A stretch of 64,000 nt of DNA from Escherichia coli (GTDB taxonomy: Bacteria > Pseudomonadota > Gammaproteobacteria > Enterobacterales > Enterobacteriaceae): assembly GCF_030013595.1 (NCBI RefSeq), contig NZ_CP122768.1. One strand, 5' to 3'. How positions within the stretch are numbered: the first letter of the stretch is position 1; each line of letters starts with the position of its first letter. A program made the translations under genes and the position numbers. Positions 1 to 64,000 of this stretch are shown one piece after another. The notes beneath the pieces were generated by a model that was not told where the DNA came from, did not search any database, and worked only from the letters and a program-made list of their open reading frames with translations.

Positions 1-1
1 G

Positions 2-79
2 TCAAACGGGCGATATTACGAACCTGCGCCCGGGCGAAATTATGGTGTCGGCATGAATATTGCGTGGCGATTTGAGTAA
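2..79 (+). CDS. yncD: 3' end of TonB-dependent outer-membrane receptor (partial; start is upstream of the window)
   Basis: Open frame from the window edge ending ...GRNYGVGMNIAWRFE-TAA (77-79). Lies next to mcbR as in K-12. Hairpin at 87-110 follows. Confidence 0.6.
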   Translation, partial: SNGRYYEPAPGRNYGVGMNIAWRFE

Positions 80-114
80 TTACCTTGATGCCCGGTATTT
101 GCCGGGCATTTACT

Positions 115-780
115 TTAACGATTGTATTGCTGGTATAAAATAGCAATATTTTGTTGCATAATTTCAGCAAGACAATGTCTGCATCCCTCTTTGTCTTTTG
201 CTTTTAACGCGGCGAGTAATAGACGATAGTTTTCTATACGCTCCCGTAATTCCGCTGGATTAATCGCTTCATAGAGATAATGTAAACCAGGTCCCATCCT
301 GACCCACAGTTGCTCAATCATCTCACACAGGATGGGCATATTTGAACGATGATAAATTGCTAAGCGAAATAGCCTGTTCGCATTAATGATTTGTTCCATG
401 TCGCCCTTTTCTTGCGCCTGCTGTAATTTCTCGAGCAATTCCTCGAGTTCCGCCAGGTCTTGCGGGGTGAGGTTTTCAACAGCCAGAGTAACTGCCATTA
501 ATTCCAGCTCGTAGCGGATCCGATTGATTTCGTCTAATTGACGTTTCCCCACTTCCGGAACTGTAAATGCTTGCGCTGGTGCGACAGAAAGCGCATTCAC
601 CGAAACCAGACGTAATAATGCTTCACGCACAGGTGTAATACTCATACCTAATTGCTCCGCCAGATTTTTAGTAATCAGGCGTGCGCCAGGTTTTAGTGCG
701 CCAATACTAAGCTGATGTTTCAGGTCATTCTCAACCTGCAGAGTCAAACTGACATGTTTCATTATTTCCGTTCCAGGCAT
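115..780 (-). CDS. mcbR: GntR/FadR-family transcriptional regulator McbR (YncC)
   Basis: ORF 115-837. Start chosen at MPGTEIMKHVSLTLQV..., giving 221 aa, which matches my recall of K-12 McbR almost residue for residue. Confidence 0.9.
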   Translation of the reverse strand: MPGTEIMKHVSLTLQVENDLKHQLSIGALKPGARLITKNLAEQLGMSITPVREALLRLVSVNALSVAPAQAFTVPEVGKRQLDEINRIRYELELMAVTLAVENLTPQDLAELEELLEKLQQAQEKGDMEQIINANRLFRLAIYHRSNMPILCEMIEQLWVRMGPGLHYLYEAINPAELRERIENYRLLLAALKAKDKEGCRHCLAEIMQQNIAILYQQYNR

Positions 781-977
781 TTTAATTCCTTCGCGTGTTT
801 TCTGTCCAACCCTGCCTGCATGGCAGAAGGAGTTCACCTGGGGTATTAAAGTGAATAATCATAAACCACTCACCTTTGTTGTTATTAGCAGCAGAACAAT
901 GACGTGGTTAGTTAATTAAAGCTGAAAATAAGCTTTTTGCCTGGATTTTTATGGCGGCTTACGCCGCCGTCGTATCT

Positions 978-2015
978 TTAATCATCACCCGCCACGCGGA
1001 TCACCACTTTGCCGAAGTTTTTACCCTTCAGCAGGCCGATAAATGTCTGTGGCGCATTCTCTAAACCGTCAGTAATTTCTTCGCGGTAGTGGATTTTATC
1101 CTCTTTCACCCATTGCCCCATCTCCTTCTGAAACTCATGGATGCGGTGACCATAATCCTGAGCGATAATAAATCCTTGCAAGCGAATACGTTTTTTCAGC
1201 ACCGTAGCCATCAGCAGAGGTAAACGATCCGGACCGGGTGGTAGCTCTGTAGCGTTATAGCTGCTCACTAAGCCGCAGACGGGAATGCGCGCAGATGTAT
1301 TAAGTAAAGGTAGCACTGCATCAAATACCTTACCGCCCACGTTTTCATAATAGATATCAACGCCTTTTGGGCACGCTTTCGCCAGTTGTTCGGCAAAATC
1401 ATCCGCATGGTGATCAAGGCATACATCGAAGCCTAAAACCTCGGTAGCATGGCGGCATTTTTCCGCGCCACCGGCTATCCCCACCACCCTGCAACCTTTA
1501 AGTTTGCCGATTTGACCCACCGTCGCCCCCACTGGTCCTGTCGCCGCAGCTACCACCAGCGTTTCGCCCTCTTTGGGCTGACCGATATCCAGCAGCCCCA
1601 TATAAGGGGTAAAGCCTGGCATCCCCAGCACACCCAGCGACCACGATGGATTTTGCGGATGATCGCCAAGTTTCACCAAATCATCACCACTGGATATGTC
1701 ATAGTCCTGCCATCCACTGTAGCCCAGCACCCAGTCGCCAGGCTGGTAATCAGGATGATTCGACTCCACGACACGGCTCACCGTACCGCCGACCATCACG
1801 CCGCCAATATCAACCGGCGGTGAATAAGATGGCTCATCGCTCATACGTCCACGCATATACGGGTCCAGGGACAAATAAACTGTGCGCAGTAACACCTGTC
1901 CTTCACTCGGTGTGGCGACATCATCTTCTTCAAGACGAAAGTTCTCCGGAACCGGCGCGCCATGCGGACGCGAGGCCAGAACCCAACGTCGATTACGCTG
2001 CTTTTGTTGCCCCAT
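978..2015 (-). CDS. curA: NADPH-dependent curcumin/dihydrocurcumin reductase (zinc-independent MDR family)
   Basis: ORF 978-2108. Start at MGQQKQRNRRWVLASRP gives 345 aa as in K-12 CurA (YncB). Nucleotide-binding motif AAATGPVG is present. Confidence 0.9.
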   Translation of the reverse strand: MGQQKQRNRRWVLASRPHGAPVPENFRLEEDDVATPSEGQVLLRTVYLSLDPYMRGRMSDEPSYSPPVDIGGVMVGGTVSRVVESNHPDYQPGDWVLGYSGWQDYDISSGDDLVKLGDHPQNPSWSLGVLGMPGFTPYMGLLDIGQPKEGETLVVAAATGPVGATVGQIGKLKGCRVVGIAGGAEKCRHATEVLGFDVCLDHHADDFAEQLAKACPKGVDIYYENVGGKVFDAVLPLLNTSARIPVCGLVSSYNATELPPGPDRLPLLMATVLKKRIRLQGFIIAQDYGHRIHEFQKEMGQWVKEDKIHYREEITDGLENAPQTFIGLLKGKNFGKVVIRVAGDD

Positions 2016-2195
2016 AATGCTCTCCTGTGCTTTTGGCATGAATCCATCAATAGTAGCAGGCTCGCAGGAATGGTTTTGTTTGCAGCCGTCACATCCCCTC
2101 TGCAACACGCAATAATTTCATCGAGGAATCCGTTGCTTCGGGCTGTTTTCGATAGTATTGATAACGTCATCATCATTATTTAATCGAGGCCAAAC

Positions 2196-2711
2196 ATGTC
2201 CATCCGTTTTGCCCGCAAAGCCGACTGTGCTGCCATTGCGGAAATTTATAACCACGCCGTGTTGTATACGGCGGCTATCTGGAATGACCAAACGGTGGAT
2301 GCAGATAACCGCATTGCCTGGTTCGAAGCGCGGACTTTAGCTGGTTATCCGGTGCTGGTGAGTGAACAAGATGGCGTAGTGACGGGATATGCCTCGTTTG
2401 GCGACTGGCGTAGTTTCGATGGTTTTCGCCATACCGTGGAACATTCGGTTTATGTCCATCCCGATCATCAGGGCAAAGGTCTGGGGCGTAAATTGTTAAG
2501 CCGATTGATTGATGAAGCGCGGGATTGCGGGAAGCATGTCATGGTCGCCGGGATCGAATCGCAAAACCAGGCTTCGCTGCATCTCCACCAGTCGCTGGGA
2601 TTTGTCGTCACCGCGCAAATGCCGCAGGTAGGCACTAAATTTGGGCGCTGGCTGGATCTGACATTTATGCAGTTGCAACTCGACGAACGCAGTGAACCGG
2701 ACGCAATCTGA
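2196..2711 (+). CDS. mnaT: GNAT L-amino-acid N-acyltransferase (methionine sulfoximine/sulfone acetyltransferase)
   Basis: 171-aa ORF MSIRFARKADCAAIAEIYNH..., matching K-12 YncA/MnaT. Divergent from curA. Confidence 0.9.
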   Translation: MSIRFARKADCAAIAEIYNHAVLYTAAIWNDQTVDADNRIAWFEARTLAGYPVLVSEQDGVVTGYASFGDWRSFDGFRHTVEHSVYVHPDHQGKGLGRKLLSRLIDEARDCGKHVMVAGIESQNQASLHLHQSLGFVVTAQMPQVGTKFGRWLDLTFMQLQLDERSEPDAI

Positions 2712-3160
2712 TGAATCAGTCGCTTACCCTTGCCTTTTTGATTGCCGCCGGGATTGGTCTGGTAGTCCAAAACACGCTGATGGTGCGCATCACTCAGATC
2801 TCCTCAACCATTCTCATCGCCATGTTGCTGAACTCTTTGGTAGGAATTGTGCTGTTCGTTTCTATTTTATGGTTTAAACAAGGCATGGCGGGGTTTGGCG
2901 AACTGGTGTCCAGCGTGCGCTGGTGGACACTTATACCTGGCTTGCTGGGATCGTTTTTTGTCTTCGCCAGTATCAGCGGATATCAGAATGTGGGAGCGGC
3001 GACAACTATTGCGGTACTGGTCGCCAGCCAGCTGATTGGCGGTCTGGTGCTGGATATCTTCCGCAGCCATGGCGTACCACTACGGGCGTTGATCGGCCCA
3101 ATTTGTGGCGCAATTTTACTTGTGGTTGGTGCCTGGCTGGTGGCCAGGCGCACATTTTAA
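2711..3160 (+). CDS. ydcZ: Inner-membrane protein, DUF606 family
   Basis: 149-aa polytopic hydrophobic ORF. Its ATG overlaps the mnaT stop (ATGA). Matches K-12 YdcZ. Confidence 0.9.
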   Translation: MNQSLTLAFLIAAGIGLVVQNTLMVRITQISSTILIAMLLNSLVGIVLFVSILWFKQGMAGFGELVSSVRWWTLIPGLLGSFFVFASISGYQNVGAATTIAVLVASQLIGGLVLDIFRSHGVPLRALIGPICGAILLVVGAWLVARRTF

Positions 3161-3394
3161 TCAGAGGATGGTGCCACCTTTGGTTAACTGTTCGTGGCGC
3201 GCTTCCATATCTTCTTTATGCTTGCGACCGTGATGGGCGATCGCTGTGCGCAGACGCTGCTGCTGGGTGTAGCGATCTTCCCGACTTAACTCCGCGTCAT
3301 CGCTCAGGGCGATTAATAATTCGTTCATATGGGCAATGACGCTCTCTTCAATCGCGGCATCCACGCGCGCGATGACTTCATCCAGATGCGACAT
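3161..3394 (-). CDS. ydcY: Small conserved protein YdcY (DUF2526)
   Basis: 77-aa ORF MSHLDEVIARVDAAIEESV..., matching K-12 YdcY. Confidence 0.9.
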   Translation of the reverse strand: MSHLDEVIARVDAAIEESVIAHMNELLIALSDDAELSREDRYTQQQRLRTAIAHHGRKHKEDMEARHEQLTKGGTIL

Positions 3395-3479
3395 ACTTTC
3401 TCCTTAGCCACTTGTGAAATTTATCGATTCATCCAAATGATATAAGTCTGCGTGGTGCCGTCAAGCCAGTGAGTAAGAT

Positions 3480-3653
3480 TTAAAACAGTGAAAACAACAG
3501 CGCCACCGGGAAACTCATCGGCCATGTTGCCCCCACCAGAAAGGCGCTTAAGAAACGGATGCGTTTCTTATCGTGAGAAAGAAACCAGGTGATAAGAAAT
3601 GCGATTGCTGCCATAACCGCATAAAAAACAAGCATGTGTTGATAGAGAGACAT
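3480..3653 (-). CDS. ortT: Orphan membrane toxin OrtT (YdcX), 57 aa
   Basis: Internal start MSLYQHMLVFYAVMAAIAFLITWFL... within ORF 3480-3728 gives the 57-aa K-12 protein. Confidence 0.85.
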   Translation of the reverse strand: MSLYQHMLVFYAVMAAIAFLITWFLSHDKKRIRFLSAFLVGATWPMSFPVALLFSLF

Positions 3654-3846
3654 GTACGGGCGTCCAGCCAGATGAATAAAACGCGCGCAAATATGCGTCA
3701 TTTTTTGATGTGCATCAAGTTTTTTCACCAGTTTGAGAAAAAATCATCAACAGCAACTTGCCCTTATCCATCTTCAGAATAAGTATTATTGCGGATTTTC
3801 TTAACCCGTACTATACACATAGGGGCAATGATAAAAGGTGGCAAAA

Positions 3847-3942
3847 ATGAATGTTTCCAGTAGAACCGTAGTACTGATAAATGTCTTTGCTGCTGTTGGT
3901 TTGTTTACTCTTATCTCTATGAGATTTGGCTGGTTTATTTGA
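3847..3942 (+). CDS. yncL: Small membrane protein YncL, 31 aa
   Basis: Hand translation gives MNVSSRTVVLINVFAAVGLFTLISMRFGWFI-TGA. It is too short for the ORF track and matches my recall of K-12 YncL. Confidence 0.8.
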   Translation: MNVSSRTVVLINVFAAVGLFTLISMRFGWFI

Positions 3943-4343
3943 TGTAGTGATTTTGCACGCAGCACGTACTGTCAGAGAAATCAGTGCTCTGACAGTACGC
4001 AAGATCATCTCATACTCTCCAGGTTTACAACATTATCCTTAATATTTACTTCTTTTTCCTGACATCTACATTGAAATAAGTAGAAAACATCCCCCTCCTG
4101 TCGTCTATACAGACAGCTTACTGATTCAAAGGGAACCTTGTTTTCACATTTTTCTATCATCAATACTTTAGACGCGCGGGAGTCTATAAATGCTTTATAC
4201 TTTCAGGGAATAAAGTAAATATAAAAAGATGGCGTAAAGTATATGCATGGCAGGATGATTGCAACCTCCTTGATGACGCTGTCCCATTGAAATTGCAAAC
4301 CCCGCACTGGTTATCTTGCCCATTTATCATGCAGAACAGATAA

Positions 4344-5153
4344 TTATAGGTCTCTAAATATCTCAGAAAGATTGAATTTTTTATAGTCCATCTCTTGAAT
4401 ATTTCCATTTGATATCAATCGATTCATCTCTTCAACAAAATAATTTATATCATCACATTTGTTATTATCCGGAAGATCTGAGTAATTATAATTCCACCAC
4501 TTTATTCTCAACAATTCATCAATAACATTTGAATCAAATCTAAATCTGATTATTTTTGCTGGAACTCCTGCAACTATGGCATATGGGGGCACATCTTTGG
4601 TAACAACGGAATTGGCAGCAATAACAGCACCATCACCTATTGCGATGCCACCTTTCAGTACAACATCATTTCCTATCCAGACATCATTTCCTATAATCGG
4701 ATTTTCAGGTTTGGTAATGAATGGTTTCAATGTCCAGCTACGTTCAAACTCACTCTTAGCAAACTTATCAAATTCACCGTTATAAGTCATCATGTGAGTA
4801 GTAAAACGATTCAAAGGATGATTTCCACCCATTATTTTTACATTTGATGCAATACTACAAAATCGACCTATATGTATATTCCCTGTAAAATGACAGGTCG
4901 GGAATGAAAAAGCGCCGACACTGGAGAAATTTTTTACAGGCATTGTTGAATATTCTTCAGCAATAACATTATCTTCAATTGTTATCTTGTCACCTTTTGA
5001 GAAAAGAAATAAATTTCTTTCTTTATACGACTTCTTCCCCTTATGATTTAAAAAGATTTTATTATCCATACAAAACTCAAAGTGTTTTTTCGCCCACCTG
5101 AAGGTAAGGGTTTTATTTTTATCTTCCGTGAATTTATACAATTGAACTTTCAT
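4344..5153 (-). CDS. Hexapeptide-repeat xenobiotic acetyltransferase (XAT/Vat-like)
   Basis: 269 aa. Contains GNDVWIGNDVVLKGGIAIGDGAVIAANSVVTKDVPPYAIVAGVPAKIIRFRF followed by LLRIKWWNY, the left-handed beta-helix and C-terminal motif typical of Vat(D)/CatB-class enzymes. The gene is very AT-rich and absent from this position in K-12. Confidence 0.8.
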   Translation of the reverse strand: MKVQLYKFTEDKNKTLTFRWAKKHFEFCMDNKIFLNHKGKKSYKERNLFLFSKGDKITIEDNVIAEEYSTMPVKNFSSVGAFSFPTCHFTGNIHIGRFCSIASNVKIMGGNHPLNRFTTHMMTYNGEFDKFAKSEFERSWTLKPFITKPENPIIGNDVWIGNDVVLKGGIAIGDGAVIAANSVVTKDVPPYAIVAGVPAKIIRFRFDSNVIDELLRIKWWNYNYSDLPDNNKCDDINYFVEEMNRLISNGNIQEMDYKKFNLSEIFRDL

Positions 5154-5375
5154 TGTTAATACTTCTACTTATAAATTATTAGGTTAATAACGATACTCTA
5201 AAGCCTTATGCGAATCAACTATGACAGGATGAAAAATCACCAACATACATTTAGATCATAATAACTGCCTAATTTTTCCGCTAGTTATTAATGTAATCAT
5301 TCTGATACTTAATCACCATTACACTCAGAACCTAAAACGATAGTGGCCGCCCTATAACAGCCACTAACATTTAAC

Positions 5376-6800
5376 TTAATGTTTAACCATGACGTGGCGG
5401 ACGACGGTGTAATCCTCCAGCCCATAAAGTGACATATCCTTGCCGTAACCAGAAAGTTTCTGCCCACCGTGCGGCATTTCACTTACCAGCATGAAATGGG
5501 TATTGACCCAGGTACAACCATATTGTAGCCGTGCGCTGACGCGATGCGCCCTGCCCACATCTTTCGTCCATACCGAAGATGCAAGTCCGTACTGGCTGTC
5601 ATTCGCCCAGTTCACCATCTGTTCTTCGTTGTCGAAGAGCGTAACACTCACTACTGGACCAAATACCTCTTTTTGCACGATGGCATCATCCTGTAATGCG
5701 CCAGCCAGCAGCGTCGGCGCATAGTAATAGCCATTACCCTTGCGCTTTTCACCGCCAGTGATCACTTTGATGTGCCCTGTCGCTTTCGCCTCTTCTACCG
5801 CCTTGCTGACGCGTTCGAGATGCGCCAGCGAACTTAAAGGTCCAAGCTCCGTAGAGTCGTCATCCGGCGCACCCGATTTTAACGTTGCCACTGCAGCACC
5901 AAGTTTTTCCACCAGCGTATCGTAAATGCCTTTTTGCGCATAGATCCGACAAGCCGCTGTACAATCCTGTCCGGCATTGTAATAGCCAAAAGTACGTACA
6001 CCTTCGACCACCGCTTCAATATCCGCATCATCAAAAACTATCACTGGCGCTTTGCCACCAAGTTCCATATGAGTACGCTTTATGGACGGCGCGGTATGGC
6101 TGATGATGTGTTCCCCAGTGGCGATAGAGCCCGTCAGCGACACCATCCGCACTTTGGGATGACCGGTCAGCGGATCGCCCACCGTTTTGCCTCTGCCAAA
6201 CAGTACATTAATCACGCCAGCCGGGAAGATATCTTTCGCCAGCTCTGCCAACTTCAACGCTGTCAGCGGGGTAATTTCTGATGGTTTAAGCACTACGCAG
6301 TTCCCTGCCGCCAGCGCCGGAGCCAGTTTCCACGCAGCCATCATCAGCGGATAATTCCACGGTGCGATAGAAGCCACGACCCCCAACGGATCGCGACGGA
6401 TCATCGAAGTATGACCTTCAAGATATTCACCTGCCGCCAGACCATTCAGGCAGCGAGCTGCTCCGGCGAAAAAGCGAAAGACATCGACAATCGCCGGGAT
6501 TTCATCATTGAACGCACTATGCAGCGGTTTGCCACAGTTACGGGACTCCAGTTCGGCTAAAACCTGACCATTTTCTTCGATAACATCAGCCAGTTTCAGC
6601 AGGCATTCCGCACGCGCTTTCGGCGTGGTTTGCCCCCATTCGGCAAATGCTGCATCTGCCGCGCGAACAGCAGCATCCACCTGTTCTGCGGATGCCTCGG
6701 CAATCTCTAGTAAAACGTCCCCCGTTGCCGGATTATAGACAGGCTGTTTTTCCCCTTCGCCGCTAACCAGTTCTCCGTTAATCAGTAACTTATGTTGCAT
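5376..6800 (-). CDS. patD: Gamma-aminobutyraldehyde dehydrogenase
   Basis: 474-aa aldehyde dehydrogenase ([27 protein letters not shown]...) matching K-12 PatD/YdcW. Terminator hairpin at 5341-5368. Confidence 0.95.
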
Positions 6801-6821
6801 AGCATATTCCTGTATCAGTGG

Positions 6822-7616
6822 TTATTGACCATTGTCGCCTTCGCGGGTTAGCCACCAGGCCCCCAGGATCGGCAAGGTTGTTACCAACATAACCAGCAGT
6901 GCCACCACGTTAGTTACCGGTACATCACGCGGTCGCCCAAGCTGATTGAGCAACCACAACGGTAACGTTCGTTCATGACCTGCCGTAAAGGTCGTCACGA
7001 TGATTTCATCGAACGACAAGGCAAACGCCAGCATTCCTCCTGCCAGTAACGCCGAACTGAGATTCGGCAACACTACGTAGCGGAAGGTTTGCCAGCCATT
7101 GGCCCCAAGATCCATTGACGCCTCAACCAGACTCCACGAGGTGCGGCGAAAACGGGCGATGACATTGTTAAACACCACAACTACACAAAAAGTCGCATGA
7201 CCGACCACGATGGTGAAAAATCCCGGCTCCAGATTGATGGTTTTAAAGGCGGTTAACAACGCCAGACCAGTGACAATGCCCGGCAGCGCAATGGGCAGCA
7301 GCAGTAACAGCGAAATGGCGTTTTTGCCGAAAAAGTCTCGTCGCCACAGCGCGGCAGCGGCCAGCGTCCCTAACACCAGCGCCATTAATGTCGCCAGCGC
7401 CGCCACTTTAAGTGACAGTGTCACGGCATCAAGAATATCACTACGCTGTGCTGCCACGCTAAACCAGCGCAGCGTCAGGCCCTGCGGTGGAAAACTAAAC
7501 GCCGCACCTTCAGTGTTGAACGCATAGGCGGCGATTATCAGGATGGGAAAATGTAGGAAAACAACGCCGCCCCAGGCCGCCAGTTTGAGGAAAAACGGTG
7601 CGCGTTCAGAGTGCAT
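6822..7616 (-). CDS. ydcV: ABC transporter permease
   Basis: 264-aa polytopic ORF, last permease of the ydcSTUV operon. Overlaps ydcU by 11 nt. Confidence 0.9.
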
Positions 7617-8547
7617 CGAACGCTCCCAGACGTTTCACGAACGCCAGGTACAGTGCGATAAGAACAATCGGCACCAGGGTGAATGCCGCCGCCATCGGCA
7701 TATTGCCAATCGCCCCCTGCTGGGAATAAACCATATTGCCGATAAAATATCCTGGCGGGCCAACCAGCTGCGGGACGATAAAATCGCCCAGTGTGAGTGA
7801 GAAGGTAAAGATAGAGCCAGCGGCAATACCAGGGATCGCCAGCGGCAGCACCACATAGCGAAAGGTTTGTCGTGGACGTGCGCCGAGATCAGCTGACGCC
7901 TGCAACAATGACGGCGGCAAACGCTCAAGCGCCGCCTGCACGGGCAGGATCATGAACGGCAGCCAGATATAGAGAAACACCAGAAAGCGCCCCAGCCCGG
8001 AAGTTGACAGCGTATTGCCGCCCACCGCAGGTAATGTAAGGAACGCAGTCAGCAGTGGTTCCAGCCCAAGATGTTGTAAAAACCACTGAGCCACGCCATC
8101 TTTTGCCAGCAATAACGTCCAGGCATAGGCTTTAACAATGTAGCTCGCCCACATCGGCAACATTACCGCAATATAAAAAAACGCTTTCATTTTCCCGCTG
8201 GTATAGCGCGCCATATACCACGCCATTGGAAAAGCCAGAATGGCGCTGGCGATAGTGACTGCCACAGCCATAGTCAGCGTGCGGAGAATGATGTCGTAAT
8301 TCGCCGGATTAAACAGCGCACGGATATTCGCCAGCGTCAGTTCCGGCGTTACCGACATGGTGAAATCGTCAAAGGTATAAAATCCCTGCCATAACAGTGT
8401 CAGCAGCGAGCCGAAATAGACAATGCCAAACCACATTAGCGGGCCAAGCAGCAGTAAAAACAGCCCCAGCCCCGGATTACGCCAGAAGAAACCGGACACC
8501 TTACCCAGACCTGGACGTGAAGGTGATTGCAATACATTCATCGCCAT
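7606..8547 (-). CDS. ydcU: ABC transporter permease
   Basis: 313-aa polytopic ORF, matching K-12 YdcU. Confidence 0.9.
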
Positions 8548-9561
8548 TCACCTCTCCTCAACCAGCGGCACCATCACATCACGCGACCAGGAAACCATCA
8601 CCTGTTGTCCGGGCGTGAGCGTGGCAGGCAGTTCTTCGCCTGTCATATTGGCCTGACTCACAAGCAGTTTTTCACCGCCGTTCAATTTCAGTTCAAAACG
8701 TGTTGCCGCGCCCTGATATTGCACCGCCTGGATCGTGCCATTGGCCTGCAGTTCACCAGGGGTGTTGAGGCGGATATGTTCCGGTCGCAGGGCGAAGCTT
8801 CCCGTCATGCCACAAAGTTTCTCTGCCATCAGTCCATCAAAAACATTCGATGTACCAACGAACCCGGCAACAAACGGCGTGCGCGGGCGCATATAGAGAT
8901 CGCGCGGGGAATCGACCTGCTCAATGCGTCCATTATTGAAAACCGCAACACGATCAGACATCGATAACGCTTCGCCCTGATCGTGGGTAACGAAGATAAA
9001 AGTGATACCGAGAGACTGTTGCAGCTTTTTTAGTTCCAGTTGCATCTGCTCACGCAATTTGAGATCCAGTGCGCCGAGCGGTTCATCCAACAGCAATACG
9101 CGCGGTTCATTCACCAGTGCTCTGGCGATGGCGACTCGCTGGCGCTGACCACCAGAAAGTTGTGACGGTTTGCGTTGCTGAACAAAACCCAGCGCCACTT
9201 TCTCCAGCGCCTCTTGCGCCATCGCATGCCGCTGTTTTTTATTCACGCCTTTGACCATCAGACCATAGGCGACGTTGTCAAGAATCGACATATGCGGAAA
9301 TAGTGCGTAGTCCTGGAAGACAGTATTCACGTCCCGCTCCCACGGTGGCAGATTGCTGGCGGGTTTACCAAAGATAGAGATAGCCCCGCCGGAAAGCTGT
9401 TCGAAGCCAGCAATCAGGCGCAGGCAGGTGGTTTTGCCGGAGCCGGACGGCCCCAGCATAGAGAAGAACTCACCATCTTTTATCGCAATACTGACGCCAT
9501 CTACTGCGCGAACGTCACCGTACAACCGCGAGACGTTGTCAAACTCCACTGCGTACGTCAT
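8548..9561 (-). CDS. ydcT: ABC transporter ATP-binding protein
   Basis: 337 aa. Walker A GPSGSGKT, signature LSGGQRQR, Walker B LLLDEP. Confidence 0.9.
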   Translation of the reverse strand: MTYAVEFDNVSRLYGDVRAVDGVSIAIKDGEFFSMLGPSGSGKTTCLRLIAGFEQLSGGAISIFGKPASNLPPWERDVNTVFQDYALFPHMSILDNVAYGLMVKGVNKKQRHAMAQEALEKVALGFVQQRKPSQLSGGQRQRVAIARALVNEPRVLLLDEPLGALDLKLREQMQLELKKLQQSLGITFIFVTHDQGEALSMSDRVAVFNNGRIEQVDSPRDLYMRPRTPFVAGFVGTSNVFDGLMAEKLCGMTGSFALRPEHIRLNTPGELQANGTIQAVQYQGAATRFELKLNGGEKLLVSQANMTGEELPATLTPGQQVMVSWSRDVMVPLVEER

Positions 9562-9578
9562 AAAACACCCCAGCGAAG

Positions 9579-10724
9579 TTAGCGACCGCCCATAATGGCA
9601 ATGTAATCCTGCGTCCAGCGACTGTAGGGAACAAACTTGCCCCCTTCTGCTATAGGCGTTTTCCAGAAGGCGATTTTATCGAAATAGTTAAAACCGTTGG
9701 TTTCACAACCTTTTTCGCCTAATAACGGACTGGCTTTACACCCTTCCGGCACTACCGGTAACGAGCCAAACCAGGCCGCCACATCGCCCTGCACTTTTGG
9801 CGTTAATGACCAGTTCATCCATTTGTAGGCGCAAACCGGATGTTTCGCTTCACTATGTAGCATGGTGGTGTCAGCCCAACCGGTAACGCCCTCTTTCGGG
9901 AATACGGTCGCGACAGGCTGGCCTTCGGCTTTCAGGGCGTTGGCCTGATAGGGCCATGCACTGGAAGCAACCACACCCTCGTTTTTGAAATCGCTCATTT
10001 GCACGGTAGTGTCATGCCAGTAGCGATGGATCAAACTATGTTGATCGCGCAGCACTTTCAGCACCGCCTGGTACTGTTCTTCGGTGAGTTGATACGGATC
10101 GCTGATGCCCAACTGCGGCTGAGTGGCTTTAACGAACAACGCAGCGTCCGCAATGTAGATAGGGCCATCATAAGCCTGGACGCGGCCTTTATTGCTCTTG
10201 CCGTCCGGCAGATTCTGCTCAACAAAAACCACTTGCCAGCTATCCGGCGGCGTCGGGAAGGTTTTAGTGTTGTACATCAGCAGGTTCGGCCCCCATTGGT
10301 AAGGTGTGCCGTAAACTTTGCCGCCAACGTTAAACCAGTCGCCTTTAACCACGCGCGGATCGAGCGCTTTCCAGTTGGGAATCAAGGCAGTATTAATCGG
10401 CTGCACGCGTTTGCCCATAATCAAACGCAGCGAGGCATCGCCAGATGCCGTAACCAGATCGTAACCCCCTTTGGTCATCAGACTGACCATTTCATCGGAA
10501 GTCGCGGCGGTTTTCACATTCACCGCGCAGCCTGTCTCTTTTTCGAATTGCGTTACCCAGTCGTATTGTTTATCAGTTTGTCCGCGTTCGATGTATCCCG
10601 GCCAGGCGATAATATCCAGTCGCCCTTCCGGTTTATCTAAATTGGTAGGCGGTTCGGCGGCGTGAGCGGTCATTATTGTCATGGTGAGCGCACACAGGCT
10701 GCTGCGGGCAAATGTCTTGCTCAT
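9579..10724 (-). CDS. ydcS: Periplasmic substrate-binding protein of the YdcSTUV transporter
   Basis: 381 aa with a signal peptide (MSKTFARSSLCALTMTIMTAHA). Matches K-12 YdcS. Confidence 0.9.
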   Translation of the reverse strand: MSKTFARSSLCALTMTIMTAHAAEPPTNLDKPEGRLDIIAWPGYIERGQTDKQYDWVTQFEKETGCAVNVKTAATSDEMVSLMTKGGYDLVTASGDASLRLIMGKRVQPINTALIPNWKALDPRVVKGDWFNVGGKVYGTPYQWGPNLLMYNTKTFPTPPDSWQVVFVEQNLPDGKSNKGRVQAYDGPIYIADAALFVKATQPQLGISDPYQLTEEQYQAVLKVLRDQHSLIHRYWHDTTVQMSDFKNEGVVASSAWPYQANALKAEGQPVATVFPKEGVTGWADTTMLHSEAKHPVCAYKWMNWSLTPKVQGDVAAWFGSLPVVPEGCKASPLLGEKGCETNGFNYFDKIAFWKTPIAEGGKFVPYSRWTQDYIAIMGGR

Positions 10725-10968
10725 AAGGTCTTACTCCTGTCGTAATTAATTGTTCAGCCGCCGTGCCGTAAAAATATCTCCTTGTTTAACCATAGACGGC
10801 GGCTTGCAGGCACACCTTCGCCCCTGAGAAAATTTAATCAGGTTGTGAGCTACCGTGCATTATGCCGTCTGTAAGGTTATCTTCTGGAGTATAGACAAGG
10901 AGTTAGGAAATATGACTGCTATTCGAAATTCATATTACTTAACCTGAGAGGAATTAAATTAAACGCTA

Positions 10969-12375
10969 TTACAGCCGTTCTTGAATAAGTTTGCCTAATT
11001 GTTTAACCGCCTGTTCTTCACGTTCTCCCCACTGCCACGCGGTATTAAAACGGAAAAAACGTGACCAGTTTTCACCGGTAGAAAACATTTTACCCGGCGC
11101 AATACTGATATGATGCGCCAGTGCCGCCAGGCTTAATTCGCCCGCATCTAACGGTTCGGGAAGCTCCAGCCAGAGAAAATAACCGCTGTCATTATGATGA
11201 ATTTTCACTTCCGCAGGCAGATAACGCAGCAGTGCTTGCCAGGCACGTTGTTTACGTTCCGCAAGCTGGCGACGCAGGCGACGAAGATGGGCGTCGTATC
11301 GGCGCGTGGAAAGGTAATCCACCAGAGCAAGCTGCATCGGTGAGCTGGTGGAAAGCGTACTCATCAACTGCAAGCGTTGAATTTTACGTGCATGTTTTCC
11401 GGCGGCGACCCAACCAATACGAAAACCAGGCACCAGACATTTCGAAAACGAAGAGCAATGCAAAACACCATCGTGGTGATCCCACGCTTTCGCAGGCAGC
11501 GGTTTTTCCCGTCCAAAATAAAGTTCGCTGTAAACGTCATCTTCAATCAGCGTTACGTTGTACTGATTGAGCAACGCTACCAGCCGCGCTTTTTTCTGCG
11601 GCGTTAAGGTAAATCCGAGTGGATTCTGGCTATTAGTCATCAGCCAGCACGCTTTCACTGGATACTCCTGCAACGCCAGTTCCAGCGCCTTGAGATCAAT
11701 CCCTTCTTTAACGTCCGTCGCCACCGATAACGCCTTCAGCCGTAACCGCTCCAGCGCCTGCAACGCGCCGTAGAAACAAGGATTCTCTACTATCACCCAA
11801 TCGCCCGGTTCAGTGACCGCTTGTAAACTGAGGTTTAATGCCTCTAACGCCCCGGCGGTAATGACAATTTCATCAGGAGAAATAGTGATGCCCTGTAAGG
11901 CATAGCGACGAGCAATAGCCTGACGCAGTTCTGCGTTTCCTGGCGGTAAGTTTTCAATCACGCTCATCGCCGTGGCGGTTTTGCTTACCTGCGCCAGCGA
12001 GCGGTTTAGTTGTTGGAGGGGGAAAAGTCGCGGGTCGGGAAAGGCCGAGGCAAACGGAACTACCGACGGATCGCGACTGGCCTGCAACATATCAAAAATA
12101 TAGGTGTTGATATCGACTGCTTCATCTCGAGTGACAGGAATGACTGGCGCTTTCGGCATTTTTATTGCCTGTGGCGCAACGTAATAACCCGACTGCGGTC
12201 GAGCGATAATATGTCCCTGACTTTCGAGCAACTGATAGGCATGGCTGACAGTCATAAAGCTCATGCCAGAAAGCGCCACCTGGTCACGCAACGAAGGCAA
12301 ACGATCGCCAGGTTGCCAGATACCCGACGCAATCTGCTCGCGTAATTGTTCTGCAAGCTGCTGGTATTTTTTCAT
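10969..12375 (-). CDS. ydcR: MocR-type regulator (GntR wHTH fused to aminotransferase-like domain)
   Basis: 468 aa, with an N-terminal GntR HTH and a class-I aminotransferase fold. Matches K-12 YdcR. Confidence 0.9.
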   Translation of the reverse strand: MKKYQQLAEQLREQIASGIWQPGDRLPSLRDQVALSGMSFMTVSHAYQLLESQGHIIARPQSGYYVAPQAIKMPKAPVIPVTRDEAVDINTYIFDMLQASRDPSVVPFASAFPDPRLFPLQQLNRSLAQVSKTATAMSVIENLPPGNAELRQAIARRYALQGITISPDEIVITAGALEALNLSLQAVTEPGDWVIVENPCFYGALQALERLRLKALSVATDVKEGIDLKALELALQEYPVKACWLMTNSQNPLGFTLTPQKKARLVALLNQYNVTLIEDDVYSELYFGREKPLPAKAWDHHDGVLHCSSFSKCLVPGFRIGWVAAGKHARKIQRLQLMSTLSTSSPMQLALVDYLSTRRYDAHLRRLRRQLAERKQRAWQALLRYLPAEVKIHHNDSGYFLWLELPEPLDAGELSLAALAHHISIAPGKMFSTGENWSRFFRFNTAWQWGEREEQAVKQLGKLIQERL

Positions 12376-12453
12376 TATCGAATCGTAATTATGTGCAGAT
12401 GATTCGGCAGTCTATATCAGTTGTTAAAAATGACAACTTTTCGTTAACTGTAA

Positions 12454-12567
<114 letters not shown>

Positions 12568-12609
12568 CCCTAATATAATGCCCCCACAATAACACGAGGG
12601 GGTACAACA

Positions 12610-12996
12610 ATGTTCAATATCATGATTCGTAAATTTGGCGAGATGACTTTCGAGAAAGCTGGTGTTGCTCGTACCGAAGAAGAAGCAATGGCCTTAGTTC
12701 TGGTAGCACTGAGATCATCACCTGAGATTATCGACGCTGAATATGTAGCTGCTGAGGGTGAGATTAAAGAGATTAAAGCGGTGGCTAAGGAATTAGGTGT
12801 TAAAGGTTTCCGTAAGCTGAGATTGAATCGTGAGACTTATGTAATTGGACAGCAAGGACAATACCTAGATGAGAATACCGTGATTGTTCTACTGAATAAG
12901 ATTACCCGCTACGGTTGGAAGATTGAGCAATATAAAACGTGTTTCGAATTATACGAAAAAGGTTTGCTGGATACTCTGACCATCGTTCGCGCTTAA
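12610..12996 (+). CDS. Hypothetical prophage protein, 128 aa (first gene inside attL)
   Basis: ORF with SD GAGGGGG 7 nt upstream. No motif recognised. Followed by terminator 13011-13037. Confidence 0.6.
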   Translation: MFNIMIRKFGEMTFEKAGVARTEEEAMALVLVALRSSPEIIDAEYVAAEGEIKEIKAVAKELGVKGFRKLRLNRETYVIGQQGQYLDENTVIVLLNKITRYGWKIEQYKTCFELYEKGLLDTLTIVRA

Positions 12997-13010
12997 TTAA
13001 TTTCTAATTT

Positions 13011-13037
13011 GGTGGGTGTAATTCCCACCGCTTTTTA
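13011..13037 (+). terminator. Rho-independent terminator
   Basis: GGTGGG-tgtaatt-CCCACC followed by GCTTTTT. Confidence 0.7.
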
Positions 13038-13053
13038 AACTGGAGAATCAAAC

Positions 13054-13134
13054 ATGTTAGCTTTTATCTCATTCGTGGGAGGTAGTCTCACAACTATGAT
13101 TAGTCTTTCTTATCTTGTCGTTAGTATGGGGTGA
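13054..13134 (+). CDS. Possible 26-aa hydrophobic peptide
   Basis: Hand translation gives MLAFISFVGGSLTTMISLSYLVVSMG. GGAG lies 8 nt upstream. Below the ORF-track cutoff. Confidence 0.4.
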   Translation: MLAFISFVGGSLTTMISLSYLVVSMG

Positions 13135-13137
13135 GCA

Positions 13138-13263
13138 ATGAAACAATTTCATGATGGCATTTCATCTAAGACATTCAAGAAAGAATATAGCGGATTGTGT
13201 ATTAACTGGATTGATTTGATTGGTGCGGTTGTGTTTGGTCTGGTAATTAGCATCAATTTTTAA
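13138..13263 (+). CDS. Possible 41-aa peptide with C-terminal transmembrane helix
   Basis: MKQFHDGISSKTFKKEYSGLCINWIDLIGAVVFGLVISINF. Starts 3 nt after the previous stop, with a GGGGTGAG SD-like sequence. Confidence 0.45.
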   Translation: MKQFHDGISSKTFKKEYSGLCINWIDLIGAVVFGLVISINF

Positions 13264-13304
13264 CGATATAAATATATCGTAATTCATTCAAAGAGGATTC
13301 AATT

Positions 13305-13646
13305 ATGAAAAAGACTATCTACGCAATTATTGTTTCTGTGTGTGTTGGTGGCATCGGTGGATTTGTTTGTGGGTATGACTATTCCGATACTCAACATCAA
13401 GAGACTATCCGGTCAAATAAGGCCGAGATTAAGGATCTGAATCAGGAGATTAGCCAGTTAGAAAATGCTCTCTCACTCAAAGACAGTGAATATAGCGAGG
13501 TTTATGCAGATAAACAAAAATATTGGAAAGAGAAAGATAATCTCGTTGTTTACGGGATGAAATTGTGTAAGAGCATGAAGGACGAGCGCAGTTGTTTAAT
13601 GGAACTTGCCCTTAAAGGTAACGTGACCATCGACTTCAAAGACTAA
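13305..13646 (+). CDS. Membrane-anchored coiled-coil protein, 113 aa
   Basis: N-terminal hydrophobic helix MKKTIYAIIVSVCVGGIGGFVCG followed by a heptad-like region. SD AAGAGGA. Confidence 0.6.
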   Translation: MKKTIYAIIVSVCVGGIGGFVCGYDYSDTQHQETIRSNKAEIKDLNQEISQLENALSLKDSEYSEVYADKQKYWKEKDNLVVYGMKLCKSMKDERSCLMELALKGNVTIDFKD

Positions 13647-13675
13647 TTAATTCAAATAACAAAGAGGATTCTATT

Positions 13676-13921
13676 ATGAAAAAGATTATCGCTGGTATCG
13701 TTCTTGCTCTGGGTTTGGTTGGTGCTGCAAATGCCGAACAATATGTACAGGGTGATAGTGTCAAGCGTGCTGCCGTTGCACCTTCTTTAAATCAACTGTG
13801 TACTGAATTAGCACAGGTTGCCGGAGTTGGTGACGATGACGACTTTATTACTGCGTGTGTGTGGAGTCATATCGAGGATATTAATAAACGTGATGCAAAA
13901 CTAACTGGAAAGAAATATTAA
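13676..13921 (+). CDS. Small secreted (periplasmic) protein, 81 aa
   Basis: Type-I signal peptide MKKIIAGIVLALGLVGAANA/EQ. SD AAGAGGA identical to the preceding gene. Confidence 0.6.
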   Translation: MKKIIAGIVLALGLVGAANAEQYVQGDSVKRAAVAPSLNQLCTELAQVAGVGDDDDFITACVWSHIEDINKRDAKLTGKKY

Positions 13922-13937
13922 TGACTTACTAACCAAT

Positions 13938-13977
13938 GCCCCTATCGTTATAATACACGGTAGGGGCGTTTTTGTTT
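13938..13977 (+). terminator. Strong hairpin plus T-run immediately upstream of the integrase gene (a TATAAT hexamer sits in the loop)
   Basis: GCCCCTATCG-ttataataca-CGGTAGGGGC followed by GTTTTTGTTT. Confidence 0.6.
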
Positions 13978-13986
13978 GGAAATGGT

Positions 13987-15666
13987 ATGAAAACTAAACT
14001 ATATTCGTATATTCGCTTCTCGTCTATGCGTCAGAATGATGGTTCGAGTTATGAACGGCAAATCAGGATGGCGAGAGAGGTTGCGGCAAAGTATGACCTT
14101 GAACTGGTAAATGATTATCAGGATCTGGGTGTATCTGCGTTTAAGGGTGCTAACTCTAAAACAGGGGCGCTATCTCGTTTCCTTGATGCAATTGGTAGAT
14201 CCGTTCCTGTTGGTAGCTGGCTATTCATTGAAAACTTGGACCGCTTATCCCGTGCCGATATTGTCAGTGCGCAGGAGTTATTCCTTTCAATCATCCGTAG
14301 GGGAATAACCATTGTTACTGGCATGGATAACAAGATCTACTCGCTGGATACTGTTACCGCTAATCCGATGGACCTGATGTTCTCCATCCTTCTATTCATC
14401 CGTGGTAATGAGGAAAGTCAGACTAAGCGCAATCGTACTAACTCAAGCGCATTGATTAAGATTAAAGCTCATCAAGAAAATCCCCAGAATCCGGCAGTGG
14501 CAATCGAGGAAGTTGGAAAGAATATGTGGTGGACTGATACCACATCTGGTTATGTGCTTCCTCATCCGGTCTTCTTCCCTATTGTTCAGGAAGTTGTGGA
14601 ATTACGCAGGAATGGACGGTCAACCGCCGAGATACTGGATCACCTTAACGCGACATACACACCACCACCAGCCGCAAGTCACAAGAGGCATTCAAACTGG
14701 TCACGGGCAATGATTGAAAGGTTGTTCCATACCCGCGCTTTGATTGGTATCAAGGAAATCTCTGTAGATGGCGTTAAGTATGAGTTAAAGGATTATTATC
14801 CTCGTGTGCTAGATGACGCTGAGTTTTATCACCTTAAGAAAAGCATTGGTGTTAGAGCATGTAACTATGGAGACAAGGAAGAAGTTAAACCGATCCCCCT
14901 GCTTAGTGGTGTTAATCTGCTGAAATGTGATCATTGCGGTTCCGCTATGGTTAAGGTGAAAGGAACAAACAGACGGCCTAACCAATATCGTTATTCATGC
15001 GATGCAATGCGCTCTAGTCGTATTGAATGTGTGCATACAAACTGGAGTTTTCGCGGCGACCAATTAGAGAAAGCTGTATTGCAATTGCTGGCTGATAAAA
15101 TCTGGATTGCTGAAGATAAGGCTAATCCGGTTCCGGCTTTGAAAGTACAGATTGATGAAATATCACGCAAGATTGATAACCTGATTGCCCTTTCTGCTAT
15201 GACAGGAGCAACGAAGGAGCTAGCCGATCAGATTACTACCCTCAATAGCGAGCGTGAAACACTCTACAATCAGATCAAGATGGCAGAAGAGGAAATGTAT
15301 TCTGTGGACTCTCAAGGCTGGGAGAAGCTCGCAGAATTTGATTTAGAAGATGTTTACAACGAGGATCGCATTAAGGTCCGGTTTAAGATTAAGCAAGCTC
15401 TAAAACGGATCGGGTGTAGCAGGATTGACAAGTACAAAAACTTGTTTGTACTGGAATACATCGATGGCAAGACCCAGAGAGTTGTAATAGAAAATTCAAG
15501 AGGACCGAGGAAAGGCCGGATCTTCGTTGATTTGAAGACTATCAATGATAGGCAGATTCTGGAGAGTAACGGGCTTGTTCTGCATCCATGTTTAGACATG
15601 CTGACAGATAAGAACTGGAAACCAGAAGAGGAAATACCAGGTCCATTACAGGAATTTGGAATTTAA
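13987..15666 (+). CDS. Large serine recombinase (phage integrase)
   Basis: N-terminal resolvase domain with catalytic-Ser context YSYIRFSSMRQ. Also a recombinase domain, a Cys-rich zinc ribbon (CDHCGS...YSCDAMRSSRIECVH) and a coiled coil. ATG at 13987 is preferred over the TTG at 13972. Confidence 0.85.
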   Translation: MKTKLYSYIRFSSMRQNDGSSYERQIRMAREVAAKYDLELVNDYQDLGVSAFKGANSKTGALSRFLDAIGRSVPVGSWLFIENLDRLSRADIVSAQELFLSIIRRGITIVTGMDNKIYSLDTVTANPMDLMFSILLFIRGNEESQTKRNRTNSSALIKIKAHQENPQNPAVAIEEVGKNMWWTDTTSGYVLPHPVFFPIVQEVVELRRNGRSTAEILDHLNATYTPPPAASHKRHSNWSRAMIERLFHTRALIGIKEISVDGVKYELKDYYPRVLDDAEFYHLKKSIGVRACNYGDKEEVKPIPLLSGVNLLKCDHCGSAMVKVKGTNRRPNQYRYSCDAMRSSRIECVHTNWSFRGDQLEKAVLQLLADKIWIAEDKANPVPALKVQIDEISRKIDNLIALSAMTGATKELADQITTLNSERETLYNQIKMAEEEMYSVDSQGWEKLAEFDLEDVYNEDRIKVRFKIKQALKRIGCSRIDKYKNLFVLEYIDGKTQRVVIENSRGPRKGRIFVDLKTINDRQILESNGLVLHPCLDMLTDKNWKPEEEIPGPLQEFGI

Positions 15667-15704
15667 GCGGCCTAAATCGACGTATAACGAGCTAAAACAG
15701 TTAA

Positions 15705-15727
15705 GGGGTACAGATGTACCCCTTTTT
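15705..15727 (+). terminator. Rho-independent terminator after integrase
   Basis: GGGGTAC-agat-GTACCCC followed by TTTTT. Confidence 0.7.
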
Positions 15728-16245
15728 AATTTAATTGCGTTAGGCAGCGTAAGCAAGTTTCATAGTAGTTTCCTCTAAAATAATAAGTTCACTACTATTT
15801 ATCAGAGAAAATTGTCTTACTATTGCATTCTCTATCTGGATGTGGGTATAGGCGGGATTGAATACGGCAAAACTGAAACATTCCACTACTGCAATAAATC
15901 ACTAAACAATATAAAGAATATTGCAAGTGTGGAGTGGAACTAATGCAAGATATTAAAATTCATTTTCAAGATTACAGTTTCGTTAAGGTTGATTGCTCTC
16001 CTTCTATCGGAATGGAATTAAGAGATTATTTCTCGTTTGAGGTTGAAGGGGCTAGGTTTAGCCCCCGTTACAAGTATTCTGGCTGGGATGGACGAATAAG
16101 ACTGTTTACGCATGAAAACACCCTACCAATTGGACTATTAAAAACGTTGGGTGTCTTCGTTAAAAATATGGGCTATTCAGTCTGGATTGACCCCAGATTG
16201 CTTGAGAAGGAAGATGTAACCAAAGACGCGATTAATGAATGGATT

Positions 16246-16254
16246 GATTCCTTA
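16246..16254. repeat. IS1 target-site duplication, left copy (GATTCCTTA)
   Basis: Identical 9-mer at 17023-17031, directly abutting both IS1 ends. Confidence 0.9.
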
Positions 16255-16309
16255 GGTGATGCTGCCAACTTACTGATTTAGTGTATGATGGTGTTTTTGA
16301 GGTGCTCCA

Positions 16310-16585
16310 GTGGCTTCTGTTTCTATCAGCTGTCCCTCCTGTTCAGCTACTGACGGGGTGGTGCGTAACGGCAAAAGCACCGCCGGACATCAGCGCTATC
16401 TCTGCTCTCACTGCCGTAAAACATGGCAACTACAGTTCACTTACGCCGCCTCTCAGCCCGGTACGCACCAGAAAATCATTGATATGGCCATGAATGGCGT
16501 CGGATGTCGCGCCAGTGCACGCATTATTGGCGTTGGCCTCAACACGATTTTCCGCCACTTAAAAAACTCAGGCCGCAGTCGGTAA
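16310..16585 (+). CDS. insA: IS1 InsA
   Basis: 91 aa, [39 protein letters not shown]... Confidence 0.95.
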
Positions 16586-17007
16586 CCTCGCGCATACAAC
16601 CGGGCAGTGATGTGATTGTCTGCGCTGAAATGGACGAACAGTGGGGCTACGTCGGTGCTAAATCACGTCAGCGCTGGCTGTTTTACGCGTATGACAGGAT
16701 GCGGAGGACGGTTGTGGCGCACGTCTTCGGTGAACGCACTCTGGCCACACTGGAGCGTCTTCTGAGCCTGCTGTCGGCCTTTGAGGTCGTGGTATGGATG
16801 ACGGATGGCTGGCCGCTGTATGAATCACGCCTGAAGGGAAAGCTGCACGTTATCAGCAAGCGTTATACTCAGCGCATTGAGCGGCATAACCTGAATCTGA
16901 GACAACATCTGGCAAGGCTGGGACGGAAGTCACTGTCGTTCTCAAAATCGGTGGAGCTGCATGACAAGGTCATCGGGCATTATCTGAACATAAAACACTA
17001 TCAGTAA
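16504..17007 (+). CDS. insB: IS1 InsB' frame (expressed as an InsAB' transposase by -1 frameshift)
   Basis: 167-aa ORF in the -1 frame relative to insA, overlapping it at AAAAAAC. Confidence 0.9.
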
Positions 17008-17022
17008 GTTGGAGTCATTACC

Positions 17023-17031
17023 GATTCCTTA
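17023..17031. repeat. IS1 target-site duplication, right copy (GATTCCTTA)
   Basis: See 16246-16254. Confidence 0.9.
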
Positions 17032-18215
17032 GAAGTGTATTCCGGTAGCAATAAAATCAATCCTTATTGGTATCAAAGGGAGGCAGTCTTTCAGGGTATC
17101 CACAATCGCCGTAGAATGCTGGTTCTTCCTACCAGTGCCGGAAAGTCATTGATTGCTTGTATGCTGTCTCGTTGGTACTTAGAGAACTACACCGGAAAAG
17201 TGTTAATCATTGTTCCGACTACATCGCTAGTGGTTCAAATGAGGGATGATTTCATCGATTATAGGCTATTCCCTTATGAAGCAATTCATACAATGATGAG
17301 TGGTAGCGGGAAACATCCGGGAGACAGGTTAATCACGGTTAGTACCTGGCAATCAGCTTGCAAGATGCCTCCTGAATGGTTCCGACAATATGGAATGTTG
17401 ATAGTTGATGAATCGCATAAGGCTAGTGCCAAAAATATTACCAATATCATCAATGGAATGAATCATTGCCAATTTAAGATCGGCATGACTGGTTCCCCGA
17501 AAGAATCAAAGTGCCATTTAATGCAGTATGTCGGGCTTTTCGGTGATATTTCTAAGATCGTGAGTATTGACCGCCTGATGGAAGAAGGGCAGGTGACAAA
17601 ACTGAAAATTAACTGTCTTTTCCTTCGTTATACAGATGAGGAATGTAGCGCGGTTAAGGGGCGAGAATATGCGGAAGAGATCAAGTATATTACGTCTAAC
17701 CCACGACGAAATAAGTTTGCTTGTAATTTGGCGCTAAAACTAGCTAAGAAGGGCGAAAACGTATTCCTGATGTTCCGCAATACTAAGCACGGAAAACTTA
17801 TGTATGATGCGTTACAGAAGGTACACGACAAGGTTTATTATATTGACGGTGGAGTTAAGACAGAAGAACGTGATGAATTTAAGAAAATGGCGGAGGGTGA
17901 CACCGGGATCATTTGCGTTGCATCCTATGGTGTGTTCTCTACTGGTGTTTCAATTAAGAATTTGCATCATGTTATTTTCGGTCATCCAGTGAAGGAATCA
18001 ACTATCGTTCGTCAGAGTATCGGTCGTGCATTGCGTAAACATGGTTCTAAGGATATTGCAACGGTCTGGGATCTTATAGATCATCTGTGTATATTCGGTC
18101 GTAACGGAAAAGTCAAGCATAAAAATTATGCGGTAAAACATGCACTTGAGAGAATCCGCTATTATCTAACCGACAAGTTCAGCTATGCAACTAAAACAAT
18201 TGCTATATAACAAAA

Positions 18216-18237
18216 AAGCGCCCACTAGAGGCGCTTT
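18216..18237. terminator. Bidirectional terminator between the convergent helicase and lysis genes
   Basis: AAAAAAGCGCC-cactagag-GGCGCTTT. Confidence 0.6.
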
Positions 18238-18241
18238 AATT

Positions 18242-18595
18242 TTATCCATTCCATCGTGATTTTTTCGATCTGGAATCGATATGCGTAAAGGTTTTATATT
18301 TGCCTAAGCCGTATTGAGTAGGATATTTCCCATCAAGATAAGCATGGACAATATCAGGGGAGACACCCTTGATCACAATGTCAGCCGCACGGCCTCGAAC
18401 GTGATAGCTGTTGGTTGCACCGCCTACATTCTTGTTATGAGTCGGGCAACGGTTGCCACTGTTAATAATCACTGGTTTACCGAAGTGCTCTCGTACATCC
18501 TCAAGAATTACCAGTAATTCAGCGTCGATTGTATCATAATCACATTTTCCGCATTTACATTTAAATTCCTTGCGAGAAAAATGCTTACTTAACAT
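18242..18595 (-). CDS. Endolysin, peptidase M15 (zinc D-Ala-D-Ala/L-Ala-D-Glu peptidase-like)
   Basis: 117 aa. SYHVRGRAAD and FTHID match the H-x6-D...H zinc triad of the M15A family. Last gene of the late operon. Confidence 0.7.
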   Translation of the reverse strand: MLSKHFSRKEFKCKCGKCDYDTIDAELLVILEDVREHFGKPVIINSGNRCPTHNKNVGGATNSYHVRGRAADIVIKGVSPDIVHAYLDGKYPTQYGLGKYKTFTHIDSRSKKSRWNG

Positions 18596-18604
18596 ATTAC
18601 CCCC

Positions 18605-18952
18605 TTAGATCATTTCGAAGATATAACCAATAAAGCGCATACCCTTGATATAATAAGGAGCAGTGCCTACACACACCGCGCGTGCATCGCCCAGACAGTT
18701 AAAGCTATAAGGATTAACTACATCGACTTCTTGCCCTACACGAAAACGATATTTAGGACGTTTAGCCAATGTAGCGACACAAAACACGGTCCCTTTTTCA
18801 TGATCGCGGATACATTCTTTATATTGTTTATGTTTAACTCTCTTCGCCTCAAAATCATGTGTCATGGATTCTGGGCTAATGCCATTGATAAAAATACCGG
18901 AAAGCTGGTCGACCGGATAAGTAGGAAATTCAGTAAAAATATTTTTAGCCAT
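18605..18952 (-). CDS. Hypothetical phage protein, 115 aa
   Basis: ORF with an SD. No motif recognised. Confidence 0.5.
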   Translation of the reverse strand: MAKNIFTEFPTYPVDQLSGIFINGISPESMTHDFEAKRVKHKQYKECIRDHEKGTVFCVATLAKRPKYRFRVGQEVDVVNPYSFNCLGDARAVCVGTAPYYIKGMRFIGYIFEMI

Positions 18953-18990
18953 GTTATACCCCCATAAGATTCTATGAGGGTATTTATTGA

Positions 18991-19674
18991 TTAAACGTAT
19001 TTCATGCGCGATTTAATGTGCTTATTGATGTTTTCAAGCATCATTGCTTCGTTGCTTTCCCACGATCCTAGCGTCGAATAACGAGTAGAAATTTTATCCG
19101 ACTTAACGGCAACAATTCGCTTACTCTGTTTCTGTATGCGTTTCTCTAAGCGACGTTTTGCCACCGCCGATCCATTCTTAGCGCGTTTGGTTCGGGATTT
19201 CTTAGGCTTGTACTTCTTCATGATAAAAGTCCCTTCCTGGTTCTCTACCTTGATGAAGTTGCCATTTTCGATGTTACGCATCATCTTACCGCCTTTGATG
19301 GCCTTAATGTTCCCGTGGGCGTCTAAGACCTTACCGTTGGCAATTGGCACTAGCTTATTGATTTTGCCACCATCGAAATAGTGTTTCAGATAGTCATCCT
19401 GACTGCCGATCTTCTTGTCCTTATCCCTTGCGCCCTTGATGAAGATTTGGTGTCTCGTCCCTGAACGGTTCTTGTAGTTGGTATTACCTACAGCTTGTTG
19501 AGTCCAGCGAGTAGGTCTATCAACATTCTTGTTAATCTTCTTCTGGAGTGCTCTGGAAGCAAAGATCGCCCCTTCCCCTATCGCCTTTTCGAATGTATCG
19601 GTTGCTTTATCAGACCATTGGCGTAACGCTTTCTTAGTCCTTAGAGCGTTTCGTTTATTGGTACTGGTTGCCAT
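18991..19674 (-). CDS. Hypothetical basic phage protein, 227 aa (possibly virion-associated)
   Basis: Lys/Arg-rich ORF. The N-terminal region loosely resembles HK97 gp10-type tail-completion proteins. Function is uncertain. Confidence 0.5.
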   Translation of the reverse strand: MATSTNKRNALRTKKALRQWSDKATDTFEKAIGEGAIFASRALQKKINKNVDRPTRWTQQAVGNTNYKNRSGTRHQIFIKGARDKDKKIGSQDDYLKHYFDGGKINKLVPIANGKVLDAHGNIKAIKGGKMMRNIENGNFIKVENQEGTFIMKKYKPKKSRTKRAKNGSAVAKRRLEKRIQKQSKRIVAVKSDKISTRYSTLGSWESNEAMMLENINKHIKSRMKYV

Positions 19675-19675
19675 G

Positions 19676-19846
19676 TTAGCCCCCTAATAACGAAAAGACC
19701 CCCGCCAGTGTCCTTAGCAATTGTTCATCCACGGTCATAGCCGGGAGTTCAAGCCCAAAGGACGTTAGCAGAGGTCTAATTGCTACGTTATAAGTGAGGG
19801 CGACAATCAAGAGATAACCAAAATATTTCTTAAGTTTATTCTTCAT
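19676..19846 (-). CDS. Small membrane protein, 56 aa (holin or lysis-accessory candidate)
   Basis: MKNKLKKYFGYLLIVALTYNVAIRPLL... The ATG at 19846 has an AAGGGG SD. The longer track ORF start was rejected. Confidence 0.5.
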   Translation of the reverse strand: MKNKLKKYFGYLLIVALTYNVAIRPLLTSFGLELPAMTVDEQLLRTLAGVFSLLGG

Positions 19847-19865
19847 ATATTCACCCCTTTTATTA

Positions 19866-20144
19866 TTATTTTTGTCTGAGTAAATCGATAACTTGGTCAA
19901 ATTTAGCGTCCATCGCAACCACTTTCTTTTCTATACCGTGAAGGGTTTGTTCCATGCGATAAACTCTCTCGGCGATCTGGTCGTGGTTATTCTGCATTGT
20001 TTCAAACTTCTGATTAAACAATGCATCATTGGACTCTAATTTCGACAATCTATTTTCTGTGGCTAATTGATTTCGGTGAAGTCTCCATAATCCACCACAA
20101 ATTAAGGCGATAACACCGATACCGCCATATATAATTTCAGTCAT
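19866..20144 (-). CDS. N-terminally membrane-anchored coiled-coil protein, 92 aa (holin or i-spanin candidate)
   Basis: TM helix IIYGGIGVIALICGGLW followed by a coiled coil. Lies between the tail and lysis genes. Confidence 0.5.
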   Translation of the reverse strand: MTEIIYGGIGVIALICGGLWRLHRNQLATENRLSKLESNDALFNQKFETMQNNHDQIAERVYRMEQTLHGIEKKVVAMDAKFDQVIDLLRQK

Positions 20145-20249
20145 TACGCCCCCGATATTTTTATATAGTTTAATGGCAAAATTATTTAGATAAAAATAAT
20201 CCCGCCTAACTCAAAAGAATTAAGCGGGATTTATTATTAAAATTAAATT

Positions 20250-23200
20250 TTAAGAAACAGTAATACCGGTAGTTGCTTTTTTAGTTACCATTACCGTTAA
20301 ATCACTGATCCATGTGCTAGGCGTCCAGTTGTTGATTGCGCTTGATTGCACTTCAAAGGTCAAGGTCACAGCACCCTTACCCGCTGGCATATCAATAACA
20401 CCTGAGTAAAGACCAGTATTACCGCCATACGCCCTATTATACAACTCTGACCCATTCTTACGAACAATCAGGCGACAGGTGTCGTAATAGGTATTATTGT
20501 TCGACCCTTCACGCGCTCGCAATCCACCAAAACTAACAGCCGGAATAACGATTTGACGATCGAACTTGTGATCATCTTCAACGCGAACAGTGACCGTACC
20601 TTGTGGATAGCCAGCATAACCATTATCAACGTTAACATCACGATGCGGGAACTTACGTCCAATCACCTTAACGAAATCACCCTTAACCTGAGTAGCTTCA
20701 AGCATACCCTTAATAACACAGCTAGAGTTAATCGTGACGTTGTTCAGAGTACCAGAATCGGCAGTGATATTACCTTTAACGGTTGCATTCATGAACGTAG
20801 CGGACCCGTTCTTGTTGATATGCCATCCGGTAGATCCGTTCCAGTCGGAAGACTGGATATAGTTACCAATTTTAGCGTTATCAATTGCGCCATTTACAAT
20901 CTTGGCGTTGGTGATCGCGCCGTCTTGGATTTTCGCTGAATTGATCGCAGCATTGCCAATTTTAGCCGTGGTGATACTAGCATCAGTAATCTGTGCTGAT
21001 CCGATTGAGGCATTACGAATCATGGCACTGTCGAGATAAACCTTGTTACCTTCGATACCAAACGGGCATACTTCCGATCCGTTCTGTGGAGCTACCGCGA
21101 TTTTATCAGCATTAAAGATGATTCTCGTCGGTTGCGCCGGATCGTTGGTTGCGCTCATGTGAATACCAGCCACGCGACCATCTGCATTAACTGCCAGATT
21201 ATATTTGCTGTTAATGGTTCCTTTCAAAGCATCGATTTTTACATCTGCTTCCTGATTCACGCCAGCAATCTTGCCATCCATTTCTACCCGAACTTGATCA
21301 ATCTTGCTTGCGCTTGCTGCCTCACTGGTAGCAATTGCTTGTTTCAGGGTAGTAGCAGATGCGCTGACTTCGGATTTAATATCGCCTTTCAGTTCAGCTT
21401 TAACCTGATCAATCTTAGTGGAGCTAGCTTGCTCGCTGGTAGCAATCAGACTCTTTAAGGTATTGGCTGAGGCTTGGACCGTCTGCCCTGTTTCGGTAGT
21501 GATTTGCTTATGCATTGCATCAATTTTAGCATCGGCATTAGCGCCAGCTTGAGCAATAGCATCCGCGATAGTTTCATCTAAGCGGTCTTGTAAACCAATC
21601 AGGTCTTCCAGTGCTTCTTTGTCCTGATCGTCCCAGCTAATTGTAGATCTCATTTGCATGAAATAAGGTTCAGACCAAACAGCATCATCCATACCGAAAA
21701 TATCGTAGTGAGCACCACGGATATAATAATCACCGTCAGCAATATCAAAGGAAGTATGGCTAACACTATTCGTGCTTACTGCCCTTGCATCGGAGAAAGT
21801 GTTATCGGTTGCATACTGGATGATTGACCCTGCATAATCATGTTCTACGTCATCTGCCCAGCTAACAAACACACTATTAAAGCCACCACGCGCACTAAAA
21901 CCTTTCATTGGCTTATGTTGTGGGTTGATAGCCACTAAACGCGCTGGGGCGCTCTCTGAGTTGTTATAGCCCTTAGCCGATACTTCTACCGTCAGTTGAC
22001 GCGAAAGGCCGTTAAACTGGTTCATATCAAGCGTATAAGTCCATGATTCAGGATCGCGGGTACGGTACTGAATAGACTTACCAGCCTTGTTAGTCACCTT
22101 GATAATGTATGCTTCAAACAGGTCACTAAACTTGTTAGTTTCACCGTTGATCTCAACATCTAATTGTTGCTGATTTTCCCATTCGATAATCAGATCATTA
22201 CCTTCGAAAGTTCCTGGCGTGCTACCCTGATTTTTGATTCGAATAACCGGAGTCGGCAATTCATAGGTAACAGTCGGATTCTGGTTAATCAGTTCTACCC
22301 ACTCGGAACGAGCAATAATACCGAAAGCACAAACTCGGTAATCATAAGAGCGATCTTTCGCCAGTGCATTGACACTGAAAATTTGCTGTGAAGTCTGTCC
22401 CAGCTTAATCCAGTTAGGCGATCCGCTTACACGGTAATCAATCTGGAAACCATAACGGTTAAAATCTTCCGGTGCATCCCATGTCAAAGTAACGTTTTTA
22501 CCGTAAATCGTCTCACCAGTTGCCTTAATCCTGAAATTAGTAGGCTTCTGTACTGTCATTGAATCCGGTAAACCACTTGGTCTATTGTCTGGAGTTGCCG
22601 CATAGTTCAGGTCAGTATAAACCTGAGAATTATATTCTGTGGCGGTGATAGTCATCATCCCAGCAATACCAGAATCAATCGAGCGATCAATTGCAGTAAT
22701 ACGCCATAAGGAATTATTCAGCTTCAATTCATCATAGGTTACGCTGATAACGTCCCAAACTTCGGCAGTGAATGCGTCAGTAGTCATAAAGCTGATAACC
22801 TGAGTGATACGAGATTTATTTCGCTCAATGCTCGCGAGTTTATCAATCTGATCTTTAGACTTAACAAAACGATATTCAATATCTTTAGCGATAATTCGAC
22901 CATCTTGACGAATAGTAGCATCGTTTTCAGCATCAGCCGGATAACGTAGCATTTGCTCTGAATAGTCAATTGATGGTTCTTGATACATCGCGTTAATGGT
23001 ATTGAAATAACCGTTAGTGCCACCTGTTTTCAGTGATACCTTACCCATCATGATATTGTCTTCATTGAAGGTATGCTTAACAATATCAGGAGCATCCAGT
23101 TTCAGCGTAATACGTCCAAAGGATTCGAACATCACCCCGCCGAAAGTCTGCATAAGATTAGTCAAGTTCTCTTTAAAGCTGGCGTTCGGATCACATGCAC

Positions 23201-24026
23201 CGTTTGAATGTAGATCCATCTGGCGTACTTGTTTACGTACTTTCAGGAATGAATCAACGTTAATGTTTTCAATTGGTACAGATAAGCCATATTTTTCATT
23301 TGTTAGGTAGTGGAAAATCTGGTCCACGCCGTTAGTGCTAGCCTCAATAGCATTAGTTTCAAGGTTACGAATCTTTAAGCCCATAACATCGACTGCTACC
23401 TGGCTATTTGGCTGGAGAATATCAACACCAGCAGCAAGAGATTTGTCATCACGACGTAACACAATACACATGGTTGCAATACCATTGCCTTTGTAGTTGT
23501 CGTTCCAGTCTGATCCTAAATGACGTTTTGCCAGTGACAAAGCGGTGTTAGGATTCTTACCCGTGCGAAACTCAACTTCTAAAACTTTCCGGTATTCTTC
23601 TTTAATGTTGCCTTTGTCCAGTACACCATCACGGATCGTCATGTTCTTACCAACAAGAACATTTTTGTTATCGATAAACAGTGCTTTGTAATGGTCGATT
23701 TCACCCTCGGCAATTGCGAAGATTTGCACTAACTTATTGTTTTCTTGCTTAGAAATTGCTTTGTAAACGCAGATTGCACCCGTGCGGGTAGTACCAAAAA
23801 GAACGGGTAATACTGTCTTCGGATCGTTTGATGTTCCTAGTGTCACCGCATTATCTGGGCTTTGTACTTTCGGTGTTTTTGGTGCGCCTACAGTGGAAGC
23901 GATCAAGGTCATTGCACCAGCAGCCATACCGATAGCGACTGCGGTCATAACCGAAAATGTTGCGGCTGCCGCCATCCCCGCCGAAGCACCAGCAATAACC
24001 GCGCCTACCAATACTTCAAATCCCAT
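20250..24026 (-). CDS. Central tail fibre / host-specificity protein (lambda J-like), 1258 aa
   Basis: Size and position after the K/L/M-like genes. N-terminal J-type region, FN3-like middle, and repeated I-T-x-A-K-I motifs near the C-terminus. Confidence 0.7.
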   Translation of the reverse strand: MGFEVLVGAVIAGASAGMAAAATFSVMTAVAIGMAAGAMTLIASTVGAPKTPKVQSPDNAVTLGTSNDPKTVLPVLFGTTRTGAICVYKAISKQENNKLVQIFAIAEGEIDHYKALFIDNKNVLVGKNMTIRDGVLDKGNIKEEYRKVLEVEFRTGKNPNTALSLAKRHLGSDWNDNYKGNGIATMCIVLRRDDKSLAAGVDILQPNSQVAVDVMGLKIRNLETNAIEASTNGVDQIFHYLTNEKYGLSVPIENINVDSFLKVRKQVRQMDLHSNGACDPNASFKENLTNLMQTFGGVMFESFGRITLKLDAPDIVKHTFNEDNIMMGKVSLKTGGTNGYFNTINAMYQEPSIDYSEQMLRYPADAENDATIRQDGRIIAKDIEYRFVKSKDQIDKLASIERNKSRITQVISFMTTDAFTAEVWDVISVTYDELKLNNSLWRITAIDRSIDSGIAGMMTITATEYNSQVYTDLNYAATPDNRPSGLPDSMTVQKPTNFRIKATGETIYGKNVTLTWDAPEDFNRYGFQIDYRVSGSPNWIKLGQTSQQIFSVNALAKDRSYDYRVCAFGIIARSEWVELINQNPTVTYELPTPVIRIKNQGSTPGTFEGNDLIIEWENQQQLDVEINGETNKFSDLFEAYIIKVTNKAGKSIQYRTRDPESWTYTLDMNQFNGLSRQLTVEVSAKGYNNSESAPARLVAINPQHKPMKGFSARGGFNSVFVSWADDVEHDYAGSIIQYATDNTFSDARAVSTNSVSHTSFDIADGDYYIRGAHYDIFGMDDAVWSEPYFMQMRSTISWDDQDKEALEDLIGLQDRLDETIADAIAQAGANADAKIDAMHKQITTETGQTVQASANTLKSLIATSEQASSTKIDQVKAELKGDIKSEVSASATTLKQAIATSEAASASKIDQVRVEMDGKIAGVNQEADVKIDALKGTINSKYNLAVNADGRVAGIHMSATNDPAQPTRIIFNADKIAVAPQNGSEVCPFGIEGNKVYLDSAMIRNASIGSAQITDASITTAKIGNAAINSAKIQDGAITNAKIVNGAIDNAKIGNYIQSSDWNGSTGWHINKNGSATFMNATVKGNITADSGTLNNVTINSSCVIKGMLEATQVKGDFVKVIGRKFPHRDVNVDNGYAGYPQGTVTVRVEDDHKFDRQIVIPAVSFGGLRAREGSNNNTYYDTCRLIVRKNGSELYNRAYGGNTGLYSGVIDMPAGKGAVTLTFEVQSSAINNWTPSTWISDLTVMVTKKATTGITVS

Positions 24027-24445
24027 TATTCACCCCCGAATCTATAAACTTGTTCATAGTCAATGTCTGAAACAGGAATGGTCATCCAGATACCATCTTC
24101 TTCAACGAGGCCATAACCGGAATAATGAGGAACTACGGAATAATAATTACGGTTTCCTAATTTGTGGGCTGTGACCAGTAAGTCGCCGTCCTGTAAATCA
24201 TCAGTGACTAATTTGAAATGTTTCTTAATTGGTTGAAGGATATTTGAATACCCGCTTAATTCTTTGCAGATTTTCAAACCTTCTTCTTTAGTTGAATATT
24301 TTTTATAAAGAGAATTATATAGGTCAGTACCAGCGAGAATATCGATGATCTTACATGCAATTAGATTGCAATCATTCTCACCCTGAACGAACTCCTGACC
24401 TATTAAAGAATTGATGTAATCGGTGATAAGCCTAGTTTTTAGCAT
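24026..24445 (-). CDS. Tail assembly protein, NlpC/P60-like (lambda K-like)
   Basis: Start at MLKTRL (GGAGG 7 nt upstream). Has a GENDCNLIACK catalytic-Cys-like context. Sits directly upstream of the J-like gene. Confidence 0.5.
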   Translation of the reverse strand: MLKTRLITDYINSLIGQEFVQGENDCNLIACKIIDILAGTDLYNSLYKKYSTKEEGLKICKELSGYSNILQPIKKHFKLVTDDLQDGDLLVTAHKLGNRNYYSVVPHYSGYGLVEEDGIWMTIPVSDIDYEQVYRFGGE

Positions 24446-24491
24446 GTTGAATACCTCCATGCTGTTATTTACTAGGCTTAGGGAGAAGGGA

Positions 24492-25145
24492 TTATTTCTT
24501 CGATGAATGCCACTTGCTTTCGCTATTCCACTTCCCGGCTCGGGAGAAGAATAGATCGTTCTCGTTTCCGGCATAGGAACGGTGGATACCATCGGAGGCA
24601 TGACTACGAGCGTTTTTATCTAGAACTTCCCAGATACTATTAAGCTGAAATTCTGATTCGTTTTTACACTCATCATCTTCATGTTCGATGTTAATCCCGA
24701 TGGAATCGACTACCCCACGGAAAACAGGGTAAGTAGTTTCAACCTTGCCCGTGTTGGGGTTAAGGAAAACCATCTCGATTTTCACATCAGATTTATCGAA
24801 TTGCTTGTTTCGAATTAGGGTAATGTATTCTTCGCGAACGTTAGAAACGGTTACGTTAATCCCGTTGTTGTTGATCTCCTTCTCTTCGGTATTCGATGAG
24901 ATTTGAAGAAAATCACCCGTTGCGAGATACGTAAATCCGTTATAGTCCAAATCGAAATACCCATCTGTAAGCCGTAGAACGTCCCCTGACGCTGTTATCA
25001 CTTCGATAATGTGAAACATCGATCCAGTGGAAAAAAGCTGCGGTAGCGTCAATCTAGACACGTTCTGACCTGTCTGGTCGTTGTAGACCTCGATGAAGTC
25101 CAGATTAGTGCATAGTTTGCTGAATGATTCTTGAATAGTTGCCAT
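24492..25145 (-). CDS. Minor tail protein (lambda L-like position)
   Basis: 217 aa. Called on gene order only (TMP, M-like, L-like, K-like, J-like). Confidence 0.4.
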   Translation of the reverse strand: MATIQESFSKLCTNLDFIEVYNDQTGQNVSRLTLPQLFSTGSMFHIIEVITASGDVLRLTDGYFDLDYNGFTYLATGDFLQISSNTEEKEINNNGINVTVSNVREEYITLIRNKQFDKSDVKIEMVFLNPNTGKVETTYPVFRGVVDSIGINIEHEDDECKNESEFQLNSIWEVLDKNARSHASDGIHRSYAGNENDLFFSRAGKWNSESKWHSSKK

Positions 25146-25705
25146 TATACATTCTCCACTAATTCAAATTTCATCTTGCCAATCTGGGCGATCTTCCAAT
25201 CGATATTTTCAGTTTTGAGAACAAATTCACCTTCTACGTTTTGATACTTGATCACCTCACCCGCCAGGACGTTTTGACGCAAGTTAGGGAAGAGTTTCAT
25301 TTCACCACCTGATTTCACGTCTTCGGTGATCGTGTAGATTTTCTTGTGGTTCTCAAACTGGATGATAGTTCCTGCTTTCAGTGTTCCGGTGAAGTTGGAG
25401 AGTCTCACCTTACGCCCACCGCGAGCAGTACCAGCAGCAGCCGTTACCATCTGGCGTACATCACCTGTATATTTTGAAAAGTAAGACAGTGGCACATTGA
25501 AAGGACGACCAAAAAGGTGACGTGCTACAAATTCTTTTACTTCGTTAATATCCTGAGCCATGTAATTCGCGGTAAATTCTGCTTCGTAAAAATGGATGCC
25601 AGTAAAGCGACGCTGGAACTTACCAGAAATAGATTGCGCCTTAAAGAAAGGCTGTTTTGATTTAAGAGTAAAATCTGTGATTTTAATATTCTTGGATTTG
25701 AACAT
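25145..25705 (-). CDS. Distal tail / minor tail protein (lambda M-like position)
   Basis: Start at MFKSKNIKITDF, preceded by GGGGGG that forms the 3' arm of hairpin 25711-25752. Confidence 0.4.
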   Translation of the reverse strand: MFKSKNIKITDFTLKSKQPFFKAQSISGKFQRRFTGIHFYEAEFTANYMAQDINEVKEFVARHLFGRPFNVPLSYFSKYTGDVRQMVTAAAGTARGGRKVRLSNFTGTLKAGTIIQFENHKKIYTITEDVKSGGEMKLFPNLRQNVLAGEVIKYQNVEGEFVLKTENIDWKIAQIGKMKFELVENV

Positions 25706-25756
25706 AGAAAAGCCCCCCATAGTTTTATGATTATTTATGACTATGGGGGCTTTTAA

Positions 25757-28111
25757 TTACATCTTACGGCGTTGTGCGTCTTCTACCGCCTGAGCAACTA
25801 ACTTAGCGTGACGTTTGATAGCATCCATGACCATCTTGTCTGAGCTATTAACGTTGCCGTTAATGTTCAAAGGCGCATTAACTTCAATCGGTTGAGAGTT
25901 GCCACCGCCTGATTTTTGAGCAGCAAGGAAGTCTTTCAAATCACCGTTAGTACGCTGATCAACTACTCGTTCACCCTTATCAAGCAACCATGTACCCTCA
26001 CGAGGGATGTTATCAATACCATCATGAGCCATACCGCTAACGTTAGTAGACTTGATGTTGGCGATGCTCCCCATGTTCTGAGAAACAGCCAATGCAGCAG
26101 CCGCGATTTTTTGACCTGTGGTTACGTTGGTCGGATCGTTCCATGCATCGGTAGCAGCCGTCCACATGTTCACCGTCGCTTGTCCAATAGAGAATGCTTT
26201 ATGAGCAGTGAAAGCCATCTGCATAGCTTTAGTGTTTTCCTGCCCGAAGAGAGTCATTGCAGCAGCAAAACCGCCATACATATCATCAGCTATTGACTGA
26301 CGAGCATCAGCATATTTCTTCTCAATTGCAGCCATTCGTTTTTGATGGTTTTCATTGAGTTTTTCTAATTCTTCCATCCGTTTAGCCGGATCGGTGATCC
26401 CATCAATCTTGATTTTACCGGTCTTATAATCTTGTTCCGCTTCCGATTTCTCTTTATCGATTGCATTAAATTTAGCAAACGGATCATTTGGATCTTGATA
26501 GTCTAAGCTATTGGTCAACTGATTGGTTTTAAAACCATCCATTCCATGCAAAGAATCTTCAATCTGTGAATAACTTTGCTCGGTATCATTCACACGACGC
26601 ATATATTCTTCGTAGGAGATAGCTTTACCATCAAGTAACCGTTTATGGCTTTCTAACTCGTTGTCCCTGATTTGTTGCAAAACTGTTAAGGCATTCAAAG
26701 CATCAACCGGATCAGCACCCAGCATCATTTTATAGATGTTTTCTGCGTTCTGGTCTAACAGTTGCTGACGTTTAGCGGCTGCGTCTTGCTGTGAGATTAA
26801 GCCCAGATCTAAAGCAGTGTCCAAATCTTTCAAGCTGGCTTCTAACTGCTTGTTTTGAGAAGCAATAGACGCGGCTGTCTGTCCTTGCAATTTAACATCA
26901 AGAGCATTCAGTCGCTTGATTGCATCCTCGCGTGCTTTCTGTGCTTTTTCTGCGGCTTCCTTAGCCTTTTTAGCTGCCTCTTCCGCTTTCTTCTTGGCTT
27001 CTTCTTGTTCTTTTTTTGTTGGACCAGTGACGCCTCCACCTTGACCCGTTGGGGTAAATCCAGTATCCGATTTATTTCCAGTGATAGTAATTACCGGATC
27101 GCCGTTTTTATCACGGGTAACTCCTTCACTATCCACCCAACGATCAGGATAATTTGGTTTATTGTTGAAGCTGGCTTGTCCACCTGCTAGACCAGTAGAA
27201 CTATAACCATGCTTGTTAATAAAACCACCGTTAGCCATAGCCATATTCTGGCGAGCTTTTTCAAACCTTTCATTAAACGTCTTTAATGCGTTGAATAAAG
27301 CGGTCTTTTCCCAATCTTTATCAAACCAGTTGTATAACTTGTTCATCCCTTCAACAACTGGATTTAGCGCATTTGCTGCCATACCCTTTAAGTTATCGGT
27401 AAGGGTATCCATATTTTTAGAGAATTTATTATATTCTTCGGCTGTATCATTGGTGATTTTAACAGTTTGCTGATTAATGGCGTTTACAGCTTCCTGATAA
27501 GATCCGTATTTCTGCAATTCATCAGCCATATGACTTGAATCACTGGCTAACGATTCCATCATAAACTTAACATCAGCGATAGACGCACCAGCCTTGCGCA
27601 TATCATAGAAGACCTTGATTGCCGCTTTCATCCCGCCTTGTGGATCGTTCATAAACTCGGCATAATCTTTAATCTTCAAACCTACACTTTCTAGGTCGTC
27701 TTCAATACCGCCACCGTTACGCCATGCATCAGCCAGTTTATCTAAGGTGTCTTTGTTAATATCACCAAATTTCTCAACGGTTAAGCCAGTGCCAGAGAAT
27801 TGCTTCTCTAATTTCTGGAGTGTTTCGACGGTTAAACCAGTTGCTTTTGAAACTTCGCTGTATTCCTTTACATAATCACCGATGGCATTTGCAGCAGAGA
27901 CAGCACCAGCAGCCAGACCAACAAAACCACCAGCAGCCAAAGCAAGCGATCCACCAGTTCCGCGAAGGGTTCCACTTAAACTAGATAAACCACCAGACAA
28001 ATCAAGATTCATTGCCCTTTCTGAAAGGTTATCAAGCATGTCAATCGCTTGGTTGGTACTTCTCCTTAGACCGTCGTTATTCCCTTCTATTGTTACTATA
28101 TGTCTTGTCAT
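25757..28111 (-). CDS. Tape measure protein, 784 aa
   Basis: Long, Ala/Gly/Lys-rich and coiled-coil. Follows the G/T chaperone pair. Confidence 0.8.
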   Translation of the reverse strand: MTRHIVTIEGNNDGLRRSTNQAIDMLDNLSERAMNLDLSGGLSSLSGTLRGTGGSLALAAGGFVGLAAGAVSAANAIGDYVKEYSEVSKATGLTVETLQKLEKQFSGTGLTVEKFGDINKDTLDKLADAWRNGGGIEDDLESVGLKIKDYAEFMNDPQGGMKAAIKVFYDMRKAGASIADVKFMMESLASDSSHMADELQKYGSYQEAVNAINQQTVKITNDTAEEYNKFSKNMDTLTDNLKGMAANALNPVVEGMNKLYNWFDKDWEKTALFNALKTFNERFEKARQNMAMANGGFINKHGYSSTGLAGGQASFNNKPNYPDRWVDSEGVTRDKNGDPVITITGNKSDTGFTPTGQGGGVTGPTKKEQEEAKKKAEEAAKKAKEAAEKAQKAREDAIKRLNALDVKLQGQTAASIASQNKQLEASLKDLDTALDLGLISQQDAAAKRQQLLDQNAENIYKMMLGADPVDALNALTVLQQIRDNELESHKRLLDGKAISYEEYMRRVNDTEQSYSQIEDSLHGMDGFKTNQLTNSLDYQDPNDPFAKFNAIDKEKSEAEQDYKTGKIKIDGITDPAKRMEELEKLNENHQKRMAAIEKKYADARQSIADDMYGGFAAAMTLFGQENTKAMQMAFTAHKAFSIGQATVNMWTAATDAWNDPTNVTTGQKIAAAALAVSQNMGSIANIKSTNVSGMAHDGIDNIPREGTWLLDKGERVVDQRTNGDLKDFLAAQKSGGGNSQPIEVNAPLNINGNVNSSDKMVMDAIKRHAKLVAQAVEDAQRRKM

Positions 28112-28114
28112 AAA

Positions 28115-28465
28115 TTACCCCGTTTGTGCGCTTCTGAGTTTCTCAAGCAAAGATGGATCGAACATGTTCAGCATTGCCGCTTTACGTTCTTCTTCTTTCT
28201 TGCGTGCAATTTCTTCCAGTTCTTCTTTAGTTTTAAAGAGTTTTTCTTCTCTAATTAATTGGAATTGGCTAGGCTTGAGTTTGCGTGCAGTTTCGCGAGT
28301 CATTCCTTGTGACGTCATATACATGGAATATTGCAACATCGCATTCTGCATATCATGAAACGCGGGGCTTTGTGGTTCTAAGTAGGTGTCGAAAATGTAT
28401 AATTTCCAAAACAGAGTGATTGGCATATTATCCATTTCATCTTTACTAAGCCCCGATCGCATCAT
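28115..28465 (-). CDS. Tail assembly chaperone T-part (probably expressed as a G-T fusion by -1 frameshift)
   Basis: Its frame is -1 relative to 28495-28803 and stays open upstream across that ORF's stop codon. Confidence 0.55.
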   Translation of the reverse strand: MMRSGLSKDEMDNMPITLFWKLYIFDTYLEPQSPAFHDMQNAMLQYSMYMTSQGMTRETARKLKPSQFQLIREEKLFKTKEELEEIARKKEEERKAAMLNMFDPSLLEKLRSAQTG

Positions 28466-28494
28466 TTGCCGGAAATAGAAATTCAGAAGCGGGT

Positions 28495-28803
28495 TTACTT
28501 TACCTCGTTTTCAATTACTGCCGGATCTTGCATCAATGACGCTTGAGCAACCAAACCGATTAATTCACTACGGACGTTAGTATACAGTGCCTTAACTTGT
28601 TCCATAGATTCAAATACTGGTTTACCGTCTTCATCTTCAATACAACGAAGAATAGAACGTTCATCACGGTCTTCTTTATCAGTATTGAAAACATGTTCGT
28701 TAAATTCTTTTACTGACATAGGGCGAGCATAGAACGTGAATCCGCCGATGGTCAGAGATTCACGTTTCGGAGAAAGAGCTTTCAGCATTTCATTAATATT
28801 CAT
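28495..28803 (-). CDS. Tail assembly chaperone (lambda G-like)
   Basis: 102-aa acidic protein immediately upstream of the T frame and TMP. Confidence 0.6.
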   Translation of the reverse strand: MNINEMLKALSPKRESLTIGGFTFYARPMSVKEFNEHVFNTDKEDRDERSILRCIEDEDGKPVFESMEQVKALYTNVRSELIGLVAQASLMQDPAVIENEVK

Positions 28804-28845
28804 TCTTGTTTCCTCTTAAGTTAATTCGATATGTTTATTTAGAAT

Positions 28846-29352
28846 TTAAGAGATTTTCAAAGTCTGCTTAGTGCCAGTCTTCTTAATGTTGGTAAGGAAA
28901 GCAGCCGGAGGATTGCTTAACCAGTAATAATGAAAACCACTTTGCATACTGTTATAAGGAACAGTGACAGCAGCACCACCCAAATTAACGGTTATATTCC
29001 CCGCTCTACCGTTCTGGAGATATACAGCCATAGTAGGAGTACCACCATTGAATTGACCAACGATAACGCCAATCAGACGCCCTACGCCCACGTTTTCGGG
29101 GTTCTCCATAGATCCTTTACCGCGCATGTCAGTTACTGGATAGTTTGAAGCAGTTACACCCCAGTTATTACCCAATGAAGTAGACCACGCAGCAGTAGCT
29201 ACAACCGTATCCATACCACGACCACACATCGCGCTCATATTACCAGGTACACCAACTTTTAACGCTTGCATAGCCTCACGCATCCATCTCTTGCCAGTTA
29301 CAGAAACAGCCGATGATCCGACCCAGCCGGGCTTATTAACGACATTTGCCAT
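28846..29352 (-). CDS. Hypothetical tail-region protein, 168 aa
   Basis: ORF with a GGAG SD, located downstream of the terminator that follows the tail-tube gene. Confidence 0.5.
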   Translation of the reverse strand: MANVVNKPGWVGSSAVSVTGKRWMREAMQALKVGVPGNMSAMCGRGMDTVVATAAWSTSLGNNWGVTASNYPVTDMRGKGSMENPENVGVGRLIGVIVGQFNGGTPTMAVYLQNGRAGNITVNLGGAAVTVPYNSMQSGFHYYWLSNPPAAFLTNIKKTGTKQTLKIS

Positions 29353-29367
29353 TTTTATTACTCCAAT

Positions 29368-29395
29368 AAAAAAGCCCCACCATTAAGGCAGGGCT
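29368..29395 (-). terminator. Rho-independent terminator (module copy 1 of 3)
   Basis: Minus strand reads AGCCCTGCC-ttaat-GGTGGGGCT followed by TTTTTT. Confidence 0.75.
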
Positions 29396-29400
29396 TATAA

Positions 29401-29526
29401 TTAATCTTTAGCCTTGCGGCTTCGTTTAGCTGTGGCTTTCGCCGTAACAACCTCTAATTCTGGAATCACCACCGCTTCATGTTCCGGCTGTGGTTCCGGT
29501 TCTATTAAAGGAAGTTCTTCGTTAGT
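29401..29526 (-). other. In-frame 41-codon extension after the TGA of the tail-tube gene (candidate readthrough domain)
   Basis: Hand translation gives TNEELPLIEPEPQPEHEAVVIPELEVVTAKATAKRSRKAKD-TAA. It shares blocks with 35200-35286. Confidence 0.5.
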
Positions 29527-30003
29527 TCATCCGGCAGTATTGAAGATTTCCTGTTTCAGCGGTTTGCCGTCCACTGCAAAGGTAAACTCTTTAGTTACCA
29601 CTTCTTCATCGCCACCGTTCATAGCAACTTTAGAAATAAAGCCGTTGAAAGCGGTGCGAATACCAGTCTGTTTTCCGGCGTCAACATAATACTCTATTTT
29701 GATTTGTACTCTTGTGCCGTCTTCGGCAGCTTTGATCAATTTTTCGTGGACACTATCCCCGGGGATGTAATTCACCGTAAGAGTCAGATCAGGAACATTC
29801 AGTTTACCTACTAGTTTACGGTTATACTGAGAAGAGAAGGATTTAACTTCTACAGTACCGCGCTCGATACCAGTTTCAGGAAAACCAGCACACTCTTTAA
29901 TTTCTTCATAGCCCTCATGGTTGAGAGTGGTGTTAGTGGTATCGGCGTGATAGAACAGACTTACCAGACCACCAGTAAAAATATCTTTAAATTGCTGAGA
30001 CAT
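29527..30003 (-). CDS. Major tail tube protein, 158 aa
   Basis: Small and strongly codon-optimised. Lies upstream of the chaperones and TMP and is followed by a terminator. Paralogous to the N-terminal half of 33598-34431. Confidence 0.6.
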   Translation of the reverse strand: MSQQFKDIFTGGLVSLFYHADTTNTTLNHEGYEEIKECAGFPETGIERGTVEVKSFSSQYNRKLVGKLNVPDLTLTVNYIPGDSVHEKLIKAAEDGTRVQIKIEYYVDAGKQTGIRTAFNGFISKVAMNGGDEEVVTKEFTFAVDGKPLKQEIFNTAG

Positions 30004-30058
30004 AGAATTACCCCTTAATTAAATTGTTATTACGGGGGAACTAGTCCCCCGACTTTTA

Positions 30059-33000
30059 TTATTTAGTTGCTTTGAGTTCGGCAATTTCTTTCTGTAATGC
30101 TTCGATCTGGGCTTTATATTTGGCGTCCATTTCCTGAATAGCTTTAATAATCAAGGCATTAACAGCGGAGTTAGAAATAGTCTTAATTGCTTCTGGATTT
30201 TCTGGATCTTCGGTGGATTGAATACCTACTGCTTCCGGCAACACTTCTTCCAGATCCTGAGCAATAATACCTACTTCGCGTTTAATCACTGTGTCATCAG
30301 AAAGAGATTTAACTTTATCGTAGGTGTAGACTTTCAGGGAGTTTACTTTCTCTAATGCGCCGTCCTGTAATTCTTCCTTGTTGATTTTAAGGCGAGCATC
30401 AGAACGAATGTACACATCGTTAAAGCTACCGTTTCTGGATGCGCTTAAATCACCAGCCGCGTTAAAGTCAAACGTTGCATCGTGTACGTGCATACGCACC
30501 ATAGCATTTCCGATAGTACCGCTAGGAACATGTACACCCATTGCTGCGATATGATATTTACCTTGATGGGTTGCTTTCCATACGTTATGAGCGGAATCGG
30601 TTGATTGTTGACAGTCGACCTGAATACCAGAAGCACGATCACGCCAGCTAGTCCAACTACCACCAGCAACGCTACCACGAATAAGACCATTACCGCCACC
30701 GGATACAGTGCCCGTTTCAAGGTGAATCATCTTACCGCCGAATTTCCAGACTTCGGTTTGTTTCTCACCACGGAAGCGAATAACACCAGCGTCATCGCAA
30801 TACATCAAGCCCAACTCTAAACCGTTTGGATCTCTAAACCAGATGTGCTTATTGCCAGCGCGTTTAAACGTAATATCAGCACCAGTTGTTGTGATATTGC
30901 TAGCAACGTTTAGACTACCCGCCATAGAGAACAGAATAGGTCCAGTGCCACCCTGAGTACGTTCAGTATACCAGTGATAACTTGTAGCATCCTTACATTC
31001 AAAAACCTGTTTGCGTTGCTCGTTACCCCATGTATGGAGACTAAATTGCGAAGAAGAACCACGGTTAGCATCAAATGCAATTTCACCAGATTCTACACGT
31101 ACAAAGCCTCTAAAACGTGTTGTTATGTTACCAGTACCCATAGCACGTTCAGTGATAAAATGTGCGCCCTGACTGTCTTCAATCTGTAGGATGTTATCGC
31201 GACCGTTATTGCTATCGCCCCAATGGTTAAACCGGAAGTAATCGCGGGAATTTAATCGCCCAGCGTCGAAAGTCAAATGCCCTTTCTTAATGTAAACGTC
31301 ATTACTAAAGCGAGCGGCTTTGCTTGCACGTTCTAAGACTAATGCACCTTCGTTACCATCACCACCCAAAGTAACATTACCGCTACCAAGATGGTAAATG
31401 AACGGACGATAGCCGTTCCAACTACCAAGTTTATCATTTTCGGCAGTAGACAGAAGATATACGTTTTGACCATCATTACGCCAGAATGCACCATAATTAC
31501 CGTAGATCATGCGGTAAGCGTCGCTATTCATTGAGATGAATTGAGCGTTAGTATAAACTCGTTTTGTGTTACCGGTTGCAAGTTCGATCTGTCCGTCTAT
31601 GTGGTGACGAATAGAAGTACCACCTACATCACTATACCATTCAAAAACGTTAGTATCAGCATTACCATAACCGATCCACCCTTGACGGGTAATAGATCCA
31701 GTCCGATTATCTTGAAACGTAATATGGTTGGATTGACCAGCAGGACGCCGCAAGGTAATAACATTACTACCGCCACCCAACATCATTCGACCAGAAAGAA
31801 TATTACCTTTATGAGTCCCAGCAATAGAGCTACTAGATTCAACGGTTAGAATCTCCTGAGCATCTGTACTACCCGTGGCGAGTCGATAAGTAGAACCCTG
31901 AACCGTCTCATGCCAGATCATTTCATTATAGTTACTGCGGAATTTACGAATATATTTCCGACCAGTACCCCTATCATTACTCAAGTGAACAATATCATAA
32001 CTATTTTGTGTGTTATCGTCAAAACTCAACACACCTCGTTTGTTTTCGGTGTTGAAAAGAGTAATGATGCGCCCATCAATAACACCAACAGAAGGTTTAA
32101 TTAACGTGGCTTCCGGTGTATCGTGAACAGTCAGATTAACATAAACACTTTTACCAAATTCAACAATAACGTTATCAGTGTAACGCTGATATTTCACATA
32201 AATGTCATAGTTATCACCGGATGTATTGACGGCAAATACATCAAAATCTTTGACGGTATTTCGACGATATGCAACTACGTTAAGTCCTTTAGGTCTATCG
32301 TTACCACTACGGAGAAGAATTTCTACTACATCAACTTGGTCATATGCCGTAACGTTGTAACCATTACCACCATGAATACGGAAAAACACACTACGCCCGT
32401 TTTGTGGAATTGTTGCGGTTGCCAATTTGAAATATGCAGATACGTTTTCGCTAGAATTGGGAACAGACATAACGACGTTTTTAACAAACATCTTATCAAC
32501 TTCGGCTTTGGTGTATGCACCAATCTCGCCAGGAGTCGGCTTATCACCTTCGTGATACATCTTATAGCTAAAGTTCTTCTGTCCTTCTCTATCAAAACCA
32601 TAGGTTTCAACACGAGATCCACCAGACGCATAACGGAAAGTAAATCCGCGACCGTGAGCTTTACCGGCAGAGTGAGGAACGTTAAGAGTTAGATCCATGA
32701 GTCCATCTTGACCATTGGTACGGAAAGCACCAAAGTAGTTAAGATCTCTCGCTGTCTGGTCTTCCAAATAGTTAGCTGTTTTGGTTAACAGATACCCGCC
32801 ATGCTTAGTGTTGGTATTCTTCTTGATGTAAAGAGCATCGTTACTACCTTCAATACCATCAATTCGACGGTTAGCGGCTGCGATCGCTGAATCAGTATCA
32901 GTTTTGTTTTTGTCAACCTTTGCGTTAATAGCGGTATGGTTGCTATTCACCGTCCCTGTAAGGTTACTGATTTTAGTATCAACATCTTTCTTGTTGTCGG

Positions 33001-33520
33001 AAACGACCTTTTCAATCGCTGTTTTGTTAGCTGCAACCGTGCTAGTTAAGCTAGAAATTTTGTTATCTGCATCGGTTTTATTTGCAGTAACAGTTTTAGT
33101 CAAGTTGCTAACGTTGGTGTTAGTGGTATTAACTTTGTTGTTAATCGCGGTGTTATTGTCATTAACCGTCGTGGTTAAAGCTGCGATTTTATTGTCCGCA
33201 TCTCGTTTATTATTTGCTACAGTAGTTTCTATAGCTGATTTGTTAGATGCAACTGTCCCCGTAAGGTTATTGATCTTAGTATCAGCATCGGTTTTATTTG
33301 CCGCGATAGTCGCATCAGTAGTTTTCTTGTTATTGTCTACTTTTGTGTTTAAAGCATTATGACTTTCAGGAGAAACACTTACTTGAACTACTGCGTTATT
33401 TTTATCTTTGGTATAAATTACATGGTCTGCCATCTGAATAGCGATTTCACCGACCTGTAATTGTTCCGGCGTTGGCTTTTTACCAGCCGTCTGTGTGCGT
33501 TTAAATTGGATCGACTGCAT
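30059..33520 (-). CDS. Long side tail fibre with C-terminal intramolecular chaperone (peptidase S74-like) domain, 1153 aa
   Basis: Fibre-type N-terminus (MQSIQFKRTQTAGKKPTPEQLQVGEIA). About four 40-aa NKTDAD-x-KI-x-LT-x-TV repeats. The C-terminus (SDARLKINKEEL...VGIIAQDLEEVLPEAV...coiled coil) is typical of self-cleaving chaperone domains. Confidence 0.75.
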   Translation of the reverse strand: MQSIQFKRTQTAGKKPTPEQLQVGEIAIQMADHVIYTKDKNNAVVQVSVSPESHNALNTKVDNNKKTTDATIAANKTDADTKINNLTGTVASNKSAIETTVANNKRDADNKIAALTTTVNDNNTAINNKVNTTNTNVSNLTKTVTANKTDADNKISSLTSTVAANKTAIEKVVSDNKKDVDTKISNLTGTVNSNHTAINAKVDKNKTDTDSAIAAANRRIDGIEGSNDALYIKKNTNTKHGGYLLTKTANYLEDQTARDLNYFGAFRTNGQDGLMDLTLNVPHSAGKAHGRGFTFRYASGGSRVETYGFDREGQKNFSYKMYHEGDKPTPGEIGAYTKAEVDKMFVKNVVMSVPNSSENVSAYFKLATATIPQNGRSVFFRIHGGNGYNVTAYDQVDVVEILLRSGNDRPKGLNVVAYRRNTVKDFDVFAVNTSGDNYDIYVKYQRYTDNVIVEFGKSVYVNLTVHDTPEATLIKPSVGVIDGRIITLFNTENKRGVLSFDDNTQNSYDIVHLSNDRGTGRKYIRKFRSNYNEMIWHETVQGSTYRLATGSTDAQEILTVESSSSIAGTHKGNILSGRMMLGGGSNVITLRRPAGQSNHITFQDNRTGSITRQGWIGYGNADTNVFEWYSDVGGTSIRHHIDGQIELATGNTKRVYTNAQFISMNSDAYRMIYGNYGAFWRNDGQNVYLLSTAENDKLGSWNGYRPFIYHLGSGNVTLGGDGNEGALVLERASKAARFSNDVYIKKGHLTFDAGRLNSRDYFRFNHWGDSNNGRDNILQIEDSQGAHFITERAMGTGNITTRFRGFVRVESGEIAFDANRGSSSQFSLHTWGNEQRKQVFECKDATSYHWYTERTQGGTGPILFSMAGSLNVASNITTTGADITFKRAGNKHIWFRDPNGLELGLMYCDDAGVIRFRGEKQTEVWKFGGKMIHLETGTVSGGGNGLIRGSVAGGSWTSWRDRASGIQVDCQQSTDSAHNVWKATHQGKYHIAAMGVHVPSGTIGNAMVRMHVHDATFDFNAAGDLSASRNGSFNDVYIRSDARLKINKEELQDGALEKVNSLKVYTYDKVKSLSDDTVIKREVGIIAQDLEEVLPEAVGIQSTEDPENPEAIKTISNSAVNALIIKAIQEMDAKYKAQIEALQKEIAELKATK

Positions 33521-33597
33521 CGAATCACCTCACTATAAAACAGGAATAAGGGAGGCGTTAACCTCCCAACGTTCATGTTTTATTTAGGTACGCAATC

Positions 33598-34431
33598 TTA
33601 ATACTCACCGAAATCGATCCGGTCCGTCTTAGCCACTGCGCCAATTTCGGCTGGCGTAGGCTTCTCGTTTGTTGTATAGACTTTAATCCATTCCGATTTT
33701 CCGTTGTCCTGAATATTTCGTACCCGCAAACGTGGAGCACCGGAAGTATTACACGTTAATTGCCATGCGCCATGCTCATTAGCTTGAAGATGAATTAACG
33801 ATGTATCAGCACCATAAGGGTTAGTGCTAGCCGTTCCTTTGTAGGTTACAAAGCGGTTTCCTGTCAGAGATTCACTATCAATAGGTCCGGTGAATGGGCT
33901 AACGCCTGAGCCTACGCCAAAATCCCCTTGTCGGATGAGTTTTCCCTCGGTCGCTATACCCCTTGCTAGAATCCCGCCATCTGGTTCAAGTTTAAATTCC
34001 AGTGTTACAGCTTTGTTATCACTACCACGGGTTTTATGTGATGTGACGTAAGCATCGAATATACAAAAGTACCCTGTGTTAGCAGCACTATAGCCAGAGT
34101 TCACAACATAGAACATACGGAAGCGTAAAGGTGTTTTATCCTCTACCGCTTTCATCAACATTGCTTGATGTTCGTCATCCAGAACACGGTTTAACGTGAG
34201 TGTCGTCGGTTCCAGTCTACGATAACCAGCAAGTTTCCCCGTAGCGTCCTGATCGTACTCTTCCAGAGTTTCAATCTCTGTGGATTCTGTTAGCGTAGGG
34301 AATGCTGCGACGTTCTCAATAGAACTAAAGCTAGGATCGAAAAAGTCGACCTGATTGTCTAGCTGGTTAGAGATCGACACTTCAACATGCGATCCCGTAA
34401 AAATATCTAAGTTATCTTGTGTAATATTCAT
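33598..34431 (-). CDS. Tail-tube-like protein with C-terminal fibre-like domain, 277 aa
   Basis: The N-terminal 150 aa align by eye with the 158-aa tube protein (FP-T-xxE...LTLTxN...). The C-terminal EKPTPAEIGA motif is also present in the fibre (DKPTPGEIGA). Confidence 0.5.
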   Translation of the reverse strand: MNITQDNLDIFTGSHVEVSISNQLDNQVDFFDPSFSSIENVAAFPTLTESTEIETLEEYDQDATGKLAGYRRLEPTTLTLNRVLDDEHQAMLMKAVEDKTPLRFRMFYVVNSGYSAANTGYFCIFDAYVTSHKTRGSDNKAVTLEFKLEPDGGILARGIATEGKLIRQGDFGVGSGVSPFTGPIDSESLTGNRFVTYKGTASTNPYGADTSLIHLQANEHGAWQLTCNTSGAPRLRVRNIQDNGKSEWIKVYTTNEKPTPAEIGAVAKTDRIDFGEY

Positions 34432-34440
34432 TATTACCCC

Positions 34441-34863
34441 TTAAAAACGCGCTAGATAAGAAAATTTAAGGCTAAGTGTCCCAACGATACCCCCATCACT
34501 AGAATCATCGTCATAATCGGTATTAGAAGCTACTGGAGTGATATCTGAAATTGAGAAGCCCAAATCTTTAAAACGTGGGTTATCCGGCTGAATCTGGATT
34601 ATCTGGCAAATACCCTCATGAATTTTGGTTTCATGAATCTGAGAATACAATTGCATTTCGATAACGCATTCAGCTTGCATTGCATTACCGCCACGGACCC
34701 TATTGTAAGTCTCATTCATTCCGGTGATCCAACAAACCACGTCATCACTAAAGCCTTGCTGAGTTTGTTCTACGTTTAAAGCCAGACCTAAATCTTGTTC
34801 GATAATATCCTGCAAGGCGCGTTTGATTTTCAGTCTAGGCATATTATTAACGGTAGCGAGCAT
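34441..34863 (-). CDS. Head-tail/tail completion protein, about 140 aa
   Basis: Start at MLATVNNMPRL (AGGGGG SD). Called on position between the adaptor and tube genes. Confidence 0.35.
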   Translation of the reverse strand: MLATVNNMPRLKIKRALQDIIEQDLGLALNVEQTQQGFSDDVVCWITGMNETYNRVRGGNAMQAECVIEMQLYSQIHETKIHEGICQIIQIQPDNPRFKDLGFSISDITPVASNTDYDDDSSDGGIVGTLSLKFSYLARF

Positions 34864-35137
34864 GTGTACCCCCTGCCAGAGTGATAAAGCAATCAGTTGT
34901 ATTGTCACCATTGCGCTTAACGTATTGAACTTTGAAACGCTGATTTTCTACAGTGACAATATCACCCTGCTTTAAGTCTCCCTCACGACAAAATAGAAAT
35001 TCTGTCTCTGTCATTACCCCTGATTCGTCGGTAGTAGTAATTTCATGATAAGCACGAATTGATTTACCACCTTCCACCGAAAATACAGGAGCACTTCGGA
35101 ACATTCTTGATAATTGTGATTCTGATAATTTGAACAT
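34847..35137 (-). CDS. Head-tail adaptor-like protein, 96 aa
   Basis: Small protein directly after the capsid terminator. Called on position. Confidence 0.4.
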   Translation of the reverse strand: MFKLSESQLSRMFRSAPVFSVEGGKSIRAYHEITTTDESGVMTETEFLFCREGDLKQGDIVTVENQRFKVQYVKRNGDNTTDCFITLAGGTHARYR

Positions 35138-35167
35138 AGTTACCCCCTTTATGGAGTATTTACATAC

Positions 35168-35194
35168 AAAAAAGCCCCACCGTTAGGCAGGGCT
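35168..35194 (-). terminator. Rho-independent terminator (module copy 2 of 3)
   Basis: Minus strand reads AGCCCTGCC-taac-GGTGGGGCT followed by TTTTTT. Confidence 0.75.
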
Positions 35195-35199
35195 AATTA

Positions 35200-35286
35200 T
35201 TATTTTGCTTTCGGTGGACGTCCCACCTTTTTAGCTGTGGCTTTCGCCGTAACTACCGGAATTTCTTCCGGCAATTCTTCGTTATT
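35200..35286 (-). other. In-frame 28-codon extension after the TGA of the capsid gene (candidate readthrough domain)
   Basis: Hand translation gives NNEELPEEIPVVTAKATAKKVGRPPKAK-TAA. Confidence 0.5.
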
Positions 35287-37293
35287 TCACTCTTCGCCAA
35301 TTTTCAGAACTTTCAGAGCTTCCGGCTGTGCTACAACGTAGTCCAAATCTACAAAGATACGAGGCACTACCGCACCACGGTCACGGTATGTAGTTAGATC
35401 CATATCCAGTTCCAGACCGCCCCACTCACCGATGGTAATACCGGAGAAGTCACCCAGAACGATGTGGTCTGCCGGAATAACGCCAGAAGTAACTACTTCG
35501 TAACCAGCCAGTTTGCCGTTTTCGATGATATAACCGGAAACGCCGTTATCTTTCAGGGTAGATTCCAGTTCGGCAGCAGTTGCACCGCTCATTGCAAACT
35601 TGATCGCCTGAGCAGGAACGCCAGCGTCGGTCAGTGCTGCAATTTCTTTCAGGAAGTCTTTATAAGAGAAAGCAGCTTTCTTGGTAACGCGGCTAGCGTC
35701 TACCAGTTGCTTAACCAGACCAGCCGGACCACGAGCATTTTCTTTATCAGACAGAATCAGTTGTTCCAGTTTGATACGAACAGCTTTGTTAATGTGATCA
35801 GTGATCAGGGTAGCGATGCCCGGAACGGTTTTCAGCGACTGACGGCTGATCGGGTTGCCACCAGCAAAAGTTTTCGGAGACAGTTTCACGTTCGCAAATT
35901 CAGCTTTGCTTTCCGGTGCAGCACCGTTTTCATCAACGAAGCCGAAAGCGTCAACGCTGGAAGCGGTCATTTTTGGAATAGCGGTCGGGGAGTTCAAGCC
36001 ACTGTAAACAGTCACACCCAGACGACCCAGACACGAAGCAGGAAGCAGCATTTCGATGTAGGATTCAGTCATCAGTTTTTCGTCAGTGATAGCGGTCAGG
36101 TCGGCTTTGGTGTTACCAGCAGAAGCAGCACGCAGAGCAGCAGCCGGAACGAATACAGAGCCACCACGAGCAGCACGACCACGCTGCATAGTTGCAGTAG
36201 CAGCCATTGCGGAATATTCAGCTTCGTTAGCGCCGAGCACGTCGCCATCTACCAGGGAGCGGATTACGTTATTAAGATCGAAAGTTTTTTCCATGATTTG
36301 TTCCTTATTAATTTGTTCGTTATTACGTTGAGCATTGGTAATGTTATTTAGTGCCTTAGTGCGGAATGCTTCCGGCGTCATGTCTTTAATTGCCAATGCG
36401 CGTGCTAATTCAGAGTCATCAATATTTAGTTCGCGTGCAATTTCGCGAATTTCTAATTCGTCTTCTTCGGAACGTTCAGCCACTTCCTCGGTTTTTTCTT
36501 CTTCAACCGGAGCGGCTTCACGTTCTTCTTTTACTTCTTCTGTTTCCCGAACAGTTGAACTATCATCATCAACACTTTCAGGATGTTCAGCGTCTTTTCC
36601 GTCTTCGAGATTTTCATCTTCTTTATTCTCTTCAACTTGGCGCTCTTGAGTTTCTTCAACTTCCGGTTCTTTATTTTCTTCTACCGGAGTTTCTTCAACC
36701 TGAGCGGCTTCTTGTTCTTCTTTGATTTCTTCGATTTGTTCTTTAGTCATATCGCGTTTAGCCCCCAAATTAACTGTGATAGTATTTAGAGAGCGATTTA
36801 AACCGACCGTATCGTCTGCGGGCACCGACACCCATGAAATCTCGTGAGGAATCCATTTAGAAACAATGAGTTGCGATTTAGCGTAGTCGATGTGATATTC
36901 TTTAATGTCATAACCGACAGAAATTTTTTCCATCGTACCTTCAATGACTTTATTGCGAATATCATTAGCCAAAGTGCCATGCTTAGAGAATCTAACGGTC
37001 GCACGGCCTACGTTATCCGCATCGATTCGAGCGTTACAAACGACACCAATGTGATTATCGAAATTGTGATTGAACAGCAACGGAGCGTTATTATTCAGAC
37101 GAGACAGATCAACCGCTTCCGGTGTATGTACCAGAATTTCATCTAATACCACCATTTCTTGATTTTGCTCATCCCAAAATTGGCGCTGATAAGGCTGTGT
37201 ACTTGAGAAAGCAATTTCAAATTCGTATTGATCGTTATGCCCTTCATTAATAACTCCACCGTAACCGTTAAGATCGCGGCGAAATTTAAGCAT
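35287..37293 (-). CDS. Prohead protease - acidic scaffold-like linker - HK97-fold major capsid protein, single 668-aa ORF
   Basis: The N-terminal roughly 170 aa resemble HK97-family prohead serine proteases (LLFNHN..., ISVGY). Residues about 180-330 are Glu-rich and repetitive. The C-terminal roughly 335 aa are MCP-like and highly codon-optimised. Confidence 0.7.
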   Translation of the reverse strand: MLKFRRDLNGYGGVINEGHNDQYEFEIAFSSTQPYQRQFWDEQNQEMVVLDEILVHTPEAVDLSRLNNNAPLLFNHNFDNHIGVVCNARIDADNVGRATVRFSKHGTLANDIRNKVIEGTMEKISVGYDIKEYHIDYAKSQLIVSKWIPHEISWVSVPADDTVGLNRSLNTITVNLGAKRDMTKEQIEEIKEEQEAAQVEETPVEENKEPEVEETQERQVEENKEDENLEDGKDAEHPESVDDDSSTVRETEEVKEEREAAPVEEEKTEEVAERSEEDELEIREIARELNIDDSELARALAIKDMTPEAFRTKALNNITNAQRNNEQINKEQIMEKTFDLNNVIRSLVDGDVLGANEAEYSAMAATATMQRGRAARGGSVFVPAAALRAASAGNTKADLTAITDEKLMTESYIEMLLPASCLGRLGVTVYSGLNSPTAIPKMTASSVDAFGFVDENGAAPESKAEFANVKLSPKTFAGGNPISRQSLKTVPGIATLITDHINKAVRIKLEQLILSDKENARGPAGLVKQLVDASRVTKKAAFSYKDFLKEIAALTDAGVPAQAIKFAMSGATAAELESTLKDNGVSGYIIENGKLAGYEVVTSGVIPADHIVLGDFSGITIGEWGGLELDMDLTTYRDRGAVVPRIFVDLDYVVAQPEALKVLKIGEE

Positions 37294-37338
37294 TTAATCA
37301 CCTTTAATTAATTGGGGGCATTGCGCCCCCGTTGGTTA

Positions 37339-38850
37339 TTAGGGATCGGCTGGGGAATTTTTTTCTTCACCCTCGCCATCAACGATAATATTTAGTGCGC
37401 TCTTTTCGGCTTGAATCTCTGAGAATACTTTTTCAGGATCATCACCACGTTCAAGAATAACGGCAGTACGTGATTTAAGTCCTTTATCAATTAAAGCAAT
37501 CTCGGCGCTTACGTCTTTAAATGGATCGACGGATTCAAAACGAGGACGAATAATAGTAGTGTTGTCGATAATATGCGGAATTGCAGTAATACGAATCGGA
37601 ACAATACCACGCGCGGAATAATGGCGTAGATATGCTTCGAAAATTGGCAATACCACTGTTTCAATCAATTTGTTTTGCAGTGCTTTAACTCGTGTGCGCT
37701 GGGTTAATTCACCGAAACGTGCGGCTGAGTAGTTGATCTGGCTAGTATCACCAGTCAAGCCCTGTTTAAACACGCCTAAGCCCATTGATACGCTAGTAAA
37801 CATCGCATCATTGAAGCTGTTAAAGTCATCACCGCTTTGCGTCGCCTGGATGCTCTTGATCGTTGCCCCTTCCGGCAATTCCTGAATAGTACCCGGTGCA
37901 AAATCCTGTACTACTTCCGGCGCTTGATATTGTTCATCCTCTTCACCAGTATCAAAATCGTCACCAGAATCTTTCGGACGTTCGATAAAGCCCATAGAAC
38001 TAGCCGCAATACGTTTCTGGACGATCGCAGTTTCGCGGAATGCGTCTTGATGTGCGATATCCTTAATCACTGGCAGGAAATCAGTCACACCACGCAGGGA
38101 TTCAGACGCAAGTGGTTGATAATAATGGAATACTTGCGAAGCATCGACGCGATAGTTATCACCTGTGTAAGTCTGAGTCAGTAGGTTGATTTTACGAAAC
38201 CAATATGCAACAGGGCGCATTGTTTCTACGTCATACTCGATCCCCTGATAGATAGCACGTTCTTTGCTTATTTCACGGTTTAGCGACCAGTCGCACTTAT
38301 CAGCAGACAGGATGGAAACATTTAACTCATTGTTTTCTTTGGTTAAAACGATGAAGCACTCACCACCCATAACGCGCTCACGTTCAGCCATTACCAGCAG
38401 TTCACGGAAGTTAAAGCGACCGTTACGAGAGAAGCGTTTAGCGTTCTGCGCCCACTTCCAGAAAGCATTCTCGATCTGCTTATTCAGTGCGCTATCAAGT
38501 TTGCCATTTGATTTAACGATTGACGGCTTCGGATCTAGGCCAGTACCTACCACCATATCGGTGATGTATTGCGTGTAGCGACTGCCAACGGAAGTGTTTA
38601 AGGCCAGAGTACGACCCTGATCATAAAGGCGCTCACCGTTCGATTTGAGAGCCTTATTGAAGGTTCCTGTAATGGTGTCTTGTTGAAGTGATCCATCAAT
38701 ACGATCACCAACCAGTCCTAAACTACGAGTCGCCAGAGATTTCTGGTATCTTTCTATAGATTTGTCGATGAAAATTTTTGGTTGTTGCTGGCGGTGATTA
38801 GTTTTAACTGGAGTTTCTACCGCCTTTTTGCGTCGAAAAAGATTAAACAT
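37339..38850 (-). CDS. Portal protein (lambda gpB family)
   Basis: 503 aa, positioned between the terminase/W-like genes and the protease-capsid gene. Sequence character resembles lambda-family portals. Confidence 0.75.
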   Translation of the reverse strand: MFNLFRRKKAVETPVKTNHRQQQPKIFIDKSIERYQKSLATRSLGLVGDRIDGSLQQDTITGTFNKALKSNGERLYDQGRTLALNTSVGSRYTQYITDMVVGTGLDPKPSIVKSNGKLDSALNKQIENAFWKWAQNAKRFSRNGRFNFRELLVMAERERVMGGECFIVLTKENNELNVSILSADKCDWSLNREISKERAIYQGIEYDVETMRPVAYWFRKINLLTQTYTGDNYRVDASQVFHYYQPLASESLRGVTDFLPVIKDIAHQDAFRETAIVQKRIAASSMGFIERPKDSGDDFDTGEEDEQYQAPEVVQDFAPGTIQELPEGATIKSIQATQSGDDFNSFNDAMFTSVSMGLGVFKQGLTGDTSQINYSAARFGELTQRTRVKALQNKLIETVVLPIFEAYLRHYSARGIVPIRITAIPHIIDNTTIIRPRFESVDPFKDVSAEIALIDKGLKSRTAVILERGDDPEKVFSEIQAEKSALNIIVDGEGEEKNSPADP

Positions 38851-38860
38851 GATTTACCCC

Positions 38861-39355
38861 TTATCGCGTAAGACGTAATTTGATATTTTTAATCGGACTA
38901 ATTCCCTGTTTACGTCGTTCGGCTTGAATTAATTTAGATAACTGACGTTCATAATCAGTCTTCAATTGCTGGAGAACACCCAATGACTCATAGGCGAAAG
39001 TATTCCCTTTCACGGTCATTTGAGATAATGCGGCTTCGTCCCCAGATAGCCTGGCGAAAATAACTTGCTCGATTACAGAAATCGTTTCGCGCAGATGTTC
39101 TTTTTTGGATTGTTTGGCGAATACTGGCAAAACAGTTAATTCCTGCATTGATACCAGTTCTTCATCAAGAGTAATAACAATGGTCATCTTCCCTTCTGGA
39201 AAGTCTAACGTTTTAATCTCGTGATTTTCCGGTGCATCATCGACCTGATAGACAATGCCTTTGCTATTACCTACCTGAATTGTTACACCCTCTTCATTCG
39301 CAAGCGTGACTTTTTCGCCTTTACGAATTACTAAGGGAATTAGTTCTAAACTCAT
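38861..39355 (-). CDS. Head-tail joining protein, gpW-like C-terminal half with extra N-terminal domain
   Basis: 164 aa, between terminase and portal as lambda W is. The C-terminal helix-rich segment is gpW-like. Confidence 0.45.
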   Translation of the reverse strand: MSLELIPLVIRKGEKVTLANEEGVTIQVGNSKGIVYQVDDAPENHEIKTLDFPEGKMTIVITLDEELVSMQELTVLPVFAKQSKKEHLRETISVIEQVIFARLSGDEAALSQMTVKGNTFAYESLGVLQQLKTDYERQLSKLIQAERRKQGISPIKNIKLRLTR

Positions 39356-39427
39356 AATTACCCCTTATTTAATTGTTATTGGATTAACAATATTTAGGAG
39401 TAAGCCGCCCCGAAGGACGGCGAGTTA

Positions 39428-41332
39428 TTAGAACGATGTTACCCAGCTACGGCCTCTATTTGGGCGTCTGACGATGTTTTGACGTTGTGGTCGTGTGATT
39501 GGCTTAGTTTCTTCGATTTGCTCGTCAGATTGCGATTTAGGAGCTTCTACAGGTTCTTCTGGTTCACGGTTCAAACTATCTTTGATGGCTTCGAGTTTTT
39601 CCCATGACATTTTATTGAGTACATGACGAGAAGCAGCATAGGAATAAGCCAGGCAGTCCAACGCTTCGTTTCGTGTTTGTCCAACTTTTACCCAACGTGT
39701 GGTATTACCCTGCCGTTTCAACTGTTCAGAAAGCAATTGCTCGCAATAGTCATCAGGAACGTCACCAATCTGGAAGACAGTGTGAGGATCGCCATCTCTC
39801 AAGTTCCGGTTAATCATTTCACGGATCATCGTTTTAAGGTTGTTTACGCCCAGAATTTTAAGGGTAAAACCACCCGTTCTTGTGTCTTTTACCGGAAGGA
39901 TTGGTGCATCAACATTGCTTGCGCCTTTAATGGCGGTTAGATTTTGCCACCGACTACAGAATCGATAGATCACGTTTGTAGCTCGTCCGTTCGATGAGTC
40001 CACGAAAGCAGATAACATCGGGATTCGTTCACCGGATCGGGTATAGAATTTAGCTTTCAGGAAGTTGTAAAGCTGGTTATATGCTGGTGATTCGTGGCGT
40101 TCGCAGTTCACATCATAGAATGATCGGTGATCAACTACGCATAGCCCTTTACGAGAAATACCCAGCAAGGTAGATTCCAGACGGTCTTTTTGCTGGTCAA
40201 CTCCACCTACCAGAGCCAGTACATCATCAGGAATATTGTCTAGGCTAATATCAGTTTTCAGCGTTTCTAATTCGTCGGCTGTGCGGTCTTCGTTAAGATC
40301 ATCGAAGGTTTCACCGAGGACTGTATTGTAGAACGTTGCCAGGGACATATTCGCGTAGCTATCAGCAAAGTCCACCACACACGCACGGATAGAACTAAAC
40401 GGAGACATAAGGCGGTTAGCATGAAAACCGATTACTTCCGCGTTTGGTTCGGTGGCGACCCATTCTCCCTGTCCAACAGCACGTAGGCGATCACCCTCGG
40501 TCCAATCGGTTTCACATTCAGGGCAACGGTAAACGGCTGTATCTGGGTTGGGTAATGATTTACCGTTAATCGTATGCCAATCGAAATGTACGTTACTCCA
40601 TTCCATTACGTGCTTGTGTCCGCAATGCTGGCAAACGACATGATATTTTCTCTTATCCGAGAGTTCCCATTGTTGGTTAATCGCCCCATCACGAGCGGTT
40701 GGAGTGGAAGCAATTACGATCCTTGCATCTTCCCCGAAAGTGGTTGCGCGTTGTTCCGCTAGTTGGATCGGGTTCCCTTCGTCTGACTCATCAGCCGCAT
40801 CAACTTCATCAAGAATAATCAAAGGGAGTGTTTTACCGCGAAGATGTGACGGACTATTCAACGACATGAAATACATAAACGATCCGTTACGAAGCTGAAT
40901 AATCGATGAGTTGTTAACGGCATTGCGATCTGATTTGTCGGTGATCATCGCCTTTAATTCTGGTGTTGCCTCTAATACTGGCTTCACCTTACCAGCGATC
41001 CAAGAATTTAGTTCTCTAACGTTACTTTGCAACACCCCAATATTAGTAGGGTTACTCGCGATCCGATGGAAGATAATTCCGTTAAGAATCATGGTCTTAC
41101 CCAACTGTGCCGAACATTTAAACACAATTTTTCTACGGTCTTCGGTGATCGCGTCCATCATTCCACGTTGGAAGGGATGCAATTTAATTAGCGATCCGGC
41201 TTTAACACCATCGGTTGCAACTACATTAGCCTCTACCCATTCGCTAGGTTTCATCGTTTTAGGTGGGCGAATTGCCGCAGAGATATTTTTAAGAATCTTT
41301 TTTAATTTTGCCTTGTTCGAAATCAGTTTCAT
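39428..41332 (-). CDS. Terminase large subunit (lambda GpA family)
   Basis: 634 aa. Walker-A-like CSAQLGKT, DEVD Walker B and CxxC...CxxC (CQHCGH...CPECE), as in GpA-type terminases. Confidence 0.85.
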   Translation of the reverse strand: MKLISNKAKLKKILKNISAAIRPPKTMKPSEWVEANVVATDGVKAGSLIKLHPFQRGMMDAITEDRRKIVFKCSAQLGKTMILNGIIFHRIASNPTNIGVLQSNVRELNSWIAGKVKPVLEATPELKAMITDKSDRNAVNNSSIIQLRNGSFMYFMSLNSPSHLRGKTLPLIILDEVDAADESDEGNPIQLAEQRATTFGEDARIVIASTPTARDGAINQQWELSDKRKYHVVCQHCGHKHVMEWSNVHFDWHTINGKSLPNPDTAVYRCPECETDWTEGDRLRAVGQGEWVATEPNAEVIGFHANRLMSPFSSIRACVVDFADSYANMSLATFYNTVLGETFDDLNEDRTADELETLKTDISLDNIPDDVLALVGGVDQQKDRLESTLLGISRKGLCVVDHRSFYDVNCERHESPAYNQLYNFLKAKFYTRSGERIPMLSAFVDSSNGRATNVIYRFCSRWQNLTAIKGASNVDAPILPVKDTRTGGFTLKILGVNNLKTMIREMINRNLRDGDPHTVFQIGDVPDDYCEQLLSEQLKRQGNTTRWVKVGQTRNEALDCLAYSYAASRHVLNKMSWEKLEAIKDSLNREPEEPVEAPKSQSDEQIEETKPITRPQRQNIVRRPNRGRSWVTSF

Positions 41333-41423
41333 GTAATTACCCTCATTACGAAATATGAAGGTATTTATTAAATTGTTGATATTTTGATAAATATGGGTAT
41401 TAAGGCAGAGTTCTTTATGTCGG

Positions 41424-41453
41424 TTGACGATGGAGAACTTTTTCCGATAAAAT
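41424..41453 (+). promoter_or_regulatory. Sigma70-type promoter for the 41499 gene
   Basis: TTGACG, 18-bp spacer, TAAAAT. Confidence 0.5.
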
Positions 41454-41498
41454 GTAAGTCCTCTAAATAAAGGTGAACATTCACTTTAATTTGGAGAA

Positions 41499-41732
41499 AT
41501 GACTATGACTACTAAAGCTACTCGCGGTCGCCCTGCCCGTTATACTCGTGAACAGATGGCTGATATTGCCTACGCTTACTATACAGCGGATCGCGGGAAG
41601 GAAGCGAAAGAACAGATTCTTAGTGAACATGGGATTTCAGTAGCCCAATTCTATAAGAATATGAAGAAGTTAGACATTAAATTCTATGTTCAGATCGATG
41701 ACGGTCAGATCGTAGAAGCAACAGGTTTTTGA
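41499..41732 (+). CDS. Small DNA-binding protein (N-terminal RGRP AT-hook-like plus HTH), 75-77 aa
   Basis: MTMTTKATRGRPARYTREQM...GISVAQFYKNMKKLDIKF. Paralogue of 45446-45628. The true start may be the ATG at 41505. Confidence 0.6.
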   Translation: MTMTTKATRGRPARYTREQMADIAYAYYTADRGKEAKEQILSEHGISVAQFYKNMKKLDIKFYVQIDDGQIVEATGF

Positions 41733-41740
41733 TTCTCTTT

Positions 41741-41765
41741 GCCACTCTTCGGAGTGGCTTTTTTG
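41741..41765 (+). terminator. Rho-independent terminator (UUCG loop)
   Basis: GCCACTC-ttcg-GAGTGGC followed by TTTTTTG. Confidence 0.8.
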
Positions 41766-41793
41766 TATCTAAGTTATTGATTTTCTCGAACTT

Positions 41794-41836
41794 CACAATT
41801 TGTGGGAGTCGGGAAACATCCACAATTTGTGGGAGT
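41794..41836. repeat. Two direct copies of CACAATTTGTGGGAGT (27-bp period) between convergent terminators
   Basis: Copies at 41794-41809 and 41821-41836 are identical over 16 bp. Each contains the near-palindrome CACAATTTGTG. Confidence 0.8.
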
Positions 41837-41844
41837 TGGATAGT

Positions 41845-41871
41845 AAAAAGCCCCACCATTACGGCAGGGCT
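41845..41871 (-). terminator. Rho-independent terminator (module copy 3 of 3)
   Basis: Minus strand reads AGCCCTGCC-gtaat-GGTGGGGCT followed by TTTTT. Confidence 0.75.
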
Positions 41872-41876
41872 TCTAA

Positions 41877-42428
41877 TCAGATTCCGAAGATGTCACATAG
41901 GTCGGCTGTGTGGCGTTCTTGTTTTGAATAGTAAATCCGTTCAGCTTCATATAACGTGATAGAATCATCATTAACGACGGTTTCAAACTCCCCTTCTATT
42001 ACCCTTTCTGTGTGCGCTTTACTGCGTAATTCGGCCTCTTCCATGCGATATAAGCCAATACAGATACTACCATATACACCATATTTTTTCTCGTCGAGAT
42101 GGCGACGACCTTTGCGTTGTTCGAACGGAAGATCGTAAGCGGTTATCTTTTTGCGGCGAACTCGATCATATCCACTCTCTTTGGCATCAATCATCATACT
42201 AATCAACATCCCACATTTAACAAGGGATTCAAGGCACTGACGAATAGAATTAGTTCTTGATTGTTTTAATTCTGGGTTAGGATCGTAATATGGATTATCT
42301 ATCCATGATTCATGAATAAGGAAATGTACGTCATCAGCCGTTAAAGGCCAACCACCAACACTTTCAACATCGGTCTTAGTACAATCAAACAGATCCAGAA
42401 TGAATTTCTTTTTGTGCGTCATTTTCAT
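41877..42428 (-). CDS. Hypothetical protein, 183 aa (possible winged-helix DNA-binding protein)
   Basis: ORF. The SIRQCLESLVKCGMLIS segment looks like a wHTH recognition region. No firm assignment. Confidence 0.45.
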   Translation of the reverse strand: MKMTHKKKFILDLFDCTKTDVESVGGWPLTADDVHFLIHESWIDNPYYDPNPELKQSRTNSIRQCLESLVKCGMLISMMIDAKESGYDRVRRKKITAYDLPFEQRKGRRHLDEKKYGVYGSICIGLYRMEEAELRSKAHTERVIEGEFETVVNDDSITLYEAERIYYSKQERHTADLCDIFGI

Positions 42429-42523
42429 AATGTTCTATCCTCAAAATACTTAAAAAGTACCATGCCGATTTTCGCGGCATGGTCAAAAAATCACCATACA
42501 CCCAATGGGCGTTTGGTTAAAAA

Positions 42524-43363
42524 TTAGATACCAAAGACAGCAAGTGATCCGGCGTTCTTACGAATCAATGCGGCGGTATTATTAACGATTGCACGAGCAT
42601 TGTTAGGCTGCGGTAATTTCAAAGTTGCTATCGTCTCTTCCTCAATCAAGCCCAATTCAACCAGCACTGGTAAACAGTCAGTTGTGAACTCAAGCTGACC
42701 ATGTGCTGATTGTCGGGCATACATGTAAGCAGGAGGAAGAACATCATAGCCACAAGGCTTACCAGAAGCATCCAGACGGCGCTCAATGTGTTTAGCCTCA
42801 CACAATCCCTTAAGAATACGTTGTACCTTCGTAGAGCCTCGTTTTTCGCCCAATAAGCGGGTTAAGCTGTGCCCGTCAATGGCACGGCGAACATGAAGAT
42901 CAATTAATTGTTCTTTTTCTTCCGCTAAAGTCAGAGCCTTACGAATCCAATCAACTTCGGTCATCTTGCTTGCGTCTGGGAAAGCGTTATTCTTTAATTC
43001 TTCATTTTCTTTCTTCAAACGCTGCCATTCATCAACCAGCATTGCGGTATAAACCGGATCGGTCTGTGCGATAACAATGTAGCTATCACGTTCAGTCAGA
43101 AGATAAACTTCAATTGGTTTGCCTTTACGGCCTAAACGGTCAGTTTTTGACCAAAACGCCACTGGCGGTTTGGTTACAATTTGAGCTTCAACCAGACGAT
43201 CAACCGTTCTCATAATATCGGTGTGACGGTTTTCACGCCCCATTAGTTCAGCAATACGCCAGGTAGAAATTGATAATTCTTTCTCTACAGAGTCATTTGC
43301 AGCAGTCAGGTCAACAGAAGAAGCAGTTTTAACAGCAGTATTCATAGTAGTAACAGTATTCAT
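42524..43363 (-). CDS. Rha-family phage regulatory protein with C-terminal extra domain, 279 aa
   Basis: The region ISTWRIAELMGRENRHTDIMRTVDRL...IEVYLLTERDSYIVIAQ resembles the Phage_pRha domain. Confidence 0.55.
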   Translation of the reverse strand: MNTVTTMNTAVKTASSVDLTAANDSVEKELSISTWRIAELMGRENRHTDIMRTVDRLVEAQIVTKPPVAFWSKTDRLGRKGKPIEVYLLTERDSYIVIAQTDPVYTAMLVDEWQRLKKENEELKNNAFPDASKMTEVDWIRKALTLAEEKEQLIDLHVRRAIDGHSLTRLLGEKRGSTKVQRILKGLCEAKHIERRLDASGKPCGYDVLPPAYMYARQSAHGQLEFTTDCLPVLVELGLIEEETIATLKLPQPNNARAIVNNTAALIRKNAGSLAVFGI

Positions 43364-43451
43364 AGTAGTAATTCCCCTTTCGGTTTAGTGATATTGATCC
43401 TCCTAGTTCCGGCATCACCACCGGAACATTTTTATTTATGATAGAAATTTA

Positions 43452-43784
43452 TTACCAATCGATTTCTACTTGGTCTTCTTCATAATAAGGAATCGCATAT
43501 TCATAACGCCAATTTTCGATGATTTCACGTTCTTCATTAGTAAGAAGGTGATTGTTAACTGGAGTCGCATTGTGATTACCAGCTTCGAATTGCTCGCGAA
43601 CTTCCAGCATTGCATGAATACCAGTTAAGGACATCAGATCAAACGGAACATGCATACTACGGGAGATTGTTTCACGGGATACGCCCCAATCATTTTCTAC
43701 ATGGCTAGGGGTTACAGAAACGGTTTTGCCGGAGATTTTAACAGTCCAGTCATACAGGGATTTAGTGATGGTAAATTCTTTCAT
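43452..43784 (-). CDS. Hypothetical protein, 110 aa
   Basis: ORF with an AAAGAGGA SD. Confidence 0.5.
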   Translation of the reverse strand: MKEFTITKSLYDWTVKISGKTVSVTPSHVENDWGVSRETISRSMHVPFDLMSLTGIHAMLEVREQFEAGNHNATPVNNHLLTNEEREIIENWRYEYAIPYYEEDQVEIDW

Positions 43785-43807
43785 GTTACATCCTCTTTAC
43801 AAATCTA

Positions 43808-43901
43808 GGTCAAATAGGTTCAAAGTTGTCAAGTGCGATAATCATAAAAAAGTTTGAAGATATTGTCAAATACCACTTGACAAGACACCAAAGGGTTGAC
43901 C
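43808..43901. promoter_or_regulatory. Dyad-symmetric operator/promoter region built from TTGACAA/TTGTCAA and GGTCAA/TTGACC half-sites
   Basis: GGTCAA-N12-TTGTCAAG (43808-43833) is mirrored by CTTGACAA-N12-TTGACC (43876-43901). In addition, TTGTCAA-N7-TTGACAA forms a palindrome at 43863-43883. Confidence 0.55.
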
Positions 43902-43905
43902 TAAC

Positions 43906-44094
43906 TTACAGCATATCTAAGCCTTCATCGTAACCGTAGAAGCCATTCTGAGAAGAGAAGCAGATTGGTGCGTAGTCGTCGTCATCTTCGTCTTGTTCAT
44001 CTTGTTCTGGGGCTTCCTGAGCGGTTTCTTTGCCGTAGTTAAACATGGCTTCATCCAGTTCATAGTGGAAATCCTCTAAAAGAAAGTGAATCAA
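43906..44094 (-). CDS. Small very acidic protein (up to 62 aa; start uncertain)
   Basis: ORF ending ...EQDEQDEDDDDYAPICFSSQNGFYGYDEGLDML. It has a TTG start in the track, or an internal ATG at 44046. Confidence 0.4.
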   Translation of the reverse strand: MIHFLLEDFHYELDEAMFNYGKETAQEAPEQDEQDEDDDDYAPICFSSQNGFYGYDEGLDML

Positions 44095-44741
44095 TCTAAT
44101 ATTATTTATAAAGAGAAAATTCTTGTTATTATGAAAGGAGTGATCTGGTAGAGTCCAAAACTGGTCTGTACTTGAAAGGTGATTGGATTCAGTCGGGCAA
44201 AGCCCTCCTTCATGTTTTGATTAAATCATCATCAAAACGAAGAAGTATCTTTAGAATATAAGATCTTTCTTTTGGAGAAATAATAATCAGGAAGCAATTT
44301 GGCAACCGAAGGTTGCAATCCCGAAGGGATAACCAATACCTTTCTAGAAAGTGATTGTTACTCACTTCGTTCGTTTACTAGAATCAGTTATCATCTGGTA
44401 TTAAATCCCTTTCTAAGAAAATCCTTTCAAAAGTGATTCTCGATGCCACGCAGTGGCGTCGCAGACGTTTGGGAGTGAGCGAAGCGAGCGAGCAAACTAG
44501 TTAATTCCTTCTAAGACCATCTAGTATCATCTAGTTTAAATTAGTTGTTACTAGAAGCAATTGGTTGGCGCTTCGCGCAGTCGGGCTAAAGCCCTCCTAA
44601 TTATCTTTTTGGTTATTTGTTGTTTTTAGTTTTACACATGAGCGTAGCGAATGTGTTATATAATATCTATGCACGCCCAATCCCCCGCTTTTTCCCCTCA
44701 CTAAGTTAATGTTTTATAAAGAGTTTTTCTCACCAATCCTT

Positions 44742-44930
44742 TTCGGGGGCAAATTTCAGGGGCAAAAATTAGATTTTCAGGGGCAAAAATAGTGGGTTTC
44801 AGGGGCAAAAATGAGGGGCAAAATCACTGTTTCCCAGAATTTCAGGGGCAAAAATAGTGGGTTTCAGGGGCAAAAATGGGATGTGGAATCTAGGGGATTT
44901 TGGTTCAGGGGCAAAATTCAGGGGCAATTT
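44742..44930 (+). repeat. Iteron array: 9 direct copies of TTCAGGGGCAAAA (7 with a perfect TTCAGGGGCAA core)
   Basis: Copies start at 44742, 44755, 44776, 44798, 44811, 44841, 44863, 44904 and 44917. A 38-bp block at 44776-44813 is repeated exactly at 44841-44878. Confidence 0.9.
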
Positions 44931-44968
44931 TCATAGTGTAGGGCTAGTGTAGGTTTGAAAATCCTTTG

Positions 44969-44997
44969 TTGACACTGTGTAGGATCGGTGGTATACT
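44969..44997 (+). promoter_or_regulatory. Near-consensus sigma70 promoter P1
   Basis: TTGACA (44969-44974), 17-bp spacer, TATACT (44992-44997). A GTGTAGG box lies in the spacer. Confidence 0.65.
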
Positions 44998-45025
44998 TGA
45001 AAATTCGAGATAAATATGTTATAAT
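44997..45025 (+). promoter_or_regulatory. Near-consensus extended -10 promoter P2
   Basis: TTGAAA (44997-45002), 17-bp spacer with TG at 45017-45018, TATAAT (45020-45025). Confidence 0.65.
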
Positions 45026-45029
45026 ATTT

Positions 45030-45409
45030 GTATTGAAAGTGAAAATTTACCGATTTTCCTTCCTATTGTTATCACCGTGTTAAATTGTTATATGTCTGTG
45101 AAGATTTGGATCTGAGAGAAAATCTTGTAACAAATCTTTACAATTCATAGCTCAATTAATGCTCACCGCTTTAGCAAAAAGTGCTATGCCTTTTTCTAAA
45201 TTGATTGAATATACATCAATTTGGTTAAATCGTGTTCTTCGCTTTAGCAATTCGTGCTGTGGTTTAACACATTTAACACGTCTGATAACATCTGAATAAC
45301 ATTTTAACATATCTCTGTTATAAATACATATATAAGAGATAAATGTGAGGGGTTGAAAAATAAAATACAATCCCATATAAATAATAGTGAGCGGTTAACG
45401 CTCTTTTTT
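45030..45409 (+). ncRNA. Putative roughly 380-nt untranslated leader / regulatory RNA ending at a terminator
   Basis: No RBS-preceded ORF lies between the P1/P2 promoters and the terminator at 45389-45409. Contains two CGCTTTAGCA-N5-TGCT hairpin repeats. Confidence 0.3.
45389..45409 (+). terminator. Rho-independent terminator upstream of the 45446 gene
   Basis: GAGCG-gttaa-CGCTC followed by TTTTTT. Confidence 0.75.
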
Positions 45410-45445
45410 AAGAAATCATTAATCCACATTGTAGGAGGATTCGAG

Positions 45446-45628
45446 ATGGCACGACCTGTTAAGTTCACTCGCGAAATCATCTTAGAAATGGCTAAACGCT
45501 ACTTTGAGTTAACGCCGGGTGTGAGAATTGAAGAGTGGTTTAAAAATGAGGGCATCGATAAATCAACCTTTCATAAACTGCTAAAACGATATGACATTAA
45601 AGTGAAGATTGAAGCTACCGTTTGGTAA
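45446..45628 (+). CDS. Small HTH protein, 60 aa (paralogue of 41499-41732)
   Basis: MARPVKFTREIILEMAKRYF...GIDKSTFHKLLKRYDIKVKIE. AGGAGG SD 7 nt upstream. The longer track ORF start was rejected. Confidence 0.65.
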   Translation: MARPVKFTREIILEMAKRYFELTPGVRIEEWFKNEGIDKSTFHKLLKRYDIKVKIEATVW

Positions 45629-45742
45629 TCAACTTTGACTGAGAATTATATGATGGCTTTAAAAAAGAAAAAGCCTCCTTTGCTGCAACAAGGGAGGCTT
45701 GAAATGAACAATTAAAACTAACTTTCCATAGGAGTATTTATA

Positions 45743-46684
45743 ATGTTATTTTCCGCTAACTTTTTCACTAACGAAGTAACCAACGCTAAAGCAGTTATCA
45801 AATTTGGCACCGAAGCAAACAAGAAGATTCAGCCGAAAGTTGTTGCTCATGTTTCCTTTGCGCAGCAGAAATCCGCTTTCGCTGGCTTTAAAGCACATCG
45901 TGAAGCACTGATCGCGGCTGGCTTTGGTGTTGACGGTAAACTGCCTAACGGCATTCGTAAAGCAATCGACCGCGTTAAACCAGTTAAAGACGTTGCAGTA
46001 GACCACATCGTTACTTTTACCGTTAAGAACTCTTCTGAACTGTTCCACCTGGTTATTGCTGGTGATACTGCTATCGTTTCCGCTCCTAACATGGATTTTC
46101 AGGATACCGCTGATTGCCAGATCACCTTCGGTCGTCGTAAAGAAGTTACCGGAAAAGCTAAACTGAACTTCACTAAATCCGGCAATCCTTACTTTGCTGT
46201 ATTCTTTAACAGCCACGCTACCGAAAAAGAAGTTGTAGAACTGGTTGCTTATGAAGGTGAAGAGAAAGAACGTATTGAATCTTGCGAAGCATTTCTGGAA
46301 CTGGAAGCACAGGTGAATGCTGTTTCTCCGGTTGTTGAAGATCGCTTTGCTGCACTGGAAGCACAGATCGCAGAACTGAAAGCTGCACTGGAAGAAAAAG
46401 ACCAGATTATCGAAGCACAGAAAGCTGAGATTGAAGAACTGAAAGCTAAAGAAGTTGCTCCGGTGGCAGTAGTTGAAAACGCGGCTGATGAGGCCGCAAA
46501 TGATGAAGTAGAAGTGAAAATCGATGTGATGCGTGATCCGATGGCTGCACTGCAATTACTTCGTTCTTTTAAGGGCAAATCTCATTTTTCTAGTGATGTA
46601 GAAGATGAGGAAGAAGAACAGAAACGCAATGCTGCAATGCTTCATGATGAAATGTACGGTACTAACTTTTCTTACTGCCAATAA
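45743..46684 (+). CDS. Highly codon-optimised protein of unknown function with central coiled coil and acidic tail, 313 aa
   Basis: AGGAG SD. Codon usage of the highly expressed type, which generates long shadow ORFs on the opposite strand. Flanked by hairpins at 45673-45699 and 46690-46707. Confidence 0.7.
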   Translation: MLFSANFFTNEVTNAKAVIKFGTEANKKIQPKVVAHVSFAQQKSAFAGFKAHREALIAAGFGVDGKLPNGIRKAIDRVKPVKDVAVDHIVTFTVKNSSELFHLVIAGDTAIVSAPNMDFQDTADCQITFGRRKEVTGKAKLNFTKSGNPYFAVFFNSHATEKEVVELVAYEGEEKERIESCEAFLELEAQVNAVSPVVEDRFAALEAQIAELKAALEEKDQIIEAQKAEIEELKAKEVAPVAVVENAADEAANDEVEVKIDVMRDPMAALQLLRSFKGKSHFSSDVEDEEEEQKRNAAMLHDEMYGTNFSYCQ

Positions 46685-46779
46685 AAAAAGGGACTCCGAA
46701 GAGTCCCTAGTAAGTTTAGGTTAGGTTTGCACAACAAAGATGAGGTTATAATGAATATAATGCTACATTATTCTTTAAA

Positions 46780-46811
46780 GCCAGAAAAATAACCGCCCCC
46801 TTCGGGGCGGG
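46780..46811 (-). terminator. Rho-independent terminator for the 47903-46969 operon
   Basis: Minus strand reads CCGCCCC-gaag-GGGGCGG followed by TTATTTTTC. Confidence 0.7.
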
Positions 46812-46968
46812 AGGATTAATACTCAATCTATACTTGTTATGTTTTTATGTTGTATAGTCACTGACTATGAAAACACTGTACTGAATGTGTTTTATGGCTT
46901 TTAATCGGGAACTCTCTTTCGAAAATTCCCTGTTAAAACCACATAAGGAGAAAAGGCAGATTACAATA

Positions 46969-47253
46969 TTATTTAGTCTGTTTGAAAACGAACGTTAAAA
47001 ATTCGATTAAGCAATATACCCAAAGTACGGTCAGCATCAAATGCATAGCAATAGTTGGATGGAAGTTAAAAAGTGTCATACTAACTAGGCCAACAATATA
47101 AGAAATTCCTTCGACAATTAACGCAAGGCTAGCAAATGCAACAAACGCACCTAAGAATAATTCGCCTCGTTCTTTCGGTTCGGTTCCGAGTTTATAAGCA
47201 GAGATAGCAGCCAGAATAGTAATGATGACAGCATAGGTAATAAAAGTAGCCAT
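46969..47253 (-). CDS. Small polytopic membrane protein, 94 aa
   Basis: Three predicted hydrophobic helices. AAGAGGA SD. Confidence 0.6.
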   Translation of the reverse strand: MATFITYAVIITILAAISAYKLGTEPKERGELFLGAFVAFASLALIVEGISYIVGLVSMTLFNFHPTIAMHLMLTVLWVYCLIEFLTFVFKQTK

Positions 47254-47345
47254 AGTTTTATATCCTCTTAAAAGTTAAGCGGGGGATGTTCTCCCCCGTA
47301 GACGTTGACCATCAACATCTTTCATACATTTATTTATAACGCGTT

Positions 47346-47903
47346 TTAAGACACATCAAATTCATCGTCTTCTTCTGGTTCTTGTTCTTCCGGTTCATCC
47401 ATTAATGGTAATTCTTCTTCCTCGTCTTCTCCCAAATCTGCATTTTCGAACAAGTCCCCTACTTCATTTAAACGACGCTCGATGATCTCCCTTAGCTTAT
47501 TCTTTAATGTTTTCTGGTCATTGGCAGATTCGAGAATTTCTAGGGCATCGATCGTACAAATCTGCAAAATAGTCTGCTTCACTTTCCCGCAATATTCCGC
47601 TAGTTGCTGTTCTACATAACCGACAGGAATCAGGAGGTTCATTTTTTCCTGATTCTCTCGTTCGGCTGCATCTGCCATTGCTCTTTCTCTGCGGAGACGT
47701 TCTTGATCAATCGCTTCTTTGATTGAAGTTTGTTTAAGTGGGTTAATTACGTTCTTTAGCACCCAATCGCAACCTTCCTTTGCCGGAACACGCCTCTTAT
47801 TGGTATTGTAAGGTAGTCCCCTTTCTAACCATCGCTTACCGCCACCATTCAATGTATAGCCATATAAACGGGAAATTTCTGTAAGGGTTAATTCTTCTTT
47901 CAT
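47346..47903 (-). CDS. Nu1-like terminase small subunit candidate (N-terminal wHTH, central coiled coil, acidic tail), 185 aa
   Basis: The N-terminus LTLTEISRLYGYTLNGGGKRWLERGLP and the ERLRRERAMADAAERENQEKMNLLIPV segment resemble Nu1/TerS architecture. The gene is not adjacent to the large subunit. Confidence 0.45.
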   Translation of the reverse strand: MKEELTLTEISRLYGYTLNGGGKRWLERGLPYNTNKRRVPAKEGCDWVLKNVINPLKQTSIKEAIDQERLRRERAMADAAERENQEKMNLLIPVGYVEQQLAEYCGKVKQTILQICTIDALEILESANDQKTLKNKLREIIERRLNEVGDLFENADLGEDEEEELPLMDEPEEQEPEEDDEFDVS

Positions 47904-48350
47904 TGGTTATCCTCCATTAAATTTGCGTAATTTTATTTATTGGTTTTACGCAAAATCTAAGCGCCTAAATCGCATTCTAACGAAGGGAAAGATCCAGTAA
48001 TGGTAAGGGCTAGGAAGTGGGTTAATAGTCGCGTAGCGACCGCGCTAGGACTGCACTGATCACGTTTTAAAATCTCACACGCACATCAAAAACCGGGGTG
48101 CCGAAAACTCGCTTTATCTGACCCCGATCCAGAACCTAAATCATTTGTCAAGTCTTTCCGATTCAGTAAAGGGGAACATGCATCTAAGCTAGAGAAGCTC
48201 ATAAAGACTAAGTATGAATGCGGTGTTGTTAGTCGGGATGATATGCGAGACGGTTACACTGAAACGCTACCATTTGAAGCATTGCCGGAGATCATCACTA
48301 TCACCAACAAAATGATAAGCGAAAGCATCCTCGTAAGTAATTGATTCCTA

Positions 48351-48378
48351 AGCCCTGTCCTTGTGATGGGGCTTTTTT
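48351..48378 (+). terminator. Possible plus-strand terminator just inside attR
   Basis: AGCCCT...GGGGCT followed by TTTTTT. Confidence 0.45.
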
Positions 48379-48394
48379 ATTGGAAAAATTTTAG

Positions 48395-48724
48395 TTATTG
48401 GGGTTTACAACATTTAGGTTTGCCAATTCGTCTGGCTAACTCTTGCTGAGTGATTTCTGACTGTAAAAAAGCATTTAACAGCAATACCTTAGAGGCGACA
48501 CTCAAAGGCACTTCAATAAAGTGATCGTGACTATTTAATGGCGAAGGTAACGGGATAAGCTCGTTATCTTCAAAATAAAAATCAAATGCGGTCAGTAAAG
48601 CATCTTTTGCCGCTTCCATCGCTTCAGCAACTGTTTCGCCCTGGGTCAACGCTTCAGGGATATCCACAAAAGAAACCATATAACCGCCTTCCGGCGCGGG
48701 TGTAAGAGTGACGGGATAACGCAT
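48395..48724 (-). pseudogene. hicB: 5' part of hicB fused to 5 phage-derived codons (HicB residues 1-104 plus CCKPQ-stop)
   Basis: MRYPVTLTPAPEGGYMVSFVDIPEAL...ELARRIGKPK, then CCKPQ and TAA at 48395-48397. The HTH recognition helix and C-terminus are missing. Confidence 0.85.
48413..48421. repeat. attR core TTTAGGTTT
   Basis: See attL. hicB sequence resumes at 48413. Confidence 0.85.
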
Positions 48725-48770
48725 AATTTCGACTGTCTCTCGCATGTCATTAACCTTTTTAATTGGCGAT

Positions 48771-48947
48771 TAACTCAAACCGAGTTGCTTCAGGATTGCT
48801 TTACGCAATGGTTCTTTAATCTCATCGCAGGGGTGACGCGGCATGACACTGCGCCTCCCGTGAAACCTGAGTTTTAAATGGTTGCTGCCATTCGCTACAT
48901 CGACGCCCTGAGATTCGAGCCAACGTCTGAACTCGCTTTGTTTCACA
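48771..48947 (-). CDS. hicA: Type II toxin HicA (mRNA interferase), 58 aa, GTG start
   Basis: Hand translation gives (M)KQSEFRRWLESQGVDVANGSNHLKLRFHGRRSVMPRHPCDEIKEPLRKAILKQLGLS. Below the ORF-track cutoff. Confidence 0.85.
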
Positions 48948-49167
48948 TCGCCTCCCTGCCGCTGAGTATATCAACAAAGTAAACATTAGTGTTTACCTCC
49001 GTGTGTAATTTGCTCGAAAATAGCACTAAATCGCCGCAACGGCAGAATGCAATGCAAAATCAGGAAGGAAGATTCCAGAATTTCTTTGCGCTAATTTGCA
49101 AAACTGAATAATAACCTCAAGAAACTATCGGCATCATAGCGGCAAAAGGTGAGAAAAAGGTGGCGGG

Positions 49168-49398
49168 ATGTTTACGAAGGCGTTATCGGTTGTCTTATTA
49201 ACGTGTGCGCTGTTCTCAGGACAACTCATGGCAGGGCACAAAGGACATGAATTTATGTGGGTAAAGAATGTGGATCATCAGCTACGTCATGAAGCGGACA
49301 GCGATGAATTGCGTGCCGTGGCGGAAGAGTCGGCGGAAGGTTTGCGCGAGCATTTTTACTGGCAAAAATCGCGCAAACCAGAAGCGGGACAACGTTGA
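49168..49398 (+). CDS. yncJ: Small secreted protein YncJ
   Basis: 76 aa, MFTKALSVVLLTCALFSGQLMA..., matching K-12 YncJ. Confidence 0.9.
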   Translation: MFTKALSVVLLTCALFSGQLMAGHKGHEFMWVKNVDHQLRHEADSDELRAVAEESAEGLREHFYWQKSRKPEAGQR

Positions 49399-49408
49399 GT
49401 CATTTATT

Positions 49409-49438
49409 GCCGGATGCGGCGTGACGCCTTACCCGGCC
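49409..49438. repeat. REP (repetitive extragenic palindrome) element
   Basis: GCCGGATGCGGCGTGACGCCTTACCCGGCC matches the E. coli REP consensus. Confidence 0.8.
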
Positions 49439-49489
49439 AACAATATCATGCAGATTCAATAAGTTGTGAGTAACCAGAAAACTGGCGTT

Positions 49490-51451
49490 TTACCCTTTTC
49501 GCTTCGGCAATGTTTTCAGCAGCTCATCCGGACTTACGGAGGCGACAACACTTCCCGGTAACGGCATTTTCAGAATGTGATTTTTAATTTTGCCGATGAC
49601 GTGCATCTCGCATGGGCGGCAATCAAACTTTAGCGTTAATACTTCATCGCCGTTAACCAGTTGCATTGGCGTCGCCTTCCAGCTTTTGATATTGCCTTTC
49701 GCCTGTTTCGGGCACAGATTGAAGGCAAAGCGCAGACAATGCTTAGTGATCATCACCGGGACTTCGCCCTTCTCTTCATGTGCCTCATACGCCGCGTCAA
49801 TCAGCTGCACACCGTAGCGATGATAAAATTCACGCGCTTTCTGGTTGTATACGTTCGCGAGGAAACTCAGATGCGTTTGCGGATAAACCGGCGCAGGATC
49901 AGCAACCGGTTTACGGCTGCCCCGCTGGTAACCGGCAAGACGTGCAGCATCCAGCATGTCGGCGGCTTCACGGCGGAACTGGTTTAACAGACTGTTTGGT
50001 ACAAACAGCGCACCCGGCAAATTAATTTGCACATCGCGGGCGTAATAGATGGTTTGCCCCAGTTTTGCCAGACCATCCTTTAGATTGTTCATTGCTTTTT
50101 CGGCGTTATTGGCTTCGTCGAACTGCCCGTCCAGCGTATGCATGATGCTGACACCCTCTTCACTGGTGAGGGTCAGAATCAGTTGTTCCTGCCAGCCGCC
50201 CAGTTCAATGTCTACCGCCACCCGACGTTCGCTGGATGTTTTGGTCAGTGCCTGCTGCCAGTTATGATCAAGATTACGGTTTAGTGGGTGATGCGGGCGA
50301 ATTTTGTGCAACTCTGCTGGCATTTCATTGGGCCAGACGCGGTACTGATTTTCTCCGGTTTTCTCGACCGTATTGGCACGAAAGCCGACGACTTCACGTT
50401 TAATCATCACGTTCAGGCCATCGCCATTTGCCAGTGGTTCGGAAACGGCAACATCGAGATGATCTTTCGCCACTTTCAATACTTCACCCACCGGCAGGCC
50501 GATAAATTTCGGCGAATCGAACGCGCCAATATCGCCTTTACGGGCATTCACAAAATAATCTGTGCTACCACGGTGGAAAGTCTTTTCCGTCGATGGAACA
50601 AAGAAATGTTCAGTACGACCTGATGAAGCACGCGTCAGATCGACACGTTCTTCAATAATGGCATCCAGCATCTGGCGATAATGGGCGGTGATATTCTTCA
50701 CGTAGCTCATATCTTTGTAACGCCCTTCAATCTTGAAGGAGCGTACGCCAGCATCAATCAGCGCGCCGAGGTTGGCAGTCTGATCGTTATCTTTCATCGA
50801 CAGCAGATGTTTTTCATAGGAAACCACCCGCCCCTGATCGTCTTTCAATGTGTATGGCAAACGGCACGCCTGCGAGCAATCGCCACGGTTGGCGCTACGC
50901 CCTGTTTGCGCATGAGAAATGTAGCACTGACCCGAATAGGCCACGCACAGTGCGCCATGAATAAAGAATTCAATGGTCGCGTCCGTGGCCTGGTGAATCG
51001 CGCGGATCTGCTCAAGATTCAGTTCTCGCGCCAGCACAATCTGCGTGAAGCCAACATCAGAGAGGAACTTCGCTTTTTCTACTGTACGAATGTCGCACTG
51101 CGTACTGGCGTGCAGTTCAATCGGCGGAATATCAAGTTCCAGAATCCCCATATCCTGAACAATCAGCGCATCGACGCCGGTCTGGTAGAGGTCAGTAATC
51201 AGCCGTTGCGCGGGTTCCAGCTCATCATCATGCAAAATTGTGTTAAGCGTGACGAAAATTTTTGCACCATAACGATGGGCAAACGGCACCAGCTCGGCAA
51301 TATCTTTCAGGCTATTACTGGCATTATGACGGGCACCAAAACCAGGGCCGCCGATATAAACAGCATCGGCACCGTGCAAAATAGCTTCGCGGGCAATGGC
51401 GGCATCGCGTGCCGGACTTAACAGTTCAAGACGATGAGAAGATACAGTCAC
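49490..51451 (-). CDS. rlhA: U32-family protein RlhA/YdcP (23S rRNA C2501 hydroxylation)
   Basis: Matches K-12 YdcP. The GTG start at 51451 gives 653 aa. The track ORF extends to 51493. Confidence 0.85.
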   Translation of the reverse strand: MTVSSHRLELLSPARDAAIAREAILHGADAVYIGGPGFGARHNASNSLKDIAELVPFAHRYGAKIFVTLNTILHDDELEPAQRLITDLYQTGVDALIVQDMGILELDIPPIELHASTQCDIRTVEKAKFLSDVGFTQIVLARELNLEQIRAIHQATDATIEFFIHGALCVAYSGQCYISHAQTGRSANRGDCSQACRLPYTLKDDQGRVVSYEKHLLSMKDNDQTANLGALIDAGVRSFKIEGRYKDMSYVKNITAHYRQMLDAIIEERVDLTRASSGRTEHFFVPSTEKTFHRGSTDYFVNARKGDIGAFDSPKFIGLPVGEVLKVAKDHLDVAVSEPLANGDGLNVMIKREVVGFRANTVEKTGENQYRVWPNEMPAELHKIRPHHPLNRNLDHNWQQALTKTSSERRVAVDIELGGWQEQLILTLTSEEGVSIMHTLDGQFDEANNAEKAMNNLKDGLAKLGQTIYYARDVQINLPGALFVPNSLLNQFRREAADMLDAARLAGYQRGSRKPVADPAPVYPQTHLSFLANVYNQKAREFYHRYGVQLIDAAYEAHEEKGEVPVMITKHCLRFAFNLCPKQAKGNIKSWKATPMQLVNGDEVLTLKFDCRPCEMHVIGKIKNHILKMPLPGSVVASVSPDELLKTLPKRKG

Positions 51452-51523
51452 TTTCTTATCCAGTAGCTGAAAAATGGCGGCTATTTTAGCCACAAGCGCG
51501 ACGTTGCGAAATAGTTTTCCCGC

Positions 51524-52060
51524 TTAACTGCGCGGGTAATGGATGAGGGAATGAAAATGTACGGTTTGCTCCCCTCCATTACGATAGACATGCGTGACGT
51601 CTGCAGCAAATCGAGCGCCTTCCCCACAATTAAGGCTCTGCCATTCACCATCAACGCACAGATCAAGTTGTCCATCAATGACGACGACATGTTCGATTAC
51701 CCCCTTCTCATGGGGCGTCGATTCGCTTATTGCACCGGGTGCCATCTGAATCGAGAAGTGTTCAAAGCAGAGTTGTGGATCATAAGGAAACAGCGAAGTG
51801 ATCACCATCGCCTGCCGTTGTGGATCATAAACTGAAGGCGTAGCGGACTGCGGCGGAGAAATAAATGTTGAAAATGGCACGTTCAACCCGGTGGCAATTT
51901 TCCATAATGTCGCGACCGTCGGGCTGGATTCATTACGCTCAATCTGCCCTAACATCGCTTTAGAAACGCCCGTCGCTTCTGCCAGTCGCGAAAGACTCCA
52001 GCCGCGCTGCTGACGTAGTTGTTTAAGTGTGGTGGATAAAAAGCGAGCGAGATTTTCCAT
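51524..52060 (-). CDS. sutR: XRE-HTH plus cupin regulator SutR (YdcN)
   Basis: 178 aa, MENLARFLSTTLKQLRQQRGWSLSRLAEATGVSKAMLGQIERNE... Confidence 0.9.
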   Translation of the reverse strand: MENLARFLSTTLKQLRQQRGWSLSRLAEATGVSKAMLGQIERNESSPTVATLWKIATGLNVPFSTFISPPQSATPSVYDPQRQAMVITSLFPYDPQLCFEHFSIQMAPGAISESTPHEKGVIEHVVVIDGQLDLCVDGEWQSLNCGEGARFAADVTHVYRNGGEQTVHFHSLIHYPRS

Positions 52061-52151
52061 GCGACTCCTCCGGCAAAACGGAAGTTTATCACTTGTGCGT
52101 TATAACGGACAAATGCTACGGTACCTGTACGTTATAACGCACGAGGTGACT

Positions 52152-53324
52152 ATGCGTCTGTTTTCTATTCCTCCACCCACGCTACTGGCGGGGTTTCTGG
52201 CGGTATTAATTGGCTACGCCAGTTCAGCGGCAATAATCTGGCAAGCAGCGATTGTCGCCGGAGCCACCACTGCACAAATCTCTGGCTGGATGACGGCGCT
52301 GGGGCTGGCAATGGGCGTCAGTACGCTGACTCTGACATTATGGTATCGCGTACCTGTTCTCACCGCATGGTCAACGCCTGGCGCGGCTTTGTTGGTCACC
52401 GGATTACAGGGACTAACACTTAACGAAGCCATCGGCGTTTTTATTGTCACCAACGCGTTAATAGTCCTCTGCGGCATAACGGGACTCTTTGCTCGTCTGA
52501 TGCGCATTATTCCGCACTCGCTTGCGGCGGCAATGCTTGCCGGGATTTTATTACGCTTTGGTTTACAGGCGTTTGCCAGTCTGGATGGTCAATCTACGTT
52601 GTGTGGAAGTATGTTGCTGGTATGGCTGGCAACCAAGGCCGTTGCGCCGCGCTATGCGGTAATTGCCGCGATGATTATTGGGGTCGTGATCGTTATCGCG
52701 CAAGGTGACGTTGTCACAACTGATGTTGTCTTTAAACCCGTTCTCCCCACTTATATTAGCCCTGATTTTTCGTTTGCTCACAGCCTGAGCGTTGCACTCC
52801 CCCTTTTTCTGGTGACGATGGCATCGCAAAACGCACCGGGTATCGCAGCAATGAAAGCCGCCGGATATTCAGCTCCTGTTTCGCCATTAATTGTATTTAC
52901 TGGATTGCTGGCACTGGTTTTTTCCCCTTTCGGCGTTTATTCCGTCGGTATTGCGGCAATCACCGCGGCTATTTGCCAAAGCCCGGAAGCGCATCCGGAT
53001 AAAGATCAACGTTGGCTGGCAGCTGCCGTTGCCGGCATTTTCTATTTGCTCGCAGGTTTGTTTGGTAGTGCCATTACCGGGATGATGGCTGCCCTGCCCG
53101 TAAGTTGGATCCAGATGCTGGCAGGTCTGGCGCTGTTAAGTACCATTGGCGGCAGTTTGTATCAGGCGCTGCATAATGAGCGTGAGCGAGACGCGGCGGT
53201 GGTGGCATTTCTGGTAACGGCAAGTGGATTGACGCTGGTCGGGATTGGTTCTGCGTTCTGGGGATTAATTGCCGGAGGCGTTTGTTACGTGGTGTTGAAT
53301 TTAATCGCTCACAGAAACCGATAA
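52152..53324 (+). CDS. ydcO: BenE-family inner-membrane transporter YdcO
   Basis: Start at MRLFSIPPPTLLAGFLAVLIGY. Polytopic. Confidence 0.85.
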   Translation: MRLFSIPPPTLLAGFLAVLIGYASSAAIIWQAAIVAGATTAQISGWMTALGLAMGVSTLTLTLWYRVPVLTAWSTPGAALLVTGLQGLTLNEAIGVFIVTNALIVLCGITGLFARLMRIIPHSLAAAMLAGILLRFGLQAFASLDGQSTLCGSMLLVWLATKAVAPRYAVIAAMIIGVVIVIAQGDVVTTDVVFKPVLPTYISPDFSFAHSLSVALPLFLVTMASQNAPGIAAMKAAGYSAPVSPLIVFTGLLALVFSPFGVYSVGIAAITAAICQSPEAHPDKDQRWLAAAVAGIFYLLAGLFGSAITGMMAALPVSWIQMLAGLALLSTIGGSLYQALHNERERDAAVVAFLVTASGLTLVGIGSAFWGLIAGGVCYVVLNLIAHRNR

Positions 53325-53358
53325 TAAAAAGCGCCATCTTACGATGGCGCGGCTGGAA

Positions 53359-54027
53359 TTACTTTTTGTTAACGTCAAACATAGTGGCATCGGTCGCCAT
53401 GTCATCAATAACTTGTTTAATATTTTCGAAAGCCATTGGCGTACTTTCGTTATTCAGGTCTTTACCTTCGCCCTGACGAACGACTTTGATAACCGGTTTA
53501 TTAGTCGCTGCATCAATCAGCTCACCTTCAAAATAGAGGCGAGTATCCATGGTACGGTGGCCCGTCGCCATTTGCGTCCCCGCGACCACTAATGCGACAG
53601 GAACCACTTCATAGAATTGCAGCCCTTCTTTGCTGGTATCAACACCGGTAATGGCCCCACGGAAAATCAGACTACGCGGCCCAGCGGTGGTAACCAGTGG
53701 TTTACGCTGCGCTATCGCTTCTTTCATTTCGGTGTTGGTATAGTTCAAAATTTTATCCAGAACTTTCTGCCCTACCTGGGTTGAAGGTTTCGGTACCGGA
53801 TAATAAGTGATTGGGTTCCAGACGATGCTGTCATATTTGCTTTGATCAAAACTCGGGTCTACCCAACGTAAAACAGGTTTACCTGTTGCTGAGGTTGTTT
53901 CTTTTAAATCAGAGTAATTGTTTAAAAAACCAGAATATTTATCTGGCTGGGTGATTTTAGAGGCACAACCAGACAGAGCCAACAAGCCGCATAAAGCTGC
54001 AACTTTCGCAAATGATGTGGTACGCAT
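53359..54027 (-). CDS. ydcL: Lipoprotein YdcL
   Basis: 222 aa with lipobox LALSGC. Confidence 0.9.
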   Translation of the reverse strand: MRTTSFAKVAALCGLLALSGCASKITQPDKYSGFLNNYSDLKETTSATGKPVLRWVDPSFDQSKYDSIVWNPITYYPVPKPSTQVGQKVLDKILNYTNTEMKEAIAQRKPLVTTAGPRSLIFRGAITGVDTSKEGLQFYEVVPVALVVAGTQMATGHRTMDTRLYFEGELIDAATNKPVIKVVRQGEGKDLNNESTPMAFENIKQVIDDMATDATMFDVNKK

Positions 54028-54329
54028 GAATAGTTTCCTGAGATGATTATATTACTTTCTAAGTTATAGCAAAAAGCGCCGCTTCGTGTTGTGGCAAAAA
54101 AAGTGTTGGTGAAAATAAATTTTTTAGCCCCTTTTCAGACGACATAGTCAATGCCGAAAAAGGGGCTAAGTCAATCATCAGTAGTTAAATTTCAGTAAGT
54201 TAAGCGGCTAAAAAACTTCGACTACTGTGATTAATTTCACATCCCTTCGATAAAAAATATGCTTACCGAAAAGAAGAACAGTAAACCATCTCAGCGTGGG
54301 GAATTTTCACGCGCTTTGTTCTTACCGGA

Positions 54330-54923
54330 TCATTTTTTACGTGCCAGCATCGTGGCGAAACGCAGTTTAATACGATTACCGTTGGCGTCGGTACGGTGCA
54401 GCTCGCCGACGTCTTCATTGTATTTCACCCTCTCCCAGCCTTCGTAATATCGACGTAATTCTCCCTCTTTGAATGCAAACGGGAAGCCGACGGTACATGG
54501 ATAATCAGCGGTATCCATCGCCGCCACAATCAGGTTGTAACCGCCAGGTTTAGTGCAACGTTGCATATTGGCAATCAGCCCTGGGATGGTTTTAGCCTCA
54601 AGGAACATCAGCACCACAGTCGAAATAATAAAATCGTACTGTCCATCAAATGTGAGGTTATTCAGATCAACGACCCGGGTGTGTAAATTATCCAGATTTT
54701 CAATGGACTTAATGCGCTCGACGTTGGCGATACTCATGGCATTTTTATCCCATGCGTCAACATCATAACCATTGGCTGCCAGGTAAAGACTGTTACGACC
54801 ATTGCCACAGCCCAGATCCAGCGTTTTGCCCGGTTTAACCACTTTCACCGCTTCCAGCACTTCAGAGTGTGTGCGGGTTAATTCATATTTATCAGTAAAA
54901 TAGTTTTCATCACGAATGATCAT
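54330..54923 (-). CDS. tehB: Tellurite methyltransferase TehB
   Basis: 197 aa with SAM-binding motif [11 protein letters not shown]. Confidence 0.95.
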
Positions 54924-55912
54924 TCTTTGTCCTCTGCTTTCATTAAAACGGCGCGCTCGGTTCTGACTAACAATTTTCCCTGCATCAGAAGCGCAAAAGT
55001 ACGGATGAGCAGTATTGCAATAATAAAATTGGTAAAGATAAACAGCGGCACCGCCAGCGTATGAAAAAATCCATTATCGCTGCCACTCCCCATATGCAAA
55101 CCGGTGGTTGCCAGTGCAGATACGCCGAACGAGAAACTCCAGAATGAAGCATTAAATGGCTGGGAGAGATACCATGGCATCAGACGTAGCATAAACAGCA
55201 GTTGCAGCAGCCCATAACCGAAAAGCATTTTCGCCAGCGTGTCACCCTCGCCGCCGTTGACGCTTAGCCAGGCACTACAGGCCACCAGCGCAGGAGCGAG
55301 CTGAATGCCGAGTGATGTCCGCAGTGCCGTGGGTAATTCTCCCGAACTGCGCAGACGCTGCAAGATCACCGGTTCAAGGCTTAGCCATGAGAAAACGCCT
55401 GCGCCTAAAAACACCAGACCGGCGTCGGTGTAGCCCAACGCACCACAGGCCATTGCGCTGATAAAGTTGTTGGCAACTGTCGGCAGATACAGTCCAGGCG
55501 TGGTAGCTTCTTCAGGGTGAGATCCGCGCCATAATCCCGCAGTTTGCCATGCGGCATAAGCCAGTTGCACCACGACACCAAAACTGAACAGGCACACCGC
55601 CAGTGGGCGAAACCACGGAACAAAACCAATCGCCACCAGCATCGTCGTTGCCGGAAACAAACTCACAAAACTGCTCAGCACTGGATGGCGCACTTCCGCC
55701 AGCACGCTATGCGGAAAGCGTATGAGTCGGGTAATAAATGCGCTAGTTAATAATCCCCAGATGATCATCGCCAGAATCACCAGCCCATCCCCTAACCAGT
55801 GGCTGACCTGCCAAACCTGGCTGGCATAGCGCCAGGCAAATCCCATCCCTATCGTCCCCAACACAATACCAAAGTAGCCTGCCGGCAAATTGAGCACTTT
55901 ATCGCTCTGCAT
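54920..55912 (-). CDS. tehA: Tellurite resistance / dicarboxylate-exporter family protein TehA
   Basis: Start at [20 protein letters not shown] gives 330 aa. Overlaps tehB by 4 nt. Confidence 0.9.
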
Positions 55913-56035
55913 CTTCTTACTCATTTTGTTTAATTTATAAAGTATATTTGAAATGCATTTTATGGAATTTTCTCGAGCATAGCCAGAGCCGCAGAATTTG
56001 CTACGGTTATAGTAAGTCACCTGTGGGAAAACGCT

Positions 56036-57016
56036 ATGCGCAAATATCGTCTAAGTGAAGAACAGCGAGCCTTTAGTTATCAGGAAGATGGCACTAAAAA
56101 AAGTGTGTTATTACGGCAGATTATCGCCATTAGCGATTTTAACGATGTGATAGCAGGAACCGCTGGCGGCTGGATCGATCGCGAAACGGTGTTAGCACAG
56201 GAAGGAAATTGCTGGATTTACGACCAGAATGCTATTGCGTTCGGCGGAGCGGTGATTTCCGGTAATACGCGTATCACCGGCACCAGCGTGCTGTGGGGAG
56301 AGGTTTACGCAACGGATAACGTCTGGATCGATAATAGTGAAATCAGCCAGGGTGCATATATAAGTGACAGCGTCACCATTCATGACTCATTAGTTTACGG
56401 GCAATGTAGAATATTTGGTCACGCCTTAATTGATCAACATTCTATGATCGTCGCCGCACAAGGCTTAACGCCCGACCATCAACTCCTGCTCCAAATTTAT
56501 GATCGCGCAAGGGTTAGCGCCTCGCGTATTGTCCACCAGGCACAAATTTATGGCGATGCCGTCGTCCGGTATGCTTTTATTGAACATCGCGCCGAAGTTT
56601 TTGATTTTGCCAGCGTTGAAGGTAATGAAGAGAACAACGTCTGGCTATGCGATTGCGCTAAAGTCTACGGTCACGCGCAGGTGAAAGCTGGCATAGAAGA
56701 AGATGCCATTCCGACGATTCATTACAGTTCGCAGGTGGCGGAATATGCCATTGTGGAAGGTAATTGTGTGTTAAAACATCATGTCTTGATTGGCGGAAAT
56801 GCCGTGGTATGTGGCGGACCGATTCTGCTCGACGAGCACGTTGTCATACAAGGTGAGAGCCGTATTACAGGTGCGGTGATAATTGAAAACCATGTGGAGT
56901 TAACCGACCACGCCGTCGTTGAAGCCTTTGATGGCGACACGGTTCATGTCCGTGGTCCAAAAGTCATTAACGGCGAGGAACGCATTACTCGAACGCCACT
57001 GGCAGGGTTATTGTGA
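56036..57016 (+). CDS. ydcK: Bacterial transferase hexapeptide-like protein YdcK
   Basis: 326 aa, matching K-12 YdcK. Confidence 0.9.
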
Positions 57017-57547
57017 ATCGATAATAAGCGCGTATAAGTTCACATCATCATAGGCATCATTCAGGAACTCAGCCTGTTTCAGGCAACCTTCAAGGATAAA
57101 ACCATTGCGCAAAGCGACCTGGTTGCTTTGCGCATTGTCCACCCGACATTTGATCACGAAGCGTCTAAGTTCACCAGACTGAGCGTAATGATGAATCAAT
57201 GCCTGCAGCGCCTGAGAAATGATCCCCTGCCCCTGATGAGATTCGTCCAGCCAGTAGCCGATTTCAGCGGTTTTATTCAGTGGTTCAATACGATTAAACG
57301 AGATAACGCCGATAAGTTCATCTTCTTTGAAAATCATGAACATTTTGGCATAGCCGCGTTGATGCAACATCACATTACCCTGCACCGTTTTTCGCGTGTC
57401 CTCTTCACTCTGAACAAACTGCGGCCAGTTTAGCGACTGCTGTAACCAGGTTTTATTTTTACAGATTAACTGATAAAGAGGTATGACATGACTTTCTGCA
57501 ACAGCATGTAATTCAAGTGATTCACTTACTTTTATCGTTTCAGTCAT
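57008..57547 (-). CDS. rimL: Ribosomal protein L7/L12 serine N-acetyltransferase
   Basis: Start at [16 protein letters not shown] gives 179 aa. GNAT fold. Confidence 0.9.
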
Positions 57548-57609
57548 CTTATCTCCAGTCAATCCATGCAGTTGTTAAAAAAGCCGCCTGGCTGGCGGCT
57601 TAGGAAAGT

Positions 57610-57834
57610 TTACACCTCTTTGACGCTCTCCTGCTGCAGGATTTTGAGCATCTCATCTTTTAACTGTAACTTTTGTTTTTTCATGCGGACCACTTCCGCA
57701 TTGTACCCTCGACCGTCGGAACCTTCCTTTCTGGCAATTTCATGATCAAGTTTATTGTGTTTATCGAACAAGGACATAAAGCGAGGATTTTCGTTTTTCA
57801 GACGGGATATTAAATCTCGGTATTCTGGAAACAT
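57610..57834 (-). CDS. ydcH: DUF465 protein YdcH
   Basis: MFPEYRDLISRLKNENPRFMSLFDKHNKLDHEI..., 74 aa. Confidence 0.85.
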   Translation of the reverse strand: MFPEYRDLISRLKNENPRFMSLFDKHNKLDHEIARKEGSDGRGYNAEVVRMKKQKLQLKDEMLKILQQESVKEV

Positions 57835-57973
57835 ACGCACTCCCTGTTAGTGGCTGACAAGGTGTATCTGAAATACACACTATCAGATTACTCATTTAAC
57901 TTAGGGAAAAATGCGAGCGGGATCGTGTTTAACCAGACGGCACCTCCCGAAGAAGGTGCCGAAGAAAAAACGA

Positions 57974-59629
57974 TTAACTCATCACGCGGTCGTCAACATA
58001 CTGACGTTTATCCGGCGCTGGCGGGAAATACTGATACAGCCATGTTTCACTGATAGCGTCGCCCTGACAACGCAGATACATCCGCATATCGACCGGATCA
58101 GTGGAGTCCGAAGTCGGATACCAGTCAAACTGAATACGATAACCATCAATGGGTTCAATATAGAGAATTTCGATTTGCTTCGCTTCCCCACTGGAAAGCG
58201 TAATCACCGGCTCAATGCCTTTTGGTGCGGCAGCTTTCAGATCACCACCAACGAAATCGACGGCAAAACGACGCGCCCATTTTTCGGGATAGTGTTCACC
58301 TGGCGCCCAACCTTCCGGGAAACCGCCCATGCCGGTACGCGTCGCCATAACGCGCGCTAATGGGCAATGAACAGGCGGTTGCGCACTCCAGTACAGACGA
58401 TACTGGAATGCAAACTCATCACCCGCTTTTACAGCTTTTTCTGGCTGCCAGAAGCAGACAATGTTATCCAGCGTTTCACCCGTAGTTGGGATTTCCATCA
58501 GGCCGATGGTGCCCTTACCCCACTTGTTACGCGGTTCCACCCACAGACTTGGGCGTTTGTTATACCAGCCCATAATGTCCTGATAATGAGAGAAATCACG
58601 ATCCAGTTGCAATAAACCAAACCCTTTCGGGTTGTTGTCGGTGTAAGCATTGAACTGCAATTTTTGCGGATTGCTCAGCGGACGGCAAATCCACTCGCCG
58701 TTGCCCCGCCACATGGACAGACGATCAGAGTCATGGATTTGCGGATGAATGGTGTCGCACATCCGACGTTCATTAGTACCGCAGCTGAACATGCTGGTCA
58801 TCGGCGCAATGCCCAGCTGTTTAATGTCTTTGCGCGCATACAGGTGATTTTCCACATCCATAATCACCTGACTTTTCTCACAATGGATAGTGAACTTATA
58901 GGCACCAGTAATGCTGGTGCTATCGAGCAACGCATAAACGGTAAAGGTGGTTGCCCCCGGTTTTACCGTATCAAACCAGAAGGCGGTAAAGTCGGGGAAC
59001 TCTTCTTTACTGTCGGTGTAAGTGTCGATCGCCAGGCCGCGAGCCGATAGACCGTATTGATATGTGTCGTCAACGGCGCGGAAATAACTCGCACCGAGGA
59101 ATGATACTACATCACGGCGCGCCAGTTCGGGGGCTTTAAACACGCGAAAACCGGCAAAACCGAGATCGCTTTGCCCTTCTAATTGTTTGGTATCAACACC
59201 CGCATCGTTGTATTTGAACAACTCCGGGCGAAAGTGAATTTCACGCGCCAGATGTGTTGCGGGATCAACAGAAAACATACGAACGCGGCGACGGAAACCC
59301 ATTCCCATATGGAAGAACTGAGCGTCCAGTTGACGGTTCTCAACGTTATGCCAGAGCGATTTTTCGGCGTCGTATTGAATACTGTTATAAGCCTGCGGCG
59401 TCATTGTCGCCAGAGTGTCAGGTAACGGACGCGGCGCACCACGCCACGCGGTTTGCGCTAAGTCGTGCGCCATTGACTGTAGAATGGAGAAGTCAAAACG
59501 CTGGGTTTGCCCGTCGGCAATATCAGAATCTGCCGCGAATGCCGCCTGAGAAAAAAGAGAAGCAATGCCGCTGGTACCGCACACGGCGGCCATAGCCATT
59601 GAACCTTTAATAAATCGTCTACGATCCAT
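57974..59629 (-). CDS. opgD: Osmoregulated periplasmic glucan biosynthesis protein D (Tat-exported)
   Basis: 551 aa with twin-arginine signal [16 protein letters not shown]. Confidence 0.95.
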
Positions 59630-59853
59630 ACCTGAAAGTGAGTCCTTCTGGTGTTGTGAATGGTCCCGCGCTGGTCGTTTTCAGCGGCAAGAAAGTGCTT
59701 ATTTATGACCGCTCACTCTAGACAATATTTATTAATAATCCAATTGTTGAACTCAGAGAATATGCATTAATCGGCAATTTTTTTATGTCGATGGGATGAG
59801 CCTGATTCGTTTGTAAAATCAGGCAAATTTTTGCAAAGGCGGATGGTCAGAAT

Positions 59854-61197
59854 TTAAAGCAAACCACAGCGACGTTTACTGCGATCTTCCGCTTCCTGAT
59901 AAAGCTGGAACTCATCCAAAACCGGGCAGCCCAACGCCTGCTCAAATGTTTCGCGACTGGCATTACCGTGACTGCGTGCCTGCGTTTCATTACCCAGATT
60001 TGACTGGAAGATCCCCGCCGCGCTAACGGGCAAGAAATCTTCATAGGTAATGGGTTGCGCCACTACCCAACCACGTTCAATTAAGGGCTGTGGATCGTCT
60101 CCGGGATGAATCGCCTGACGATGCGCCTCACCCGAAGGCGTCAGACGGTACCGGAACCATGCCAGCCCTTGCTGACGCATTAAAAACTCACTGTCAGGAA
60201 AAGCGCGGAAGGTTTCCTGTAAATGCATTTGGTGAGTGAGATTATCCTGCCCGGTTCCAGCGTTCCGCAGTAGATCATCATACAGTTGTCGTCCTTTCGG
60301 CGTTAATGCCACGCCACGCTGCTCTATTTCACCAAAGCGCGCGGTATGCGTGCCCTGTTTCTGCCCTGCAAACAACACCGTCTCTTCCAGTGCTTTAAAG
60401 CTGGTCTGGCGTAGTAAAATAGGTACCTCGCGGCGCGGCGGCCCTTCGATCAGAATTTTGGGTTCAATCCCGCATTCAGGCATCATCGACTGCACCCGGT
60501 CAATATCCAGCGTGCGTGGCGTCAGGTGGTTGATATGGCATCCAGGAAAACAGACCACATCAGCAATCAGCCGATGTTCGTTATGCAAGGCGCGATAGGT
60601 TACTTCATCCACCGTTGCTGACTGGTGCCAGCGAAACGTTTCCAGGGCTTCCTGCACAAACTCCTGTGCCTGTGTTTCGTTAAAACCGCCCCGCTGCTCA
60701 TATTCCTCTAACAGTTGTCGACAACGTGGGGTGAAGATATCGCGCTGACGCAGAATCTCCGCTGCTTTCTGGCGCAAAAATTCGTTCTCGATAAGCTCAA
60801 GGCGGAGTAATGAGGTAAAAATGCGGAAGGGATTACGCGCCAGAGAAGCATCATCAATGGGCCGAAATGCTGTGGAATGTACCGGCACTCCCGCCTGCGA
60901 GAGATCGTAATAGCTCACCGGGTACATCCCCATAATGGCAAACATCCGCCGAAGAGTAGCAAGCTCTTGTGCAGTCCCAACGCGAATCGCCCCATGACGT
61001 TCAACATTCAGTCGCGCCAGCTCGTCTGCATTTACCATTTTTTCGTGCAGTTGAGGATTGTTTTCCAGCACAGCCAGATTCACATCAGCTACCAGTTCCA
61101 GCAGCGTGCCGTACTGCGGAACTTCTTGCTGGTACATGGCTGACATTGCCTGCGAAAACTGTTCCCGAATCTCATCCGCCGTGATGCTGTTCGCCAT
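59854..61197 (-). CDS. ydcJ: DUF1338 family metalloenzyme YdcJ
   Basis: 447 aa, matching K-12 YdcJ. Confidence 0.9.
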   Translation of the reverse strand: MANSITADEIREQFSQAMSAMYQQEVPQYGTLLELVADVNLAVLENNPQLHEKMVNADELARLNVERHGAIRVGTAQELATLRRMFAIMGMYPVSYYDLSQAGVPVHSTAFRPIDDASLARNPFRIFTSLLRLELIENEFLRQKAAEILRQRDIFTPRCRQLLEEYEQRGGFNETQAQEFVQEALETFRWHQSATVDEVTYRALHNEHRLIADVVCFPGCHINHLTPRTLDIDRVQSMMPECGIEPKILIEGPPRREVPILLRQTSFKALEETVLFAGQKQGTHTARFGEIEQRGVALTPKGRQLYDDLLRNAGTGQDNLTHQMHLQETFRAFPDSEFLMRQQGLAWFRYRLTPSGEAHRQAIHPGDDPQPLIERGWVVAQPITYEDFLPVSAAGIFQSNLGNETQARSHGNASRETFEQALGCPVLDEFQLYQEAEDRSKRRCGLL

Positions 61198-61413
61198 AAT
61201 GTCTGCCTCCAGTGGTCAGTAATCTGGAGTGTAGGTAACCGCATTCACTCTGGCGGGAAGAATTTGCAAACTGTGATCTCGCCGCGAAAACATTAATATT
61301 ATCCATTTTGATGTAATACAATTGCTTTAATTGTTAATAATATTTTGCAATCAAGTTATCATAATCAAACAACTTCACTTGTCAGCGACACCGCTTCGTT
61401 TTTAACATCGCTT

Positions 61414-62337
61414 ATGGAAAAAAATAGTCTGTTTAGTCAGCGCATCCGTTTGCGCCACCTTCATACATTCGTAGCTGTCGCACAACAAGGAACTTTGGGG
61501 CGCGCGGCTGAAACCCTTAATTTGAGTCAACCTGCGCTCTCTAAGACATTGAATGAACTGGAGCAACTGACGGGCGCTCGCTTGTTTGAGCGTGGTCGTC
61601 AGGGGGCGCAACTTACCTTACCCGGCGAACAATTTTTAACGCATGCAGTCAGAGTTCTTGACGCCATCAACACTGCCGGACAGTCGCTTCATCGTAAAGA
61701 AGGTCTTAATAATGATGTCGTCAGGGTTGGTGCACTACCTACTGCGGCACTGGGGATATTACCTTCGGTTATAGGTCAGTTTCATCAGCAACAAAAAGAG
61801 ACGACCTTGCAAGTTGCGACAATGAGTAACCCTATGATTCTGGCGGGTTTGAAAACCGGGGAAATCGATATCGGCATTGGTCGGATGTCAGATCCTGAAC
61901 TGATGACCGGGCTTAATTACGAACTGCTGTTTCTTGAATCGCTGAAGCTGGTTGTCCGCCCTAATCATCCGCTACTTCAGGAGAACGTAACGCTAAGCCG
62001 GGTGCTGGAATGGCCGGTCGTTGTATCACCAGAAGGCACTGCGCCACGCCAGCATTCAGATGCATTAGTGCAGAGCCAGGGATGTAAAATTCCTTCGGGT
62101 TGTATCGAAACGCTGTCTGCTTCGCTATCTCGTCAACTTACGGTTGAATACGATTACGTGTGGTTTGTCCCTTCTGGCGCTGTAAAAGACGACCTGCGTC
62201 AAGCCACGCTGGTGGCCCTGCCTGTTCCTGGACATGGTGCAGGCGAACCGATTGGAATACTGACCCGCGTAGATGCAACGTTCTCTTCTGGTTGCCAGTT
62301 GATGATTAACGCTATTCGAAAATCAATGCCGTTCTGA
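61414..62337 (+). CDS. ydcI: LysR-family transcriptional regulator YdcI
   Basis: Start at MEKNSLFSQRIRLRHLHTFVAVAQQGTLGRAAE gives 307 aa. Confidence 0.9.
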   Translation: MEKNSLFSQRIRLRHLHTFVAVAQQGTLGRAAETLNLSQPALSKTLNELEQLTGARLFERGRQGAQLTLPGEQFLTHAVRVLDAINTAGQSLHRKEGLNNDVVRVGALPTAALGILPSVIGQFHQQQKETTLQVATMSNPMILAGLKTGEIDIGIGRMSDPELMTGLNYELLFLESLKLVVRPNHPLLQENVTLSRVLEWPVVVSPEGTAPRQHSDALVQSQGCKIPSGCIETLSASLSRQLTVEYDYVWFVPSGAVKDDLRQATLVALPVPGHGAGEPIGILTRVDATFSSGCQLMINAIRKSMPF

Positions 62338-62374
62338 AAGGTGAAGGGATCTGTCGATCCCTCCTTTAACATTT

Positions 62375-64000
62375 TCACACCGTAGCGAAACTAACTGGTT
62401 TACCAACTCCGCGAGGTTCTGCCGACACAGAATGTTTGTTCAGACGGAATACGTCCACCGCCTCAGTTAATCGTGCAGCCTGTTCTTCAAGGGACACCGC
62501 CGCCGCTGAGGCCTCTTCTACCAGAGAAGCATTCTGTTGCGTCACCTTATCCATTTCAGAAATCGCCTGGCTAACCTGAGTTATGCCTCTACTTTGTTCA
62601 TCCGAGGCGGCGGCGATTTCCTGCATGATATGTGTGACACTCGCGACGGCATCAACAATAGTGCTCATGGTTTTCCCTGCCGTTGCCACCTCATCCGACC
62701 CCAGGTCAATTAACCTGACTGATTCACTGATCAAGCCTTCAATCTCTTTCGCCGCCTGAGCGCTGCGGCTTGCGAGTGTCCGTACTTCGCTGGCGACAAC
62801 GGCAAATCCACGCCCTTGCTCACCCGCTCGCGCGGCTTCAACGGCAGCATTCAGTGCCAGAATATTCGTCTGGAAAGCAATACTGTTGATGACGGCGGTG
62901 ATCTCAGAAATTTTCTTCGAACTCGTGGAGATAGCGCCCATCGTTTTTACTACACCGGAAACCGTCTGCCCGCCATCGCTGGCTTTAATAGAAGCCTCTT
63001 GCGCCAGTTTGCTGGCATGATGCGCGTTATCCGCATTCTGTTTCACCGTCGCAGTAAGTTGCTCCATGCTGGCGGCAGTTTGTTCGATAGCCGCCGCTTG
63101 TTCTTCGGTGCGAGATGACAGGTCCGCATTGCCAGCTGAAATTTCGCTGGTGCCACGATAAATCTCTTCCGCACCCTGTCGAACAGTCCCTACTGTCATC
63201 CCCAGTGAATGCTGCATTTGCTGTAAATGACGACTTAAGCGACCGATTTCATTACGACCCGCCGGTTCATCATTCATCGTCAGATCGCCACTGGCGATTT
63301 TTTCAATCCGTTGTGCGGCATGTTGCAGTGGACGAATGACGATCCGACGTAGCACTATAAATGTTATCAGCGTCATGACCAGGGCAAGCACAAACGCGCC
63401 AATCATGAACATCCCACCCAGGCGGGTGCGCTGATGGGCCAGTTCCGCCAGTTGGTTGGCTCTGGCGCTACGTATCTTAACGGCTTTGCTCAAAATATCG
63501 GTATAAGCATTATCCAGCGGTCGGATCTGCTCACTTTCATGATTGATAATCGCTTCAAACATGCCATTTTTGGCATATTTCAACATCGGTTGCATACCCG
63601 TGATATAAGCCTGGAAGCGTTGATTTAATTCAGTGTCGAGGGCTTCATCAGCAGGTGTTTTCACCGACCGATTCTGATAAGCACGATAACCTTGCTGCGA
63701 CTGTTTAATCTCCGATTCGGCTTGCGCAATATTTCGCTTCATTGCTTCCAATTCCGCAATACGACTCGCAGCACCGGCCTGAATCATATTGATCCGGGCT
63801 GAACGCAAAAAATCTGAACTGTTCGCTAACCCGGTCCGAATCTCAATCTCCGCAGTAACATCCCGCTGATCGCGATCGGCCTGCCAAAGGAAATAGCCGG
63901 CCAGGGCTGAACTTAATGCGAATAGAACTAAGATACCGCCAAGAATGCAGGCAAATAACGGAACCAGCCTGATGTGATGCAAAAAACCTAATCGCTGTGA
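62375..64000 (-). CDS. trg: Methyl-accepting chemotaxis protein III (ribose/galactose sensor), N-terminus cut by the window edge
   Basis: The frame is open to the window end (...[22 protein letters not shown]). Contains HAMP and the highly conserved MCP signalling domain. Confidence 0.9.

Follow-up and report, generated by a model that had tools for sequence, protein, structure and literature searches.

A direct-repeat array between the divergent early operons of an Escherichia coli prophage co-varies with the N-terminal domain of a 313-residue phage protein

Between the divergent early operons of a prophage of Escherichia coli lies an array of nine short direct repeats, and the locus raises the question of which protein reads these repeats and what the array does for the phage. 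The prophage lineage is common, yet its early region is without an annotated repressor or replication gene, and we found no literature on this prophage or on the 313-residue protein encoded beside the array. The stretch of DNA analyzed here, called the window, is 64,000 nucleotides of one E. coli chromosome; its array was compared with those of related prophages.

The array and its setting in the prophage

The prophage spans ~36 kb (about 12.4 to 48.3 kb of the window) and is integrated in the 3' end of hicB on the E. coli chromosome. Its early region is the stretch between the two terminase genes, where the array sits within a 1.25-kb noncoding gap (Table 1). The leftward early genes encode a Rha/Ant-like protein, small open reading frames (ORFs), and, in relatives, a 150-residue protein with an acidic C terminus; the rightward early genes encode HTH-60 and then the 313-residue protein. 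The original prediction, made from the letters of the window, had recognized no initiator, helicase loader or primase, and the profile searches bear this out. The early-region proteins have no match among families of replication initiators, loaders, helicases, primases, ParA/ParB proteins or CI-type repressors, and the T4 UvsW-like helicase is cargo that is missing from relatives. No CI-like repressor is recognizable anywhere in the phage. The window prophage looks degraded, with the gene for a 200-residue protein deleted, that for the 150-residue protein truncated and an IS1 in the cargo.

The region is present in 56 of 5426 complete E. coli genomes, and all copies found are chromosomal; relatives occur also in Salmonella and Edwardsiella. 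Searches of phage and plasmid collections with the region (megablast) and of phages with the 313-residue protein (tblastn) gave no match, and the closest isolated phage is distant, the best portal match being 37% identical. In one relative, mcr-1 is inserted beside this module.

Table 1. Positions of the features discussed in the text (numbering of the window)
Feature	Position	Strand	Remark
Large serine recombinase	13972-15666		
T4 UvsW-like helicase, split by IS1	15934-18210		Cargo; relatives without it
Large terminase (TerL), lambda gpA-type	39428-41332	-	Last of the lysis/tail/head gene block
Class-specific left part of the array cassette	44440-44741	.	blastn mosaic maps and DnaA-box scan
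Degenerate inverted copy TGAGGGGAAAAA	44689-44700	-	Inverted repeat, 92% complementary to 44812-44823
Class A iteron array, nine head-to-tail TTCAGGGGCAA(AA) sites	44742-44929	+	Seven exact; layout kept in relatives
Two AGTGTAGG copies, at 44935 and 44946	44935-44953	+	Between array and promoter
Two overlapping sigma-70-like promoters, TTGACA-17-TATACT and TTGAAA-17-TATAAT, facing away from the array	44969-45025 (44969-44997 and 44997-45025)	+	Consensus matches only
Intrinsic-terminator-like hairpin and T-run	45389-45410	+	Just 5' of the HTH-60 ribosome-binding site
HTH-60, 60-residue three-helix HTH protein, first gene of the rightward operon	45446-45628	+	Not the specificity partner
313-residue protein, putative array binder	45743-46684	+	Co-variation over five classes, three genera
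Small terminase (TerS), Nu1-like	47346-47903		

The nine sites, all on the same strand, start at 44742, 44755, 44776, 44798, 44811, 44841, 44863, 44904 and 44917. These are the starts given in the original prediction, whose count of seven exact copies of TTCAGGGGCAA was likewise correct. Seven or more exact copies occurred in 0 of 100 dinucleotide shuffles of the window (mean per shuffle, 0.02), and the 64-kb window has no exact copy outside the array. The two remaining copies are TTCGGGGGCAA at 44742, with one mismatch, and ATGAGGGGCAA at 44811, with two. Successive sites are spaced by 13, 21, 22, 13, 30, 22, 41 and 13 bp, so that there are three 13-bp pairs, and six of the nine sites fall within about 2 to 3 bp of one helical phase. 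The spacings of 21, 22, 22 and 41 bp in a single orientation are those of whole-turn direct repeats such as iteron origins have. An exact internal duplication, predicted at 38 bp, is real but measures 39 nt (44775 to 44813, repeated at 44840 to 44878). A degenerate inverted copy that was absent from that first account lies some 40 bp left of the array, and a relative of class A' (L197; the classes are defined below) carries an inverted CAGGGGCAAAT copy at the equivalent position. The prophage has no other substantial noncoding repeat array.

The left flank of the array contains hairpin-like elements, which are short and GC-rich, together with a DnaA-box-like TTTTACACA at 44630 to 44638. The DnaA-box scan yielded one relaxed-consensus box, 104 bp left of the array and restricted to class A; the IHF consensus was not found by the array. 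On its right, where two strong promoters had been predicted, there are two promoter-like sites, each agreeing with the consensus at 11 of 12 positions; they are predictions from the consensus. The adjoining ~150 bp had been described as very AT-rich, and the DNA is indeed AT-rich (73% A+T at 44998 to 45150, compared with 58% for the prophage as a whole), but "very" overstates the case. Among relatives, the spacer that follows the array differs in type. AT-rich DNA adjoins the array in every spacer type, and spacer type 2 has a 40-mer of at least 80% A+T directly against it, as well as a separate palindrome, TTGAC-N4-GTCAA, over the -35. Further downstream, the terminator-like hairpin would close a leader of ~400 nt; a hairpin with a T-run occurs at the same place in all classes (L162, L171, L197, L198 and L199), with loops or stems that differ. 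Rfam models run over 41000 to 48500 found no RNA family. GC skew was set aside as evidence for an origin, since it simply follows gene orientation.

Across E. coli genomes and IMG/VR contigs, we found 20 distinct arrays of the window type (class A), which share one layout and have 6 to 14 copies; that of strain UTME-9 carries a duplication of a 107-bp block. The GGGGCAA core is constant over 175 units except for a C-to-A change at one position in two of them, and the bases between sites vary. The array is real and functionally constrained. A relaxed-pair search of viral contigs returned the same prophage family together with unrelated coding-like tandem repeats (L033 and L038). In a scan of genome contigs for the pattern TCAGGGGCAA-gap 3-12-TCAGGGGCAA, the matches listed were unrelated tandem repeats from distant taxa, mostly with the multiples-of-three spacing of coding repeats. 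Most relatives have an isolated TTCAGGGGCAAAA copy near the Rha gene, 2.4 kb from the array. We rejected this copy as a looping partner: it is missing from the window, and it is probably not functional because it persists in phages of classes B and C.

Co-variation of the array with the 313-residue protein

The comparison rests on 34 distinct versions of the module (72 loci) from E. coli, Salmonella and Edwardsiella. In all of them, the type of array is perfectly associated with the N-terminal domain (N-domain) of the protein encoded after HTH-60, and this co-variation spans five specificity classes and three genera. In class A, a protein of 313 residues goes with 6 to 14 copies of TTCAGGGGCAA. 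Class A' (L197) has an N-domain 50% identical to that of class A, and only the core AGGGGCAAAAA of the site is kept. Class B proteins (328 to 341 residues) have an unrelated N-domain and go with 6 to 9 copies of (A)GTGTAGG (AGTGTAGG), with no GGGGCAA. The class C protein has 333 residues and is paired with at least 14 copies of CGGGGAN. In Edwardsiella (L199), the N-domain is 28% identical to class A, and the array consists of about 11 copies of TTCRRATGCTAC; it lies 1.5 kb from HTH-60 and retains a 13-bp pair and the 21-bp spacing. The sites of classes B and C are 7 to 8 bp long and packed 8 to 15 bp apart.

The association is graded as well as categorical. A class-A-like protein from Salmonella (L204) whose N-domain is 76% identical to class A goes with TTCAGGGGCAAAA sites, and five of its six spacings fit the class A layout; at 50% identity the site is reduced to AGGGGCAAAAA, and at 28% it is TTCRRATGCTAC. 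Similarly, class-B-like proteins of Salmonella, with N-domains 70 to 80% identical, have 10 to 11 (T)AGTGTAGG sites.

This match is kept between phages that are otherwise close relatives, as classes A, B and C are found in phages whose TerL proteins are 94 to 99% identical. The blastn mosaic maps resolve two nonhomologous cassettes: one comprises the array and ~300 bp to its left, where between-class homology ends, and the other is the whole ORF of the array-associated protein. The ~860 bp between them (spacer and HTH-60) is homologous and assorts independently of both. Thus, in comparisons of L018 (class A) with L162 (class B) and of L162 with L171 (class C), array and ORF are nonhomologous while the DNA between them is 82 to 83% identical; the HTH-60 segment of L002 (class A) and L162 is 97.4% identical, and spacer type 2 is seen with classes A, B and C. 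Because the match between array and protein is kept across DNA that has itself been exchanged, it argues for functional coupling and not mere physical linkage. The array is therefore very probably the multisite DNA target of the 313-residue protein, whose gene lies 0.8 kb downstream, a conclusion drawn from comparative sequence data.

The original prediction had left five candidate binders: the 183-residue protein, the Rha-family protein, two small HTH paralogs and the 313-residue protein. It had also proposed a search of related phages for the repeats and their neighboring genes, and this search narrowed the list, as the array tracks the N-domain of the 313-residue protein across relatives but not the other candidates. 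Lack of co-variation with the array rules out HTH-60, the Rha N-domain, the 183-residue protein and the TerS-like protein as determinants of its specificity. HTH-60 has four alleles that are spread freely over array classes A and B, and the protein is identical in L002 and L162. The Rha N-domain varies independently of the array, most relatives that have the array lack the 183-residue protein, and a conserved TerS-like protein accompanies the differing arrays of classes A, B and C. The 150-residue acidic protein was also rejected: its gene is truncated in the window, and the protein is conserved from class to class. An AlphaFold2 (AF2) model of HTH-60 (pLDDT 73) has Fis/NtrC/Mor-type HTH folds as its nearest neighbors, with nonsignificant E-values.

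A pair of AGTGTAGG copies immediately right of the window array (Table 1), also missed in the original prediction, has the motif that forms the entire class B array. Class A loci have one to three such copies with spacer type 1 and none with spacer type 2.

The predicted plan of the 313-residue protein is a class-specific N-domain (about residues 1 to 170) followed by a coiled coil (about 182 to 236), an acidic linker and, at the C terminus, a short tail that is conserved. All classes share this order of an N-domain of ~170 residues, a predicted coiled-coil helix, an acidic linker and a short C-terminal segment, which in classes A and B reads ...LHD..Y.TN.S. Outside class A, most alleles have -AA as their last residues, which we take to resemble a C-terminal degron of the ClpXP type. 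The N-domains of classes A and B are unrelated (hhalign probability, 0.3%). The protein has no match in Pfam, NCBIfam, PHROG or PDB, and none to the initiator families Rep_3, Phage_rep_O, DnaD-like and RepL; a fold search with its AF2 model, a poor one (pLDDT 57), also gave none. In a library of 1.8 billion representative proteins the family is tiny, and one version of the protein is on at least 1000 contigs, with the matches listed dominated by 99%-identical E. coli entries. A relative, P0131, which falls in PHROG "anti-repressor" families, has an ORF6N domain (Pfam, 1.2e-20) at the position of the N-domain, fused to the class A coiled coil and tail. ORF6N is a predicted DNA-binding domain, and its presence here supports the N-domain as the module that reads DNA. 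The N-domain position thus seems to be a slot for exchangeable modules, among them domains of the ORF6N kind.

Candidate roles for the array and its protein

What the original prediction described as an iteron-like array of protein-binding sites proves to be conserved, variable in copy number and exchanged as a cassette with one protein gene, but the choice it offered among origin, centromere and regulator is undecided by the sequence. Our preferred reading, which we hold tentatively, is that the array and the 313-residue protein may constitute a phage replication origin and its initiator. One class-specific N-domain would read each site of 11 to 13 bp, and because the sites are asymmetric and arranged head to tail, the bound subunits would all face in a single orientation. 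The central coiled coil would then pair or bundle these subunits into a large nucleoprotein complex that marks the origin, with the 313-residue protein acting as an O-like, non-ATPase initiator. Expressed from the rightward early operon after HTH-60, the initiator would load onto the array and distort the adjoining AT-rich DNA. Initiation would rely on transcription from the two neighboring promoters and on host replication proteins. The conserved phage core encodes no helicase, loader or primase. In this scheme we infer physical binding, oligomerization and origin function alike.

Several observations are consistent with such an origin. The motifs are confined to a single locus of the prophage, the element persists with anywhere from 6 to 14 copies, and no further candidate for an initiator or an origin is present in the conserved phage core; the co-variation, for its part, points to a nearby candidate initiator of matching specificity. 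Against an origin stand the weak DnaA-box evidence, the placement of the 313-residue protein in no initiator family and the degraded look of the window prophage. In their short length and dense packing, the class B and C sites recall Cox/Apl or ParR-type arrays more than they do plasmid iterons, and cassette exchange between near-identical phages also marks immunity regions, in a phage where no CI-like repressor was found.

This last point leads to the main alternative, itself rather doubtful, namely that the array is the multisite operator of an oligomeric regulator in a lysis-lysogeny switch and that the array-protein cassettes are heteroimmunity types. Exchange of arrays and proteins between phages that are otherwise 94 to 99% identical is typical of immunity regions, the array has a divergent early operon on either side, and a recognizable CI-like repressor is lacking. 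The Mu repressor has the order DNA-binding domain, coiled coil and C-terminal tail, a layout that the 313-residue protein appears to share; the -AA ends of many alleles are presumably degron-like in the ClpXP manner, and P0131 belongs with anti-repressor families. Phage regulators that bind direct repeats, such as P2 C and 186 Apl, are documented (PMC2995052, PMC7498355). The geometry of the locus, however, argues against an operator. No promoter-like site overlaps or lies inside the array on either strand, the distance to the rightward promoter is 40 bp, ~190 bp or 1.5 kb depending on the relative, the leftward gene is more than 450 bp away, and copy number varies from 6 to 14. The palindrome over the -35 in spacer type 2 could itself be the real operator, and no further array sites were found at the late, int or TerS promoters. 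Strain BS74R-D has two class A prophages at different attachment sites (hicB and ycdX), and up to four more genomes have class A modules in two places; the two same-class prophages of BS74R-D argue weakly against an immunity determinant. Since the sites lie off promoters, vary in copy number and in distance, and adjoin AT-rich DNA in a phage with no other candidate initiator, an origin complex of the lambda O or iteron Rep kind fits the locus better than an operator does.

Other functions of the same pair appear less probable. The array and protein could form another local nucleoprotein structure, one that titrates an anti-repressor-like protein or sets a threshold for it, insulates the divergent operons from each other or acts like an enhancer in late or middle activation. 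There is good support for the pairing as such, the architecture resembles that of the modular phage proteins of the Ant/Bro/KilA type, few of which have a known function, and the conserved terminator gating the operon suggests elaborate early regulation; but no feature points to any one of these options, and diversification into at least five specificity classes would be left unexplained; we consider this group unlikely. We give very little weight to a plasmid-type centromere like R1 parC with ParR, which the original prediction had also offered, or to a terminase recognition site like lambda cosB. Dense direct repeats with some 13-bp pairs do recall parC-type arrays, but the operon consists of HTH-60 and the 313-residue protein with no ParM/ParA-type NTPase in the module, and all copies are chromosomal with no plasmid matches. 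A lambda gpA-type TerL and a Nu1-like TerS do need a recognition site, but phages of classes A, B and C have a conserved TerS-like protein and different arrays, the TerS gene is 3 kb from the array, and a GC-rich palindrome and an inverted repeat upstream of that gene are better cos candidates. Finally, copy number does shift by unit duplication and deletion, as in a minisatellite-like repeat hitchhiking with a neighboring gene, but a nonfunctional repeat of this kind is hardly credible given a core that is near-invariant while spacers vary, differing motifs that occupy the same position in every class, and a linkage to protein alleles that outlasts recombination in the intervening DNA.

The co-variation would give an unannotated protein both a partner and a DNA target, and the N-domains would represent three or more mutually unrelated DNA-recognition domains that are absent from the domain libraries. 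The five natural protein/site pairs are open to direct testing. If the array and the 313-residue protein do form an origin, they would represent a minimal way to start phage replication; if they serve immunity, they would be the missing repressor system of this lineage. A broader and more speculative possibility is that the 313-residue protein and its class B, C and D counterparts make up an undescribed family of phage origin-binding initiators, built from interchangeable, unannotated N-domains that read specific sequences, a coiled coil and a short tail on which a protease may act, and replicating their phages with host proteins and local transcription only, without a phage helicase, loader or primase. 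Such a family would comprise at least five orthogonal protein/site specificities occurring in nature, in a widespread lineage of enterobacterial prophages.

Comparison with known systems

The ORF6N/KilA-N/Bro-N "anti-repressor-like" proteins have the same modular plan as the 313-residue protein. Pfam finds none of these three domains in the N-domains of the class A, B, C, A' and Edwardsiella proteins, the chimeric P0131 alone having ORF6N, and we know of no member of these families with a defined cognate multicopy array. Mu c with O1-O3, and P2 Cox and 186 Apl, resemble the present pair in having an oligomerizing regulator with about 6 to 9 repeated sites between divergent or facing early promoters, in the heteroimmune cassettes of near-identical phages and in the domain order of DNA-binding domain, coiled coil and tail. 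Their sites, however, overlap the promoters that they control in a fixed geometry, unlike the promoter-free array described here with its varying distance and copy number, and the 313-residue protein has no sequence similarity to these regulators.

Among replication systems, the satellite phage P4 has an ori and crr whose type I octamer repeats are bound by the alpha protein. Like the sites of the array, these repeats, which act in origin recognition, are short and multicopy, and they have a second, distant cluster, to which the isolated TTCAGGGGCAAAA copy at 2.4 kb would correspond; P4 alpha, however, is a primase-helicase, whereas the 313-residue protein has no NTPase or primase motif. Iteron plasmids of the Rep_3 type (pSC101, P1, F and R6K) resemble the locus in the arrangement of their sites, with a spacing of 21 to 22 bp (about two turns), an AT-rich neighbor and a nearby inverted copy, and in having the initiator gene by the array and relying on host replication proteins, as the proposed origin would. 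The differences are that by sequence the 313-residue protein is neither a Rep_3 nor a winged-helix initiator, that the sites are shorter and include 13-bp pairs, with 8- to 15-bp packing in classes B and C, that the DnaA boxes are unconvincing and that the element belongs to an integrating phage.

The origin of lambda and its O protein can also be compared. In lambda, the iterons are four inverted-repeat sites of 19 bp located within the O gene, whereas the prophages considered here have 6 to 14 asymmetric direct sites of 11 to 13 bp located 0.8 kb upstream of the gene. In addition, the 313-residue protein, unlike lambda O, has no Phage_rep_O match and no P-like or DnaB/DnaC-like partner, and it has a long predicted coiled coil. 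The two systems are alike in several respects: a protein of ~300 residues is encoded in an early operon after a small HTH gene, an N-domain of about 160 to 170 residues sets (or, here, would set) DNA specificity, and several repeats lie beside AT-rich DNA near strong early promoters. The lambdoid ori/O types also parallel the array classes, in that the N-domain and the repeats change together between close relatives.

Predicted leader, terminator-like hairpin and putative operator around the HTH-60 gene

An intrinsic-terminator-like hairpin lies directly 5' of the ribosome-binding site of the gene for HTH-60, the 60-aa helix-turn-helix protein encoded beyond the array, and it would close a predicted non-coding leader that also holds a direct repeat (see the table). 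A hairpin followed by a T-run occupies the same position in every class of array and protein, with loop or stem sequences that differ among the relatives (class B locus L162, class C locus L171, class A' locus L197, L198 and the Edwardsiella locus L199); in L199 the stem is wholly different. This arrangement suggests control by attenuation or antitermination, or a leader RNA that is itself functional.

A DnaA-box-like site lies in the window after the terminator and ahead of the ribosome-binding site of HTH-60; five of the eight representatives scanned across classes A, A', B and C keep it at this spot. Where the DNA between array and HTH-60 gene is of the alternative spacer type 2, the -35 element of the main rightward promoter falls within the palindrome TTGAC-N4-GTCAA, which would plausibly serve a dimeric HTH protein as operator; no such palindrome is present in spacer type 1, the type found in the window.

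Coordinates of features in the window prophage and in related prophage loci
Feature	Locus	Position	Strand	Remarks
Predicted non-coding leader, ~400 nt	Window	45004-45410		Would start at the two promoters; 3' end is the terminator-like hairpin
29-nt direct repeat	Window	45160-45188 and 45233-45261		Within leader
DnaA-box-like TAATCCACA	Window	45421-45429		1 mismatch vs consensus TTATCCACA
Palindrome TTGAC-N4-GTCAA	L162	~4852-4839	-	Also L171, L030, L197
Isolated TTCAGGGGCAAAA copy	L002; L003; L004	3791; 3548; 3641		Also L163, L168, L169, L171
Second repeat and second ORF	L171	3340-3395 and 5579-6580	Reverse complement	
T4 UvsW-like helicase gene, IS1-split	Window	15934-18210		IS1 copy ~16280-17030
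tRNA-Gln call (ARAGORN)	Window	34586-34676	+	Anticodon TTG, 91 nt
Inverted repeat TTTGCGTAA ... TTACGCAAA	Window	Within 47921-48045		Upstream of TerS-like gene
GC-rich palindrome GTCGCGTAGCGAC	Window	~48030-48042		Upstream of TerS-like gene

Other repeats near the array

The non-coding gap contains, in its left half (44400-44560), several recurring motifs that resemble TTCTAGAA or TTCTAAGA, and short GC-rich hairpins built as CAGTCGG-hairpin-CTCC; both have equivalents in L162 and L197. In relatives, one solitary TTCAGGGGCAAAA copy is found 2.4 kb away from the array, where the 75-aa and Rha genes converge; because class B and C phages retain it too and the window lacks it, this copy is probably a relic. 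In L171 the first 333-aa ORF is followed by another of that length, whose product ends in -LVA, and a second small repeat, TGTAGGTATATTGGT, is present in two to three copies to the left of the CGGGGAN array. These may form a second protein/site pair.

State, cargo and candidate packaging sites

Comparison of window positions 41332-44400 with the related locus L002 shows that the window prophage has lost the larger part of the conserved 200-aa double-HTH gene, and that the 150-aa acidic-tail gene is missing its N-terminal two thirds; the window also carries a 183-aa gene that the relatives lack. The window prophage may be defective. Its UvsW-like helicase gene is accessory, because the whole gene is missing from the related UTME-9 prophage, which has other cargo in its place. 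The tRNA-Gln call, which sits inside the minus-strand block of structural genes, is doubtful because of its unusual length.

In E. coli PE15 (L004, 8540-12319), an ISApl1-mcr-1-PAP2-ISApl1 composite transposon directly follows the related prophage's 313-aa gene. In Edwardsiella tarda (L199), the TerS-like gene has as its neighbor a likely defence-type cargo gene (9413-11044), whose 543-aa product combines a reverse-transcriptase domain (RVT_1) with a TIR domain. E. coli BS74R-D harbors two prophages related to the window's in one genome, at ycdX and hicB (L205 and L206); the two encode identical 313-aa and HTH-60 proteins in DNA surroundings that are just 87-94% identical.

Upstream of the window's own TerS-like gene, the inverted repeat and the GC-rich palindrome are candidates for cosB/cosN-like elements of the gpA-type terminase.

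Follow-up and report, generated by a model that had tools for sequence, protein, structure and literature searches.

A candidate attenuated leader RNA with putative marboxes in the early-control region of an uncharacterized family of Escherichia coli prophages

Control regions in which a strong promoter is followed by a long untranslated, structured leader and by a terminator placed before the first gene are known from the attenuator and antitermination leaders of HK022 put, lambda nut-tR1 and pT181 repC. The P4 CI and P1/P7 c4 systems combine a constitutive promoter with an ORF-less 5' region, and their transcription ends prematurely ahead of early or replication genes. In a further group, comprising P1 RepA-incC, R1 ParR-parC and the omega heptads of pSM19035, an iteron or centromere array is paired with the protein that binds it and stands beside that protein's promoter. 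The marboxes, asymmetric DNA sites for the host activators MarA, SoxS and Rob, occur in two promoter arrangements, reverse at −56 to −85 (class I) or forward at −36 to −55 (class II) (PMC12052159). A 21-nt intergenic repeat of unknown function, aaATAGCACnnnTTGnTAAAA, has been described in the paper on phage TLS (PMC11447400).

The interval analyzed here is the rightward early-control region of an uncharacterized family of E. coli temperate siphoviruses with a serine integrase and a gpA-type terminase, the prophage lying between ydcR and hicB in the window (the whole 64-kb stretch of DNA that was analyzed). All genes of the region are annotated as hypothetical. A 2.4-kb query was matched by 62 of 5,426 complete E. 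coli genomes, and 25 of these matches extend over most of the query. Neither INPHARED phages nor PLSDB plasmids matched the region in megablast searches, and the sole match of a 24-kb prophage query was a T-even-like tail-fibre segment. Comparison of about 35 related prophages reveals the same layout of promoter, non-coding leader of 300–410 nt, terminator hairpin and small gene, which agrees with the architecture proposed in the first-pass annotation. The leader occurs in three or four versions among these prophages, mostly unalignable with one another and swapped between prophages independently of the flanking modules. One outlier locus (L106) keeps the architecture and has no marbox.

Promoters, leader RNA and terminator

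The region opens with two near-consensus sigma-70 promoters on the + strand, P1 (TTGACA-N17-TATACT, 44969–44997, predicted transcription start ~45004) and P2 (TTGAAA-N17-(TGn)TATAAT, 44997–45025, predicted start ~45032). Each scores 11/12; both lie where the first-pass annotation had placed them, and the upstream TG of P2 was confirmed. Sites scoring at least 11/12 number four in 64 kb as against 1.6 expected, and shuffles give two such sites within the local 2 kb in 0.2% of cases. An equivalent TTGACA-N17-TATACT promoter is found in both other promoter-module variants, and near-consensus promoters are retained as promoters in all three variants, whose modules are unrelated. P2 is probably the main promoter; its −35 hexamer is the full consensus TTGACA in several relatives with a type A leader, some of which, e.g. 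L088, read TTGACA-N17-TGnTATAAT.

The leader RNA (45004–45409, + strand) would measure 406 nt from P1 and ~378 nt from P2, has a GC content of 30% and is highly structured. No ORF of at least 15 residues on either strand of the leader has a Shine-Dalgarno match better than 3/6, and the longest ORFs are interrupted by 1-nt indels in close relatives, so that the ORF-less stretch of roughly 380 nt noticed earlier is indeed devoid of apparent coding capacity. In both main leader types the + strand RNA is far more stable than expected by chance, and more so than the − strand. Folding of the type A leader gives a minimum free energy of −103 kcal/mol on the + strand (z −6.84) and of −84.7 kcal/mol on the − strand (z −3.40); for type B the z-scores are −3.6 on the + strand vs. 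−0.6 on the − strand. Across 16 relatives 110 pairs are conserved, and the type A sequences are too similar for a covariation test. In the type B leader 99% of cells are paired. By our own count 12 pairs show a single pairing-preserving transition (mostly via G.U) vs. 3 broken by transitions, and 3 pairs have compensatory changes on both sides; covariation in the leader is modest. A conserved block, GGGGTTGAAA...CCCATATAAATAATA (45349–45386, + strand), is common to both types and stands at the 5' end of type B; it may form a stem-loop or be read as a promoter-like TTGAAA-N17-TATAAA scoring 10/12, in which case the start would fall on the terminator stem and the hairpin would be a 5' stem-loop instead of a terminator.

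The leader ends at a predicted intrinsic terminator or attenuator, GAGCG-GTTAA-CGCTC-T6 (45389–45409, + strand, ΔG −8.3 kcal/mol), which 36 nt separate from the start codon (ATG, 45446). Its stem of 5 bp with four GC pairs and a 5-nt loop is followed by U6, i.e. a GC-rich stem with a U tract. The hairpin is kept at this position in relatives, L106 included, by compensating changes that give four different stems (GAGCG/CGCTC, AGAGC/GCTCT, AGGGC/GCTCT with a G.U pair, and GCCGTC/GACGGC), in line with the terminator that had been suggested just before the small gene. With its 5 bp and −8.3 kcal/mol, the terminator is weak and could cause a minor pause only. A 6-nt complement to its 5' arm, GCUCAC, was seen by eye near 45161.

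The first gene of the operon (45446–45628, + strand; ribosome-binding site AGGAGG at 45433–45438) encodes a 60-residue protein that is conserved in all relatives at 56–92% identity. The AlphaFold model consists of three helices (pLDDT 72), the best family match is HTH_Tnp_1 with an E-value of 0.003 that falls short of the family cut-off, no solved relative was found by sequence, and the Foldseek neighbors are mostly DNA-binding domains, largely of HTH type, all with E>1. The earlier HTH label is thus weakly supported; the protein is probably HTH-like.

We interpret the region as a regulatory leader that is transcribed, and we infer that it acts as an attenuator. P2, helped by P1, would transcribe an AT-rich leader of ~380–410 nt that encodes no protein and folds extensively on the + strand, and most transcripts would stop at the weak terminator; conditional read-through would then set the levels of the HTH-like protein and of the product of the swappable "cargo" gene that follows, here a 313-residue protein. 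Together with the re-reading of the leader repeats as marboxes and of an upstream array as a protein-binding site (see below), we give this model an even chance of being correct. It would amount to a map of the early switch of an unannotated prophage family, on which the promoters and the leader RNA are joined by the attenuator, by sites for host factors and by an array with its cognate protein. The order of elements is that of HK022 put, lambda nut-tR1 and pT181 repC, from which the prophage differs in that its leader has no sequence or Rfam similarity to these systems and that it offers no demonstrated counterpart of an alternative fold, an antisense RNA or an antiterminator protein.

Direct-repeat arrays and the cargo gene

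Just upstream of P1, an array that is absent from the first-pass annotation contains ~9–11 direct copies of (TTCA)GGGGCAAA(AT) (44742–44929, + strand). Eight copies of GGGGCAAA are exact, as against 2.7 expected over the whole window, and the rest of the prophage contains no copy. The spacing between copies is irregular (13, 21, 22, 30 and 41 bp). The gene for the 313-residue protein (45743–46684, + strand) is present in 19/19 related loci that have the GGGGCAAA array and in none of the loci with GTGTAGG arrays. The latter arrays, of 6–12 copies, co-occur in 14/14 cases with a set of three genes (for proteins of 177, 146 and 80 residues), and two further array types pair with further cargo types. 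The GGGGCAAA array, in our reading the functional one in this prophage, is therefore probably a binding site array for the 313-residue protein, and binding would most likely close an autoregulatory or origin-type loop. The HTH-like protein and TerS were considered as array binders and rejected, since the type of array varies independently of both the HTH type and the similarity of TerS.

Three GTGTAGG boxes within 44934–44983 (at 44936, 44947 and 44977, + strand) had been noted, the one after the P1 −35 hexamer as operator-like. Their positions hold and they belong to a real repeat family, namely the array found in sister prophages in place of the GGGGCAAA array. The three-gene set that accompanies such arrays is absent from the 64-kb window, and the box within the P1 spacer reads ATGTAGG or ATGTCGG in close relatives. 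The window contains 7 copies of GTGTAGG vs. 4 expected, so that it is their clustering and not their total that counts. Judged from the sequences compared, the boxes are vestigial, the remnants of an alternative array whose cognate genes are missing from this prophage.

The 313-residue protein is an orphan with a β-rich N-terminal domain, a long coiled coil and an acidic tail, and its gene has the highest codon optimality of the prophage (Fop 0.78). An exhaustive HMMER search of 1.84 billion representatives gave 11 matches, only two or three of which are diverged full-length relatives, and the best 120 matches of a word-indexed search are near-identical E. coli copies only. Searches of Pfam, PHROGs and NCBIfam returned coiled-coil noise only, tblastn against phages gave no match, and a scan of genome contigs gave no confirmed relative. 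The AlphaFold model is poor (pLDDT 59) and found no Foldseek match with E below 0.6. Searches with the cargo proteins of the other array types were likewise uninformative. The rightward operon ends, together with a converging p94/TerS unit, at terminator hairpins located at 46689–46810 (no strand assigned).

Direct repeats of 7–15 bp immediately upstream of a promoter that vary strictly with the encoded protein (19/19, 14/14 and the two further types) are reminiscent of initiator-origin pairs, and the region may alternatively be viewed as a replication-origin module, with the GGGGCAAA array as iterons, the 313-residue protein as initiator and the 30%-GC leader as unwinding region. Transcription from P1 and P2 would then activate or prime the origin, in the way of lambda pR or ColE1 RNA II, and Rob, a protein first found as an oriC-binding protein, would use the marboxes as architectural sites. 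The confinement of GGGGCAAA to the array within the prophage, the AT-rich tract adjoining it, and an 8/9 DnaA-box-like TAATCCACA at 45420–45428 are consistent with this, as is the fact that the prophage has no other recognizable initiator, primase or loader and only a UvsW-like helicase. However, the strand-asymmetric, G.U-dependent fold of the leader points to selection on RNA and argues against a duplex-unwinding element, the copies of the array are irregularly spaced, and the DnaA-like box is not conserved across the variants. Moreover, the 313-residue protein has no detectable similarity to any initiator, whether by family, fold or named homologue, and its codon usage suggests a high expression that would be unusual for Rep proteins. 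The comparison with P1 RepA-incC, R1 ParR-parC and pSM19035 omega is limited in two further respects: the array partners of the prophage are orphans without similarity to Rep, ParR or omega, and an independently exchanged promoter-leader-HTH module separates the array from its gene. Based on these considerations an origin appears unlikely.

The leader might also act in trans. In an immunity system like those of P4 (CI) and P1 (c4), the constitutive leader, whole or after processing, would pair with transcripts of the phage and keep the lytic genes off. The prophage shares with these systems consensus promoters that are followed by a structured RNA without ORFs and by a terminator, and it has no obvious protein repressor, no CI-like protein being recognized anywhere in it. 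On the other hand, there is no homology to P4 CI or P1/P7 c4; Rfam gave no match at the gathering threshold in the window, and in 44000–45800 no relevant one at E up to 10. A scan for complementary 11-mers without G.U pairs detected no repeated target boxes, the leader and the rest of the prophage having 8 such 11-mers in common with ~7 expected. A trans target located outside the cassette would be difficult to square with the exchange of leader types independently of their flanks, and we consider an immunity RNA distinctly unlikely.

Marboxes in the leader

The leader contains two repeats, at 45167–45185 and 45240–45258, whose positions and 73-bp distance had been reported correctly. Both look like near-perfect marboxes, i.e. 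putative MarA/SoxS/Rob sites, when compared with the 15-nt consensus GCAHWWWWTGYYAAA (PMC6900184): marbox 1, ATAGCACTTTTTGCTAAAGC (45168–45187, − strand), matches it at 15/15 positions and marbox 2, ACAGCACGAATTGCTAAAGC (45241–45260, − strand), at 14/15. No other site in the 64 kb matches this consensus with at most one mismatch. Both boxes are in reverse orientation relative to the operon, and it is marbox 2 that both main leader types retain. Each box also agrees at 18/19 positions with AYnGCACnnWnnRYYAAAY, reportedly the 19-nt marbox consensus of Martin et al. from 1999. A reverse marbox is found at a fixed distance from the ATG in 33/34 related loci; leader types A and B keep it although they are otherwise mostly unalignable, and the repeat positions that are invariant among relatives are exactly the marbox consensus positions.

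It is probable that host stress regulators, or a factor of equal specificity, feed into the region. A search with phmmer for a MarA homologue encoded by the prophage or by phage AHS24 found none (best E 0.26), which makes a host protein the default candidate binder and led us to discard the idea that such phages encode a MarA-like factor of their own. The sole regulator-type protein common to the prophage and phage AHS24, a conceivable alternative binder, has a Rha-family N-terminal domain, with 26% identity.

How binding would act is less clear from the geometry, which consistently fits neither canonical promoter arrangement. Marbox 2 is centred at about −59 with respect to a weak internal promoter candidate, TTAACA-N18-TAACAT (45273–45302, + strand), which would correspond to class I geometry; this speculative promoter is seen in type A only and has no counterpart in type B. 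A class II arrangement of the prophage's − strand was also considered and rejected: no TAnnnT hexamer lies 18–19 nt from the marboxes, the hexamers at 18 nt being ATGAAT and AATTGA, and no ORF follows. A sigma-54 promoter reading of one motif context was also dropped by eye for its wrong spacing. Marbox 1 shares 15/19 bases with the class I marbox of marRAB and has the same reverse orientation. In contrast to mar-sox-rob promoters, the prophage boxes belong to a transcribed leader, follow its strong promoters at a distance of 140–220 nt, and have no consistently placed core promoter. They point away from the operon, and their effect might be exerted through the weak class I-type internal promoter, through leftward antisense transcription or through DNA bending.

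The T1-like intergenic repeat

The same element occurs in unrelated phages. The 17-mer CTTTAGCAATTCGTGCT, which belongs to marbox 2, is found exactly in 82 IMG/VR stretches, T1-like phages included, and is common to the prophage, phage AHS24 and others. On the − strand of the prophage, cATAGCACTTTTTGCTAAAG and cACAGCACGAATTGCTAAAG match the T1-like repeat of TLS, T1, Rtp and Rogue1, with the same "T" and "G" spacer classes; marbox 1 fits the "T" class of TLS. Phage AHS24 has 17 marbox matches vs. 1.8 expected, nearly all oriented with the neighboring genes. In T1-like phages a TAnnnT hexamer follows the 20-mer after 17–19 nt in 93/125 distinct sites, 74 of the 93 having a distance of 18 nt, and this arrangement (20-mer, 18 bp, TAnnnT) has the spacing of the E. 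coli micF class II promoter (PMC9178005). The element thus seems to form class II-type promoters in T1-like phages, as far as motif and spacing tell. These phages carry 9–21 copies per genome, all oriented with the genes and ~76 nt before start codons, whereas the prophage, an unrelated temperate phage, has one or two copies that oppose the operon.

Since the element points with transcription in every other context found, its reverse orientation in the prophage could indicate a leftward promoter. The marboxes and a TATATT hexamer (45208–45213) would then drive a MarA/SoxS/Rob-dependent antisense RNA that modulates attenuation and spans the 5' half of the leader together with P1 and P2, in the manner of the counter-transcripts of pT181 and pIP501. 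Indeed, the − strand presents in order a marbox, a TA-rich hexamer (TATATT or TACATT) and ATCAAT or ATCGAAA, loosely like the T1-like succession of marbox, TATAGT and CATCGAAACGA. However, the spacing to the hexamer is 27 nt in type A leaders and 24 nt in those of type B instead of 18 nt, so that it is not conserved and departs from class II geometry (the zwf-type forward arrangement has ~30 nt on our own reading); the leftward RNA has no evident terminator, and the − strand of type B folds no better than chance. A counter-transcript is therefore quite improbable. The suggestion of lambda-type nut sites, in which each repeat, placed between early promoter and terminator and endowed with a 5-bp stem and a 5-nt loop, would be a boxA and boxB hairpin loading an N-like antiterminator that lets RNA polymerase pass the terminator, is hardly credible and is abandoned here: CGCTTTAG matches boxA CGCTCTTA at 5/8 positions only and reads TCTCTTTAG or CTCTTTAG in relatives, the CGC of the boxA consensus CGCTCTT(T)A is replaced in them, the stem loses its closing pair in the series from TGCTA through TGCTG to TGCTC (type B), the loops (AAAAG or ATTCG, interconverting in L095) are not GNRA-like, the invariant bases are those of the marbox, the T1-like copy sits as a promoter-upstream DNA element before the transcription start that it serves, and no N-like protein was recognized among the neighboring genes with Pfam, PHROG and NCBIfam, a search that a small divergent N could escape.

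Returning to the marbox reading, we tentatively propose, at somewhat less than even confidence, that two unrelated coliphage groups are wired to the host mar-sox-rob stress regulon, T1-like phages through class II promoters and the temperate family through the one or two perfect marboxes of a leader that gates its early or replication operon. Literature searches for a link of marboxes or Drexlerviridae to MarA/SoxS/Rob found no paper that makes it, and searches with the motif sequences gave unrelated matches only. If true, most transcription units of the virulent T1-like phages would be under the control of class II marbox promoters, which would explain the intergenic repeat, named by the TLS authors among their open questions, and show how these phages recruit the host RNA polymerase. 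Phage development would then answer to the activity of Rob, MarA and SoxS, i.e. to bile salts, salicylate, antibiotics and oxidative stress, and the expression of prophage early genes could have an SOS-independent trigger. Rob is an abundant protein whose role is unclear, and a phage-related function for it would follow from the marbox reading. The status of mar, sox or rob, which is often altered in antibiotic-resistant clinical isolates, would be predicted to affect phage susceptibility. As T1-like phages are frequent laboratory and industrial contaminants and candidates for phage therapy, this side result may matter more than the map of the prophage region.

Marboxes in the leader and proposed marbox promoters in T1-like phages

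The two leader repeats (45167–45185 and 45240–45258) are present 73 bp apart as described in the first-pass annotation, which saw in each a hairpin preceded by a loosely boxA-like sequence, in a layout recalling nut-type antitermination. Judged by their sequence they are marboxes, that is putative MarA/SoxS/Rob sites, and this identity, extended to the promoters of T1-like phages, is the most interesting outcome of the analysis. On the - strand the copies read ATAGCACTTTTTGCTAAAG and ACAGCACGAATTGCTAAAG; against the MarA-site consensus GCAHWWWWTGYYAAA (PMC6900184) they score 15/15 and 14/15 and are the sole matches with at most one mismatch in the window. Compared with the marRAB marbox in the MG1655 sequence, box 1 is identical at 15 of 19 bases. 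Among 34 related loci collected from E. coli genomes and IMG/VR, the marbox-specific positions are invariant in 33, while the degenerate positions and the hairpin-closing base vary. Such a pattern would be expected of a protein-DNA site and argues against a boxB-like hairpin, and the nut-type reading is therefore abandoned.

Exact copies of the repeat-2 17-mer (CTTTAGCAATTCGTGCT) are present in 82 IMG/VR stretches, many of them T1-like Drexlerviridae such as phage AHS24. In the TLS genome paper the element figures as a 21-nt intergenic repeat, aaATAGCACnnnTTGnTAAAA, for which no explanation is given; it is oriented with transcription and located about 76 nt 5' of start codons (PMC11447400). 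The independent marbox consensus is matched 17 times in the 46-kb genome of AHS24 vs. 1.8 expected, an approximately 10-fold excess (0/100 shuffles), and nearly all of these matches are co-oriented with the adjacent genes. Of 125 distinct sites from the viral loci collected, 74 have TAnnnT exactly 18 nt after the 20-mer, and in 19 more the distance is 17 or 19 nt. The micF promoter of E. coli has the same layout, with the robbox 20-mer, 18 nt and TAGAAT, the G of GCAC being at -47 or -48 (PMC9178005). From consensus and geometry we infer that the T1-like repeat is a class II marbox promoter element, which would offer an explanation for a published repeat whose function has so far been unassigned. 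No paper in the literature searched links this repeat with marboxes, and no MarA homologue was detected in AHS24 or in the prophage.

Within the prophage family the marboxes are oriented against the operon at a fixed distance from the ATG, at -204 and -277 in leader type A (the version in the window) and at -138 for the single box of type B. No class II hexamer was found 18–19 nt from the boxes on the - strand. On the + strand of type A, a weak candidate promoter, TTAACA-N18-TAACAT, would have box 2 at -59, a class I geometry, and has no counterpart in type B. The boxes may serve a stress-responsive internal promoter, an oddly spaced leftward antisense promoter, repression or DNA bending. The reverse arrangement is not unique to the prophage, since ahead of T1-like tail-fibre genes a reverse marbox directly follows a TGnTACAAT -10 element. 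In the T1-like contigs L020, L023 and L030 the order is terminator, extended -10 (TGnTACAAT), 3 nt, reverse marbox and ribosome-binding site; the reverse box could act there in repression or as a 5' stem-loop.

Promoters, leader and small gene

The tandem promoters P1 (44969–44997) and P2 (44997–45025) are both present, each agreeing with the consensus at 11/12 positions, P2 having in addition an upstream TG. Four sites of this quality occur in 64 kb vs. 1.6 expected, and two within 2 kb are reached in 0.2% of local shuffles. All three promoter modules of the related loci hold a promoter of the TTGACA-N17-TATACT type, so that promoter function, beyond mere sequence, appears conserved; the P2 -35 is full consensus in several type A relatives, some of which, e.g. 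L088, carry TTGACA-N17-TGnTATAAT. The three GTGTAGG boxes (44936, 44947 and 44977), earlier considered operator-like, also exist; they look vestigial, because their cognate gene is absent from the prophage and close relatives carry a degenerate version of the one that falls within the P1 spacer. TGAAAAT boxes at 44956, 44998 and 45040 (42-bp steps), with an inverted copy at 45052, lie just 5' of the P1 -35, over the P2 -35 and just 3' of the P2 start, and are candidate operators for a repressor.

The leader is indeed devoid of a convincing ORF: none of at least 15 aa, on either strand, is preceded by a ribosome-binding site scoring above 3/6, and the longest are broken by single-base indels in close relatives. 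Every leader version is a non-coding stretch of 300–410 nt; types A and B have only three short blocks in common, and the leader of the outlier L106 resembles neither. For the window leader the minimum free energy of the + strand is -103 kcal/mol (z -6.84) and that of the - strand -84.7 kcal/mol (z -3.40), the corresponding z values for type B being -3.61 and -0.63. Covariation was tested on type B only, the type A sequences being too alike. In the type B alignment (17 sequences) 99% of cells are paired over 61 predicted pairs. A hand count from the pair table gives 12 pairs with single transitions that keep pairing, mostly via G.U, vs. 3 broken by transitions, and two-sided compensatory changes occur in three pairs; the pairing controls are borderline-positive, with 1–10 of 500 shuffles as high as observed. 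Taken together, fold stability and pairing provide moderate evidence on which we accept the leader as a probable structured + strand RNA.

The terminator at 45389–45409 (dG -8.3 kcal/mol) was confirmed, and a hairpin resembling it lies some 30–40 nt 5' of the start codon in all leader versions including L106, with stems varying between GAGCG/CGCTC, AGAGC/GCTCT, AGGGC/GCTCT and GCCGTC/GACGGC. A further promoter-like site, TTGAAA-N17-TATAAA (45353–45381, 10/12), is predicted to initiate transcription exactly where the terminator stem begins; the block in which it is embedded, GGGGTTGAAA...CCCCATATA, recurs in type B at the 5' end of the leader. Between terminator and ribosome-binding site, a DnaA-box-like TAATCCACA (45420–45428, 8/9 positions) is kept in some HTH-module variants, not all.

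The assignment of the 60-aa small gene (45446–45628) as HTH is plausible but weak. Its HTH_Tnp_1 match is below the cut-off; the protein model has three predicted helices and its structural neighbours are mostly DNA-binding and largely HTH-type, none being significant. Between this gene and the following 313-aa gene lies a strong hairpin (45671–45700, dG -19.5 kcal/mol), flanked on the left by an A-run and lacking a T-run on the right. It would look like an intrinsic terminator if taken on the - strand, and on the + strand it could be a processing or stabilising structure.

Arrays, cargo genes and overall organization

Comparison of the related loci reveals five modules swapped independently: a direct-repeat array, the promoter module, the leader, the small gene and one to three cargo genes. 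The GGGGCAAA array (44742–44929) is found in 19/19 loci with the 313-aa gene (45743–46684) and in none without it, GTGTAGG arrays of 6–12 copies co-occur in 14/14 cases with another, three-gene set, and two additional cargo types are each accompanied by a separate array, ACGGGGA and GTTCAAATGCTAC. There are thus four array types, each with its own unrelated cargo set 3' of the small gene (window, L002, L092, L106). The promoter-leader-HTH module between array and cargo is swapped independently, and array type shows no dependence on leader type, HTH type or TerS similarity. This pairing, together with the independence from the other modules, indicates that the cargo proteins most likely bind the arrays, which would function as autoregulatory operators, origin iterons, or both. 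The 313-aa protein is an orphan. The E. coli-preferred codon fraction of its gene, 0.78, is the top value of the prophage (major capsid protein, 0.71) and suggests very high expression.

A conserved strong promoter followed by a structured non-coding leader, a terminator and a small gene would constitute an attenuator, and we give this overall model, with marboxes in the leader repeats, about an even chance of being correct. The main rival, in which the whole cassette is an origin-initiator module of the phage, seems to us improbable. As to the initial interpretation, its conserved arrangement of promoter, structured leader, terminator and small gene stands, the nut site does not, and RNA-based immunity is unsupported.

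The prophage and its setting

The prophage occupies 36 kb (about 12.4–48.3 kb, 42% GC) of the E. coli chromosome in the window. It encodes a serine integrase (13972–15666), a UvsW-like helicase interrupted by IS1 (16504–17007), lysis, tail and head genes on the - strand, a gpA-type large terminase (39428–41332), a Rha-family protein (42524–43363) and a small terminase (47346–47903). The tandem promoters and the leader lie in a 1.35-kb non-coding gap (44100–45445), with leftward late and regulatory genes on one side and a short rightward operon on the other. The 2.4 kb around the promoter-leader region have no match in INPHARED or PLSDB; used as a query, they matched in 62 of 5,426 complete E. 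coli genomes, the genes beneath being annotated as hypothetical proteins. A third 11/12 promoter (43841–43869, - strand, TTGACA-N17-TATGAT) faces left towards a 110-aa gene, the Rha gene and the terminase.

The flanks are a ydcR-like gene and hicB (ends 12400/48300), and relatives (L001–L003) are inserted in ycdX, adjoining ghrA, so that one prophage family occupies two chromosomal sites. A gene for a 154-aa acidic-tailed protein in relatives has suffered a deletion of about 310 bp here (43906–44370 vs. 19191–19655 in L001), and this loss and the IS1 insertion in the helicase together suggest that the prophage is decaying. A 91-nt tRNA-Gln call (ARAGORN) at 34586–34676, in the head-gene region and antisense to the genes, is possibly spurious. 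The tail-fibre gene (30059–33520) has about 83% DNA identity to the distal long tail fibre gene (gp37) of RB49/Phi1-like T-even phages, a likeness that would imply that temperate siphoviruses and virulent myoviruses have exchanged sequence.

Follow-up and report, generated by a model that had tools for sequence, protein, structure and literature searches.

A prophage with a large serine integrase splits the antitoxin gene hicB next to an intact hicA toxin gene in Escherichia coli

The hicAB locus of this Escherichia coli strain combines a complete toxin gene, hicA, with an antitoxin gene, hicB, that is broken within its DNA-binding domain, and so raises the question of what split the antitoxin gene, and of what the shortened gene (hicB') and its product (HicB') would still contribute to the control of the toxin. 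The window, that is, the whole 64-kb stretch of DNA that was analysed, was compared at hicAB with the corresponding region of E. coli K-12 MG1655. The original prediction for this locus described the truncation, but contained neither its cause (a large serine integrase, with hicB as attB) nor its recurrence.

The toxin gene and the two pieces of hicB

The features of the locus, which lie at both ends of a prophage, are as follows.

49490-51493, minus strand: rlhA/ydcP, flank of the hicAB region
49168-49398, plus strand: yncJ, flank of the hicAB region
48979-48996, upstream of hicA: palindrome GTAAACA-N4-TGTTTAC, located by inverted-repeat search, candidate hicO operator of promoter P2
48770-48946, minus strand: hicA, intact toxin gene with a GTG start, 58 amino acids
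48395-48724, minus strand: hicB', encoding HicB residues 1-104, the phage-encoded residues CCKPQ and a stop (TAA), delimited by K-12 alignment and Pfam
12454-12558, minus strand: 3' remnant of hicB, codons 105-138 plus stop, delimited by K-12 alignment
10969-12375: ydcR, adjoining the hicB 3' remnant, as in K-12

The hicAB genes occupy the same chromosomal site as their K-12 counterparts (b4532/b1438), between yncJ and ydcR, and a hicAB region of 720 nt can be aligned to K-12 without gaps (score 700/720). The hicA gene differs from that of K-12 at three positions (174/177 nt identical) and codes for a protein with 100 % identity to K-12 HicA, which matches the Pfam HicA_toxin family (PF07927; 30.9 bits against a cut-off of 27) and retains His23, the sole known catalytic residue of HicA (PMC8138530). 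An intact hicA of 58 amino acids with a GTG start, as originally predicted, is hence borne out, although the end of the region had been placed at 48947, one base past the start codon (48944-48946). On the basis of its identity to the characterised K-12 protein, the hicA product is predicted to have mRNA-interferase activity and to be toxic when unopposed. At least 44 nt directly preceding the GTG codon are likewise identical to K-12, a span which takes in the proximal half of the palindrome at 48979-48996. The latter is put forward as hicO by reference to the palindromic operator published for P2. While the locus, the HicA protein, HicB residues 1-104, this upstream sequence and the hicO-like palindrome are thus shared with K-12, the strain differs in that its HicB lacks residues 105-138 and ends in a five-residue phage tail, with a 35.8-kb prophage between the two halves of the gene. 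A second copy of HicA or HicB, as might provide phage-encoded compensation, was not detected by tblastn within the 64-kb window.

The first 104 residues encoded by hicB' share 100 % amino acid identity with K-12 HicB, and the product comprises 109 amino acids if translation begins at the K-12 start codon (48724), and 116 if it begins at an in-frame ATG further upstream (48745). The codons for CCKPQ (48398-48412) and the stop codon (48395-48397) derive from the attP arm of the phage and are conserved in other lysogens. Homology to K-12 ends at 48413 and restarts at 12570, beyond a 35.8-kb element of low GC content, where a K-12-matching piece covers codons 100-138 (12454-12573) and ends in ...LSLVMV and the stop. 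The 34 codons missing from hicB' are consequently situated 35.8 kb away, at the opposite end of the prophage. In full-length HicB, a Pfam HTH_3 domain extends over residues 88-134 (31.6 bits), and the cut after residue 104 falls in the turn that leads from ITQQELARRIG to the recognition helix, QEITRLFN. Both the composition of hicB' (residues 1-104 plus CCKPQ) and the position of the break inside the HTH agree with what had been proposed. The only Pfam match in hicB' is to HicB_lk_antitox (PF15919; residues 3-67, 33.4 bits, cut-off 27), with no HTH match at E <= 0.01. The partial RNase-H fold at the N-terminus of HicB is therefore present, as judged from this domain match and the sequence identity, and the C-terminal HTH/dimerisation domain that characterises HTH-class HicB proteins is absent. 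AlphaFold2 returned a mean pLDDT of 44.6 for the hicB' product with single-sequence input, too low to be informative.

Integration of the prophage and its distribution

The element that separates the two pieces of hicB, and the features that bear on its integration, are given below.

12568-48412: prophage of 35.8 kb with siphovirus-type structural genes, GC content ~0.42 against ~0.50 in the flanks (composition profile), bounded by the hicB halves
48413-48421: attR core, TTTAGGTTT on the plus strand and AAACCTAAA in the hicB sense, codons K102-P103-K104
12559-12567: attL core, TTTAGGTTT
13987-15666, plus strand: large serine recombinase (integrase) of 559 amino acids, with Pfam Resolvase, Recombinase and Zn_ribbon_recom domains
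16255-17022: IS1 of 768 bp inside a DEAD/DEAH helicase cargo gene, recognised by its terminal repeats and InsA/InsB ORFs
15934-16281 and 17035-18210: split helicase ORFs on either side of IS1
48168-48344, plus strand: GIY-YIG nuclease cargo gene reduced to its 3' end (~59 final codons), in a slot where the cargo varies

Large serine recombinases join short attP and attB sites that resemble one another in little beyond the crossover site, and many phages with tyrosine integrases rebuild the 3' end of the gene that they target. The integrase encoded here is a full-length ORF with the YIRFSSMRQ motif (RFSS) at its N-terminus, and it matches PF00239 (E = 1e-14), PF07508 and PF13408, all above the Pfam cut-offs. 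Its domain complement and length are those of a large serine recombinase, a class with members of ~450-700 amino acids. The nine base pairs of AAACCTAAA are identical at both junctions and in the K-12 attB and are flanked by unrelated sequence, so that the attP/attB identity is short and no target duplication extends past the core, in keeping with the action of a serine integrase. Since attP and hicB are identical over these 9 bp only, the 3' end of hicB is not rebuilt. Alignment of four junctions, including those of a sister phage that integrates into ycdX, places the likely crossover at the TT dinucleotide at 48420-48421, which adjoins CCC or GCC in all partners. The insertion of this serine-integrase prophage in hicB is established, and the split is attributed to site-specific integration by the large serine recombinase of the phage, with hicB as attB. 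PGAP labels the attR-side hicB a 312-nt pseudogene ('incomplete; missing C-terminus') in other lysogens, and the attL-side piece as 'missing N-terminus' in strain H2.

The element belongs to a known class, the gene-splitting prophages with a serine integrase. Gene-splitting elements with large serine recombinases include the Listeria phage phi10403S in comK, the Bacillus phage SPbeta in spsM and the skin element in sigK, excision of which restores the gene. The prophage in hicB resembles these in its Resolvase, Recombinase and zinc-ribbon domains, in the location of attB within a coding sequence, in the very short identity and in the absence of a rebuilt 3' end. It differs in its host, E. coli, and in its target, an antitoxin gene. 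Besides the integrase, the prophage encodes a lambda-type large terminase, portal and major head proteins, tape measure, major tail and tail-tip proteins, an endolysin and an Ant-like anti-repressor, while its tail fibres comprise a T-even-type distal long-tail-fibre subunit and an adhesin. The cargo varies among relatives: the helicase gene is missing from several related prophages, and the GIY-YIG remnant matches the C-terminus of a 355-amino acid GIY-YIG protein in the related prophage of strain L001, with an LprI-family gene or a 101-amino acid ORF in the same slot of other relatives.

A probe of 156 nt across attR was used to search 5,426 complete E. coli genomes. The junction occurs in 36 of these (~0.7 %), which include isolates from humans, pigs, cattle, poultry and water. 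On the hicB side of the junction, the 78 nt up to and including the attB core have a match in 5,322/5,426 genomes. The recurrence of the identical junction in 36/5,426 genomes argues that the combination of an intact hicA and a split hicB is not a chance pattern of ORFs. None of the GTDB species representatives has the attR junction, which in IMG/VR was seen in four prophage-type contigs only. Full-length homologues of the integrase are encoded by 56 genomes of E. coli. Homologues with 97-98 % and 91-92 % nucleotide identity are located at hicB and represent at least two sublineages, and a further group with 93-94 % nucleotide identity is located inside ycdX, which is cut into pieces of 405 and 342 nt. 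The attP arms of the hicB and ycdX phages are homologous, with an indel in the arm of the sister phage.

A megablast search of 50,697 phage records with a 25-kb portion of the prophage revealed no related isolated phage, the sole match being a T-even-like distal tail-fibre segment, and the integrase is ~30 % identical to its best homologue among the isolated phages searched. The phage appears to represent an undescribed lineage of temperate E. coli phages. Searches of the literature gave no relevant account of prophages that attach at hicB or ycdX. An antitoxin gene is an unusual target for a serine integrase, and no report of one was found in the literature searched.

Predicted effects on HicA neutralisation and hicAB transcription

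Structures of E. coli HicAB have been solved (6HPB, 6HPC and 6U0I). HicA is neutralised by the partial RNase-H fold at the N-terminus of HicB, of which helix alpha1 packs on the HicA beta-sheet and masks His23, while the C-terminal HTH binds the hicO operator and the E. coli HicB dimer is held via the HTH region (PMC11594946, PMC10865869, PMC8138530). This division of labour between the two domains is the one assumed in the original prediction. Of the two hicAB promoters, P1 and P2, HicB represses only P2, the transcript of which gives HicB and no HicA (PMC11594946, PMC10865869, PMC8138530), no repressor of P2 other than HicB being known (PMC11594946, PMC10865869).

Against this background, the favoured reading, which is held with somewhat better than even confidence, is that the strain would be a healthy lysogen in which P2 is constitutively on, an excess of HicB' sequesters HicA, and limited transcription enters a single phage ORF. 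As the junctions show, integration at codons 102-104 has left hicB' (residues 1-104, five phage residues and a stop) at attR and the 34-codon remnant at attL. HicB' probably still binds HicA, as it retains in full the partial RNase-H fold by which the active site of HicA is masked. Judging from its sequence, it must have lost operator binding together with the recognition helix, and probably also dimerisation together with the C-terminal dimer contact. P2 would consequently be constitutively on. In this respect the de-repressed hicAB' promoter put forward earlier stands in part: the repressor portion of HicB is indeed lost, but only P2 is repressed by HicB, and its transcript produces the antitoxin alone. 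Because the P2 transcript makes only antitoxin, de-repression should favour HicB' over HicA, shifting the balance towards HicB' and leaving the lysogen healthy, and precise excision would be expected to restore hicB. The two orphan HTH helices that remain in HicB' could destabilise the protein or turn it into a protease substrate, and the stoichiometry or affinity of the complex may change, as the missing region is the one by which E. coli HicB forms dimers.

It is common for natural HicB proteins to have no DNA-binding domain (PMC11594946, citing PMC10865869). Those of classes 1 and 2 (Gerdes 2024, PMC10865869) resemble hicB' in pairing a partial RNase-H fold with HicA. In contrast to these proteins, which evolved as stand-alone antitoxins, hicB' is an accidental truncation with two orphan HTH helices and would leave P2 unrepressed.

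The extent to which transcription from hicAB' may enter the prophage depends on three further features.

48350-48384, plus strand: intrinsic terminator of the plus-strand cargo gene, just inside attR, located by terminator scan and conserved in four prophages
47346-47903, minus strand: terS-like ORF of 185 amino acids, the first phage ORF co-oriented with hicAB (PHROG 57, E = 2.7e-11)
46969-47253, minus strand: ORF of 94 codons beyond a terminator-like site, with the next large genes on the opposite strand

The hairpin on the attR side has a folding energy of -18.4 kcal/mol and a U-tract on the plus strand. In the hicB' sense its value is -10.4 kcal/mol, with no U-tract, which is consistent with the weak hairpin described previously. 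An untranslated spacer of 490 nt, with no clear Rho-type C-rich, G-poor tract in its base composition, separates hicB' from the terS-like ORF. The latter has a match to PHROG 57 alone, and none in Pfam, NCBIfam or PADLOC, so that these scans gave no hint of a defence function either. It is followed by a terminator-like site on the minus strand at 47298-47280. The supposed operon at 47903 is accordingly reduced to a single terS-like ORF and this terminator-like site, the next large genes being on the opposite strand. As read-through would reach the terS-like ORF only, with the terminator-like site behind it, it would be short: some transcription from P1 and P2 probably passes the weak hairpin, the spacer and the terS-like ORF and stops at the terminator-like site, and a major effect on the phage is not expected.

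Alternative readings of the truncation

The main alternative, possible but rather unlikely, is that HicB' is unstable or inactive, in which case the lysogen would be a hicB null with some free HicA and a phenotype like that of a ydcQ (= hicB) deletion, i.e. lysogenic conversion by gene disruption. With equally tentative standing, this reading predicts lower basal envelope-stress responses, a non-essential sigma-E and mild mRNA-interferase activity. In K-12, cells with an intact hicA survive the deletion of ydcQ, which relieves the lethality of rpoE loss and reduces the basal envelope-stress responses (PMC2215328). These phenotypes have since been ascribed to toxin activation, reportedly by Daimon et al. 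(2015). Deletion mutants and lysogens are alike in that the repressor function of HicB is lost, hicA is intact and the cells are viable, but the lysogen still encodes the HicA-binding domain, and the toxin may stay neutralised. Since the ydcQ deletion is viable, the viability of the lysogen is no proof that HicB' neutralises HicA, and for the same reason the earlier contention that failure of HicB' to neutralise HicA would imply an inactive hicA is unsound (PMC2215328). The location of the break within the folded HTH domain and the loss of the dimer contact also speak for an inactive HicB', as does its labelling as a pseudogene by PGAP. Moreover, the induction of E. coli hicAB on starvation is Lon-dependent (PMC11594946), so that HicB is a possible target of Lon, and its degradation could be accelerated by a tail that is partly unfolded. 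Against this stand the retention of the complete HicA-binding fold at 100 % identity, the natural occurrence of HicB antitoxins without a DNA-binding domain, and the extra HicB' that a de-repressed P2 would supply.

The state of hicA among the lysogens bears on the same question, as a higher frequency of hicA loss in lysogens would argue that HicB' fails. An intact hicA is annotated in 21/29 listed lysogens, and in the other eight the gene is named only 'mRNA interferase', which is the PGAP name for a frameshifted hicA pseudogene where this was checked. The one of these eight that was examined, L001, carries a hicA with the same 22-bp deletion as a non-lysogen with an intact hicB. In the wider collection, 887/5,349 genomes (~17 %) fall in the 90-95 % identity band, in which all nine sampled genomes carry the hicA pseudogene with the 22-bp deletion, and about one fifth of the sampled genomes match just a 127-bp part of hicB', without detectable hicA and 5' hicB. 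Selective decay of hicA in lysogens was not significant (Fisher p = 0.13-0.36), in a comparison of low power among lysogens that are phylogenetically non-independent. The absence of an excess of hicA inactivation among lysogens counts against an inactive HicB' to this extent. The pairing of an intact hicA with hicB' is tolerated repeatedly, which is compatible both with a HicB' that neutralises HicA and with cells that tolerate a hicB null.

It is improbable that the insertion has no functional effect at all, with hicAB a dispensable and often decayed locus that offers the phage a harmless, conserved attB, and with truncation and read-through of no measurable consequence. The frequency of the 22-bp-deleted hicA band and of genomes lacking hicA and 5' hicB is in line with such dispensability, as are the presence of the attB side of hicB in nearly all of the complete genomes and of the prophage junction in only 36, and the integration of the sister phage into an unrelated gene, ycdX. 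However, K-12 shows defined phenotypes when hicB is lost (PMC2215328), and with HicB as the only known repressor of P2 a regulatory change is expected in hicA-positive hosts such as this one.

Still more doubtful is the proposal that the phage targets hicB for its own benefit, in that HicB' as a constitutive sequesterer of HicA would disarm abortive infection and excision would re-arm it, in the manner of a reversible switch. The split gene would very improbably be a regulatory device, either an 'active lysogeny' switch in which excision restores hicB under certain conditions, or a counter-defence that turns HicB into a constitutive antitoxin without DNA binding and so disarms HicA, a possible effector of abortive infection. 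In favour of such a device, hicB could be restored exactly by virtue of the intact serine integrase and the precise junctions, excising elements of the kind found in comK, spsM and sigK are known, and the logic of P2 predicts surplus antitoxin. HicA systems have been proposed to act in phage defence (PMC10865869), but the reconstructed attP (as exact and degenerate patterns for both specificities) has no match in IMG/VR or JGI metagenomes, which likewise hold no evidence of the restored site, no recombination directionality factor was identified in the prophage, the attP arm bears no sign of selection for a given tail, as seen from the indel in the sister-phage arm, and the phage also integrates in hosts in which hicA is already dead.

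With hicB' already flagged as a pseudogene by annotators, little changes unless experiments reveal an effect, and the insertion is probably of mild consequence only. If HicB' neutralises HicA, as in the favoured reading of a healthy lysogen with surplus HicB', these lysogens would be natural separation-of-function mutants, capable of toxin binding without DNA binding, in which the two-promoter model of hicAB could be tested in wild strains. If HicB' fails, the prophage would confer the envelope-stress phenotype of a ydcQ deletion, an unrecognised lysogenic conversion in ~0.7 % of E. coli genomes. In either case, this family of enterobacterial serine integrases, with its specificities for attB in hicB and in ycdX, is so far uncharacterised and could serve genome engineering.

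Accessory genes of the prophage and its relatives

A variable cargo slot lies directly inside attR, is transcribed towards hicB' (the truncated antitoxin gene) and ends at a conserved terminator. Among related prophages the slot holds a GIY-YIG nuclease, an LprI-family lysozyme inhibitor or a 101-aa ORF (3362-4426 in the related hicB lysogen L001; 2863-3633 and 3301-3606 in the comparison loci L004 and L002, respectively), while in the window the GIY-YIG gene is reduced to its last ~59 codons. An mcr-1.1-pap2-ISApl1 colistin-resistance cassette is located inside the related hicB-integrated prophage of the pig strain E. coli PE15 (L002, NZ_CP041628.1, 1-2042), some 400 bp past the terS-like ORF. 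In the window prophage, IS1 splits a DEAD/DEAH-box helicase gene that lies between the integrase and endolysin genes.

15934-16281: helicase gene piece
16255-17022: IS1, 768 bp
17035-18210: helicase gene piece
48168-48344: GIY-YIG gene remnant

Since several related prophages are without it, the helicase module looks like accessory cargo; PADLOC matches to the helicase gene were weak and of helicase type only (PbeA, Hachiman HamB).

Tail-fibre module and non-coding regions

The distal long-tail-fibre subunit of this siphovirus-type temperate prophage shares 79-83 % nucleotide identity with gp37 of the RB49/Phi1-like T-even phages, and a gp38-like adhesin is also encoded.

30128-32794, minus strand: gp37-like segment, within ORF 30059-33520
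28846-29352: second part of the tail-fibre module
47922-47954: perfect 9-bp inverted repeat, TTTGCGTAA-N15-TTACGCAAA

The presence of T-even-like gp37 and gp38-like genes in a temperate prophage suggests that receptor-binding modules have passed between virulent and temperate phages. The inverted repeat, directly upstream of the terS-like ORF, falls in a 210-bp block kept among related prophages and could be an operator or a site connected with packaging. The profile libraries used revealed no repressor gene across the whole prophage. A stretch of ~1.5 kb with very low coding density (43800-45350) separates the structural/Ant block from the plus-strand genes at 45353-46684, and the host flank includes a low-GC patch (4001-5200; 0.35) with an 810-nt ORF (4344-5153, minus strand).

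Decay of hicAB and the sister lineage at ycdX

E. coli chromosomes often carry a decayed hicAB locus. About 17 % of the complete genomes fall in an identity band whose sampled members have hicA as a pseudogene, disrupted by a 22-bp deletion, while the adjoining hicB is intact; this deletion was verified directly in two loci (L001, 4854-5008, and the non-lysogen L006, 951-1105). In around a fifth of the sampled genomes the match is limited to a 127-bp part of hicB', with hicA and the 5' part of hicB undetectable.

A sister phage lineage, represented by E. coli PigCaeca_2 (L007/L008, NZ_CP038857.1), inserts within ycdX and leaves the gene as 405-nt and 342-nt pieces; its integrase is ~93-94 % identical at the nucleotide level to that of the window prophage. 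Strains BS74R-D and UTME-9 carry one copy at each site. As a pair, the hicB- and ycdX-site integrases offer a natural specificity switch.
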